DNA from: Eledone cirrhosa
Taxonomy: Eukaryota
DNA: 64,000 nt
Assembly: GCA_964016885.1 (NCBI GenBank)
Contig: CAXHJY010001477.1
Span: 62,001-126,000, forward strand
Reading direction: 5' to 3'
In this document: piece by piece, positions 1 through 64,000 of the stretch
How positions within the stretch are numbered: position 1 is the stretch's first letter
How the letters are laid out: every line of letters begins with the position of its first letter
The notes under the pieces: generated by a model
Database searches by the model: none
Seen by the model: the letters and a program-made list of their open reading frames with translations, nothing else
What the model was told of the DNA's origin: nothing
Made by a program: the position numbers and the translations under genes

Positions 1-3000
1 GGTGGAGTTGTCTTTCTGCTGCGAAAACACCTGGGCCTCGCCATACAGAAGGTGCACCTGGACCCGGAGGGTCGACTGGTGGTTTTAGACGTCGGCAGTA
101 GTGAAAGTGGAGCCCTTAGACTAATTGCTGTGTACGCCCCTTTTTGGGCAGCGCGGCCGGAATACTTCCAACGTCTGGAAACTTTTCTGGGAACATCCCG
201 CTCCTTGCTTTTAGTGGGGGACTGGAATGGTATCCTGGATGCACGTTGGGACTATGTAGGGGCATGTGCCAATAGAGGGGGGGGGGGGGGTGTAAAAGCC
301 TCAAAAGGTTAATCGGCCGATTTGACCTGGCCGATAGATATCGACTAGATTTTCCGACTGTACCACTATGGACGTGGACCAATCGCAGTGGAACATCTAG
401 GTCGTACCTAGATAGGGTCCTAGTTAGAGAGAAGGATAGGGACACATTTAGCTGTCCAAAAATGTTCATGGTTGACTATTCGGATTACAAGTTAGTGACC
501 TGCATAGCCAACCTTGATAGAACCCATACCCCGGTTACTGGAAGCTGAACTTGTCCTTACCGAGAAGCAAAGCTTACAGTAAACGGATTAGCACGTTAGT
601 TAAGCAGAGTTTGACAGGGGCAATTGTCAACAACAGGTGGTGGAGCTCTCTTAAGAGAGCAATTAGAATAGAATCGATAGGTTTTAGTCAGGAATTAGCA
701 AGGGATAGGAACAAGACGGAAAGGGAATTAGTAGATAGAGTAGAAGAGGCGATTAGGAGTGGCAATGTAGCCGGCGTGCTGGCATCAAGAATGGCTTTAG
801 ACCAGTTCTTTGAGGTGAAGCATGAAGGCTGCGTTGTCAGGAGTAAAATACGTGCTCTGGGTAATGAGGGAGCCAAAGCTGTGAGCTGGGCCCGAGTGAC
901 AGAGGCAAAAAGTGGGAACAAGTCCACGATTCGGTCTTTGAAGGACCAGGATGGGCGTGTGATCCTTGAACCTGGGCAGATGTGTGCGGCCTTTCAGCGG
1001 CACTTTGCACAACTGTTCGAGAGGGGCGGCGCGCCGGGTGAGACTATGGATTTCAATCCATACCTCGACGGTCTGCCGCGCCTTTCGGACGAGGAGGCGA
1101 AGTCCTGCGAAAGGACGATTTCAGCAGCTGAGATAGGGGTGGCGCTGAGCCAATGCGGCAAACGCAAATCCCCGGGTCTCGATGGTCTACCATACGAGCT
1201 ATATGTAGCGATGCCGGACTTGTTCTCCGATATCCTCGAAGCGGTCTACTGCAACTGGCAGCAGAACGGGAGAATTCCCAGTTCTGTGACCAAGGGCGTA
1301 ATTACGCTGGTGAGGAAGGATGAGAACAAGGGGGATGACATAAGTAACTTCAGGCCCATAACTCTGCTAAATACAGAGTTAAAGATTTTGGCCAAGGTGT
1401 TAGTGAAGAGGTTGGCGCTTGTCGTTTGAAACCTGGTGGGAGAAGCGCAGACATGCGCAATCCCGTCCAGGTCCATTCACGACAATCTCCACCTTATGCG
1501 ATACATCATAGAGAGGGTAGGGAATGAACCCGGCTTTGGTGGGGCCCTGATCAACTTGGATCAATCTAAAGCTTTCGATAGGGTTGACCATCGTTACCTG
1601 GATGCGGTGCTCGCGGCGGCAGGCTTCGGACCCGTTTTCAGGGGTTGGATTGCTGCGATGCACAGCAGCAACGTCTGCTCAAGGGTCAAGGTGAACGGCC
1701 ACCTCTCGGAGCCGTTCCAAATCATGAGATCCATCCGACAGGGATGCCCTCTCTCCTCCCTACTGTATGTTGCTGGCTCTTGAGCCACTACTGCGGAAGT
1801 TGGAGCGGTTGCAGGGCATCCCTTTAGAACCGGGATTGCAGAAAGCGGCGCCGGCCCACGCCGATGACGTGACAGTAATGGTGTCGAAAACCTCGCAAAT
1901 CGGTGAGATCGGCACCTTACTGGAGGAATATGAAAGGTTTACAGGAGCCAAGCTGAACCGGGACAAGTCCGTCGGTTTGCAACTCGGAACATGGAGAGGC
2001 AAACCGATGCCCTCCAACAACGTCGTCGGACGCTGGACGGAGGGCCCGGTGAAGCTGCTTGGGGTCTGGTTCGGACCAGACCTCCAGGTGGAGAAAAACT
2101 GGAACGAGGTAACGGCCAGGGTGTTTGCACTCACCCAGAAGTGGGCCCAGTGCAAACTATCCCTGAAAGGTCGAGCGGAGGTGGCGAATACTTATATAGC
2201 ATCCGTCATCTACTACCGCTTGACCGTCGTGCCTTGCTCAGTGAAAAGACTCGCCAAAATGGAGTGCGCGCTGTTCCAGTTTCTTTGGAACAAGTGGACC
2301 CCTTTGGTGAGGAGATCCATCTGCTGTCAACACCCTTCGAAAGGAGGGCTGGGGATGCCGTGGCTACAGATGCGTAAACACGCATTAAGGCTACGGCACC
2401 TCCAGGTATTCCTCACCGGTCAACCGGTGTGGGCCCCGTTTGTGAGGCGAGCCTTTCCCAGACTCGTCTCGCTCACCGAGCTGCAATCCTGGGTCAAGCA
2501 AAGACCGAGAAAAGTGGGCGACTGGCACATTGAATGTGCCCAGGCGCTCACGGCCCTCTGGAAAGCGGACCCGGCAATCAGTGGAGACTCCACCTCGACA
2601 TTCTATAGAGGGTTGGTACGCAGCAGGTGCGACGATGCTCTCGGGGAAGCTCTAGGCATGGAGGAAGATGAACTGGCCAGTCTGTTCGGTAGGACGTTTG
2701 GCCCTGGACCGATGGACAACTTCCAAAAGTCCCTGGCTTGGCAGTGCTACCGAGGGGCTCTACCCGTTCGAGACAAGCTCCACAGGCATGGGAGCCTGGG
2801 TAGAGATCCTTTGAATAAGATCTGTCCGAGATGCGTGCATGATGACGAAACCGTTGCGCACGCATTCGTACACTGCCCAGGCATTGCTGACCTGTGGGGC
2901 TATGTGGAACGACTACTGTCGAGGGTGGGACCAATCCGGTTGACCACCGAGTCCATTGTCACGATCAAACCGCCTCCCCCTTTCAAAAACGAAGGAGAGG

Positions 3001-3239
3001 CGGTTTTTCTCTGTGTGATAGCCATGGCTAAAGAAGTTGTATGGTGGACGAGGCTGAAAGGGCTGAGGTCAGACACCTTTCTCTCCGGCCAACAACTGGT
3101 CCCCTTTTTCAAATACCATTTTAAAAGAAGGATCAGAATGGAGAGAGAGGTGCTCTACCCCAGCAAGTTTTATGAAAGGTGGGTGAAAGTAGGGAGAATG
3201 GCCAGAGTGAATGGGTCTTCTCTCTATATCAGCCTGTAG
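1..3239 (+). pseudogene. Tx1 copy A ORF2 (APE endonuclease-reverse transcriptase-CCHC), disrupted
   Basis: Motifs VYAP, VGDWN, SPGLDG, FRPITLLN, DQSKAFD, QGCPLS, HADD (for YADD) and CPRC..ETVAH..HC. Lesions: G14 frameshift near 277-290, net 7-bp deletion near 528, TGA at 1427-1429, 1-bp insertion near 1770. Confidence 0.92.
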
Positions 3240-3474
3240 GTGAAAGAAGAGGAAAAAGAGGAGACGAGGGAAGCACCTACTCTTTGTGCTCCTGAGGAGA
3301 AGGGTTGCACATTTTTTCCGGGGTGTGTGCGACCCATGTTAATGCCCCCTCCCTATTGAGGACTTCGTTTGTTGTTGTTATTTCATTGTTATATTTTTGT
3401 ACTCGTTAATTATATGTAAACTTCCCCCCTTGTATCTGTCCCTACCTTTTGTGCCCTAGTGGCAAATAAAGAAA
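1..3474 (+). mobile_element. L1/Tx1-clade non-LTR retrotransposon, copy A (5' part lies outside the window)
   Basis: Carries APE and RT ORF2 remnants, a 3'UTR and an AATAAAGAAA terminus (3465-3474). Near-identical to the copies at 4523, 35913 and 41721. Confidence 0.93.
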
Positions 3475-4522
3475 CCACTCTATATATACTATTGTATTTT
3501 CACAGTAAAGGCATTACCTCACATAACATTTACATTACTCTATATTTACTGTTGTATTTTCACAGTAAAGGCTTTACCTCACATAATATCTCACATAACA
3601 TTTACATTACTCTATATATACTATTGTATTTTCTCAGTAAAGGCTTTACCTCACATACCATTTACATTACTTTATATATACTATTGTATTTTCATATTTT
3701 CATGGTAAAGGCTTTACCTCACATAATATCTCACATAACATTTACATTACTCTATATTTACTATTGTATTTTCACAGTAAAGGCTTTACCTCACATAATA
3801 TCCCACATAACATTTACATTACTCTATATTTACTATTGTATTTTCACAGTAAAGGCTTTACCTCACATAATATCTCACATAACATTTACATTACTCTATA
3901 TATACTATTGTATTTTCACAGTAAAGGCTTTACTTCACATAATATCTCACATAACATTTACATCACTCTATATAAACTATTGTATTTTCACAGTAAAGGC
4001 TTTACCTCACATAACATTTACATTACTCTATATATACTATTGTATTTTCACAGTAAAGGTTTTACTTCACATAGTATCTCACATAACATTTACATTACTC
4101 TATATATACTATTGTATTTTCACAGTAAAGGCTTTACCTCACATAATACCTCACATAACATTTACATTACTCTATATATACCATTGTATTTTCACAGTAA
4201 AGGCTTTACCTCACATAATATCTCACATAACATTTACATTACTCTATAAATACTATTGTATTTTCACAGTAAAGGTTTTACCTCACATAGTATCTCACAT
4301 AACATTTACATTACTCTATATATACTATTGTATTTTCTAATTAAAGGCTTTACCTCACATAATTACCTCACATAACATTTACATTACTAAATATAGACTT
4401 TTGTATTTTCACGGTAAAGCATTTACCTTACATAATATCTCACATAACAATTATATTACTCAATATATACTATTGTATTTTCACAGTAAAGGCTTTACCT
4501 CACATAATATCTCACATAACAT
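3475..4522. repeat. 72-bp satellite array (with 60-bp variant units)
   Basis: Unit TTACTCTATATATACTATTGTATTTTCACAGTAAAGGCTTTACCTCACATAATATCTCACATAACATTTACA. The 60-bp units lack one internal 12-mer. Confidence 0.97.
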
Positions 4523-4732
4523 CTCGTATACGAGAGACGTGTGTTGACGTGTGTGAACAAGCTCGGCTACCGAGTTGGATTTACTTACTCAAAAGTGAGT
4601 TTTGATTAATTTTTTTATACTGTAATATACATTAACCCCTTGCCTGGGTCGTCAAACTTTGAGTTTATTTATTTTCGCCCCTTTTTGGAGGGAAATTTCT
4701 TTTCAAAAATTTATTACGGCAAACTGATAGAA

Positions 4733-6025
4733 ATGGACGGAATTTTCACATCTCATCCTAACGAGAAAGCTACGCCCCCTAAGAAAGGTGATACAGAGAA
4801 GCTAGAAGCACAAGGCTCTAAGTCTTCCCTCCTCACTTCTGCAAAAGAAACATGGAACACGGAATTAAAAGAAAAATTTGTAAAAATGGGTGAAAACCCA
4901 GAAAGTCACATAAACGCAGACAAAAACAACGCAGACAATAACAGCACGATCAACAACAGCAATAGTCACAACACCAACCAAGGAAAAAATAACGATAACA
5001 CCAAACAAAGCGAACCCACTACTGGTGCCTCCTTCGCACAGGCGGTCCGAAAAACACAGACCTGCAAGCAACTGGACATTACAACTCTGAGAGAAAAGAT
5101 GAAGGAAGCAAAACAGTATGTAACATTCAAAGAAGGAGGAGACTTCATAATCACCTCCCCACAAGAAATCAAAAGAGACACGACACTAAGAACGATATCT
5201 TTCAGAACAATTTCCAACATAACAAGGAAACCAGCTCAATTATCCCCAAAAGAAATTGAGCTGGTCCTAAAAATGTGTGGAGTGATATATCGTTCATACA
5301 AAAAGGGCCACTCTATGGGAATATAACGGTGCTAATGAAGGATCAATTGACGGCCAGGAAATACTGTGTGTCGCCAATTGTTTCCAAGCTACACACATTT
5401 TTCCCCACATATTTGGGGAAAAGAACGCAGAAAATAAGAGTCTCCGGAATCCGGCCAAATGCATGCATTTCCCTGGTACTAACAGGATTTTTAGAAGACG
5501 AGGACGGAATCCTCTCAGTAGGAGAAGTCACCACAGACGTTTCGGCGGTTTGAGCGTGGAGGTTCTGGTCCAAATGAGACCAGAACGAATAGCTAGAATA
5601 CCACAGAGGGTGTCCCTCGATGGAGAAACATTTATATACATTTCAGCCAAGGGTAGGAGGCCCATATGTTACTACTGTTCAAGCAGGGGTCATCTAAGGG
5701 CTGCCTGTCCTCAATTGACAAAAAAAAGGCTCTTTTGCCTACCCCCCACACACCACCACCGCAATTATTTGCAAGCGCGGCCAACAAACCGCATTTAAAA
5801 ATGATAAGACTCCCAATGGACACCTATGCAAAACTAAGAGAGAACTTTCCTGAGGACGTGGGGGAAACATGTTCCCAACCCTATAACCGCGTCCTCTTGA
5901 AACGTTTCCCCACCCACACATCACCAAACACCCCCACCCCACCACAGAACAACACCCCATCAAACAACCCCTCCAATACGCCCATGGATATTGTGCAACC
6001 TGCTCCTCAGGAGCCGAACAGGTAG
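4733..6025 (+). pseudogene. Tx1 copy B ORF1 (gag-like, CX2CX4HX4C zinc knuckle), frameshifted
   Basis: Starts MDGIFTSH, contains CYYCSSRGHLRAAC and ends APQEPNR*. Split across ORFs 4640, 5275, 5463 and 5666. Confidence 0.88.
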
Positions 6026-6046
6026 GTCCTTCCTCTTTTAACCAAC

Positions 6047-8825
6047 ATGGCTGATATAAGAGTTGGGTGTCTGAATGTACGCGGCCTGGGACTGTCTTGG
6101 AAACAAGGCAAACTTTTAAACGATCTCAGGTCGCATAGAATGGAGGTAATGGCTATTTGCGAGTCCAGGATCAGCAGCGAGCGCCAACTGGCGCCCCTCT
6201 TCGACGACTTTGAGATCTTCGCATCTCTCTGTCAACGGGGGTGGGGGTGGTGGAGTTGTCGTTCTGCTGCGAAAACACCTGGGCCTCGCCATACAGAAGG
6301 TGCACCTGGACCCGGAGGGTCGACTGGTGGTTTTAGACATCGGCAGTAGTGAAAGTGGAGCCCTTAGACTAATTGCCTGTGTACGCCCCTTTTTGGGCAG
6401 CGCGGCCGGACTACTTCCAACGTCTGGAAACTTTTCTGGGAACGTCCCGCTCCTTGCTTTTAGTGGGGGACTGGAATGGTATCCTGGATGCACGTTGGGA
6501 CTATGTAGGGGCATGTGCCAATAGAGGGGGTGTAAAAGCCTCAAAAGGTTAATCGGCCGATTTGACCTGGCCGATAGATATCGACTAGATTTTCCAACTG
6601 TACCACTATGGACGTGGACCAATCGCAGCGGAACATCTAGGTCGTACCTAGATAGGGTCCTAGTTAGAGAGAAGGATAGGGACACATTTAGCTGTCCAAA
6701 AATATTCATGGTTGACTATTCGGATCACAAGTTAGTGACCTGCATAGCCACCTTGATAGAACCCATAGACAGGGACCCGGTTACTGGAAGCTGAACTTGT
6801 CCTTACCGAGAAGCAAAGCTTACAGTAAACGTATTAGCACGTTAGTTAAGCAGAGTTTGACAGGGGCAACTGTCAACAACAGGTGGTGGAGCTCTCTTAA
6901 GAGAGCAATTAGAATAGAATCGATAGGTTTTAGTCAGGAATTAGCAAGGGATAGGAACAAGATGGAAAGGGAATTAGTAGATAGAGTAGAAGAGGTGATT
7001 AGGAGTGGCAATGTAGTCAGCGTGCTGGCATCAAGAATGGCCTTAGACCAGTTCTTTGAGGTGAAGCACGAGGGCTGCGTTGTCAGGAGTAAAATACGTG
7101 CTCTGGGTAATGAGGGAGCCAAAGCTGTTAGCTGGGCCCGAGTGACAGAGGCATAAAGTGTGAACAAGTCCACGATTCGGTCTTTGAAGGACCGGGATGG
7201 GCGTGTGATCCTTGAACCTGGGCAGATGTGTGCGGCCTTTCAGCGGCACTTTGCACAACTGTTCGGGAGGGGGGCAGAGCCGGCTGAGACTATGGATTTC
7301 AATCCATACCTCGACGGTCTGCCACGCCTCTCGGACGGGGAGGCGAAGTACTGCGAAAGGCCGATTTCAGCTGCTGAGATAGGGGCGGCGCTGAGCCAGT
7401 GCGGCATACGCAAATCCCCGGGTCTCGATCGTCTACCATACGAGCTATATGTAGCGATGCCGGACTTTTTCTCCGATATCCTCGAAGCGGTCGACTGCAA
7501 CTGGCAGCAGAACGGGAGAATTCCCAGTTCTGTGACCAAGGGCGTAGTTACGCTGGTGAGGAAGGATGAGAACAAGGGGGGTGACATAAGTAACTTCAGG
7601 CCCATAACTCTGCTAAATACAGAGTTAAAGATTTTGGCCAAGGTGTTAGCGAAGAGGTTGGCGCTTGACCTCGGAAACCTGGTGGGAGAAGCGCAGACAA
7701 GCACAATCCCGTCCAGGTACATTCACGACAATCTCCACCTTATGCGATACATCATAGAGAGGGTAGGGAATGAACCCGGCTTTCGATAGGGTTGACCATC
7801 GTTACCTGGATGCGGTGCTCGCGGCGGCAGGCTTCGGACCCGTTTTCAGGGGTTGGATTGCTGCGATGCACAGCAGCAACGTCTGCTCAAGGGTCAAGGT
7901 GAACGGCCACCTCTCGGAGCCGTTCCTAATCATGCGATCCATCCGACAGGGATGCCCTCTCTCCTCCCTTCTGTATGTGCTGGCTCATGAGCCACTACTG
8001 CGGAAGTTGGAGCGGTTGCAGGGCATCCCTTTGGAACCGGGATTGCAGAAAGCGGCGTCGGCCTACGCCGATGACGTGACAATAATGGTGTCGAGAACCT
8101 CGCAAATTGGCGAGATCGGCACCTTACTGGAGGAATATGAAAGGTTTACAGGAGCCAAGCTGAACCGGGATAAGTCCGTCGGTTTGCAACTCGGAACATG
8201 GAGAGGCAAACCGATGCCCTCCAACGACGTCGTCGGACGCTGGACGGATGGCCCGGTGAAGCTGCTTGGGGTCTGGTTCGGACCAGACCTCCAGGTGGAG
8301 AAAAACTGGAACGAGGTAACGGCCAGGGTGTTTGCACTCACCCAGAACTGGGCCCAGTGCAAGCTCCACAGGCATGGGAGCCTGGGTAGGGATCCTTTGA
8401 ATAATATCTGTCCGAGATGCGTGCATGACGACGAAACCGTTGCGCACGCATTCATACACTGCCCAGGCATTGCTGACCTGTGGGGCTATGTGGAACGACT
8501 ACTGTCGAGGGTGGGACCAATCCGGTTGACCACCGAGTCCATTGTCACGATCAAACCGCCTCCCCCTTTCAAAAACGAAAGAGAGGCGGTTTTTCTCTGT
8601 GTGATAGCCATGGCTAAAGAAGTTGTATGGTGGACGAGGCTGAAAGGGCTGAGGTCAGACACCTTTCTCTCCGGCCAACAACTGGTCCCCTTTTTCAAAT
8701 ATCATTTTAAAAGAAGGATCAGAATGGAGAGAGAGGTGCTCTACCCCAGCAATTTTTATGAAAGGTGGGTGAAAGTAGGGAGAATGGCCAGAGTGAATGG
8801 GTCTTCTCTCTATATCAGCCTGTAG
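6047..8825 (+). pseudogene. Tx1 copy B ORF2 (APE-RT), frameshifted and deleted
   Basis: MADIRVGCLNVRG start and YADD are present. It has several frameshifts, a stop near 7156 and an in-frame 621-bp deletion at 8360-8362. Confidence 0.92.
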
Positions 8826-9060
8826 GTGAAAGAAGAAGAAAAAGAGGAGACGAGGGAAGCACCTACTCTCTGTGCTCCCGAGGAGAAGGGTTGCACATTT
8901 TTTCCGGGGTGTGTGCGCCCCATGTTAATGCCCCCTCCCTATTGAGGACTTCGTTTGTTGTTGTTATTTCATTGTTATATTTTTGTACTCGTTAATTATA
9001 TGTAAACTTCCTCCCTTGTATCTGTCCCTACCTTTTGTGCCCTGTTGGCAAATAAAGAAA

Positions 9061-9922
9061 TTACTCTATATATACTATTGTACTGTCATAGTAAAGGGTT
9101 TACCTCACATAACATTCAAATTACTCTATATATACTATTGTATTTTCACAGTAAAGGCTTTACCTCACATAATATCTCACATAACATTTACATTACTCTA
9201 TATATACTATTGTATTTTCACTGTAAAGGCTTTACCTCACATAATATCTCACATAACATTTACATTACTCTATATATACTATTGTATTTTCACAATAAAG
9301 GCTTTACCTCACATAATATCTCATATAGCATTTACATTACTCTATATATACTATTGTATTTTCACTGTCAAGGCTTTACCTCACATACTATCTCACATAA
9401 CATTTACATTACTCTATATATACTATTGTATTTTCACTGTCAAGGCTTTACCTCACATAATATCTCACATAACATTTACATTACTCTATATATACTATTG
9501 TATTTTCACAGTAAAGGCTTTACCTCACATAATATCTCACATAGCATTTATATTACTCTATATATACTATCGTATTTTCACAGTAAAGGCTTTACCTCAC
9601 ATAATATCTCACATAACATTTACATTACTCTATATATACTATTGTATTTTCACTGTCAAGGCTTTACCTCACATAATATCTCACATAACATTTATATTAC
9701 TCTATATATACTATTGTATTTTCACTGTAAAGGCTTTACCTCACATAACATCTCACATAACATTTACATTATTCTATATATACTATTGTATTTTCACTGT
9801 AAAGTCTTTACCTCACATAATATCTCACATAACATTTACATTACTCTATATATACTATTGTATTTTCACAGTAAAGGCTTTACCTCACATAATATCTCAC
9901 ATAACATTTACATTACTCTATA
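9061..9922. repeat. 72-bp satellite array
   Basis: About 12 units of the same unit as 3475-4522. Interrupted at TTACTCTATA| by an RTE element. Confidence 0.97.
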
Positions 9923-12900
9923 AATGCTTGAACGTAAGGAGGTTGATGTTTGCTGTATCCAAGAGACCAGGTGGAGGGGCGGGTCTGCTAGATTCATTGT
10001 GGGTAAAAAACGTTGCTATAAGCTTTTCTGGGTGGGGAATGACAATGGGATAGGTGGGGTAGGAATCATGTTAGCAGAAAAATGGGTGGATAAGATAATA
10101 GATGTAAATAGTGTGAATGACAGATTATTAAAATAAGACTTGTCCTCAATAGAACTACTGTGACAATAATATCTGCATATGCGCCCCAATCCGGACTGCC
10201 TGGCACTATAAAAGACAGATTCTATGAGACACTGATGCTCAGTACCTCCCAAATAACCGACAGTGACTATATAATTATTGCTGGTGACCTAAATGGTCAC
10301 GTTGGACAACATTGTGACGGCTATGACGGAATCCACGGAGGCTATGGGTTTGGTACTAGAAATGAGGAAGGCTCCAGAATCCTGGAATTCTGTGATGCAA
10401 ATAATCTAACTATCTGTAACACTAACTTCAAAAAACGAGACAATCACTTGATCACCTACAGATCAGGAGAACATACCAGCCAGGTAGATTATATCCTTAC
10501 CAGAAGACGTGACAAAGTGTCTGTTGTAAACACTAAATCCCTCCCCCATGAAGAATGCACCTCCCAACATAGACTGATAATTAGCGACCTCATAGTCAGG
10601 ACGAGACGTACTAGACAGCAGAAGAGGATTATCCTCAGGAGAAAAATATGGAAGCTAAAGGATCCCACAGCCAGAAATAAATTTCAAGTCATATTACTTG
10701 ATGCTTTCGACAGTAAGGAAGAGCAATTAGAGTCGTACAATATAGAGGAACAGTGGGAATTCCTGAAAGCAAACCTGCTGATGGTGGCAGACGAAGTCTG
10801 TGACTGGAGCAGGCCTGTAGGCAGGAGGAGAGTAACGTGGTGGTGGAACAGTAAGGTGGAGGGGTCAATCAAGGCCAAAAAGCAGGCTTGGAAAGCATGG
10901 CGGGATGGGGGAAGTAGAGAAGACTATCAAGTGGCCAGGAGGGAAGCTAGGAGACAAGTGTACTTCGCAAGAAGGGAAGCAGAGGAAAGAAAGTTCAAAC
11001 ATGTTCTACAACGCGAGGACCAAAAACGTGAGGTGTTCAGGATTGCTAGGCAATGTGTCAAGGAAAACCGTGATATTGTCGGGGAGAAGTGTGTACTTAA
11101 CGATGATGGCGTACTTGCCATCACTGACGCTGATAAGAAGGTAGCTTGGAAATGTCACTACGAAAGGCTACTAAATGAGGAGAATAAATGGGAGAAAGAC
11201 AGTCTCGCCACATCGACCCAATAGAGGGACCAGCAGTGTTAGTCGAAGGTAGTATAATAAGTAAGGCAATCAAAGATATGAAGACGGGTAAGGCGGCTGG
11301 GCCTTCGGAAATAGTTGCTGAGATGCTGAAAGCCTCCGGTACGGTGGGGCACACCATGGTCACCCGGATAGTAAACCAAGTCATACAGAATGGGGTTGTT
11401 CCGAAGCAGCATCATCGTTAACTGTTACAAGGGTAAAGGAGATGCCCTAGATAGGAGTAACTATAGAGGCATTAAATTAATCGACCAGGTCATGAAGGTC
11501 ACGGAAAAAGTAATAGCGGAACTAATCAGAGAGAGAATTGATCTAGATGAAATGCAGTTCGGGTTTGTGTCAGGCAAAAGTACCACAGACGCTCTTTTCA
11601 TTGTACGACAACTACAGGAGAAGGACCTAGCTAAAAGTAAACCCCTATACTTAGCTTTTGTCGACTTGGAGAAAGCCTTCGACAGAGTCCCCCGTTCCAT
11701 TATCTGGTGGGCTCTTAGAAAACTAGGTGTTGACGAATGGCTTGTGAGAGCCATACAAGCCATGTATAAAGAAACAGTCAGCAAGGTTAGAATTAACAAC
11801 GAATATAGTGAAGAGTTTAGCGTAAAAGTTGGTGTCCATCAGGGCTCTGTTCTTAGCCCCCTACTATTTATTATTGCCCTTCAGGCTATAACAGAGGAGT
11901 TCAAGACCGGCTGCCCATGGGAACTCCTATATGCAGATGATCTAACGCTCATAGCTGAATCAATGGCCGAGCTAGAGAAGAAATTCCAAACATGGAAGCA
12001 CGGCCTAGAATCAAAAGGCCTTAAAATTAACCTGGCTAAGACTAAAGTTCTAGTTTGTAGGAAAGAAAATAAGGCGCCGGTCCCCTCCAGGAAATGGCCA
12101 TGCTCAGTGTGTAGGAAAGGCGTAGGTAGAAACTCCATTTTATGTCCCAAATGCAAAGTATGGGTGCATAAAAGATGTAGTGGGATCACAGGTAAGCTAA
12201 CTAAGAACACAGATTTTACATGTGGCCGGTGCTCTGGTGCAATAAGTAGCAGCAAGTGCTCACAAAATACTAACTCTTTCAATTGCGCAGAGGGTTCTAT
12301 AGAAATAGTGGACAGCTTCCGTTACCTGGGTGACAAAATCAGCAGTGGAGGAGGGTGCTCTGAAAGTACAGTAGCTAGAGTCAGAACTGGATGGAAAAAG
12401 TTCAGAGAGCTTATACCACTATTAGCCGCTAAAGGGTTCTCCCTAAAAATGAAAGGCAGGTTGTATGATACCTGCATACGAACAGCAATGTTGCATGGCA
12501 GTGAGACCTAGGCATTGTGTGCAGAGGATATACGCAGACTAGAGAGGAACGAAGCTTGCATGCTCTGCTGGATGTGTAATAGTAATATACGTGAACGGCA
12601 AAGCATAAATGAACTAAGGAAAAAATTAGAAATAAGAGGGATCAGATGTTGTTTACTCGAGAGAAGGCTACGTTGGTATGGTCACATGATGCGCATGAAA
12701 GACGACAGCTGTATAAAAAAGTGCAGGGCAATAAAGATAGATGGTAGCCACGGAGTAGGCAGACCCAGGAAAACCTGGGACGAGCTGATAAATTCCGACC
12801 TCACACACTTACACCTCTCCAAGACAATGTCACTGGACCGAGACCTTTGGCGGTACTCAGTAACAGAGAAGACCCGCCTTACCTAAATACAAAGTAAAAC

Positions 12901-13265
12901 CTACTAGTCAGTAGGCATCTCTAACAAAATACACCCCCGTCCCACCCCATCCACACCGCCCCCTTCAATGCAAAGTTATGTTGGTGCCACAACATCCAGG
13001 CCGAAACAAATGAGATCGTGTAGGTGTCACGACAAAAAACACACAGTCCACGCTGTAATGTGGCCGTGTAGGCAACACGGTAAAAACCTCCCAGTCTCAC
13101 TCTGTAAATGTGGTTGGTGTTAGGAAGGGCATCCAACTGTAGAAAACCTGCCAGACAGTCCTATGCGAGCAAGACAACCACTCTTGCCTCAAGTGGGAAA
13201 ACCCCCGTCCAAACCCATGCAAGCATGGAACAGGGACGTTAAACAATGATGATGATGATGATGAT
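9923..13265 (+). mobile_element. RTE-clade LINE, slightly 5'-truncated, inserted in the 72-bp satellite
   Basis: APE (VCCIQETRW, SAYAPQ, AGDLNGHVG, SQVDYIL, SQH), RT (YRGIKL, DLEKAFD, HQGSVLSP, YADD), RTE-type C-terminus (RRLRWYGH, GRPRKTW) and a GGACGTTAAAC(A/G)ATGATGAT tail. Confidence 0.93.
9924..12886 (+). pseudogene. RTE ORF (APE-RT with inserted PHD-type finger), disrupted
   Basis: Pieces at 9924, 10160, 11188, 11390 and 12515. PHD-like segment CSVC..CPKC..H..C..CGRC near 12100-12235. TAG stop at 12509-12511. Confidence 0.9.
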
Positions 13266-13385
13266 ACTATTGTATTTTCACAGTAAAGGCTTTACCTCAC
13301 ATAATATCTCACATAACATTTACATTACTCTATATATACTATTGTATTTTCACAGAAAAGTCATTATCTCACATAATTATCTCAC
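13264..13385. repeat. 72-bp satellite, last ~1.7 units after the RTE
   Basis: Resumes at ATACTATTGTATTTTCAC in the phase at which the RTE interrupted it, then decays into unique sequence. Confidence 0.93.
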
Positions 13386-13533
13386 TTAATATCGAATCTA
13401 TGAGATTTTGATATTATTTATTTTGAGAACAACACCTTAACATCAGTATGAGCAGTCAGTTATAGTTGGTTTGAACAGAAAAAGGTGAGTGAATTCTAGC
13501 TGGATATGGCCAGTTTAAATGCTAAAGGGTTAA
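13386..13533. mobile_element. Right arm and terminus of a piggyBac-type non-autonomous element (TAAATGCTAAAGGG|TTAA)
   Basis: The reverse complement of 13516-13529 is CCCTTTAGCATTTA, a 13/14 match to 33215-33228 (CCCTTTAACATTTA). Both are flanked by TTAA. Confidence 0.78.
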
Positions 13534-13790
13534 AGAAAATCCTATTTTACATTGTTTTGTATTCACAGTAAGCTGTACTGATTTAGGGTTTGGTAGTCAA
13601 CCAAAAGCATTAGCCTGATGTACAGCATTGCTAGTTCTAAGTTTTACAAATTGCATTTAACTTACAGTTTAATTAACAGTCTAATTAACTGTAAACAGGA
13701 AATGCAGCAGATAAAATGTTTTTTCATTAACTATATACATATATAAGAGTTTCTTAATTAGGCAGAAGTTCAGAGGTACTTCTAGCATCA

Positions 13791-13856
13791 GGTGTAAACT
13801 ACTAACCCCAGCTGTTTACTACTAACCCCAGGTGTTTAATACTAACCCCAGGTGTC
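13791..13856. repeat. 20-bp minisatellite, ~3.3 copies
   Basis: GGTGTWWAMTACTAACCCCA repeated. Confidence 0.85.
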
Positions 13857-14445
13857 ATGTTACTAATATAGATGTTTAAAGTCAGATTCAAGAAAACCAG
13901 ACAAATAAAAAAATAAAAAAATGAATATTAAACAATTATACATTTTTTTTTTACTTATTTTTATATTTTACGAAATAATTCCTTTTGAAGTCCACTAAAT
14001 AGCAACATATTTTTATTTTGTTTTATTTATTTATTTATTATTTATTTTATCATGTTTTTTTTTTATTTATTTACATATTTTTTGAAAATATATTTTGTAT
14101 AAATAATGAAAAGTTTGTAATAACAAAAAAATTATAATTAAGAAATATAAAATTCTTAATCATTGGTAGATGAAACAATCTGTGAATACATTATCATACC
14201 AAATTGATAGAAAACGGCAAGAAATAGTAAATGTGAAACTAGGTCTGTTATTTACATGTAATATGTAAATATATAATAATGGTTATATAAAATTAGTATT
14301 AGAGGAATTTAATATCAATCTATTAATAATATACACATGTATTATAATATTAGATTGTAGTAATAATAATAATGATAATAATATGAAATATTGAAATGAA
14401 AGATCAAAATAACATTTTTTTAAATATGGAAAGTACACGTGTGTG

Positions 14446-14446
<1 letters not shown>

Positions 14447-14496
<50 letters not shown>

Positions 14497-14689
14497 GTAA
14501 CATAGTATAATATAATATATATATATATATAAAATATAGAAAGAAATGTACACGTGTGTGTGTTATATAATATATTTCATATATATATATATAATGTAAT
14601 ATAATATAAATTTAATGTAATATAATATATATATAATGTAATATATATGTAATATGTAACATAGTATAATATAATATATATATAATATA

Positions 14690-14766
<77 letters not shown>
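14447..14766. repeat. (TA)n and AT-rich microsatellite
   Basis: Two long TA runs, plus duplicated GTACACGTGTGTGTTATA and TAATATGTAACATAGTATAATAT blocks. Confidence 0.9.
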
Positions 14767-14770
<4 letters not shown>

Positions 14771-15564
14771 GTGAAATCTGGAAGATTGTGATTATAAAGT
14801 TTCACCAGAATTTTAAACAAACAATAGAAATATAATAACATGATGTAAGTTTCCAAAAAATAAGAAAATATTAATTCAATTTTTGTGTGTTTTAGTCATA
14901 TGTACTTATTTGTTATTTTGAAATACTTAATAATTCTAGAATGACTCCAATTGAAAAGATTCAGTTATCCAATTGTTAACAGTTTAATTTCTTGCCATTG
15001 ATTTCTGATCAATGTTCTGTGTGGATAAAACTGGGGGCTTAAGTGAACGGGGAGTAAAATAAATCACGATAAACATACCACACCTGTTGGATAATCACAT
15101 GCTGAAATAAATAAGATCTGGTGACAATGTAAAAAAGTCTAAGAGAAATGATTTCGTTAATGAATATATGTATAGGAGACTGTGGTAGTCTACCTGAAGC
15201 ATTGTGGAATATGTGGAAAACAGTTTGTTATAAAAGACTATAGCAATGCAAATGGAGCATTAAATATAGGAAATAATTACAACAAATATATTGAAATATG
15301 TTAGAAATATTTAATTTGTCCTGATATATTTAATGTAAACTGCCCCCTTTTCAGGGGTGTTAAGATAACATAAGGGAGATATGATTAAAAACACCTAAAT
15401 GGATGTAAAATAATTATATCTCTTGTGTTTCCAACACCATTGAAAAGCGACATTTTACCCAAAATATATCAGCACTAAATAATATTTCTAAGGTAACATT
15501 TCAATATCTTTGTTATTGTTATTATTGCTATTTAATGCTTTGCAACATAGAGTTATGGCCCTTT

Positions 15565-15685
15565 ACAGTCTGAGTTAAAATCCTGCCAAGGTTAACATTG
15601 CCTTTCATCCTTACAGGGTCGATAAAACACCTTAATGCACTGGGGTAATTCCTGGCCTTGTGCCAAAAGTTGAAAAAATTATTGC
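15565..15685 (+). mobile_element. tRNA-derived SINE, 5'-degraded copy
   Basis: CTGAGTTAAAATCC..GGTTAACATTGCCTTTCATCCTTACAGGGTCGATAAAA..GCACTGGGGTAATTCCTGGCCTTGTGCC matches the SINEs at 50445, 54203 and 56645. Confidence 0.8.
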
Positions 15686-16136
15686 TATTTAACATTTGAT
15701 CTCTATTGCTATAGCCTTCCATAATACAGTGTTCAGTATATAAGAATTCATCTATGCAGAGTTGAGCTGCCAACAGTTGAACAACCTGTTCACTTGCCAA
15801 AATATTAACAAGCCATTTGCTGAATAACAAAAATGTGAAGCATGAATTGTGTGTAAAAGATTCATAATTTGTCAATAAAATATCTCTTCATTAAAATATT
15901 AAAGTAGTAAAGTGTGTAATGAAAGGTTAGAGTCGATATATTTGAAGATTAGCAGAGGTTATTTATTGTGTAGATTATATTATAGTTAGGTATAAATTTG
16001 AACTGGAGTGGGAGGGAGGGGCAAGTATGGGGAGTGAGAGGGGGTGAGAAGCCAACTTGGGGGGGGGGGGGGAGTTGTAAAAGATTGAAGGTAGAAATAT
16101 ATACGTTCTTCATATAACCAGGAAATACGGTGTCAA

Positions 16137-17213
16137 GGTGACATGTGGTGTTGTGGAGGGGTGACATGTGGTGTTGTGGAGGGGTGACATTTGGTAATGT
16201 GGAGGGGTGACATGTGGTGTTGTGGAGGGGTGACATGTGGTGTTGTGGAGAGGTGACATGTGGTGTTGTGGAGGGGTGACATGTGGTGTTGTGGAGGGGT
16301 GACATGTGGTGTTGTGGAGGGGTGACATTTGGTAATGTGGAGGGGTGACATGTGGTGTTGTGGAGGGGTGACATGTGGTGTTGTGGTGTTGTGGAGGGGT
16401 GACATGTGGTGTTGTAGAGGGGTGACATGTGGTGTTGTGGAGGGGTGACATGTGGTGTTGTGGAGGGGTGACATTTGGTAATGTGGAGGGGTGACATGTG
16501 GTGTTGTGGAGGGGTGACATGTGGTGTTGTGGAGGGGTGACATGTGGTGTTGTGGAGGGGGTGACATTTGGTAATGTGGAGGGGTGACATGTGGTGTTGT
16601 GGAGGGGTGACATGTGGTGTTGTGGAGGGGTGACATGTGGTGTTGTGGAGAGGTGACATGTGGTGTTGTGGAGGGGTGACATGTGGTGTTGTGGAGGAGT
16701 GACATGTGTTGTGGAGGGGTGACATGTGGTGTTGTGGAGAGGTGACATGTGGTGTTGTGGAGGGGTGACATGTGGTGTTGTGGAGGGGTGACATTTGGTA
16801 ATGTGGAGGGGTGACATGTGGTGTTGTGGAGAGGTGACATGTGGTGTTGTGGAGGGGTGACATGTGGTGTTGTGGAGGGGTGACATGTGGTGTTGTGGAG
16901 GGGTGACATTTGGTAATGTGGAGGGGTGACATGTGGTGTTGTGGAGGGGTGACATGTGGTGTTGTGGAGGGGTGACATGTGGTGTTGTGGAGAGGTGACA
17001 TGTGGTGTTGTGGAGGGGTGACATGTGGTGTTGTGGAGGGGTGACATGTGGTGTTGTGGAGAGGTGACATGTGGTGTTGTGGAGGGGTGACATGTGGTGT
17101 TGTGGAGGGGTGACATGTGGTGTTGTGGAGAGGTGACATGTGGTAATGTGGAGGGGTGACATGTGGTGTTGTGGAGGGGTGACATGTGGTGTTGTGGAGA
17201 GGTGACATGTGGT
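16137..17213. repeat. 23-bp G-rich minisatellite, ~46 units
   Basis: Unit GTGACATGTGGTGTTGTGGAGGG, with recurring GAGA and ATTTGGTAAT variants. Confidence 0.97.
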
Positions 17214-17319
17214 AGGTAGACAGGTACAATAATTACATGGAACAACCATGTATAAAGTGACATAACTAGATATTGAGGGAATGAGGAGCAGGAGAACCAG
17301 GGGGATGGGGGCAGACAGA

Positions 17320-20300
17320 ACACACACACACATATACCATTACACACACACAGCATTACACGGACATATCATTACACACACACACCATTACACACACCCC
17401 ATTACACATACACACCATTACACACACACACCGTTACACACACCATTACACACATGATTACACACACATATACCGTTACAAACACATAGCGTTACACACA
17501 CACACATACCATTACACACACACACGATTACACACATTGTTAAACACACATACCATTACACACACACACCGTTACACACACATATCGTTACACACACACA
17601 CCGTTACACACACACACCATTACACACACCATTACACGCATGCCATTACAGACACAACGTTACACACACATACCGTAACAAACACATACCATTACACATA
17701 CACACACCATTACACACACATATTGTTACACACACACCATTACACACACATACCATTACACACACACACCGTTACACCCACACACACTGTTACACAAACA
17801 TACGGTTACACACACACACCATTACACACACACACCATTACACACACATACCATTAAACACACACCATTACACACATCATTACACAAACACACACCAATA
17901 CACACACCATTTCACAGACATACCATTACACACACACACAATACACACACATACCATTACACATACATACCATTACACACACACAACGGTACACACACAC
18001 CATTACACACACACATACTGTTACACACACATACCGTTACACACACACAACATTACATACACACACACCATTACGAACACATACCGTTACACAAACATAC
18101 AGTTACACACACACACACTATTACACACACACACCATTACACACACACACACCATTACACACACAAACATAGCGTAAAACACACACAGCGTTACACACGC
18201 ATACCATTACACACACACACCGATACACACACACTGTTACACACATATACCATTACACACAAACACCATTACACACACATACTGTTACACACACGCACCA
18301 TTATACACACACAACATTACACACACCATTAAACACACATACCATTACACACACATTCCATTACACACACACACCGTTACACACACATAGCGTTAAAGAC
18401 ACACCGTTACACACGCATGCCATTACACACAAACCGTTACACACACACACCATTACATACACATACCATTAAAGACACACACCGTTACAAACACATAGCA
18501 TTACACACAGACACCGTTACAGAGGCATACCATTACACACACACCGTTACAGAGGTATACCATTACACACACACACCGTTACAGAGGCATACCATTACAC
18601 ACACACACCGTTACAAACACATAGCATTACACACACACACCGTTACAAACACATAGCATTACACACACACACCGTTACAGAGGCAAACCATTACACACAC
18701 ACACCGTTACAGAGGCATACCATTACACACACACACCGTTACAAAAACATAGCATTACACACACACACCGTTACAAACACATAGCATTACACACACACAC
18801 CGTTACAGAGGCATACCATTACACACACCATTAAACACACACACCATTACTCACACACACACACGATTACACACACGCACCGTTACACACATATACCATT
18901 ACACACACACACCGTTACACACATACACCATTACATACACACATACCATTACACACACCGTTACACACACACCATTACGAAGACACACCATTGCACACAC
19001 ACACACACCGTTACACACACATACCATTACACACACCGTTACACACACACAACATTACATACACACACACCGTTACACACACCATTACGAACACATACCG
19101 TTACACAAACATACAGTTACACACACACACTATTACACACACACACATAGCGTTAAACACACACAGCGTTACACACGCATACCATTACACACACACACTG
19201 TTACACACATATACCATTACACACAAACACCATTACACACACATAGCATTACACACACACACCGTTACAGAGGCATACCATTACACACACACACCATTAC
19301 TCACACACACACACAATTATACACACGCACCGTTACACACATATACCATTACACACACACACCGTTACACACATACACCATTACATACACACATACCATT
19401 ACACACACCGTTACACACACACCATTACGAAGACACACCGTTACACACACATACCATTACACACACCGTTACACACCGTTACACACACACCATTACACAC
19501 ACACACACACCGTTACACGCACACACCGTTAGACACACAAACGGTTACACACACACACCATTATACACACACACCATTACACACACATACCATTACACAC
19601 ACACACCATTACACACAAACACCATTACACACACATACCATTACACACACACACCATTACACACACACACCATTAAACACACATCATTACACAAACACAC
19701 ACCAATATACACACATAGTGTTACACACACACACCATTTCACAGGCATACCATTACACACACACCGTTACACACACACACCATTACACACACACACCATT
19801 ACACACACATACCATTACTCACACACACCGTTACACACACACCCACCATTACACATACATACCATTACACACACACACCGTACAAACACACCATTACACA
19901 CACACATACCGTTACACACACCATTACGAACACATAACATTATACACACCATTAGACATACACACAGCGTTATACACACACACCATTATGCACACGCACC
20001 ATTACGCACAGACACGATTACACATACACACCATTACACACACACACCGTTAGACACATATACCGTTACACAAACATACAGTTACACACACACACATAGC
20101 GTTAAACACACACAGCGTTACACACGCATACCATTACACACACACACTGTTACACACATATACCATTACACACAAACACCATTAAACACACACCGTTACA
20201 TACACACACACACCATTAAACACACATACCATTACACACATACACCGTTACACACACATAGCGTTAAAGACACACACCGTTACACACGCATACCATTACA

Positions 20301-23300
20301 CACAAACCGTTACACACACACACCATTACATACACATACCATTAAAGACACACACCGTTACACACACATCATTACACACACACACCGTTACACACACATC
20401 ATTACACACACACACCGTTACAAACACATAGCATTACACACACACACCGTTACAGAGGCATACCATTACACACACACGGTTACACACACACACCGTTACT
20501 CACACACACACACGATTACACACACCCACCGTTACACACATATACCATTACACACACACACACCGTTACACACACATACCGTTGCACACATACACCATTA
20601 CACACACCGTTACACACACACCATTACACACACACACATCGTTAGACACACATACGGTTACACACACACACCATTACACACACACATACCGTTACACACA
20701 TACACCATTACATACACACATAGCATTACACACACATACCATTACACACACCGTTACACACAGACCATTACACACACACACCGTTAGACACACAAACGGT
20801 TACACACACACACCATTACACACACACACACCGTTACACAAACATACCATTACACACACGCACAATTACACACACATACCGTTACACACACACAACGTTA
20901 CACACACACACACACACCATTACAGACACACATAGCATTACACACACATACCATTACACACACACACTGTTGCATACAAACACCGTCACACACACATACC
21001 ATTAACACAAACACCGTTACACACACACCATTAGACACACACACCGTTACACACACATGTAATTACACACACATAACATTACACACACACCCTTACACAC
21101 ACACACCCCATTACACACAACCACCATTACACACACACACCGAGACACACACACACCTTTACACACACACACCGTTACACACACATAGCATTACACACAC
21201 ATAGCATTACACACACATACCGTTACACACACACACCGTTACACACGAATACCAGTACACACACACCGTTACACACACACACACCATTACACACATCATT
21301 ACACACACATACCGTTATACACACACACACACCATTACACACATCATTACACACACATACCGTTACACACACACACCGTTACAAACTCAGCGTTACACGC
21401 ACGCACACCGTTACACACACATACCGTTACACACACCCACCATTACACACACATACAATTACACACACACCCACACCGTTACACACACATACCGTTACAT
21501 ACACACACCATTACACATATACATTTACAAACACACGCCGTTACACACACATACCGTTACACACGAATACCATTACACACACACCGTTACACACATACAC
21601 CATTACACACACATACCGTTATACACACACACACCATTACACACACATACCGTTACACACACATACCATTACACACACACACCGTTATAAACTCAGCGTT
21701 ACACACACCATTACATACACACATAGCATTACACACACATACCATTACACACACATACAATTACACACACACACCGTTACACACACACACCGTTAAACAC
21801 ACACACCATTACACATACACACACCGTTACACACACACACCGTTACACACACACACCATTACACATACACACACCGTTACACACACACCGTTACACACAC
21901 ACACCATTACACATACACACACCGTTACAAACACATAGGGTTAAACACACACACCGTTACACACACACACCATTACACACACTTACCATTAAACACACAT
22001 AGTGTTACACACACACCGTTACAGAGGCATACCATTACACACACACCATTACTCACACCCACACACCGTTGTACACACATACCGTTACACACATACACCA
22101 TTACATACACACATACTATTACACACACCGTTAAACACACGCCATTACGAACACATACCGTTACACACATTACACACACACACCATTACGCACACACACT
22201 ATACACATACACACCGTTAGACACATATCGTTACACAAACATACGGTTACACACACACATCATTACACACACATACCATTACATACACACACCATTAAAC
22301 ACACAGCGTTAAACACACACACCGTTACACACGCATACCATTACACATACACACCATTACACACACACACCGTTACACACAGACACCTTTACACACACAT
22401 ACCATTAACTCACACACCGTTACACACACACACAATTAGACAGACACACCGTTACACACATATACCCTTACACGCACCATTACACACACACCGATACACA
22501 CACATACCGTTACACACGCATACCATTACACACATATACCGTTACACACACCGTTACACACGAATACCATTACACACACACACCGTTATACACGAATACC
22601 ATTACACACACACCATTACACACACACACCATTACACACAACAACCGTTACACAAACATACAGTTACACACACACACGATTACACACACACACCATTACA
22701 CACACATACCGTTACACACACATAGCGTTAAACACACAGACCATTGCACACACATACCATTAAACACACACACCATTACACACACATCATTACACACACA
22801 CATCGTTACACACACATAGGATTACACCCACACACCGTTACACACACACACCATTACACACACACACCGTTACACACACATACGGTTAAACACACACAGT
22901 TACACATGCACAACATTACACACACACCGTTCCACACACATACCATTACACACATACACCGTTACACACACACACACACCATTACACACATATACCGTTA
23001 CACACACATAGCGTTACACACACACACACATAGCAGTACACGCACAAACCATTATAAACACACTCCGATACGTACACACATACCATTACACACATACACC
23101 GTTACACACACACACCATTACATACACACATAGCATTACACACACGTACATTTACACACACACCGTTACACACACACACCGTTACACACACACCGTTACA
23201 CACACACCATTACACACACACCGTTACACACACACTGTTACACACACATACCATTACCCACACACACCATTACACACACATACCATTAAACACATACACC

Positions 23301-23575
23301 GTTACAAACACATAGCGTTACACACACACACACCGATACACACACCATTACTCACACACATCGTTACACACACCCACCGTTACACACACTGTTACACACA
23401 CACACCGTTACACACGCATACCATTACACACACATACCATTAAACACACACACCGTTACACACCCCATTAGACACACACACACCGTTACATACACACATC
23501 ATCACACACACCATTACACACACACTATTAAACACACATACCATTACACACACCGTTACACAATCATCAATATAC
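17320..23575. repeat. Compound CA-rich microsatellite, CC(A/G)TTA(CA)n, ~6.2 kb
   Basis: CCATTA, CCGTTA or GCATTA heads separated by variable (CA)n runs. Confidence 0.96.
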
Positions 23576-23637
23576 ACATATTCACCCATAAACATTTCTT
23601 TACTACCATCACACCTAAACACTACCCATCTCGAGAA

Positions 23638-25470
23638 CCCTATTATACAGTAACTATGTTACCCTATTATACAGTAGCCATGTTACCCTATTATACAGTA
23701 GCTAAGTTACCCTATTATACAGTAACCATGTTACCCTATTATACAGTAGACATGTTACCCTATTATACAGTAGACATGTTACCCTATTATACAGTAGCCA
23801 TGTTACCCTATTATACAGTAGATATGTTACCCTATTATACAGTAGCTAAGTTACCCTATTATACAGTAACCATGTTACCCTATTATACAGTAGACATGTT
23901 ACCCTATTATACAGTAGCCATGTTACCCTATTATACAGTAGCCATGTTACCCCTATTATACAGTAGATATGTTACCCTATTATACAGTAGCCATGTTATC
24001 CTATTATACAGTAGACATGTTACCCTATTATACAGTAGACATGTTACCCCTATTATACAGTAGATATGTTACCCTATTATACAGTAGATATGTTACCCTA
24101 TTATACAGTAGATATGTTACCCTATTATACAGTAGCCATGTTACCCTATTATACAGTAGATATGTTACCCTGTTATACAGTAGACATGTTACCCCTATTA
24201 TACAGTAGACATGTTACCCTATTATACAGTAACCATGTTACCCTATTATACAGTAACCATGTTACCCTATTATACAGTAGACATGTTACCCTATTATACA
24301 GTAGATGTGTTACCCTATTATACAGTAGACATGTTATCCCTATTATACAGTAGACATGTTACCCCTATTATACAGTAGCCATGTTACCCTATTATACAGT
24401 AGATATGTTACTCTATTATACAATAGCCATGTTACCCTATTATACAGTAGACATGTTACCCTATTATACAGTAGATATGTTACCCTATTATACAGTAGAA
24501 ATGTTACCTTATTATACAGTAGATATGTTACCCTATTATACAGTAGCCATGTTACCCTATTATACAGTAGACATTTTACCCTATTATACAGTAGATATGT
24601 TACCCTATTATACAGTAGACATGTTAACCCTATTATACAGTAGCCATGTTACCCTATTATACAGTAGACATGATACCCTATTATACAGTAGACATGTTAC
24701 CCTATTATACAGTAACCATGTTACCCCTATTATACAGTAGACATGTTACCCTATTAAACAGTAGACATGTTAACTCTATTATACAGCAGATATGTTACCC
24801 TATTATACAGTAGACATGTTAACTCTATTATACAGTAACCATGTTACCCTATTATACAGTAGACATGTTAACTCTATTATACAGTAACCATGTTACCCTA
24901 TTATACAGTAGACATGTTAACTCTATTATACAGTAACCATGTTACCCTATTATACAGTAACCATGTTACCCTATTATACAGTAACCATGTTACCCTATTA
25001 TACAGTAACCATGTTACCCTATTATACAGTAGACATGTTACCCTATTATACAGTAGACATGTTACCCCTATTATACAGTAGACATGTTACCCTATTATAC
25101 AGTAGACATGTTAACCCTATTATACAGTAGACATGTTACCCCTATTATACAGTAGCCATGTTAACCCTATTATACAGTAGACATGTTATCCCTATTATAC
25201 AGTAGACATGTTACCCTTATTATACAGTAGCCATGTTAACCCTATTATACAGTAGACATGCTATCCCTATTATACAGTAGACATGTTACCCCTATTATAC
25301 AGTAGCCATGTTAACCCTATTATACAGTAGACATGTTACCCCTATTATACAGTAGCCATGTTAACCCTATTATACAGTAGACATGTTACCCCTATTATAC
25401 AGTAGCCATCTTAACCCTATTATACAGTAGACATGTTACCCCTATTATACAGTAGCCATGTTAACCCTAT
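23638..25470. repeat. 24/25-bp minisatellite, ~75 units
   Basis: Unit CCCTATTATACAGTAG(A/C)CATGTTA. 25-bp units (TTAACCC, TTACCCC) dominate the distal end. Confidence 0.97.
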
Positions 25471-25712
25471 CACTACCATATTGTTATATTTCCAATGAAA
25501 GCGACTATGATTTTTCAAATAATTAAGAATTTAAAAGGATTTATAGTAATATAGCTATCTTTATCATTATTAAGGTGGTGTTTGGAACATAACATAACAA
25601 AGGTTCTCACATAAAATTATGATGGAAGTTTTTTAAATAAATATAAACACTTTAAAACAGTCTTGTATCATACAATCACCAGAGACATTTCGTAGAGAGG
25701 TTGGTGAAAGGA
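25461..25712. mobile_element. Possible degraded TTAA-CCC (piggyBac-type) MITE
   Basis: Begins TTAA|CCCTATCACTACCATATT and has an AT-rich body. The right end (GGTTGGTGAAAGG) is degenerate with no TTAA. The family call rests on recall only. Confidence 0.35.
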
Positions 25713-25954
25713 AAAACATTCAGTTGTAGAGGACCTGACAAAAGCTGAGGTAGATTAATCAGCTGTGCCATAGACATGACAACCTCTCTAACAGCTGTCA
25801 CATGACAAGCTCTCTAGTGGTGATGCTATGACAAAATGTGGAGCATGTGATCATATGTTGAAAGTTAGAGCTCTGCTGGAGTATTGACCAATCTGTGTTG
25901 ACATGTTTGACTCGTGCTAGCAGGGATAACAGATGTTAAAAGATGACACACACA

Positions 25955-26290
25955 TCACCAGCATAAAGAAGGCATCCGATATTAAGTTCCCGCTTCTATC
26001 ACCTTTAATCAATTCTTGGTGCATTGCTACCATGCTGAGAGTGAGGTACTATGTCACTGTTAGCCACCCTCCTCCATATAGCTACATTCATCCATATTGT
26101 TTTTCATCCTTGGCTCACCTCCTCACACACCATTGTTACTTATTCAACCTCCTACCAACAAACAACATAACTATATCTCAAAGTCCATCATGGGAAAACT
26201 ACAGACTTGGAACAAGGTAATCCAGTTAAACTCCTCCCAAACTTTTCATCTTATTCACTCAGTGAAGCCTTGGATTAATGAGCACTCCTT
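25955..26290 (+). mobile_element. Possible highly degraded LINE ORF2 3' relic
   Basis: Composition and faint C-terminal motif remnants resemble CR1/Jockey-type ends. No clean ORF. Confidence 0.25.
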
Positions 26291-26317
26291 AGGCCTGGTA
26301 ACACTATAAAAATCATG

Positions 26318-26555
26318 CATGGCCAAGTGGTAAGATGGCTTACGATCATAATGTTGTGGGTTCGATTCCTAGACCGGTTTCTGTGTTGTGTTCTTGAGCA
26401 AAACACTTCATTTCTCGTTGCTCCAGTATATTCAGCTGAAAATGAGTACCAGTAACAGCTGGAGGTTTAACCCTGCAATAGACTGTCCATGGGAGGAGTA
26501 TTGTACTCTCAGTCACTTAATACCATGAAAACTGGGATAAGCACTGGCCCGATGC
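26318..26555 (+). mobile_element. tRNA-derived CORE-type SINE
   Basis: A box TGGCCAAGTGG (26320), B box GGTTCGATTCC (26359), then CORE-like TGTGTTGTGTTCTTGAGCAAAACACTTCATTTCTC. Confidence 0.75.
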
Positions 26556-26650
26556 ATCTCCAGATTTTAGATTATTTTTAGTAAGCTGTAAACTGGTTGA
26601 CAACACACAATAGAGAAAATCTTCACACCTTGGATACGATAGTCTCTCAA

Positions 26651-29600
26651 GTATTGGTGTCATGATAAAATACACCCTGTACACCCTGTAAAGTGGCAGT
26701 GTTGGTATCATGATAGACTACACCCAGTACACTCTGTAAAGTGGTAGAGTTGGTGTCATGATAAAATACACCCAGTACACTCTGTAAAGTGGTAGTGTTG
26801 GTGTCATGATAAAATACACCCAGTACACTCTGTAAAGTGGTAGTGTTGGTGTCATGATATAATACACCCAGTACACTCTGTAAAGAGGTAGTGTTGGTGT
26901 CATGATATAATACACCCTGTACACCCTGTAAAGTGGTAGTGTTGCTGTCATGATATAATACACCCAGTACACTCTGTAAAGTGGTAGTGTTGGTGTCATG
27001 ATATAATACACCCTGTACACCCTGTAAAGTGGTAGTGTTGCTGTCATGATATAATACACCCAGTACACTCTGTAAAGTGGTAGTGTTGGTGTCATGATAT
27101 AATACACCCTGTACACCCTGTAAAGTGGTAGTGTTGCTGTCATGATATAATACACCCAGTACACTCTGTAAAGTGGCAGTGTTGGTGTCATGATATAATA
27201 CACCCAGTACACTCTGTAAAGTGGTAGTGATGGTGTCATGATATAATACACCCAGTACACTCTGTAAAGTGGTAGTGTTGGTGTCATGATATAATACACC
27301 CAGTACACTCTGTAAAGTGGTAGTGTTGGTGTCATGATATAATACACCCAGTACACTCTGTAAAGTGGTAGTGTTGGTGTCATGATATAATACACCCAGT
27401 ACACGCTGTAAAGTGGTAGTGTTGCTATCATGATATAATACACCCAGTACACTCTGTGAAGTGGTAGTGTTGGTGTCATGATATAATACACCCAGTACAC
27501 TCTGTAAAGTGGTAGTGTTGGTGTCATGATAGACTACACCCAATACACTCTGTAAAGTGGTAGTGTTGGTGTCATGATAAAATACACCTAGTACTCTCTG
27601 TAAAGTGGTAGTGTTGGTGTCATGATAAAATACACCCAGTACACTCTGTAAAGTAGTAGTGTTGGTGTCATTATATACTACACCCAGTACACTCTGTAAA
27701 ATGGCAGTGTTGGTGTCATGATATAATACACCCAGTACACTCTGTAAAGCGGTAGTGTTGGTGTCATGATATAATACACCCAGTACACTCTGTAAAGTGG
27801 TAGTGTTGGTGTCATGACATAATACACCCAGTACACTCTGTAAAGTGGTAGTGTTGGTGTCATGATAAAATACACCCTGTACACTCTGTAAAGTGGTAGT
27901 GTTGGTGTCATGATAGACTACACCCAGTACACTCTGTAAAGTGGTAGTGTTGGTGTCATGATATAATACACCCAGTACACTCTGTAAAGTGGTAGTGTTG
28001 GTCTCATGATAAAATACACCCAGTACACTCTGTAAAGTAGTAGTGTTGGTGTCATTATAGACTACACCCAGTACACTCTGTAAAGTGGCAGTGTTGGTGT
28101 CATGATATAATACACCCTGTACACCCTGTAAAGTGGTAGTGTTGGTGTCATGATAGACTACACCCAGTACACTCTGTAAAGTGGTAGTGTTGGTGTCATG
28201 ATATAATACACCCAGTACACTCTGTAAAGTGGTAGTGTTGGTGTCATTATAGACTACACCCAGTACACTCTGTAAAGTGGCAGTGTTGGTGTCATGATAT
28301 AATACACCCAGTACACTCTGTAAAGTGGTAGTGTTGGTGTCATGATAAAATACACCCTGTACACTCTGTAAAGTGGTAGTATTGGTGTCATGATAGACTA
28401 CACCCAGTACACTCTGTAAATTGGTAGTGTTGGTGTCATGATATAATACACCCAGTACACTCTGTAAAGTGGTAGTTTGGTGTCATGATATAATACACCC
28501 AGTACACTCTGTAAAGTCGTAGTGTTGGTATCATGATATAATACACCCAGTACACTCTGTAATGTGGTAGTGTTGGTGTCATGATATAATACACCCAGTA
28601 CACTCTGTAAAGTGGTAGGATTGGTGTCATGATATAATACACCCAGTACACTCTGTAAAGTGGTAGTGTTGGTGTCATGATATAATACACCCAGTACACT
28701 GTAAAGTGGTAGTGTTGGTGTCATGATATAATACACCCAGTACACTCTGTAAAGTGGTAGTGTTGGTGTCATGATATTATACACCCTGTACACTCTGTAA
28801 AGTGGTAGCGTTGGTGTCATGATATAATACACCCAGTACACTGTAAAGTGGTAGTTTTGGTGTCATGATATAATACACCCAGTACACTCTGTAAAGTAGC
28901 AGTGTTGGTGTCATGATAGACTACACCAAGTACATTCTGTAAAGTGGTAGTGTTGGTGTTATGATATAATACACCCAGTACACTCTGTAAAGTGGTAGTT
29001 TGGTGTCATGATAGACTACACCCAGTACACTCTGTAAAGTGGTAGTGCTGGTGTCATGATATAATACACCCAGTACACTCTGTAAAGTGGTAGTGATGGT
29101 GTCATGATATAATACACCCAGTACACTCTGTAAAGTGGTATTGTTGGTGTCATGATATAATACACCCAGTACACTCTGTAAAGTGGTAGTGTTGGTGTCA
29201 TGATATAATACACCCAGTACACTCTGTAAAGTTGTAGTGCTGGTATCATGATAAAATACACCCAGTACACTCTGTAAAGTGGTAGTGTTGGTGTCATGAT
29301 ATAATACTCCCAGTACACTCTGTAATGTGGCAGTGTTGGTATCATGATATAATACACCCAGTACACTCTGTAAAGTGGTAGAGTTGGTGTCATGATATAA
29401 TACACCCAGTACACTCTGTGAAGTGGTAGTGTTGGTGTCATGATATAATACACCCAGTACACTCTGTAAAGTGGTAGTGTTGGTGTCATGATATAATACA
29501 CCCAGTACACTCTGTAAAGTGGTATTGTTGGCGTCATGATATAATACACCCAGTACACTGTAAAGTGGTAGTGTTGGTGTCATGATATAATACACCCAGT

Positions 29601-32600
29601 ACACTCTGTAAAGTGGTAGTGTTGGTGTCATGATATAATACACCCAGTACACTCTGAAAGATGTAGTGTTGGTGTCACAATAAAATACACCCAGTACACT
29701 CTGTAAAGTGGTAGTGTTGGTGTCATGATATAATACACCCAGTACACTCTGTAAAGTGGTATTGTTGGTGTCATGATATAATACACCCAGTACACTCTGT
29801 AAAGTGGTAGTGTTGGTGTCATGATATAATACACCCAGTACACTCTGTAAAGTGGTAGTGATAGTGTCATGATATAATACACCATGTACACTCTGTAAAG
29901 TGGTAATGTTGGTGTCATGATATAATACACCCAGTACACTCTGTAAAGTGGTAGTGTTGGTGTCATGATATAATACACCTAGTACACTCTGTAAAGTGGT
30001 AGTGTTGGTGCCATGATATAATACACCCAGTACACTCTGTAAAGTGGCAGTGTTGGTGTCATGATATAATACACCCAGTACACTCTGTAAAGTGGTAGTG
30101 TTGGTATCATGATATAATACACCCTGTACACTCTGTAAAGTGGTAGTGTTATTGTCATGATAAAATAAACCCAGTACACTCTGTAAAGTGGTAGTGTTGG
30201 TGTCATGATATAATACACCCAGTACACTCTGTAAAGTGGTGGTGTTGGTGTCATGATATAATACACCCAGTACACTCTGTAAAGTGGTAGTGTTGGTGTC
30301 ATGATATAATACACCCAGTACACTCTGTAAAGTGGCAGTGTTGGTGTCATGATAAAATACACCCAGTACAATCTGTAAAGTGGTAGTGTTGGTGTAATGA
30401 TAAAATACACCCAGTACACTCTGTAAAGTGGTAATGTTGGTGTCATGATAAAATACACCCAGTACACTCTGTAAAGTGGTAGTGTTGGTGTCATGATAAA
30501 ATAAACCCAGTACAGTCTGTAAAGTGGCAGTGTTGGTGTCATGATAAAATACACCCAGTACACTCTGTAAAGTGGTAGTGTTGGTGTCATGATAAAATAC
30601 ACCCAGTACACTCTGTAAAGTGGTAATGTTGGTGTCATGATAAAATACACCCAGTACACTCTGTAAAGTGGTAGTGTTGGTGTCATGATAAAATACACCC
30701 AGTACACTCTGTAAAGTGGTAGTGTTGGTGTCATGATAGACTACACCCTGTACACTCTGTAAAGTGGTAGTGTAGGTGTCATGATATAATACACCCAGTA
30801 CACTCTGTAAAGTGGCAGTGTTGTTGTCATGATAAAATACACCCAGTACACTCTGTAAAATGGTAGTGTTGGTGTCATGATATAATACATCCAGTACACT
30901 TTGTAAAGTTGTAGTGTTGGTGACATGATATAATACACCCAGTACACTCAGTAAAATCGTAGTGTTGGTATCATGATATAATACACCCAGTACACTCTGT
31001 AAAGTTGTAGTGCTGGTATCATGATAAAATACACCCAGTACACTCTGTAAAGTGGTAGTGTTGGTGTCATGATATAATACACCCAGTACACTCTGTAATG
31101 TGGCAGTGTTGGTGTCATGATATAATACACCCAGTACACTCTGTAAAGTGGTAGAGTTGGTGTCATGATATAATACACCCAGTACACTCTGTAAAGTGGC
31201 AGTGTTGGTGTCATGATATAATACACCCAGTACACTCTGTAAAGTGGTAGTGTTGGTGTCATGATATAATACACCCAGTACACTCTGTAAAGTGGTAGTG
31301 ATGGTGTCATGATAAAATACACCCAGTACACTCTGTAAAGTGGTAGTGTTGGTGTCATGATAAAATACACCCAGTACACTCTGTAAAGTGGTAGTGTTGG
31401 TGTCGTGATAAAATACACCTAGTACTCTCTGTAAAGTGGTAGTGTTGGTGTCATGATATTATACACCCAGTACATTCTGTAAAGTGGTAATGTTGGTTTC
31501 ATGATAAAATACACCCAGTGTATTCTGTAAAGTGGTAGCGTTGGTGTCATGACATAATACACCCAGTACACTCTGTAAAGTGGTAGTGTTGGTGTCATGA
31601 TAAACTACACCCAGTACACTCTGTAAAGTGGTTGTGGTAGTGTCATGATATAATACACCCAGTACACTCTGTAAAGTGGTAGTGTTGGTGTCATGATATA
31701 ATACACCCAGTACACTCTGTAAAGTGGTAGTGTTGGTGTCATGATAAAATACACCCAGTACACTCTGTAAAGTGGTAGTGGTAGTGTCATGATATAATAC
31801 ACCCTGTACACTCTGTAAAGTTGTAGTGTTGGTGACATGATATAATACACCCAGTACACTCTGTAAAGTTGTAGTGTTGGTGACATGATATAATACACCC
31901 AGTACACTCTGTAAAGTGGCAGTGTTGTTGTCATGATAAAATACACCCAGTACACTCTGTAAAGTGGTAGTGTTGGTGTCATGATATAATACATCCAGTA
32001 CACTCTGTAAAGTTGTAGTGTTGGTGACATGATATAATACACCCAGTACACTCAGTAAAATCGTAGTGTTGGTATCATGATATAATACACCCAGTACACT
32101 CTGTAAAGTTGTAGTGCTGGTATCATGATAAAATACACCCAGTACACTCTGTAAAGTGGTAGTGTTGGTGTCATGATATAATACACCCAGTACACTCTGT
32201 AATGTGGCAGTGTTGGTGTCATGATATAATACACCCAGTACACTCTGTAAAGTGGTAGTGTTGGTGTCATGATATAATACACCCAGTACACTCTGTAATG
32301 TGGTAGTGTTGGTGTCATGATATAATACTCCCAGTACACTCTGTAAAGTGGTAGTGTTGGTGTCATGATAAAATACACCCAGTACACTCTGTAAAGTGGT
32401 AGTGTTGGTGTCGTGATAAAATACACCTAGTACTCTCTGTAAAGTGGTAGTGTTGGTGTCATGATAAAATACACCCAGTACACTCTGTAAAGTGGTAGTG
32501 TTGGTGTCATGATAAAATACACCCAGTACACTCTGTAAAGTGATAGTGTTGGTGTCATGATATAATACACCCAGTACACTCTGTAAAGTGGTAGTGTTGG

Positions 32601-32922
32601 TGTCATGATATTATACACCCAGTACATTCTGTAAAGTGGTAATGTTGGTGTCATGATAAAATACACCCAGTACACTCTGTAAAGTGATAGTGTTGGTGTC
32701 ATGATATAATACACCCAGTACACTCTGTAAAGTGGTAGTGATGGTGTCATGATATAATACACCCAGTACACTCTGTAAAGTGGTAGAGTTGGTGTCATGA
32801 TATAATACACCCAGTACACTCTGTAAAGTGGTTGTGGTAGTGTCATGATATAATACACCCAGTACACTCTGTAGTGGTAGTGTTGGTGCCACAATAAAAT
32901 ACACCCAGTACACTCTGTAAAG
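26651..32922. repeat. 48-bp satellite, ~130 units, derived from an RTE-type 3' UTR
   Basis: Unit GTGTTGGTGTCATGATATAATACACCCAGTACACTCTGTAAAGTGGTA aligns to the RTE 3'UTR at 13070-13125. The array exits into CATTAGGAATGATATCTAGCCGTAGAAAC. Confidence 0.96.
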
Positions 32923-33210
32923 TAATAGCCATTAGGAATGATATCTAGCCGTAGAAACGAATCCAAATATTTACCATATATGTGGCATGGTCCCCCAATA
33001 TGTCGAAGAAACAGTTTCAATTAAGTCTATAACATGTCACATTAATTACACCATGACAATCACACACACACACAATGACACTGACAATCACACAGACACA
33101 GTGAGTGAGGGAACAAAGCACAAATGTGTGTTATTGTATTTAAATGTGATTGTTAATGAAAGCTGCTATAAAATGAAATATAGTAGAGTATGTACTGACT
33201 GGCTTATAGG

Positions 33211-33228
33211 TTAACCCTTTAACATTTA
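33211..33228. mobile_element. Left terminus of the piggyBac-type element (TTAA|CCCTTTAACATTTA) that opens the 72-bp array
   Basis: TTAA followed by CCC. Inverted match to 13516-13529. Runs directly into the satellite (AACATTTACATTACTCT). Confidence 0.78.
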
Positions 33229-35912
33229 CATTACTCTATATATACTATTGTATTTTCACAGTAAAGGCTTTACCTCACATAACATTTACATTACTCTATA
33301 TATACTATTGTATTTTCACAGTAAAGGCTTTACCTCACATAATATCTCACGTAACATTTACATTACTCTATATATACTATTGTATTTTCACAGTAAAGGC
33401 TTTACCTCACATAACATTTACATTACTCTATATTTACTATTGTATTGTCACAGTAAAGGCTTTACCTCACATAATATCTCACATAACATTTACATTACTC
33501 TATATATACTATTGTATTTCCACAGTAAAGGCTTTACCTCACATAGTACCTCACATAACATTTACATTACTCTATATATAGTATTGTATTTTCACAGTAA
33601 AGTCTTTACCTCACATAATATCTCACATAACATTTACATTACTCTATATATACTATTGTATTTTCACAGTAAAGGCTTTACCTCACATAATATCTCACAT
33701 AACATTTACATTACTCTATATATACTATTGTGTTTTCACAGTAAAGTCTTTACCTCACATAATATCTCACGTAACATTTACATTACTCTATATTTACTAT
33801 TGTATTGTCACAGTAAAGGCTTTACCTCACATAATATCTCACATAACATTTACATTACTCTATATATACTATTGTATTTCCACAGTAAAGGCTTTACCTC
33901 ACATAGTACCTCACATAACATTTACATTACTCTATATATAGTATTGTATTTTCACAGTAAAGTCTTTACCTCACATAATATCTCACATAACATTTACATT
34001 ACTCTATATATACTATTGTATTTTCACAGTAAAGGCTTTACCTCACATAATATCTCACATAACATTTACATTACTCTATATATACTATTGTATTTTCACA
34101 GTAAAGTCTTTACCTCACATAATATCTCACGTAACATTTACATTACTCTATATTTACTCTTGTATTGTCACAGTAAAGGCTTTACCTCACATAATATCTC
34201 ACATAACATTTACATTACTCTATATATACTATTGTATTTTCACAGTAAAGGCTTTACCTCACATAGTACCTCACATAACATTTACATTACTCTAAATATA
34301 CTATTGTATTTTCACAGTAAAGGCTTTACCTCACATAATATCTCACATAACATTTACATTACTCTTTATATACTATTGTATTTTCACAGTAAAGGCTTTA
34401 CCTCACATAATATCTCACATAACATTTACATTACTCTATATATACTATTGTATTTTCACAGTAAAGTCTTTACCTCACATAATATCTCACATAACATTTA
34501 CATTACTCTATATATACTATTGTATTTTCACAGTAAAGGTTTTACCTCACATAATATCTCACGTAACATTTACATTACTCTATATTTACTATTGTATTGT
34601 CACAGTAAAGGCTTTACCTCACATAATATCTCACATAACATTTACATTACTCTATATATACTATTGTATTTTCACAGTAAAGGCTTTACCTCACATAGTA
34701 CCTCACATAACATTTACATTACTCTAAATATACTATTGTATTTTCACAGTAAAGGCTTTACCTCACATAATATCTCACATAACATTTACATTACTCTATA
34801 TATACTATTGTATTTTCACAGTAAAGGCTTTACCTCACGTAACATTTACATTACTCTATATATACTATTGTATTTTCACAGTAATGGCTTTACCTCAATA
34901 ATATCTCACATAACATTTACATTACTCTATATATACTATTGTATTTCCACAGTAAAGGCTTTACCTCACATAATATCTCACATAACATTTACATTACTCT
35001 ATATGTACTATTGTATTTTCACAGTAAAGGCTTTACCTCACATAATATCTCACATAACATTTACATTACTCTATATATACTATTGTATTTTCACAGTAAA
35101 GGCATTACCTCACATAATATCTCACATAACATTTACATTACTCTATATATACTATTGTATTGTCACAGTAAAGGCTTTACCTCACATAACATTTACATTA
35201 CTCTTTATATACTATTGTATTTTCACAGTAAAGGCTTTACCTCACATAATATCTCACATAACATTTACATTACTCTTTATATACTATTGTATTTTCACAG
35301 TAAAGGCTTTACCTCACATAATATCTCACATAACATTTACATTACTCTATATATACTATTGTATTTTCACAGTAAAGTCTTTACCTCACATAATATCTCA
35401 CGTAACATTTACATTACTCTATATATACTATTGTATTTTCACAGTAAAGGTTTTACCTCACATAATATCTCACATAACATTTACATTACTCTATATATAC
35501 TATTGTATTTTCACAGTAAAGTCTTTACCTCACATAATATCTCACATAACATTTACATTACTCTATATATACTATTGTATTTTCACAGTAAAGGTTTTAC
35601 CTCACATAATATCTCACATAACATTTACATTACTCTATATTTACTATTGTATTTTCACAGTAGAGGCTTTACCTCACATAATATCTCACATAACATTTAC
35701 ATTACTCTATATATACTATTGTATTTTCACAGTAAAGGTTTTACCTCACATAATATCTCACATAACATTTACATTACTCTATATATACTATTGTATTGTC
35801 ACAGTAAAGGCTTTACCTCACATAATATCTCACATAACATTTACATTACTCTATATATACTATTGTATTTTCACAGTAAAGGCTTTACCTCACATAATAT
35901 CTCACATAACAT
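33221..35912. repeat. 72-bp satellite array, ~38 units, with a 360-bp higher-order repeat
   Basis: Same unit. The marker ACATAGTACC recurs at 33541, 33901, 34261 and 34693. Confidence 0.97.
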
Positions 35913-36121
35913 CTCGTATACGAGAGACGTGTGTTGACGTGTGTGAACAAGCTCGGCTACCGAGTTGGATTTACTTACTCAAAAGTGAGTTTTGATTAAT
36001 TTTTTATACTGTAATATACGTTAACCCCTTGCCTTGGTCGTCAAACTTTGAGTTTATTTATTTTATCCCCTTTTTGGGGCGAATTTTACACTTAAAAATT
36101 TATTACGGCAAACTAATAGAA

Positions 36122-37668
36122 ATGGACGGAATTTTCACATCTCATCCTAATGAGAAAGCCACGCCCCCTAAGAAAGGTGATACAGAGAAGCTAGAAGCAC
36201 AAGGCTCTAAGTCTTCCCTCCTCACTTCTGCAAAAGAAACATGGAACACGGAATTAAAAGAAAAATTTGTAAAAATGGGTGAAAACCCAGAAAGTCACAT
36301 AAACGCAGACAAAAACAACAACGACAATAACAGCAATAGTCACAACACCAACCAAGGAAAAAATAACGATAACACCAAACAAAGCGAACCCACTACTGGT
36401 GCCTCCTTTGCACAGGCGGTCCGGAAAACACAAACCTGCAAGCAACTGGACATTACAACTCTGAGAGAAAAGATGAAGGAAGCGAAACAGTATGTAACTT
36501 TCAAAGAAGGAGGAGACTTCACAATCACCTCCCCACAAGAAATCAAAAGAGACACGACGCTAAGAACGATATCTTTCAGAACAATTTCCAACATAACAAG
36601 GAAACCAACTCAATTATCCCAAAAAGAGATTGAGCTGGTCCTAAAAAATGTGTGGGTACTAACAGGATTTTTAGAAGACGAGGACGGAATCCTCTCAGTA
36701 GGAGAAGTCACCACAGACGTTTTCGGCGGTTTGAGCGTGGAGGTTCTGGTCCAAATAAGACCAGAACGAATAGCTAGAATACCACAGAGGGTGTCCCTCG
36801 ATGGAGAAACATTTATATATATTTCAGCCGAGGGTAGGAGGCCCATATGTTACTACTGTTCAAGCAGGGGTCATCTAAGGGCTGCTTGTCCTCAATTGAC
36901 AAAAAAAAGGCTCTTTTGCCTACACCCCACACACCACCACCGCCACCACCACCACCACCACGACCTCCACCACCACCACCACAACAACAACAAAAACAAC
37001 AGGGAAAAATAACACAAGACACGGCCCCACCCAAAACAACTCCAAAAACACACACAAATACAACAAAACCCCAAAATACACCACTACCCGACAGCACGGA
37101 CAAGGACCCAGCGGAAACGGCACCTAGTGACGAAGAGGGGGAACCCTTCCAACCTGTAAAAAGGAAAAAAAGAAAGCACCACTCGAACATAAACGAAACA
37201 AACACACAACCACCAACAAAAACAAAACAAACAGAACAAACAAAATCCGCCCCACCCCAAAACATAACACATACAACAAAACGTAAGCACACACAAGAAC
37301 AACAAACAAACACAACACAAATAAAACAGTATACATACATTAACACAAATAACAAAGAACTAGTAAAAACAATACACAAAGACCCTTTGGTGGAAACTGA
37401 AGGGCAATTCTTTGCAAGCGCGGCCAACAAACCGCATTTAAAAATGATAAGACTCCCAATGGACACCTATGCAAAACTAAGAGAGAACTTTCCTGAGGAC
37501 GTGGGGAAAACATGTACTCGACCCTATAACCGCGTCCTCTTGAAACGTTTCCCCACCCACACCTCACCAAACACCCCCACTCCACCACAGAACAACACCC
37601 CACCAAACAACCCCTCCAATACGCCCATGGATATTGTGCAACCTGCTCCTCAGGAGCCGAACAGGTAG
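36122..37668 (+). pseudogene. Tx1 copy C ORF1 (zinc knuckle plus Pro/Thr/Lys-rich tail)
   Basis: MDGIFTSH start and CYYCSSRGHLRAAC. The frame changes at the A8 run (36901-36908). Contains a KRKKRK basic patch and stops 21 nt before the ORF2 ATG. Confidence 0.88.
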
Positions 37669-37689
37669 GTCCTTCCTCTTTTAACCAAC

Positions 37690-40600
37690 ATGGCTGATAT
37701 AAGAGTTGGGTGTCTGAATGTACGTGGCCTGGGACTGTCTTGGAAACAAGGCAAACTTTTAAACGATCTCAGGTCGCATAGAATGGATGTAATGGCTATT
37801 TGCGAGTCCAGGATCAGCAGCGAGCACCAACTGGCGCCCCTCTTCGACGACTTTGAGATCTTCGCATCTCTCTGTCAACCGGGGGGTGGGGGTGGAGTTG
37901 TCGTTCTGCTGCGAAAACACCTGGGCCTCGCCATACAGAAGGTGCACCTGGACCCGGAGGGTCGACTGGTGGTTTTAGACGTCGGCAGTAGTGAAAGTGG
38001 AGCCCTTAGACTAATAGCTGTGTACGCCCCTTTTGGGGCAGCGCGGCCGGAATACTTCCAACGTCTGGAAACTTTTCTGGGAACGTCCCGCTCCTTGCTT
38101 TTAGTGGGGGACTGGAATGGTATCCTGGATGCACGTTGGGACTATGTAGGGGCATGTGCCAATAGAGGGGGGGGGTGTAAAAGCCTCAAAAGGTTAATCG
38201 GCCGATTTGACCTGGCCGATAGATATCGACTAGATTTTCCGACTGTACCACTATGGACGTGGACCAATCGCAGTGGAACATCTAGGTCGTACCTAGATAG
38301 GGTCCTAGTTAGAGAGAACGATAGGGACACATTTAGCTGTCCAAAAATGTTCATGGTTGACTATTCGGATCACAAGTTAGTGACCTGCATAGCCAACCTT
38401 GATAGAACCCATAGACAGGGACCCGGTTACTGGAAGCTGAACTTGTCCTTACCGAGAAGCAAAGCTTACAGTAAACGGATTAGCACGTTAGTTAAGCAGA
38501 GTTTGACAGGGGCAATTGTCAACAACAGGTGGTGGAGCTCTCTTAAGAGAGCAATTAGAATAGAATCGATAGGTTTTAGTCAGGAATTAGCAAGGGATAG
38601 GAACAAGACGGAAAGGGAATTAGTAGATAGAGTAGAAGAGGCGATTAGGAGTGGCAATGTAGCCGGCGTGCTGGCATCAAGAATGGCCTTAGACCAGTTC
38701 TTTGAGGTGAAGCATGAAGGCTGCGTTGTCAGGAGTAAAATACGTGCTCTGGGTAATGAGGGAGCCAAAGCTGTGAGCTGGGCCCGAGTGACAGAGGCAA
38801 AAAGTGTGAACAAGTCCACGATTCGGTCTTTGAAGGACCAGGATGGGCGTGTGATCCTTGAACCTGGGCAGATGTGTGCGGCCTTTCAGCGGCACTTTGC
38901 ACGACTGTTCGAGAGGGGCGGCGCGCTGGGTGAGACTATGGATTTCAATCCATACCTCGACGGTCTGCCGCGCCTCTCGGACGCGGAGGCGAAGTCCTGC
39001 GAAAGGACGATTTCAGCTGCTGAGATAGGGGCGGCGCTGAGCCAATGCGGCAAACGCAAATCCCCGGGTCTCGATGGTCTACCATACGAGCTATATGTAG
39101 CGATGCCGGACTTGTTCTCCGATATCCTCGAAGCGGTCTACTGCAACTGGCAGCAGAACGGGAGAATTCCCAGTTCTGTGACCAAGGGCGTAGTTACGCT
39201 GGTGAGGAAGGATGAGAACAAGGGGGATGACATAAGTAACTTCAGGCCCATAACTCTGCTAAATACAGAGTTAAAGATTTTGGCCAAGGTGTTAGCGAAG
39301 AGGTTGGCGCTTGTCGTTGGAAACCTGGTGGGAGAAGCGCAGACATGCGCAATCCCGTCCAGGTCCATTCACGACAATCTCCACCTTATGCGATACATCA
39401 TAGAGAGGGTAGGGAATGAACCCGGCTTTGGTGGGGCCCTGATCAACTTGGATCAATCTAAAGCTTTCGATAGGGTTGACCATCGTTACCTGGATGCGGT
39501 GCTCGCGGCGGCAGGCTTCGGACCCGTTTTCAGGGGTTGGATTGCTGCGATGCACAGCAGCAACGTCTGCTCAAGGGTCAAGGTGAACGGCCACCTCTCG
39601 GAGCCGTTCCAAATCATGCGATCCATCCGACAGGGATGCCCTCTCTCCTCCCTACTGTATGTGCTGGCTCTTGAGCCACTACTTCGGAAGTTGGAGCGGT
39701 TGCAGGGCATCCCTTTGGAACCGGGATTGCAGAAAGCGGCGTCGGCCTACGCCGATGACGTGACAGTAATGGTGTCGAAAACCTCGCAAATCGGTGAGAT
39801 CGGCACCTTACTGGAGGAATATTAAAGGTTTACAGGAGCCAAACTGAACCGGGACAAGTCCGTCGGTTTGCAACTCGGAACATGGAGAGGCAAACCGATG
39901 CCCTCCAACGACGTCGTCGGACGCTGGACGGACGGCCCGGTGAAGCTGCTTGGGGTCTGGTTCGGACCAGACCTCCAGGTGGAGAAAAACTGGAACGAGG
40001 TAACGGCCAGGGTGTTTGCACTCACCCAGAAGTGGGCCCAGTGCAAACTATCCCTGAAAGGTCGAGCGGAGGTGGCGAATACTTATATAGCATCCGTCAT
40101 CTACTACCGCTTGACCGTCGTGCCTTGCCCAGTGAAAAGACTCGCCAAAATGGAGTGCGCGCTGTTCCAATTTCTTTGGAACAAGCGGACCCCTTTGGTG
40201 AGGAGATCCATCTGCTGTCAACACCCTTCGAAAGGAGGGCTGGGGATGCCGTGGCTACAGATGCGTAAACACGCATTAAGGCTACGGCACCTCCAGGTAT
40301 TCCTCACCGGTCAACCGGTGTGGGCCCCGTTTGTGAGGCGAGCCTTTCCCAGACTCGTCTCGCTCACCGAGCTGCAATCCTGGGTCAAGCAAAGACCGAG
40401 AAAAGTGGGCGACTGGCACATTGAATGTGCCCAGGCGCTCACGGCCCTCTGGAAAGCGGACCCGGCAATCAGTGGAGACTCCACCTCGACATTCTATAGA
40501 GGGTTGGTACGCAGCAGGTGCGACGATGCTCTCGGAGAAGCTCTAGGCATGGAGGAAGATGAACTGGCCAGTCTGTTCGGTAGGACGTTTGGCCCTGGAC

Positions 40601-41130
40601 CGATGGACAACTTCCAAAAGTCCCTGGCTTGGCAGTGCTACCGAGGGGCTCTACCCGTTCGAGACAAGCTCCACAGGCATGGGAGCCTGGGTAGAGATCT
40701 TTTGAATAAGATCTGTCCGAGATGCGTGCATGATGACGAAACCGTTGCGCACGCATTCGTACACTGCCCAGGCATTGCTGACCTGTGGGGCTATGTGGAA
40801 CGACTACTGTCGAGGGTGGGACCAATCCGGTTGACCACCGAGTCCATTGTCACGATCAAACCGCCTCCCCCTTTCAAAAACGAAGGAGAGGCGGTTTTTC
40901 TCTGTGTGGTAGCCATGGCTAAAGAAGTTGTATGGTGGACGAGGCTGAAAGGGCTGAGGTCAGACACCTTTCTCTCCGGCCAACAACTGGTCCCCGTTTT
41001 CAAATACCATTTTAAAAGAAGGATCAGAATGGAGAGAGAGGTGCTCTACCCCAGCAAGTTTTATGAAAGGTGGGGGAAAGTAGGGAGAATGGCCAGAGTG
41101 AATGGGTCTTCTCTCTATATCAGCCTGTAG
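37690..41130 (+). pseudogene. Tx1 copy C ORF2, 1146 codons, single in-frame stop at 39823-39825
   Basis: Complete APE (CLNVRG, ICE, VYAP, GDWN, SYLD, SDH), RT (YADD) and C-terminal CCHC. It has TAA where the other copies have GAA. Confidence 0.95.
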
Positions 41131-41365
41131 GTGAAAGAAGAGGAAAAAGAGGAGACGAGGGAAGCACCTACTCTTTGTGCTCCTGAGGAGAAGGGTTACA
41201 CATTTTTTCCGGGGTGTGTGCGACCCATGTTAATGCCCCCTCCCTATTGAGGACTTCGTTTGTTGTTGTTATTTCATTGTTATATTTTTGTACTCGTTAA
41301 TTATATGTAAACTTCCCCCCTTGTATCTGTCCCTACCTTTTGTGCCCTAGTGGCAAATAAAGAAA

Positions 41366-41720
41366 CCACTCTATATATACTATTGTATTTTCACAGTAAT
41401 GTCTTTACCTCACATAATATCTCACATAACATTTACATTACTCTATATATACTATTGTATTTTCACAGTAAAGGCTTTACCTCACATAATATCTCACATA
41501 ACATTTACATTACTCTATATATACTATTGTATTTTCACAGTAAAGTCTTTACCTCACATAAAATCTCACATAGCATTTACATTACTCTATATATACTATT
41601 GTATTTTCACAGTAAAGGCTTTACCTCACATAATATCTCACATAACATTTACATTACTCTATATATACTATTGTATTTTCACAGTAGAGGCTTTACCTCA
41701 CATAATATCTCACATAACAT
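41366..41720. repeat. 72-bp satellite spacer between copies C and D
   Basis: 355 bp, which is 5 x 72 minus 5. Confidence 0.97.
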
Positions 41721-41929
41721 CTCGTATACGAGAGACGTGTGTTGACGTGTGTGAACAAGCTCGGCTACCGAGTTGGATTTACTTACTCAAAAGTGAGTTT
41801 TGATTAATTTTTTATACTGTAATATACGTTAACCCCTTGCCTTGGTCGTCAAACTTTGAGTTTATTTATTTTATCCCCTTTTTGGGGCGAATTTTACACT
41901 TAAAAATTTATTACGGCAAACTAATAGAA

Positions 41930-43655
41930 ATGGACGGAATTTTCACATCTCATCCTAATGAGAAAGCCACGCCCCCTAAGAAAGGTGATACGGAGAAGCT
42001 AGAAGCACAAGGCTCTAAGTCTTCCCTCCTCACTTCTGCAAAAGAAACATGGAACACGGAATTAAAAGAAAAATTTGTAAAAATGGGTGAAAACCCAGAA
42101 AGTCACATAAACGCAGACAAAAACAACAACGACAATAACAGCAATAGTCACAACACCAACCAAGGAAAAAATAACGATAACACCAAACAAAGCGAACCCA
42201 CTACTGGTACCTCCTTTGCACAGGCTGTCCGGAAAACACAGACCTGCAAGCAACTGGACATTACAACTCTAAGAGAAAAGATGAAGGAAGCAAAACAGTA
42301 TGTAACTATCAAAGAAGGAGGAGACTTCACAATCACCTCCCCACAAGAAATCAAAAGAGACACGACACTAACAACGATATCTTTCAGAACAATTTCCAAC
42401 AAAACAAGGAAAACAGCTCAATTATCCCCAAAAGAAAATGAGCTGGTCCTAAAAAATGTGTGGAGTGATATATCGTTCATACAAAAAGGGCCACTCTATG
42501 GGAATATAACGGTGCTAATGAAGGATCAATTGACGGCCAGGAAATACTATGAGGTGCCAATTGTTTCAAAGCTACACACATTTTTCCCCACATATTTAGG
42601 GAAAAGAACGCAGAAAATAAGAGTCTCCGGAATCCGGCCAAATGCATGCATTTCCTGGGTACTAACAGGATTTTTAGAAGACGAGGACGGAATCCTCTCA
42701 GTAGGAGAAGTCACCACAGACGTTTTCGGCGGTTTGAGCTTGGAGGTTCTGGTCCAAATGAGACCAGAACGAATAGCTAGAATACCACAGAGGGTGTCCC
42801 TCGATGGAGAAACATTTATATACATTTCAGCCAAGGGTAGGAGGCCCATATGTTACTACTGTTCAAGCAGGGGTCATCTAAGGGCTGCCTGTCCTCAATT
42901 GACAAAAAAAGGCTCTTTTGCCTACACCCCACACACCACCACCGCCACCACCTCCACCACCACCACCACCACAACAACAAAAACAACACGGAAAAACAAC
43001 ACAAGACACGGCCCTACCCAAAACAACTCCCAAAACACACACAAACACAACAAAACCCCAAAATACACCACTACCCGACAGCACGGACGAGGACCCAGCT
43101 GAAACGGCACCTATTGACGAAGAGGGGGGACCCTTCCAACCTGTAAAAAGGAAAAAAAGAAAGCACCACTCGAACATAAACGAAACAAACACACAACCAC
43201 CAACAAAAACAAAACAAACAGAACAAACAAAATCCGCCCCACCCCAAAACATAACACATACAACAAAACGTAAGCACACACAAGAACAACAAACAAACAC
43301 AACACAAATAAAACAGTATACATACATTAACACAAATAACAAAGAACTAGTAAAAACAATACACAAAGACCCTTCGGTGGAAACTGAAGGGCAATTCTTT
43401 GCAAGCACGGCCAACAAACCGCATTTAAAAATGATAAGACTCCCAATGGACACCTATGCAAAACTAAGAGTGAACTTTCCTGAGGACGTGGGGAAAACAT
43501 GTACTCGACCCTATAACCGCGTCCTCTTGAAACGTTTCCCCACCCACACCTCACCAGACACCACCACTACACCACAGAACAACACCCCACCAAACAACCC
43601 CTCCAATACGCCCATGGATATTGTGCAACATGCTCCTCAGGAGCCGAACAGGTAG
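41930..43655 (+). pseudogene. Tx1 copy D ORF1
   Basis: Full N-terminal region and zinc knuckle. The frame breaks at the A7 run near 42904-42910. Confidence 0.88.
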
Positions 43656-43676
43656 GTCCTTCCTCTTTTAACCAAC

Positions 43677-46600
43677 ATGGCTGATATAAGAGTTGGGTGT
43701 CTGAATGTACGTGGCCTGGGACTGTCTTGGAAACAAGGCAAACTTTTAAACGATCTCAGGTCGCATAGAATGGATGTAATGGCTATTTGCGAGTCCAGGA
43801 TCAGCAGCGAGCACCAACTGGCGCCCCTCTTCGACGACTTTGAGATCTTCGCATCTCTCTGTCAACCGGGGGGTGGGGGTGGAGTTGTCGTTCTGCTGCG
43901 AAAACACCTGGTCCTCGCCATACAGAAGGTGCACCTGGATTCGGAGGGTCGACTGGTGGTTTTAGACGTCGGCAGTAGTGAAAGTGGAGCCCTTAGACTA
44001 ATTGCTGTGTACGCCCCTTTTTGGGCAGCGCGGCCGGAATACTTCCAACGTCTGGAAACTTTTCTGGGAACATCCCGCTCCTTGCTTTTAGTGGGGGACT
44101 GGAATGGTATCCTGGATGCACGTTGGGACTATGTAGGGGCATGTGCCAATAGAGGGGGGGGGGGGTGTAAAAGCCTCAAAAGGTTAATCGGCCGATTTGA
44201 CCTGGCCGATAGATATCGACTAGATTTTCCGACTGTACCACTATGGACGTGGACCAATCGCAGTGGAACATCTAGGTCGTACCTAGATAGGGTCCTAGTT
44301 AGAGAGAAGGATAGGGACACATTTAGCTGTCCAAAAATGTTCATGGTTGACTATTCGGATTACAAGTTAGTGACCTGCATAGCCAACCTTGATAGAACCC
44401 ATACCCCGGTTACTGGAAGCTGAACTTGTCCTTACCGAGAAGCAAAGCTTACAGTAAACGGATTAGCACGTTAGTTAAGCAGAGTTTGACAGGGGCAATT
44501 GTCAACAACAGGTGGTGGAGCTCTCTTAAGAGAGCAATTAGAATAGAATCGATAGGTTTTAGTCAGGAATTAGCAAGGGATAGGAACAAGACGGAAAGGG
44601 AATTAGTAGATAGAGTAGAAGAGGCGATTAGGAGTGGAAATGTAGCCGGCGTGCTGGCATCAAGAATGGCCTTAGACCAGTTCTTTGAGGTGAAGCATGA
44701 AGGCTGCGTTGTCAGGAGTAAAATACGTGCTCTGGGTAATGAGGGAGCCAAAGCTGTGAGCTGGGCCCGAGTGACAGAGGCAAAAAGTGTGAACAAGTCC
44801 ACGATTCGGTCTTTGAAGGACCGGGATGGGTGTGTGATCCTTGAACCTGGGCAGATGTGTGCGACCTTTCAGCGGCATTTTGCACGACTGTTCGAGAGGG
44901 GCGGTGCGCCGGGTGAGACTATGGATTTCAATCCATACCTCGACGGTCTGCCGCGCATCTCGGACGCGGAGTCCTGCGAAAGGCCGATTTCAGCTGCTGA
45001 GATAGGGGCGGCGCTGAGCCAATGCGGCAAACGCAAATCCCCGGGTCTCGATGGTCTACCATACGAGCTATATGTAGCGATGCCGGACTTGTTCTCCGAT
45101 ATCCTCGAAGCGGTCTACTGCAACTGGCAGCAGAACGGGAGAATTCCCAGTTCTGTGACCAAGGGCGTAGTTACGCTGGTGAGGAAGGATGAGAACAAGG
45201 GGGATGACATAAGTAACTTCAGGCCCATAACTCTGCTAAATACAGAGTTAAAGATTTTGGCCAAGGTGTTAGCGAAGAGGTTGGCGCTTGTCGTTGGAAA
45301 CCTGGTGGGAGAAGCGCAGACATGCGCAATCCCGTCCAGGTCCATTCACGACAATCTCCACCTTATGCGATACATCATAGAGAGGGTAGGGAATGAACCC
45401 GGCTTTGGTGGGGCCCTGATCAACTTGGATCAATCTAAAGCTTTCGATAGGGTTGACCATCGTTACCTGGATGCGGTGCTCGCGGCGGCAGGCTTCGGAC
45501 CCGTTTTCAGGGGTTGGATTGCTGCGATGCACAGCAGCAACGTCTGCTCAAGGGTCAAGGTGAACGGCCACCTCTCGGAGCCGTTACAAATCATGCGATC
45601 CATCCGACAGGAATGCCCTCTCTCCTCCCTTCTGTATGTGCTGGATCTTGAGCCACTACTGCGGAAGTTGGAGAGGTTGCAGGGCATCTTTGGAACCGGG
45701 ATTGCAGAAAGCGGCGTCGGCCTACGCCGATAACGTGACAGTAATGGTGTCGAAAACCTCGCAAATCGGTGAAATCGGCACCTTACTGGAGGAATATGAA
45801 AGGTTTACAGGAGCCTAGCTGAACCGTGACAAGTCCATCGGTTTGCAACTCGGAACATGGAGAGGCAAACCGATGCCCTCCAATGACGTCGTCGGACGCT
45901 GGACGGAGGGCCCGGTGAAGCTGCTTGGGGTCTGGTTCGGACCAGACCTCCAGGTGGAGAAAAACTGGAACGAGGTAACGGCCAGGGTGTTTGCACTCAC
46001 CCAGAGGTGGGCCCAGTGGAAACTATCCCTGAAAGGTCGAGCGGAGGTGGCGAATACTTATATAGCATCCGTCATCTACTACCGCTTGACCGTCGTGCCT
46101 TGCCCAGTGAAAAGACTCGCCAAAATGCAGTGCGCGCTGTTCCAATTTCTTTGGAACAAGCGGACCCCTTTGGTGAGGAGATCCATCTGCTGTCAACACC
46201 CTTCGAAAGGAGGGCTGGGGATGCCGTGGCTACAGATGCGTAAACACGCATTAAGGCTACGGCACCTCCAGGTATTCCTCACCGGTCAACCGGTGTGGGC
46301 CCCGTTTGTGAGGCGAGCCTTTCCCAGACTCGTCTCGCTCACCGAGCTGCAATCCTGGGTCAAGCAAAGACCGAGAAAAGTGGGCGACTGGCACATTGAA
46401 TGTGCCCAGGCGCTCACGGCCCTCTGGAAAGCGGACCCGGCAATCAGTGGAGACTCCACCTCGACATTCTATAGAGGGTTGGTACGCAGCAGGTGCGACG
46501 ATGCTCTCGGAGAAGCTCTAAGCATGGAGGAAGATGAACTGGCCAGTCTGTTCGGTAGGACGTTTGGCCCTGGACCGATGGACAACTTCCAAAAGTCCCT

Positions 46601-47105
46601 GGCTTGGCAGTGCTACCGAGGGGCTCTACCCGTTCGACATAAGCTCCACAGGCATATGAGCTTGGGTAGGGATCCTTTGAATAAGATCTGTCTGAGATGC
46701 GTGCATGACGACGAAACCGTTGCGCACGCATTCGTACACTGCCCAGGCATTGCTGACCTGTGGTGCTATGTGGAACGACTACTGTCGAGGGTGGGACCAA
46801 TCCGGTTGACCACCGAGTCCATTGTCACGATCAAACCGCCTCCCCCTTTCAAAAACGAAGGAGAGGCGGTTTTTCTCTGTGTGATAGCCATGGCTAAAGA
46901 AGTTGTATGGTGGACGAGGCTGAAAGGGCTGAGGTCAGACACCTTTCTCTCCGGCCAACAACTGGTCCCTTTTTTCAAATACCATTTGAAAAGAAGGATC
47001 AGAATGGAGAGAGAGGTGCTCTACCCCAGCAAGTTTTATGAAAGGTGGGTGAAAGTAGGGAGAATGGCCAGAGTGAATGGGTCTTCTCTCTATATCAGCC
47101 TGTAG
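43677..47105 (+). pseudogene. Tx1 copy D ORF2, disrupted
   Basis: Net 7-bp deletion near 44404, 2-bp deletion near 45688, YADN in place of YADD, TAG at 45816-45818. Confidence 0.92.
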
Positions 47106-47340
47106 GTGAAAGAAGAGGGAAAAGAGGAGACGAGGGAAGCACCTACTCTTTGTGCTCCTGAGGAGAAGGGTTGCACATTTTTTCCGGGGTGTGTGCGACC
47201 CATGTTAATGCCCCCTCCCTATTGAGGACTTCGTTTGTTGTTGTTATTTCATTGTTATATTTTTGTACTCGCTAATTATATGTAAACTTCCCCCCTTGTA
47301 TCTGTCCCTACTTTATGTGCCCTAGTGGCAAATAAAGAAA

Positions 47341-47766
47341 TCACTCTATATATACTATTGTATTTTCACAGTAATGTCTTTACCTCACATAATATCTCAC
47401 ATAACATTTACATTACTCTATATATACTATCGTATTTTTACAGTAAAGGCTTTACCTCACATAATATCTCACATAACATTTACATTACTCTATATATACT
47501 ATTGTATTTTTACAGTAAAGGCTTTACCTCACATAATATCTCACATAACATTTACATTACTCTATATATACTATTGTATTTTCACAGTAAAGGCTTTACC
47601 TCACATATCTCACATAACATTTACATTACTCTATATATACTATTGTATTTTCACAGTAAAGGCTTTACATCACAATATCTCACATAACATTTACATTACT
47701 CTATATATACTATTGTATTTTCACAGTAAAGGCTTTACCTCACACAGCATTTACATTACTCTATAT
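47341..47766. repeat. 72-bp satellite array, ~6 units
   Basis: Same unit. Ends at TTACTCTATAT|, where RTE 3' sequence begins. Confidence 0.96.
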
Positions 47767-47950
47767 TACTCCCAGTTCCACACTGTAAACATGGTTAGTG
47801 TTAGGAAGGGCATCCAGCCATAAAAACCTGCCAGACAGTCCTATAGAAGCGAGACATGGTCACCTGACCAATCTTGCCTCAAGTGGGACAACTCCCGTCT
47901 AACCCATGCTAGCGTGGAAGATGGACGTTAAACGAAGATGATGATGATGA
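47767..47950 (+). mobile_element. Short RTE 3'-end fragment or RTE-tailed SINE
   Basis: CTCCCAG..CACTGTAAA..TGTTAGGAAGGGCATCCAG...GGACGTTAAACGAAGATGATGATGATGA. Confidence 0.88.
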
Positions 47951-50341
47951 CAAATTCAAAAGCTTATTACTTGATACCTTGACAATAAGGAAGAGCAATT
48001 AGAGACGTGCAATATAGAGGAACAGTGGCAATTCTTGAAAGCAAACCTGCTGAAGGCGACAGATGAAGTCTGTGGCTGGAGCAGACCTATTGGCAGGAGG
48101 AGAGTAATGTGGTGGTGGAACAGTAAGGTGGAGGAGACAATCAAGGCCAAAAAGCAGGTTTGGAAAGTATGGCAGGATGGGGTAATTAGAGAGAACTATC
48201 AAGTGGCCAAGAGAGAAGCTAAGAGACAAGTGTACCTTACAAAAAGGGAAGCAGATGATAGAAAGTTCAAGCGTGTTCTACAACGTGAGGACCAAAAACG
48301 TGAGGTGTTCAGGATTGCAAGACAATGTGTCAAGGAAAACCGTGATATTGTCGGGGGGAAGTGTGTCCTTAATGATAACGGTGTACTTGCCCTCACTGAT
48401 ACTGATAAGAAGATATCCTGGAAGTGTCACTATGAGAGACTATTAAATGAGGAGAATAAGTGGGAAAAAGATAGTCTGCCCCAAATCGATCCAATAGAAG
48501 GACAAGCAGTGCAAGTTAAAGGTAGTATAATAAGTAAGGTAATCAAAGATATGAAGACAGGCAAGGCAGCTGGGCCTTCGGAGATAGTTGCTGAGATGTT
48601 GAAGGCATCTGGAATGGTGGGACACACTATGGTCATCCGTATAGTTAACCAGGTAATAGAGAATGGGGTCATACCGAAAGACTGGCGTAGCAGCATCATC
48701 ATTAACTGCTACAAGGGTAAATGGGATGCTCTTGATAGGGGAAACTATAGAGGCATTAAGTTAGTTGACCAGGTCATGAAGGTCACAGAAAAAGTAATAG
48801 CGCAACTAATCAGAGAGCGAATTGATCTAGATGAAATGCAGTTTGGTTTGTGTCAGGTAAAAGTACCACAGATACTCTTTTCCTTGTACGACAACTACAG
48901 GAGAAAGTACCTAGCTAAAAGTAAAGTCCTATACTTAGCTTTTGTTGACTTGGAGAAAGCCTTTGACAGAGTCCTCCGCTCCATTATCTGGTGGGTTCTT
49001 AGAAAACTAGGTGTAGATGAATGGCTTGTGAGAGCCATACAAGCCATGTATAAAGAAACAGTCAGCAAGGTTAGAATTAACAACGAATATAGTGAAAAAT
49101 TTAGCATAAAAGTTGGTGTCCATCAGGGCTCTGTCCTTAGCCCCCTCCTAGTTATTATTGCCCTTCAAGCTATAACAGAGGAGTTCAAGACCAGCTGCCC
49201 ATGAGAACTTCTCTATGCAGATGATCTAACACTCATAGCTGAATCAATGGCTGAACTAGAGAAGAAATTCCAAACATGGAAGCATGGCCTAGAATCAAAT
49301 GGCCTTAAAGTTAACTTGCGCCCACAGGATACTAGCTCCATCTATTGCCAAGATGGCTCTATAGAAATAGTGGACATCTTCCGTTACCTGGGTGACAAAA
49401 TCAGCAGTGGTGGAGGGTGCTCAGAAAGTACAGTAGCTAGAGTCAGAACGGGATTGAAAAAGTTCAGAGAGCTTATACCACTATTGGCCGCTAAATGTTT
49501 CTCTCTAAAAATGAAAGGCAGGCTGTATGATGCCTGCATACGAACAGCAATGTTGCATGGCAGTGAGACCTGGGCATTGTGTGCAGAGGATATACGCAGA
49601 CTGGAGAGAAACGAAGCTTGCATGCTCCGCTGGATGTGTAATAGTAATATATGTGAACGGCAAAGTATAAACGAACTAAGGGAAAAATTAGAAATAAGAG
49701 GGATCAGATGTTGTTTACTCGAGAGAAGACTACGTTGGTATGGTCACGTGATGCGCATGAAAGACGACAGCTGTATAAAAAAGTGCAGGGCGATCAATAT
49801 AGATGGAAGTTACGGAGTAGGTAGACCCAGAAAAACTTGGGGCGATTTGATAAATTCTGACCTTACACACTTACACCTCTCCAAGACAATGTCACTGGAC
49901 CGAGACCTTTGGCGCTACGCAGTAATACAGAAGACCCGCCTTGCCTATGTACAAAGTGAAACCTACAGTCAGTAGGCACCTCTTAATCAAAAATACACCT
50001 CCCTCCCACTACCCTAACTCCCCCACCCCCATCAACACCATCCCTTTCTCTGTAAAGTTATGTTGGTACCACAACATCCAGTCCTAAATAAATGAGGTCG
50101 TGTAGGTGTCATGACAAAAACAACACACAGTCCAAGCTGTAATGTGACCGTGTAGGCAACACGGTAAAAACCTCCCAGACCCACACTGTAAATGTGGTTG
50201 GTGTTAGGAAGGGCATCCAACTGTAGAAAACCCGCCAGACAGTCCTATGCGAGCAAGACAACCACTCTTGCCTCAAGTAGGAAAATTCCCGTCCAAACCC
50301 ATGCAAGCGTGGAATGTGGACGTTAAACGATGATGATGATG

Positions 50342-50343
<2 letters not shown>
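47951..50343 (+). mobile_element. RTE-clade LINE, 5'-truncated, PHD segment deleted
   Basis: Homologous to about 10678-13265. ORF pieces at 48035-49204 and 49247-49975. The (GAT)n tail abuts (TA)n. Confidence 0.93.

Positions 50344-50428
<85 letters not shown>
50344..50428. repeat. (TA)n microsatellite
   Basis: Direct reading. Confidence 0.95.
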
Positions 50429-50430
<2 letters not shown>

Positions 50431-50444
50431 TTATCATCATCATA

Positions 50445-50632
50445 GGCGGTGAATTGGCAGTATCGGTAGAGGGTTGGATGCCATGCTTTCCAGCATAGTT
50501 ACGTCCCTTTACGATCTGAGTTCAAATTCCGCCGAGGTTAACTTTGCTTTTCATCCTTACGGGGTCGGTAAAATAAAGTACCAGTAATGCACTGGGTAAT
50601 TGCTGGCCTTGTGCCTAAAGTAGAAACAATTA
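50445..50632 (+). mobile_element. tRNA-derived SINE
   Basis: GGCGGTG start, A-box-like TGGCAGTATCGG, B box GTTCAAATTCC, conserved GCTTTTCATCCTTACGGGGTCGGTAAAATAAAGTACC. Three full copies occur in the window. Confidence 0.88.
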
Positions 50633-50740
50633 TCATCATCATAACTGTTTTACATCTGTTCTTCCACGCTAGCATGGGTTAGATGGGTTGTCCTGTTGTG
50701 GGCAGTGTCCAGTCGGCTGACCATGCCTTGCCCATACAGG
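50633..50740 (-). mobile_element. Degraded RTE-type 3' end on the minus strand
   Basis: TCATCATCAT..CTTCCACGCTAGCATGGGTTAGATGGG is the reverse complement of the tail at 47895-47950. Confidence 0.75.
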
Positions 50741-50741
50741 A

Positions 50742-52835
50742 ACTGCAGTATCCCCCAAAACAGAAAAACTACTATCAGAAAAATAAAAAGAACAAACATA
50801 AAAAATAACACACTAAAATACTGCCAACAGCAACACACACATTCGATGGCTATCACCCTGCTTGAGTCAAATAAATATAACCTCCAGCAATGCATGATGA
50901 CCATCATCAATAATCAGAGAATAACTGAAGAGAGGTGAGCCATTGCGAAAACCACACTCAACCCCAAAGTGTTCTTCTCATTTGCTAAAAAACACAAGGT
51001 CACTGTCTCCACTGTTGGCCCCCTAGTTGATGAAAATGGCACTCACCAGGACAATGCCAAAACCATGGGCGAGATACTACAGAAACAATACTGCTCTGTT
51101 TTCAGCAACCCTGATATGGCCGATCTGGGCCGTATCAGTGATATTAATCCCCAACACACTATATTGGACATAACGTTTGGCGCCCCTGATGTCTTAGCGG
51201 CAATAAACGAAATTAAACACAATTCAGCAGTAGGCCCCGACAGGTTCCCTGCTTGTGTCCTGAAGGCGTGTCGACACCAACTTGCATCTCCTCTTGCTAA
51301 TCTGTGGAGGACTCATTGGACACTGGCTATATTCCTGAAAACTTTCTGTCCCAGTCTGTTGTCCCAGTCTTCAAAAAGGGAAATAAGTCCCTTGCAGTGA
51401 ACTACCGTCCGATCTCACTCAACTCTCATATTATCAAGGTATTTGAGAGGGTGGTCAGATCACGGATAACCCACTTTCTTGAAAGCAACGGCCTGCTGAA
51501 CTCCAACCAACATGGGTTCCGTAATGGAAGAGACTGCCTAATGCAGCTCCTGCATCACTTTGACAATGTTTTGAGAGCCTTGGGAGAGGGCTCCAACACT
51601 GATGTCATCTACCTTGATTTCAGCAAGGCCTTCGACAGGGTTGATCATAAGATTCTACTGAAAAATCTATCCAATGTTGGTGTCTCTGGAAAGTTACTAC
51701 AGTGGATCAAATGTTTCCTGACAGACAGAGCCCAGCATGTTGTAGTCGAAGGAGTAAAATCAAGCCCTGCCAAAGTCAGCTGTGGCGTCCCACAAGGCAC
51801 TGTGTTGGGCCCATTTCTTTTCATCATCTAATTAATGACATTACTGACATCATCAAGCACAGCAACATAAGAATCTTTACAGATCGTTCCAAGCTCCAAA
51901 GGGTCATCAATGAGGTGGGTGACCGGACTTGCCTACAGTCAGACCTACTGGCTGTTATCCAATGGGCAGAAAAGAACAATAGGCTGTTGAATGAGGATAA
52001 GTTTGAATTAATCCACTTTGGAAAAGAGGATGCCCTGAAACTCCCATACTCTCTTCCTTCAGGTAAAACTCTAGTGGCATCCAATAACATCAGAGACTTG
52101 GGAGTAATTGTGGACAACAACATAAGCTGGGCCACTCATATAAACACCAAAGTTGACATGGCCTGCAGAATGTGTTCCTCAATTCTCAGAACTTTTCAGT
52201 CGAGAGATATCCACACTGTTATCCTTCTCTTCTCCACTTTTGCCCGACCCCACCTTGAATACTGTTGTCCACTCTGGTCTCCCGACACGAAAGAAAGTAA
52301 CATGACAGTTGAAGCACCCCAAAGATCGATTACAAAAAAGATAGATGGCATGACAGGCCTTGACTATTGGAGTCGATTAGAAAAGCTCAACCTTTATTCT
52401 CTCCAACGTCGCCGTGAGCGCTACATTATCTGCATGATGTGGAAAATATTCCATCAGCTTTGCCCAAATGATGTTGGCATCACCTTTAATGTACACCCAA
52501 GGCTTGGGACCCGTGCTATCCGCCCACGACAAAAATCTCACACGCATCACATAACAACAATACAGCACAATCATTTCACCTCAATTGGCCCTGCACTCTT
52601 TAACATTACACCAAAACACATCAAAACAGAAACAGACCCCATCAAGTTCAAGAAGTCTTTGGATAAATTCCTTCTAGAAATCCCGGACAAGCCTCCTACA
52701 CCTGGATATGCCTCCGTAAACAATAACTCTCTGCTCGAGTGGGCCATGGTGCCCAAATCCTGATTTGAAAGACTTTGCCAGGTGGTGCTATTAAGTTAGA
52801 CATGGCCTGGGCCAAAACCTATCAAAGTTATCAAA
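50742..52835 (+). mobile_element. CR1-clade LINE, 5'-truncated ORF2 (RT) with 3' tail
   Basis: NPKVFFSF, GPD, NYRPISL, NQHGFR, YLDFSKAFD, GVPQGTVLGP, DLGV, RPHLEYC and SLQRRRER. Ends CCTATCAAAGTTATCAAA, then (TA)n. Confidence 0.92.
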
Positions 52836-52946
52836 TTATATATTTATACATATATATATATATATATATTTATACATATTTATATACATATGTATTTATA
52901 CATATTTATATACATATTTATATACATATGTATTTATATATATATA
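52836..52946. repeat. Degenerate (TA)n
   Basis: Direct reading. Confidence 0.9.
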
Positions 52947-53662
52947 TGCCTAACGCAGTTCCTGCATCACTTTGACGATGTTTTGAGAGCCTTGGGAGAG
53001 GGCTCCAACACTGATGTCATCTACCTTGATTTCAGCAAGGCATTCGACAGGGTTGATCATAAGATTCTACTGAAAAATCTATCCAATGTTGGTGTCTCTG
53101 GAAGGTTACTACAGTGGATCAAATGTTTCCTGACAGACAGAGCCCAGCATGTTGTAGTCGAAGGAGTAAAATCAAGCCCAGCCAAATTTAGCTGTGGCAT
53201 CCCACAAGGCACTGTGTTGGGCCCATTTCTTTTCATCATCTACATTAATGACATTACTGACATCATCAAGCACAGCAACATAAGAATCTTTACAGATGAT
53301 TCCAAGCTCCAGAAGATGATGTATTGAGGTGGGTGATCGGACATGCCTTCAGTCAGACCTACTGACTGTTATCCAATGGGCAGAAAAGAACAATATGATG
53401 TTGAATGAGGATAAGTTTGAATTAATCCACTTTGGAAAAGAGAATGCCCTGAAACTACCATACTCTCTTCCTTCAGGTGACTCTCGTGGCCCCAACAATA
53501 TCAGAGACTTGGGAGTTATTGTGGACAACAACATAAGCTGGGCCACTCATATAAACAGCAAAGTTGACATGGCCTGCAGAATGTGTTCCTGGATTCTCAG
53601 AACTTTCCAGTCGAGAGATATCCACACTGTTATCCTTCTCTTCTCCACTTTTGGCCGACCCC
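52947..53662 (+). mobile_element. Internal CR1 RT fragment, near-duplicate of ~51535-52251
   Basis: Runs from GCCTAACGCAGTTCCTGCATCAC to TTGGCCGACCC. Contains FTDDSKL. Has no 3' tail. Confidence 0.9.
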
Positions 53663-53959
53663 TTAGAGAGAGAGATAAGCAGATAAATGTACAGATAGAT
53701 GATTAGATAGAGAGAGAGGAGAGACAGCAAAACAGACATACAGAGATAACAGATAGTTTAGATTATTTTCAAATATCCATTTGTGAATACCGATGTATAA
53801 ATTGTCTGTCAGAGGCTGGAAAAATTTCTAAAACCAATTTAATCAGCAGATCAATCAGCGTTCTTTGAATATTTTTCCTATCAGATCAGATCAATCAGTC
53901 AATCATTTGTAATTAAAAACATTTACTGAAATTGCAATGTAAAATATTGCTGCTGATTT

Positions 53960-54055
53960 TACTGCTACTACTACCACCACCACCACCACAACCCCCCCCC
54001 CCCCCCTACCACTATTACCACCATCACCACCACCACCACTACTATTACTACCAAC
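53960..54055. repeat. (CAC/TAC)n trinucleotide tract with poly-C
   Basis: Direct reading. Confidence 0.85.
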
Positions 54056-54202
54056 ATATAATTGCTCTTGCTCATATTTAAATCCTTATCGTTATTAACA
54101 TTCTAATATCTTTATTATTATCAACTTTATCCTTATCTTTGTTATCATCTTCTTCATTATTATTATTAATATTATTAATATTAATATTATTATTAATATT
54201 AA

Positions 54203-54402
54203 GGCGGTGGATTGGCAGTATCGGTAGAGGGTCGGACACCATGCTTTGTAGCATAGAGTTACCTCCCTTTATGATCTGAGTTCAAATCCCGCCGAGGTTA
54301 ACTTTGCCTTTCATCCTTACGGGGTCGATAAAATAAAGTACCAGTAATGCACTGGGTAATTGCTGGCCTTGTGCCTAAAGTAGAAACAATTATTATTATT
54401 AT
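54203..54402 (+). mobile_element. tRNA-derived SINE with (ATT)n tail
   Basis: Same family as 50445. B box GTTCAAATCCC. Confidence 0.88.
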
Positions 54403-54515
54403 CCTCGCTATCATTACTGCCACCATTATTAGTCCCCAGTAGCCAATAAAGAAATCATTATTATCACCAATCTTCAAATTCAACTTTTATCTTCACAAAC
54501 CACAGTGAGCTATCT

Positions 54516-54585
54516 AGATCATACTTAAAGATGTTCAACAGATCATACTTAAAGATGTTCAACAGATCATACTTAAAAGATGTTG
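54516..54585. repeat. 24-bp tandem repeat, ~2.8 copies
   Basis: AGATCATACTTAAAGATGTTCAAC at 54516, 54540 and 54564. Confidence 0.88.
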
Positions 54586-54637
54586 AGAAGATTAGCTAAT
54601 AGGCACAGTGTAAAGTTAGTCATAGATTTACTTCGCT

Positions 54638-54819
54638 CCACCAACCACTACTACCACCACCACCACTACTACTACTACTACCAACACCACCACTATTACT
54701 ACCACCACCACCACCACTACTACCACCACTATTACTACCGCCACCACCACCACTACTACTACTACTACCACTATTACCACCACCACCACCACCACCACCA
54801 CCACCACTACTACTACTAT
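54638..54819. repeat. (CAC)n/(TAC)n trinucleotide tract
   Basis: Direct reading. Confidence 0.92.
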
Positions 54820-55014
54820 AAAATGGGTTCACCAGATCATAGAACACATTAAAGAAATGACATAAATCGACACACACATGAACACACACACACACTCCAC
54901 TCTTTCTAGAAGTATATTTACTTGAATTATACCCTTTTGTTGGATACAATTAACTAGTCATGTGACACATCAAATTTAGAGTCCAAACTCGGAATATGTT
55001 AAGAACAATCTAGA

Positions 55015-56420
55015 ACTGACTTGGTAAACACCCACAAAATGATTAGCCATCTTGCCAACAACACTGAGTACCTTTTTGATTTCCATGTGTCTAACACACG
55101 TGGACATGCCCACAAAGTCAGAAAACAGCACAGCTCCCATTACTTTCAGAAACATTTTTTCACGCTCAGAGTTGCTGAAGCATGGAACAAACTACCTGCA
55201 TCAGTTGTTAGCTGTCGAGACACTGCATCCTTTAAAACCTCCATGGAACAAACTACCTGCATCAGTTGTTAGCTGTCGAGACACTGCATCCTTTAAAACC
55301 TCCATGGAACAAACTACCTGCATCAGTTGTTAGCTGTCGAGACACTGCATCCTTTAAAACCTCCATGGAACAAACTACCTGCATCAGTTGTTAGCTGTCG
55401 AGACACTGCATCCTTTAAAACCTCCATGGAACAAACTACTAGCATCAGTTGTTAGCTGTCGAGACACTACATCCTTTAAAACCTCCATGGAACAAACTAC
55501 CTGCATCAGTTGTTAGCTGTCGAGACACTGCATCCTTTAAAACCTCCATGGAACTACTAGCATCAGTTGTTAGCTGTCGAGACACTACATCCTTTAAAAC
55601 CTCCATGGAACAAACTACCTGCATCAGTTGTTAGCTGTCGAGACACTGCATCCTTTAAAACCTCCATGGAACAAACTACTAGCATCAGTTGTTAGCTGTC
55701 GAGACACTGCATCCTTTAAAACCTCCATGGAACAAACTACCTGCATCAGTTGTTAGCTGTCGAGACACTGCATCCTTTAAAACCTCCATGGAACAAACTA
55801 CCTGCATCAGTTGTTAGCTGTCGAGACACTACATCCTTTAAAACCTCCATGGAACAAACTACCTGCATCAGTTGTTAGCTGTCGAGACACTGCATCCTTT
55901 AAAACCTCCATGGAACAAACTACTAGCATCAGTTGTTAGCTGTCGAGACACTACATCCTTTAAAACCTCCATGGAACAAACTACCTGCATCAGTTGTTAG
56001 CTGTCGAGACACTGCATCCTTTAAAACCTCCATGGAACTACTAGCATCAGTTGTTAGCTGTCGAGACACTACATCCTTTAAAACCTCCATGGAACAAACT
56101 ACCTGCATCAGTTGTTAGCTGTCGAGACACTGCATCCTTTAAAACCTCCATGGAACAAACTACTAGCATCAGTTGTTAGCTGTCGAGACACTGCATCCTT
56201 TAAAACCTCCATGGAACAAACTACCTCCATCAGTTGTTAGCTGTCGAGACACTGCATCCTTTAAGGCCGCCATGCTTCCTGAGATCCACCAACACTACAC
56301 CTAATGTTCCCCATCCATACACATACACACATGTATACCATGACTCATACACTATTCACTTCCCTGACATTTGTGTATTATTCTATGTACTATACATACA
56401 CCTTTGATGAGTTGTAGTGC
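55015..56420 (+). mobile_element. CR1-like LINE 3' end carrying an internally amplified 61-bp array
   Basis: NTRGHAHKVRK..HFFTLRVAEAWNKLPASVVS..SFK is a typical CR1 ORF2 C-terminus. The element resumes as CATGCTTCCTGAG after the array. Confidence 0.8.
55181..56270. repeat. 61-bp satellite, 18 units (16 x 61 + 2 x 57), with a 484-bp higher-order repeat
   Basis: Unit CATGGAACAAACTACCTGCATCAGTTGTTAGCTGTCGAGACACTGCATCCTTTAAAACCTC. Confidence 0.97.
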
Positions 56421-56644
56421 ACCTGAGCACTTTACTATTTTTATATGGCAAATGGTTATAAAAACAAACAAAAATGTCAAGACATTGAAGGATGTTGAAA
56501 TTCCTTCCCAAATCTATGTCAGTCAGATTTGTATGTTTCACTGGTTATTTTCATCATCTAACCCTTTCCCTATGATTTCTCTTCAAACACGAACAGAATT
56601 ATAAAAGAATTTATTTGTTGGGCCTAGTATTCATTATTAATACT

Positions 56645-56842
56645 GGCGGTGAATTGGCAGTATTGGTAGAGGGTCAGACGCCATGCTTTGACGTATAGAG
56701 TTACGGCCCTTTACGATCTGAGTTCAAATCCCGCCGAGGTTAACTTTGCCTTTCATCCTTACGGGGTCGATAAAATAAAGTACCAGTAATACACTGGGAT
56801 AATTGCTGGCCTTGTGCCCCCAAAAGTAGAAACAATTATTAA
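56645..56842 (+). mobile_element. tRNA-derived SINE
   Basis: Same family as 50445 and 54203. Confidence 0.88.
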
Positions 56843-57069
56843 TACTTCCAACAAAATAATACACACGCCACATTACATTATTTGTTATTATAATTAATGT
56901 TCTAGCTCTTCTGACTCCCCTGAACACATTTTCACTACAATACTATCTGACAGTTGCAACACCTGAGAGAAGGAGCTGGGATTTGAACTCAGTATGCACA
57001 CAGCCAGAACAGATACTACAAAGGATTCCATCCAACACTATAACAATGCCACCAATCCACCCCCTCTGA

Positions 57070-57151
57070 ACTAGTACTTTATTTATCGACCCATGAAAAG
57101 ATAAAAGACAAAGTTGAATCTGGCAGAATTTAAACTCAGAGCACAGAGAGT
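57070..57151 (-). mobile_element. Older SINE of a related family, minus strand, interrupted by the MITE
   Basis: GTACTTTATTTATCGACCC..AAAGTTGA..GGCAGAATTTAAACTCAG is the reverse complement of the SINE core and B box. Confidence 0.7.
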
Positions 57152-57508
57152 TGGTTCTGTAGATCACCACGCCACCTAGCGTTGACTTTGGAGGCAGTTG
57201 ATTAACTGCTCTTAGTTCTGACATCAGTAGCTGAATAAACTTTCTCTTAGGCTTCTTGTATCTCGAAGTGAACAGACAGGTTTCCACGCAGCGACTAATT
57301 AATGCCAATTATCATTAATTAGTGGTCTTCAATTATTCCGTGACCGCATGGTGTGATGTCGCGGTTTCGTTACTGTGGAAACCCGTCTGTTCACCTCGAG
57401 ATACAAAAAGCCTAAGAGAGTTTATTCAGCTACTGACGTCAGAACTAAGGGCAGTTAATCGACTGCCTCCAAAGTTGACGCTAGGTGGCGTGGTGATCTA
57501 CAGAACCA
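57152..57508. mobile_element. Foldback/MITE-like element with ~140-bp inverted arms
   Basis: TGGTTCTGTAGATCACCACGCCACCTAGCG... pairs with ...CGCTAGGTGGCGTGGTGATCTACAGAACCA. Arms are about 57152-57294 and 57367-57508. Confidence 0.88.
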
Positions 57509-57984
57509 TTACCAAGACATTTGGTGCTTTAATGACTCTAAAGAAAGAATTGCAGGACAGATTCTACAAGCAAAGCAACTGGCAGGAGACAAAAGGGTAG
57601 AACCTAAGCAAGGTGGTTGTATAACATGAGTTCAGTTGTTAATGCATGAGAATCCAGCAGCATAGGATCTGCTGGAAGGTGTGTTTGATGACCCTGGCTC
57701 CATGACCCTCCTTTGAAAAGAGGACAGGGCTGTGGCTGTACTCACCACCCAATTACTGGTTGGTGATGCTCATAGTTAGGGTGGATGACTGTTGGGGTTC
57801 CACTTACCCACCTCACCTGAATGGGGTCTGGTGAGGAAGACTGTTTAGTTGTCAACCACTCGACCATGGAGTAGGTTGTACTTACTATACATACACATAA
57901 ATAAATCATAACTATACACCACCACCACCACCACCACCACCACCACCACTAGAAAATTAATGAGAATGATGAAAGAGAGAGTTC

Positions 57985-58310
57985 AAAGTTTCCCTCGAAC
58001 ACAGATTGCTTCCATCTATCCTCATCAGTATTGGGAACTGGAAAACCCACCTCTCTCTACTGTAGTAAAGCTTCATCCATCTCCCTGTTGGAATTAGTCC
58101 ATGTTAAAGAGGAGAGGAACTCACCCATGAAAGGGGAGCAAGCGTGGATGGAGGAAAGGAAGCAAAGTAGAGACAAAGACAAACATTTACGCAGAACGAG
58201 ACCTCCAAACTGTTTGGGCAAGGTAACCTGGACGCGGGACTCTGGAGAGACATTGCCCAGGCCCTCGAGCTCAAAGAACAAATCTTCTTTGTGTTCCTTG
58301 TGCTTTAAAG
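57985..58310 (-). pseudogene. Relic of a CRE/NeSL-like (RLE-type) retrotransposon, post-RT region
   Basis: QVTLPKQFGGLVLRKCLSLSLLCFLSS resembles the Q-A-x-LP-xxx-GGLGLR...AFLAS motif that follows the RT in early-branching non-LTR elements. Confidence 0.5.
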
Positions 58311-58417
58311 GTGGATGACTGTTTCAACACTGTCATGACCATAGTATACCATAGTTACTCCCAATATTATTAAACGAATGTACTTGGCTTACTGCTTAGA
58401 GAGTTGGATTCACAATC

Positions 58418-59316
58418 AGCCAGAGTCAGAACGGGATGGAAAGAGTTCAGAGAGCTTATACCACTATTGGCCACTAAAGGTTTCTCTCTAAAAATGAAAG
58501 GCAAATTGTATGATGCTTGTATACAAACAGCAATGCTACATGGCAGTGAGACATGGGCATTGTGTGCAGAGGACCTGCGTAGACTGGAAAGGAACGAAGC
58601 ATGCATGCTCCGTTGGATGTGTAATAGTAATATACGTGAACGGCAAAGCATAAACGAACTAAGGGAAAAATTAGGAATAAGAGGGATCAGATGCTGTTTA
58701 CTCGAGAGAAGGCTACGTTGGTACGGACACGTGATGCGCATGAAAGACGACAGCTGTATAACAAAGTGCAGGGCAATAAAAATAGACGGTAGCCACGGAG
58801 TAGACAGACCCAGAAAAACCTGGGACGACTTGATAAATTCCGACCTTCCACACTTACACCTCTCCAAGACAATGTCACTGGACCGAGATCTTTGGCGCTA
58901 CACAGTCATACAGAAGACCCGCCTTGTCTATGTACAAAGCGAAACCTACAGTCAGTAGGTACCTCTTAATCAAATATACACTATCCCAACTCCCCCACCC
59001 CCATCCACACCGCCTCCTTCTATGTAAAGTTATGTTGGTACCACAGCATCCAGCCTGAAACAAATGAGGTCGTGTAGGTGTCACGACAAAAAACACACAC
59101 AGTCCACGCTGTAATGTGGCCGTGTAGGTAACACGGTAAAAACCTCCCAGTCCACACTGTAAACGTGGTTGGTGTTAGGAAGGGCATCCAGCTGTAGAAA
59201 ACCCGCCAGACAGTCCTATGCGAGCAAGACAACCAATTTTGCCTCACGTGGGACAATTCCCATCCAAACCCATGCAAGCGTGGAAGATGGATGTTAAACG
59301 ATGATGATGATGATGA
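58418..59316 (+). mobile_element. RTE-clade LINE, 3' ~0.9 kb
   Basis: ARVRTGWK..RRLRWYGH..RPRKTW, the 3'UTR and a (GAT)n tail. Same family as 9923 and 47951. Confidence 0.93.
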
Positions 59317-59317
59317 A

Positions 59318-59765
59318 GGTTGTCAGTTCAATTTCCAGGCCAGACTGTGTTATCTCCTTGAGCAAGACACTTTATATCATGTTCTTTTTTGTAAGAAATT
59401 GCAAATGGTAGATAGTATCAGCTCCTTTCTTCTGTCAGGAGTTGACAGATAGTATCAACAATAGAAAGACCAATAGAAACATTGTTTCCTTGGTCCTATT
59501 TGACAAGTGCCACGGTAAATGAATGGAGTCTAGAACTCTGTCGATCAATAATAATTATTAGATTTGTAAGACATTGTGCAGAATGGACTTCTGTCAGTTT
59601 CAACAATGAGTGTTCCTTTTGTCCTATCAATGTAGCAGTATGTTTGTGAGATTAATGTGTAAGTGGCTGAGCATTCCACAAACACATGTATCCTTAAATA
59701 ATTCTCAGGGAGATTTTTTTAACATAATTTGTGATTATGCTAAACCTTTGAATTACAGGTACAGT
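59318..59765 (+). mobile_element. Degraded CORE-type SINE
   Basis: GTTCAATTTCC B-box remnant and TGTGTTATCTCCTTGAGCAAGACACTTTAT, similar to 26382-26412. The 3' limit is approximate. Confidence 0.5.
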
Positions 59766-59827
59766 CCATCCTAACAGGCTTCCACTCTGTTTTCATCTAA
59801 TTTCATTCAAAAGGCTTAGATTGACCT

Positions 59828-61120
59828 AATCATCATCATTATCATCATTTAACGTCTATTTTTCTATGCTTGCATGGGTTAGACGGGTTGTCATATTGTA
59901 AGACAAGTCAGATCATGTGACCATGTCTTGCTCTGTATTTTGAGTTGGTTTCTATGGATACCCTTCCTAACACCAACCATATGGTGTGGACTAGCTGGTA
60001 TTTATCATGGCTCTGACCAACAGGGTGGACTGGATGCTTTTTGTCATTCACCAGTGCAACCAACTTATAGAGTGGACTGGATGCATTTTGTCGTGTCATC
60101 GGCACAACCACCGTACAGGATGGACTGGGTGCTTTTGTTGTACTAGATCAGCATACGGGGTGGACTTAAGTGCTTTTTGCCGTGGCAACGCCATTGTGGA
60201 AGATCAGATGTAGAGTGTGTGCAGCTTTCATGCTTGTATGCATGGGTTGATCAAGTGAATTGTATCAGGGGTGAATATTCGGGTGGGTGGGGGGGCAGTA
60301 AGTTAGTTTGACATTTGCGACATGCAGAGGATATTTAGCTGGTGAGTGTGGAGTATTCAGACTGGGGAGGGGTGAAGAGAAGGTTGGTGCAGACTAGTGT
60401 ATCTTCTACATGTTTGTTTTATTTCATTTTGTGTACAAGGGAAGGCATGTCTTCTGCAGTACATCATGACACAAGAGATCTTGATCCTTTGTTATCTCAT
60501 TTGTGAGGTTTAATTGTGCAAGGTCAGCTTTTATCATTTCATCCCAAGCTTTCCTAGGTTTTCCTCTTGTATAATTATCATCGACTTTGAGTGCTCTGAA
60601 TCTTTATATACAGCTGACATCCTTCATACACATCACATGTCTGTACAACCACAATCTTCTCTCTAGTATACTGCATCTGATTCCTCTTATGACCAATCTC
60701 TCTCTCAGTCCATTAATGCTTTGCTCTTCATCCACACTACTATTACACATCCATCAAAGCACACAAGCTTCATTTATTTACAATCTTCATAGGTCCTCTG
60801 CACATATTGCCCAGGTCTCACTACCATGCAACATTGTTATTAGTACCAAGGAAAGAGAAACAATCAACTACTTCTACAGAGCCGTTGGGGCATTTAAAGG
60901 AGCTAGTCTCCTGTGAACACTTCCTTCTTACTACACTTTTGCATTGACCACATATAACAACTAGGTTCTCTGCTAGCCTGCCTAAGATCTCCCTATATCT
61001 TTTGTGAACCCATAATTTGCATTTGGGACAGAGGAGAACATTTCTTCCTACTCCTTTCCTGAACACTGAGCATGGCCATTTCCCTGAGAGAATCTGGGCC
61101 TTGTTTTCCTTTCTACATTC
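59828..61120 (-). mobile_element. Older, diverged RTE-clade LINE (PHD region to 3' tail)
   Basis: (CAT)n-TTTAACGTC tail. The minus strand reads GKWPCSVFRKGVGRNVLLCPKCKLWVHKR and HGSETWA. Confidence 0.85.
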
Positions 61121-61579
61121 ATTTTGGTGTTTACGAAGCCAGCTCCATCAATAGCTGGCTCCATCAATAGACTATTTCTATTCTACAGCTATCCCTCTTC
61201 CCCAATTTCAAAATGTTCTGTTTACATTATTATTATTATCATTCACTTGTTTCCACAACGTATATACTTCGACCTTGTTTTTGATATAAACCATGTTGGA
61301 CATTGTGTCTTTCTCTACAAACTCATCCCTAACCCCCGCCATTACCTCCCCTTTCTCTCACTCATTCATTTCGGATTTTACGAAGCTAGGTGACCATCTT
61401 CGAAATTCTCGCACATTTACCTTGTCCAATATTCCTACTTGTATCTGCTTGTTTCCCCTGAATCTTCTGTGATGATATATGTCATGATGGCTACCTATCT
61501 CACAATTTCCCTCCTCCCCACTCACCACCATAGGCTATTTACCAATCAAACCTCAACAACATGTCCTAACCCATTACAA

Positions 61580-64000
61580 GCCCCAACAAACCCTGCCCTT
61601 ACTACTACTACCACTACTGTCCTACTAGCCCTTACCATCCCCAACAAACCCTGCCCTTAATACTACTACTACCACTACTGTCCTTCTAGCCCTTACTAGC
61701 CCCAACAAACCCTGCCATTACTACTACTACCACTACTGTCCTTCTAGCCCTTACTAGCCCCAACAAACCCTGCCATTACTACTACTACCACTACTGTCCT
61801 TCTAGCCCTTACTAGCCCCAACAAACCCTGCCATTACTACTACTACCACTACTGTCCTTCTAGCCCTTACCAGCCCCAACAAACCCTGCCCTTAATACTA
61901 CTACTACCACTACTGTCCTTCTAGCCCTTACTAGCCCCAACAAACCCTGCCATTACTACTACTACCACTACTGTCCTTCTAGCCCATACTAGCCCCAACA
62001 AACCCTGCCATTACTGCTACTACTACTACTACAACTACTACTGTCCTTCTAGCCCTTACCAGCCCCAACAAACTCTGCCATTACTACTACTGTCCTTCTA
62101 GCCCTTACCATCCCCAACAAACTCTGCCATTACTACTACTGTCCTTCTAACCCTTACCATCCCCAACAAACTCTGCCATTACTACTACTGTCCTTCTAGC
62201 CCTTACCATCCCCAACAAACTCTGCCATTACTACTACTGTCCTTCTAACCCTTACCAGCCCCAACAAACTCTGCCATTACTACTACTGTCCTTCTAGCCC
62301 TTACCAACCCCAACAAACTCTGCCATTACTACTACTGTCCTTCTAGCCCTTACCAGCCCCAACAACCTCTGCTATTACTACTACTGTCCTTCTAGACCTT
62401 ACCAGCCCCAACAAACTCTGCCATTACTACTACTGTCCTTCTAGCCCTTACCAGCCCCAACAAACTCTGCCATTACTACTACTGTCCTTCTAGCCCTTAC
62501 CAGCCCCAACAAACTCTGCCATTACTACTACTGTCCTTCTAACCCTTACCAGCCCCAACAAACACTGCCATTACTACTACTGTCCTTCTAGCCCTTACCA
62601 ACCCCAAAAAACTCTGCCATTACTACTACTGTCCTTCTAGCCCTTACCAGCCCCAAAAAACACTGCCATTACTACTACTCTCCTTCTAGCCGTTACCAGC
62701 CCCAACAAACTCTGCCATTACTACTACTGTCCTTCTAGCCCTTACCAGCCCCAAAAAACACTGCCATTACTACTACTCTCCTTCTAGCCCTTACCAGCCC
62801 CAACAAACACTGCCATTACTACTACTCTCCTTCTAGCCCTTACCAGCCCCAACAAACACTGCCATTACTACTACTCTCCTTCTAGCCCTTACCAGCCCCA
62901 AAAAACACTGCCATTACTACTACTCTCCTTCTAGCCCTTACCAGCCCCAACAAACACTGCCATTACTACTACAGTCCTTCTAGCCCTTACCAGCCCCAAC
63001 AAACTCTGCCATTACTACTACTGTCCTTCTAGCCCTTACCAGCCCCAAAAAACACTGCCATTACTACTACTCTCCTTCTAGCCCTTACCAGCCCCAACAA
63101 ACACTGCCATTACTACTACAGTCCTTCTAGCCCTTACCAGCCCCAACAAACACTGCCATTACTACTACAGTCCTTCTAGCCCTTACCAGCCCCAACAAAC
63201 TCTGCCATTACTACTACAGTCCTTCTAGCCCTTACCAGCCCCAACAAACACTGCCATTACTACTACAGTCCTTCTAGCCCTTACCAGCCCCAACAAACTC
63301 TGCCATTACTACTACTCTCCTTCTAGCCCTTACCAGCCCCAACAAACTCTGCCATTACTACTACTGTCCTTCTAGACCTTACCAACCCCAAAAACACTGC
63401 CATTACTACTACTGTCCTTCTAGTCCTTACCAGCCCCAACTAACTCTGCCATTACTACTACTGTCCTTCTAGCCCTTACCAACCCCAACAAACTCTGCCA
63501 TTACTACTACTCTCCTTCTAGCCCTTACCATCCCCAACAAACTCTGCCATTACTACTACTGTCCTTCTAGCCCTTACCAGCCCCAACAAACTCTGCCATT
63601 ACTACTACTCACCTTCTAGCCCTTACCAACCCCCCAAAACACTGCCATTACTACTACTGTCCTTCTAGCCCTTACTAGCCCCAACAAACCCTGCCATTAC
63701 TACTACTACCACTACTGCCCTTCTAGCCCTTACCAGCCCCAACAAACTCTGCCATTACTACTGCTGTTCTTCTAGCCCTTACCAGCCCCAACAAACTCTG
63801 CCATTACTACTACTCTCCTTCTAGCCCTTACCAGCCCCAACAAACACTGCCATTACTACTACTGTCCTTCTAGCCCTTACCAGCCCCAACAAACTCTGCC
63901 ATTACTACTGCTGTTCTTCTAGCCCTTACCAGCCCCAACAAACTCTGCCATTACTACTACTCTCCTTCTAGCCCTTACCAGCCCCAACAAACACTGCCAT
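61580..64000. repeat. 49-bp satellite (58-61-bp units proximally), runs off the window
   Basis: Unit CCTTCTAGCCCTTACCAGCCCCAACAAACTCTGCCATTACTACTACTGT. Confidence 0.97.

Follow-up and report, generated by a model that had tools for sequence, protein, structure and literature searches.

The 64-kb stretch of the Eledone cirrhosa genome analysed here (hereafter, the window) contains four copies of a LINE, apparently of the L1/Tx1 group and broken in every copy, which lie in the same phase and orientation in a 72-bp tandem array (Table 1). The question raised by this locus is whether the LINE chooses this site by itself, or whether its copies were multiplied together with the array that carries them. 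On balance, we lean towards a reading in which both happened, namely that a target-specific Tx1-type LINE entered the array and that the filled units were further spread at the DNA level.

The host element and its reiterated left end

The ends of the host element are exact, with TTAA followed by CCCTTTAACATTTA on the left of block 2 (33211-33228) and TAAATGCTAAAGGG followed by TTAA on the right of block 1 (13516-13533). As the preliminary description had claimed, their terminal repeats form a 13/14 inverted match, each end coming from a different block, and the terminal pattern, searched with up to two mismatches, matched only twice in the 64 kb (a count of two was reached in 0/100 shuffles). 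TTAA flanks, CCC...GGG termini and short terminal inverted repeats, which are given as the marks of piggyBac ends in the available part of PMC4625184, are thus all found, on ends from different blocks, as in a non-autonomous piggyBac element. A Kolobok or T2-MITE identity was ruled out, given that such termini start with RR (AGGRR) after the TTAA (available part of PMC6004289), in contrast to CCC/GGG here. The terminal-repeat and satellite patterns gave 0 matches in public metagenome contigs and 0 and 0 in genome contigs; in viral contigs, the satellite pattern gave 0 matches and the terminal pattern one chance 20-mer in unrelated coding-like DNA.

The 72-bp array is itself a reiterated left end of this piggyBac-type element, since bases 6-14 of the terminal repeat are present in each unit, and the units carry TAACAT-TTACA-TTACTC. 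The anatomy is that of a left-end segment, starting at terminal-repeat base 6, repeated in tandem, and slippage may have produced this amplification. Block 1 is split between array and unique arm by a 3.3-kb LINE, presumably of RTE type, a name that we give from its general features, with no named match. No right arm or terminal repeat of block 2 was found in the remaining 16 kb of the window after about 47767, which leaves the mobilisable composite of more than 13 kb, suggested earlier, unsupported for this block; the left end of block 1 lies beyond the window. The two RTEs were ruled out as one duplicated insertion, their identity being only 88-89%. As for a segmental duplication of the blocks, no common unique flank was found in the window, the matching flanks being missing or outside it.

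Table 1. Position and content of the features in the window.
Feature	Position	Strand	Remarks
LINE copy A	1..3474	+	5' part beyond window; frameshifted; D-like left, C-like right
Array a1	3475..4522	+	15 units; 3.7% from reference unit
LINE copy B	4523..9060	+	Both ends complete; three internal deletions (462, 621 and 38 bp); the most divergent copy, at 2.8-3.4%
Array a2	9061..9922	+	12 units and one partial
RTE-type LINE (presumed)	9923..13263	+	Inserted within TATATA stretch of an array unit; matches to APE, RT and PHD; tail of (GAT)n
Final two array units	13264..13392	+	Merge gradually into unique arm
Right arm of host element, unique	13393..13529	+	Closes with 14-bp terminal repeat, 13516-13529
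TTAA beside block 1 right end	13530..13533	n/a	
TTAA beside block 2 left end	33211..33214	n/a	
Left 14-bp terminal repeat	33215..33228	+	Bases 6-14 are the motif recurring in all array units, which contains the LINE site
Array a4	33226..35912	+	38 units, some of 60 bp; higher-order repeats; 1.9% from reference unit
LINE copy C	35913..41365	+	Final letters AATAAAGAAA
Array a5	41366..41720	+	5 units; two variants of unit 1 common to unit 1 after copy D
LINE copy D	41721..47340	+	Longest, 5620 bp; ORF1 and frameshifted ORF2
Array a6	47341..47766	+	6 units; terminated by RTE sequence
RTE 3' fragment and 5'-truncated RTE (presumed)	47767..50343	+	88-89% identical to block 1 RTE; then (TA)n

The LINE and its junctions

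The 5' UTR of copy C opens with a 12-bp palindrome and is followed by ORF1 (from 36122, with a 195-bp deletion and a frameshift) and by ORF2 (37690-41130), which has the APE-RT-zinc finger order, the catalytic motifs and a single premature stop at 39823. The N-terminal APE, RT and C-terminal zinc finger expected of ORF2 were all matched (PF03372, PF00078 and PF13966), and ORF1 contains the expected CCHC motif, CX2CX4HX4C (PF00098 at E 0.0044, under the curated cut-off; Atlas neighbours are CCHC proteins, score 0.92), the knuckle match being weak in copy D. The best solved relative of ORF2 is L1 ORF2p (E about 1e-159, versus 1e-55 for R2). In an RT tree of 80 rows, which contained no named Tx1 sequence, the copy falls inside a 39-row clade (support 96/89) that includes all 4 snRNA-adjacent loci and leaves out the sole named plant LINE-type row, a long branch. 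Judged from these predicted proteins, membership of the L1/Tx1 group of APE LINEs is supported. With 23-41% identity in the best segment, the 80 metagenome loci are only distantly related and tell nothing about the target of this family, and no protein relatives were found in viral contigs.

The earlier statement that all copies sit in the satellite, in one phase and orientation, is borne out: the 5' junctions are identical in the 3/3 visible starts (4523, 35913 and 41721), none of which is truncated (0/3), the 3' junctions are in one phase in 4/4 ends (3474, 9060, 41365 and 47340), and self-BLAST with the arrays masked found no copy outside the arrays in the window. Filled sites lack five target bases, TTACA, in agreement with the empty-site joints in reads, and show no target-site duplication, although one of 55-67 bp could escape notice within a tandem array. 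The dinucleotide at the 3' junction is CC in copies A and C, TC in copy D and TT in copy B; TT is also that of the empty target, and the other 3/4 copies have a C at this junction.

An insertion route compatible with these junctions would start with a nick of the bottom strand at the TTACA/TTACTC boundary, which would prime reverse transcription, and would end with the top strand being joined five bases upstream, whereby TTACA would be removed. RNA with flanking array sequence could anneal to the next target, as has been proposed for R2, and both the uniform 5' junctions and the inherited 3' letters would follow from such annealing. The pattern seen among the copies points to gene conversion or unequal exchange within the arrays, which would then multiply and mix the full-length copies; transposition of whole host elements may also multiply them. 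We consider rather improbable a more ambitious version, in which the LINE evolved recognition of the piggyBac terminus, the array offers spare targets that spare the true terminus, at least 100 full-length copies are passengers in transposase-mobilised composites, and the array co-transcript sets the 5' junction.

The last 24 array bases can pair with the first 33 LINE bases. A cross-junction hairpin has a z of -3.65 (0/200 shuffles equally low) and ranks 1-7 of 144 at the real phase across six settings; as many as 6-11% of 1500 random flanks equal it (1-6% once CA-rich arrays are left out), 15% of 1000 element shuffles reach its gain, and we treat it as a weak, post hoc lead. At the LINE 5' end, no ribozyme matched Rfam above threshold, and a glmS candidate was rejected (sub-threshold, E 0.11).

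Probable targeted arrival and DNA-level copying

The copies differ from each other by 1.0-3.4% (36-153 substitutions, plus private deletions), and 111 of the 120 two-state sites are private. Nevertheless, copies A and D have in common a frameshifting 7-bp deletion in ORF2 with three linked changes; copy A is a D/C mosaic, in which the changes in common with D are followed by five in common with C, the two sets never overlapping along the element (P 0.016); and copies C and D have in common variants in the 3' flank (array variants about 35 bp past the 3' junction) and two 5' variants contrary to the read majority. Because of these common features, the four copies in the window likely represent fewer than four insertions. 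Private changes number 14 in copy A versus 54 in copy B, and those in ORF2 (36 synonymous and 83 non-synonymous, pN/pS 0.71, per-copy P 0.14-0.56) give no significant signal of purifying selection in four copies. Separate arrivals do fit two features, since copy B keeps TT and is 2.8-3.4% distant, and copy A is young within an older array.

Public contigs contain roughly 100-280 near-identical copies (a rough estimate), with a depth that stays nearly flat along the LINE from its 5' end almost to its 3' end and therefore points to few truncated copies, which fits either DNA-level hitchhiking or precise full-length targeting. Depth ranges are 1831-2297 in run X1 (five places), 7.5-12.2 in X5 and 3.4-4.8 in X6. 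In X1, the summed depth is 1831 at 36151 versus 2297 at 40700, and such a small excess of 3' copies argues against a promiscuous family; counting the other way, it climbs to 5951 at 40996 and reaches 8304 at 41236, a sign that short 3' fragments or related subfamilies exist. In the ORF1 region of the same run, near-identical contigs have a depth of about 2000 whereas four diverged contigs reach only 7-19, and the reads have no stop where copy C has its premature one, which together suggest a distinct, recently intact subfamily. Runs X5 and X6, from the same study and labelled as two other organisms, have contigs with the identical 5' junction (depth 10 and 4.6), which could be cross-contamination; their array-side letters (30 at the 5' and 24 at the 3' junction) are below the 31-letter bridging rule, and the X6 3' contig ends exactly at 41365. 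The contig comparison left out five runs with shares <0.1, and in the RAD run X16 the 3'-junction loose end was absent among those listed. Among the runs listed as matches, none was of RNA, which does not bear on expression.

One chance, non-specific insertion (hitting either the array or a host element that had still to be amplified) may have been spread wholly at the DNA level, as the arrays underwent unequal exchange and the host element transposed, with no targeting at all; we regard this as possible, though less likely. Flat depth (in three runs), identical 5' junctions and a C inherited in 3/4 copies are exactly what one DNA-copied insertion predicts, and the A/D frameshift, the mosaic copy A, the common flank variants, the neutral private divergence and the higher-order duplication of unit blocks in array a4 are also on its side. 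The preliminary description had named one insertion later duplicated as the case that would count against targeting, and the frameshift, mosaicism, flank variants and few truncations go part of the way towards it. However, a non-specific subfamily would be expected to leave many dispersed 5'-truncated copies, of which the depth at 40700 allows few (a soft argument), the junction dinucleotide of copy B differs and equals the empty target, the young copy A sits in an old array, and the Tx1 clade is known to target repeats. At the opposite extreme, four independent, precise retrotranspositions into empty units, as implied by the preliminary description, would explain the three junction dinucleotides, the distances between copies and the predominance of private sites, but we find them very improbable: they are largely refuted by the inactivating deletion of A and D with its linked changes, the switch of A from D-like to C-like and the C/D variants beyond the 3' junction, and could be saved only by dead donors mobilised in trans, with template switching and long read-through at the 3' end. 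An assembly artefact could be suspected in a region rich in tandem arrays, where some frameshifts fall within homopolymer runs, but is hardly credible given the substitutions and private deletions that separate the copies, and given that independent runs contain the LINE and its junction sequence as well as the empty site.

We thus return to a LINE that likely targets the motif of the array units through its APE endonuclease, and whose filled units were then likely spread further at the DNA level. Its targeting component is favoured by the fixed phase (3/3 starts and 4/4 ends) with no copy elsewhere in the window; a Tx1 family is target-specific by the Kojima criterion when >20% of its flanks are of one type, and the array flanks 4/4 copies here, the four being non-independent. 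Independent targeting is usually proven by 5'-truncated copies that have junctions of their own, and none was seen. Of the original proposal of target specificity, the fixed phase stands, while endonuclease targeting is weakened by the signs of DNA-level copying and by the little 5' truncation.

Comparison with known nested elements

If targeting is true, Tx1 transposon-in-transposon nesting extends from frogs and crocodilians to a cephalopod, and the gain of specificity by APE endonucleases could be studied in a family that is young and has a defined target bond; if hitchhiking alone is at work, this is an ordinary case of a LINE carried by satellite turnover. With targeting confirmed, the reiterated-terminus target and the scarcity of truncated copies would also offer a clean case in which to tell retrotransposition from hitchhiking for elements borne by satellites.

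The Tx1L insertion lies in an internal tandem repeat of Tx1D and duplicates about 23 bp of target upon integration, whereas the repeat here is a reiterated left terminus, the LINE site is in terminal-repeat-derived bases, and five target bases are lost, with no short duplication. The parallel drawn in the preliminary description is still real: in Xenopus laevis, Tx1L in Tx1D and Tx2L in Tx2D are APE-type LINEs at a fixed site within non-autonomous piggyBac elements (available parts of PMC4494074, PMC1950540 and PMC6719617), and the present LINE, of the L1/Tx1 group as far as its proteins tell, keeps one phase in a satellite whose source is a piggyBac-type element with TTAA/CCC ends. Tx1L specificity was demonstrated in vitro, according to the parts of the sources available, whereas that of the present LINE is predicted from sequence. 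The analogy is not as singular as had been presented, since the available part of PMC4494074 already reports crocodilian Tx1-Mar (Mariner), Tx1-9_AMi (Harbinger), Tx1-8_Crp and Tx1-4_AMi (LTR elements) and satellite-targeting Tx1 families, which are Tx1-clade LINEs preferring a site within another repeat, with targets and hosts different from those seen here; there, the question of hitchhiking by a partner SINE was decided via 5'-truncated copies. The Xenopus Xstir satellite, a large array from an internal segment of the TTAA-duplicating MITE Xmix (T2-MITE), resembles the present array in having been amplified from a TTAA-duplicating element, but its ends are Kolobok-type AGGRR instead of CCC/GGG, and the available part of the source (PMC6004289) mentions no LINE for it. 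In R2 with upstream target on its RNA, annealing of the co-transcribed flank has been proposed to explain the uniform 5' junctions (available part of PMC3774820); R2 targets rDNA with a restriction-like endonuclease and carries an HDV-like ribozyme, in contrast to the predicted APE-type LINE described here, with no Rfam ribozyme match. Our best reading is that this LINE is a new cephalopod case of the known Tx1L/Tx1D and Tx1-Mar kind.

Host-element termini and layout of the two blocks

All the coordinates of the preliminary description proved correct on rechecking the window, including those of the TTAA-bordered inverted ends of the piggyBac-type host element. The left end reads TTAA followed by CCCTTTAACATTTA and the right end TAAATGCTAAAGGG followed by TTAA, with 13 of 14 bases matching. 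At up to two mismatches this terminal pattern has only two matches in the whole window, a number reached in none of 100 shuffles. Ends of TTAA plus CCC/GGG are consistent with piggyBac (PMC4625184) and do not fit Kolobok (PMC6004289).

The Tx1 copies had been placed in an internal tandem repeat of such an element: the array does lie within a piggyBac-type element, but its 72-bp unit is the reiterated left end (restarting from base 6 of that end's terminal repeat, with TAACAT-TTACA-TTACTC in each unit) and not a generic internal repeat. Block 1 consists of copy A, array, copy B, array, an RTE-type LINE, two units and, after a unique arm, the right end; block 2 runs from the left end through array, copy C, array, copy D and array to RTE pieces. 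The suggestion of a mobilisable composite fails for block 2, whose right end is absent from the following 16 kb.

Features of the two blocks and other repeats in the window
Feature	Position	Block	Remarks
LINE copy A	1-3474	1	cut by window edge
LINE copy B	4523-9060	1	array on either side
RTE-type LINE, 3.3 kb	9923-13263	1	between array and last two units
Host right end	13516-13533	1	
Foldback element	15256-15539		weaker
SINE-like repeat	15535-15689, 50445-50633, 54182-54398, 56625-56844		four copies, 80-90% identical
Four other arrays (23, about 16, 24, 48 bp)	16137-32923	between blocks	about 15 kb covered
Host left end	33211-33228	2	
LINE copy C	35913-41365	2	38 units before, 5 after
LINE copy D	41721-47340	2	5 units before, 6 after, then RTE pieces
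61-bp tandem array	55181-56264		18 units
Foldback element, 357 bp	57152-57508		MITE-like, about 81% self-complementary
49-bp tandem array	61670-64000		continues past window end

Both RTE-type insertions (9922, 47766) join the array in roughly one phase, in a TATATA stretch, and the second has a (GAT)n end followed by a (TA)n run at 50344; RTE tails have been linked to the first target bases (PMC6007223). A pattern search of the window found no terminal repeat of the host family beside the four inter-block arrays. Three of the four SINE-like copies are bordered by AT- or ATT-rich runs, and the 61-bp array looks, from its sequence, like an amplified piece of a LINE 3' end.

Insertion site, coding capacity and affinity of the LINE

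The claimed fixed phase and confinement to the arrays are borne out: the LINE begins at an identical array base at the three visible starts and ends in one phase at all four ends (TAACAT upstream, TTACTC downstream), and self-BLAST with the arrays masked recovered no copy elsewhere in the window. The filled sites (4 out of some 80 units; the count for five arrays is 76) lack TTACA, a five-base loss, and carry no short duplication, a structure from which a 55-67-bp duplication in a tandem array would be indistinguishable. Directly downstream of the element the dinucleotide is CC, TT, CC and TC at the four ends, and TT in the empty target. The element begins with a perfect 12-bp palindrome, and a three-helix RNA hairpin is predicted at 35883-35945, pairing the last 24 array bases with the first 33 of the element; weakened under controls, it is only a suggestive lead.

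All four copies are broken. In copy C, ORF2 (37690-41130) is a single frame interrupted only by a premature stop at 39823, where reads are open; it matches APE, RT and zf-RVT and contains endonuclease motifs. ORF1 of the element has a CCHC knuckle, which Pfam matches weakly. A 13-relative profile matches L1 ORF2p at E about 1e-159 vs 1e-55 for R2. The closest named relative, the only close one among 52 matches, is a partial Argonauta hians protein (64%), which makes an octopod host likely; octopus genomes are described as rich in L1-Tx1 and piggyBac families (PMC13282606 and PMC8967140). An RT tree of 53 of 80 metagenome loci, 25 of 26 proteins and two window rows (the rest, with too little RT, were dropped) places copy C in a 39-row clade (96/89), a placement that suits the Tx1 clade in a tree whose rows include no named Tx1 sequence.

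Four of the 80 loci, all in this clade and two of them identical, adjoin a U1, U2 or 5S gene (L024 5010-5150, L025 4751-4891, L011 5833-5996 and 6939-7057, L006 296-487; U1 in L024 and L025 is about 25 bases short), possibly a family targeting snRNA clusters. Proteins P0014, P0017, P0030 and P0109 form a sister lineage (about 40-43% identity) on long ENA contigs, and their clusters of 352-732 members point to a high-copy family of very recent origin in another eukaryote.

Probable targeted insertion, and spread at the DNA level

The copies diverge by 1.04% (A-C), 1.73% (C-D), 1.76% (A-D) and 2.8-3.4% (B against the others), with 36 synonymous and 83 non-synonymous private ORF2 changes (pN/pS 0.71, significant in no copy). 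Copies A and D have in common a frameshifting 7-bp deletion and three linked changes, and further right A has five changes in common with C, the two variant sets being perfectly separated along the element (P 0.016 with the indel counted and 0.036 with it left out; one A+B site excluded). In the first array unit after the element, copies C and D have two variants in common, and at the 5' end they agree in two variants that differ from the read majority. This sharing is DNA-level duplication or conversion; the A+D deletion, the C-like right part of A and the C+D flank variants contradict four independent insertions. The unmodified TT junction of B and the few private changes of A (14, vs 54 in B), in arrays that are older (divergence 3.1-3.7% vs 1.9-2.3%), fit either separate arrivals or a conversion that came later.

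The stretch or part of it occurs in 14 of 18 listed sequencing runs (at least half its words in five), and four runs were compared with positions 35883-41400 of the window. In run X1, ORF1 contigs with 0-2 differences have depths of 1959-2244, and four diverged contigs listed have 7-19; depth, a poor copy measure, suggests roughly 100-280 LINE copies. Summed X1 depth goes from 1831 at 36151 to 2297 at 40700, and few copies therefore seem 5'-truncated, although it climbs to 5951 at 40996 and reaches 8304 at 41236, and RT region depth is swamped by diverged relatives. Truncation prevails in most LINE families (PMC3747384). Array depth is about 90-240 times element depth in three runs, and most units are therefore empty.

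In X5 and X6, runs of one study labelled as two other organisms, array-to-element contigs have the same 5' start (7 differences and 2 gaps each); one X5 contig extends 24 bases beyond the LINE 3' end, and the X6 3' contig ends at the junction. These junction contigs do not reach the 31 letters required for bridging, have depths of 10 and 4.6, and may be contamination. None of the loose ends listed lies at the 3' junction, and pattern scans of metagenome, genome and viral contigs did not find the host element. A one-base insertion at 35897, typical of the array-to-arm transition (13371-13388), has about twice the LINE depth in X5 and X6, a hint that host right arms number about two for each LINE copy.

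We give somewhat better than even credence to a Tx1-type LINE that targets an array motif, its filled units being then copied and mixed by array exchange. Slippage would have amplified the left end of the piggyBac-type element in tandem, the endonuclease would likely nick opposite the TTACA-TTACTC boundary, and RNA carrying flanking array sequence would make the junctions uniform, a model put forward for R2 (PMC3774820). One chance insertion spread solely at the DNA level equally predicts flat depth and identical junctions; however, a non-specific family should leave dispersed truncated copies and such copies seem scarce, and we hold this account less likely.

Comparison with known systems

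Tx1L inserts at a tandem-repeat site in Tx1D, with a 23-bp duplication. Tx1L in Tx1D, a non-autonomous piggyBac element, is the closest system (PMC4494074, PMC1950540 and PMC6719617), and the window LINE would work in the same way, as a likely member of a target-specific Tx1 family. The literature searched, with Repbase and most subscription journals outside its scope, contained no cephalopod target-specific Tx1. Nesting of Tx1 families is described for Mariner, Harbinger and LTR elements and also for satellites (PMC4494074), and tandem arrays are described that arose inside TTAA MITEs (PMC6004289). The occurrence of LINE copies in a transposon-end array is a real observation of a nesting habit already known.
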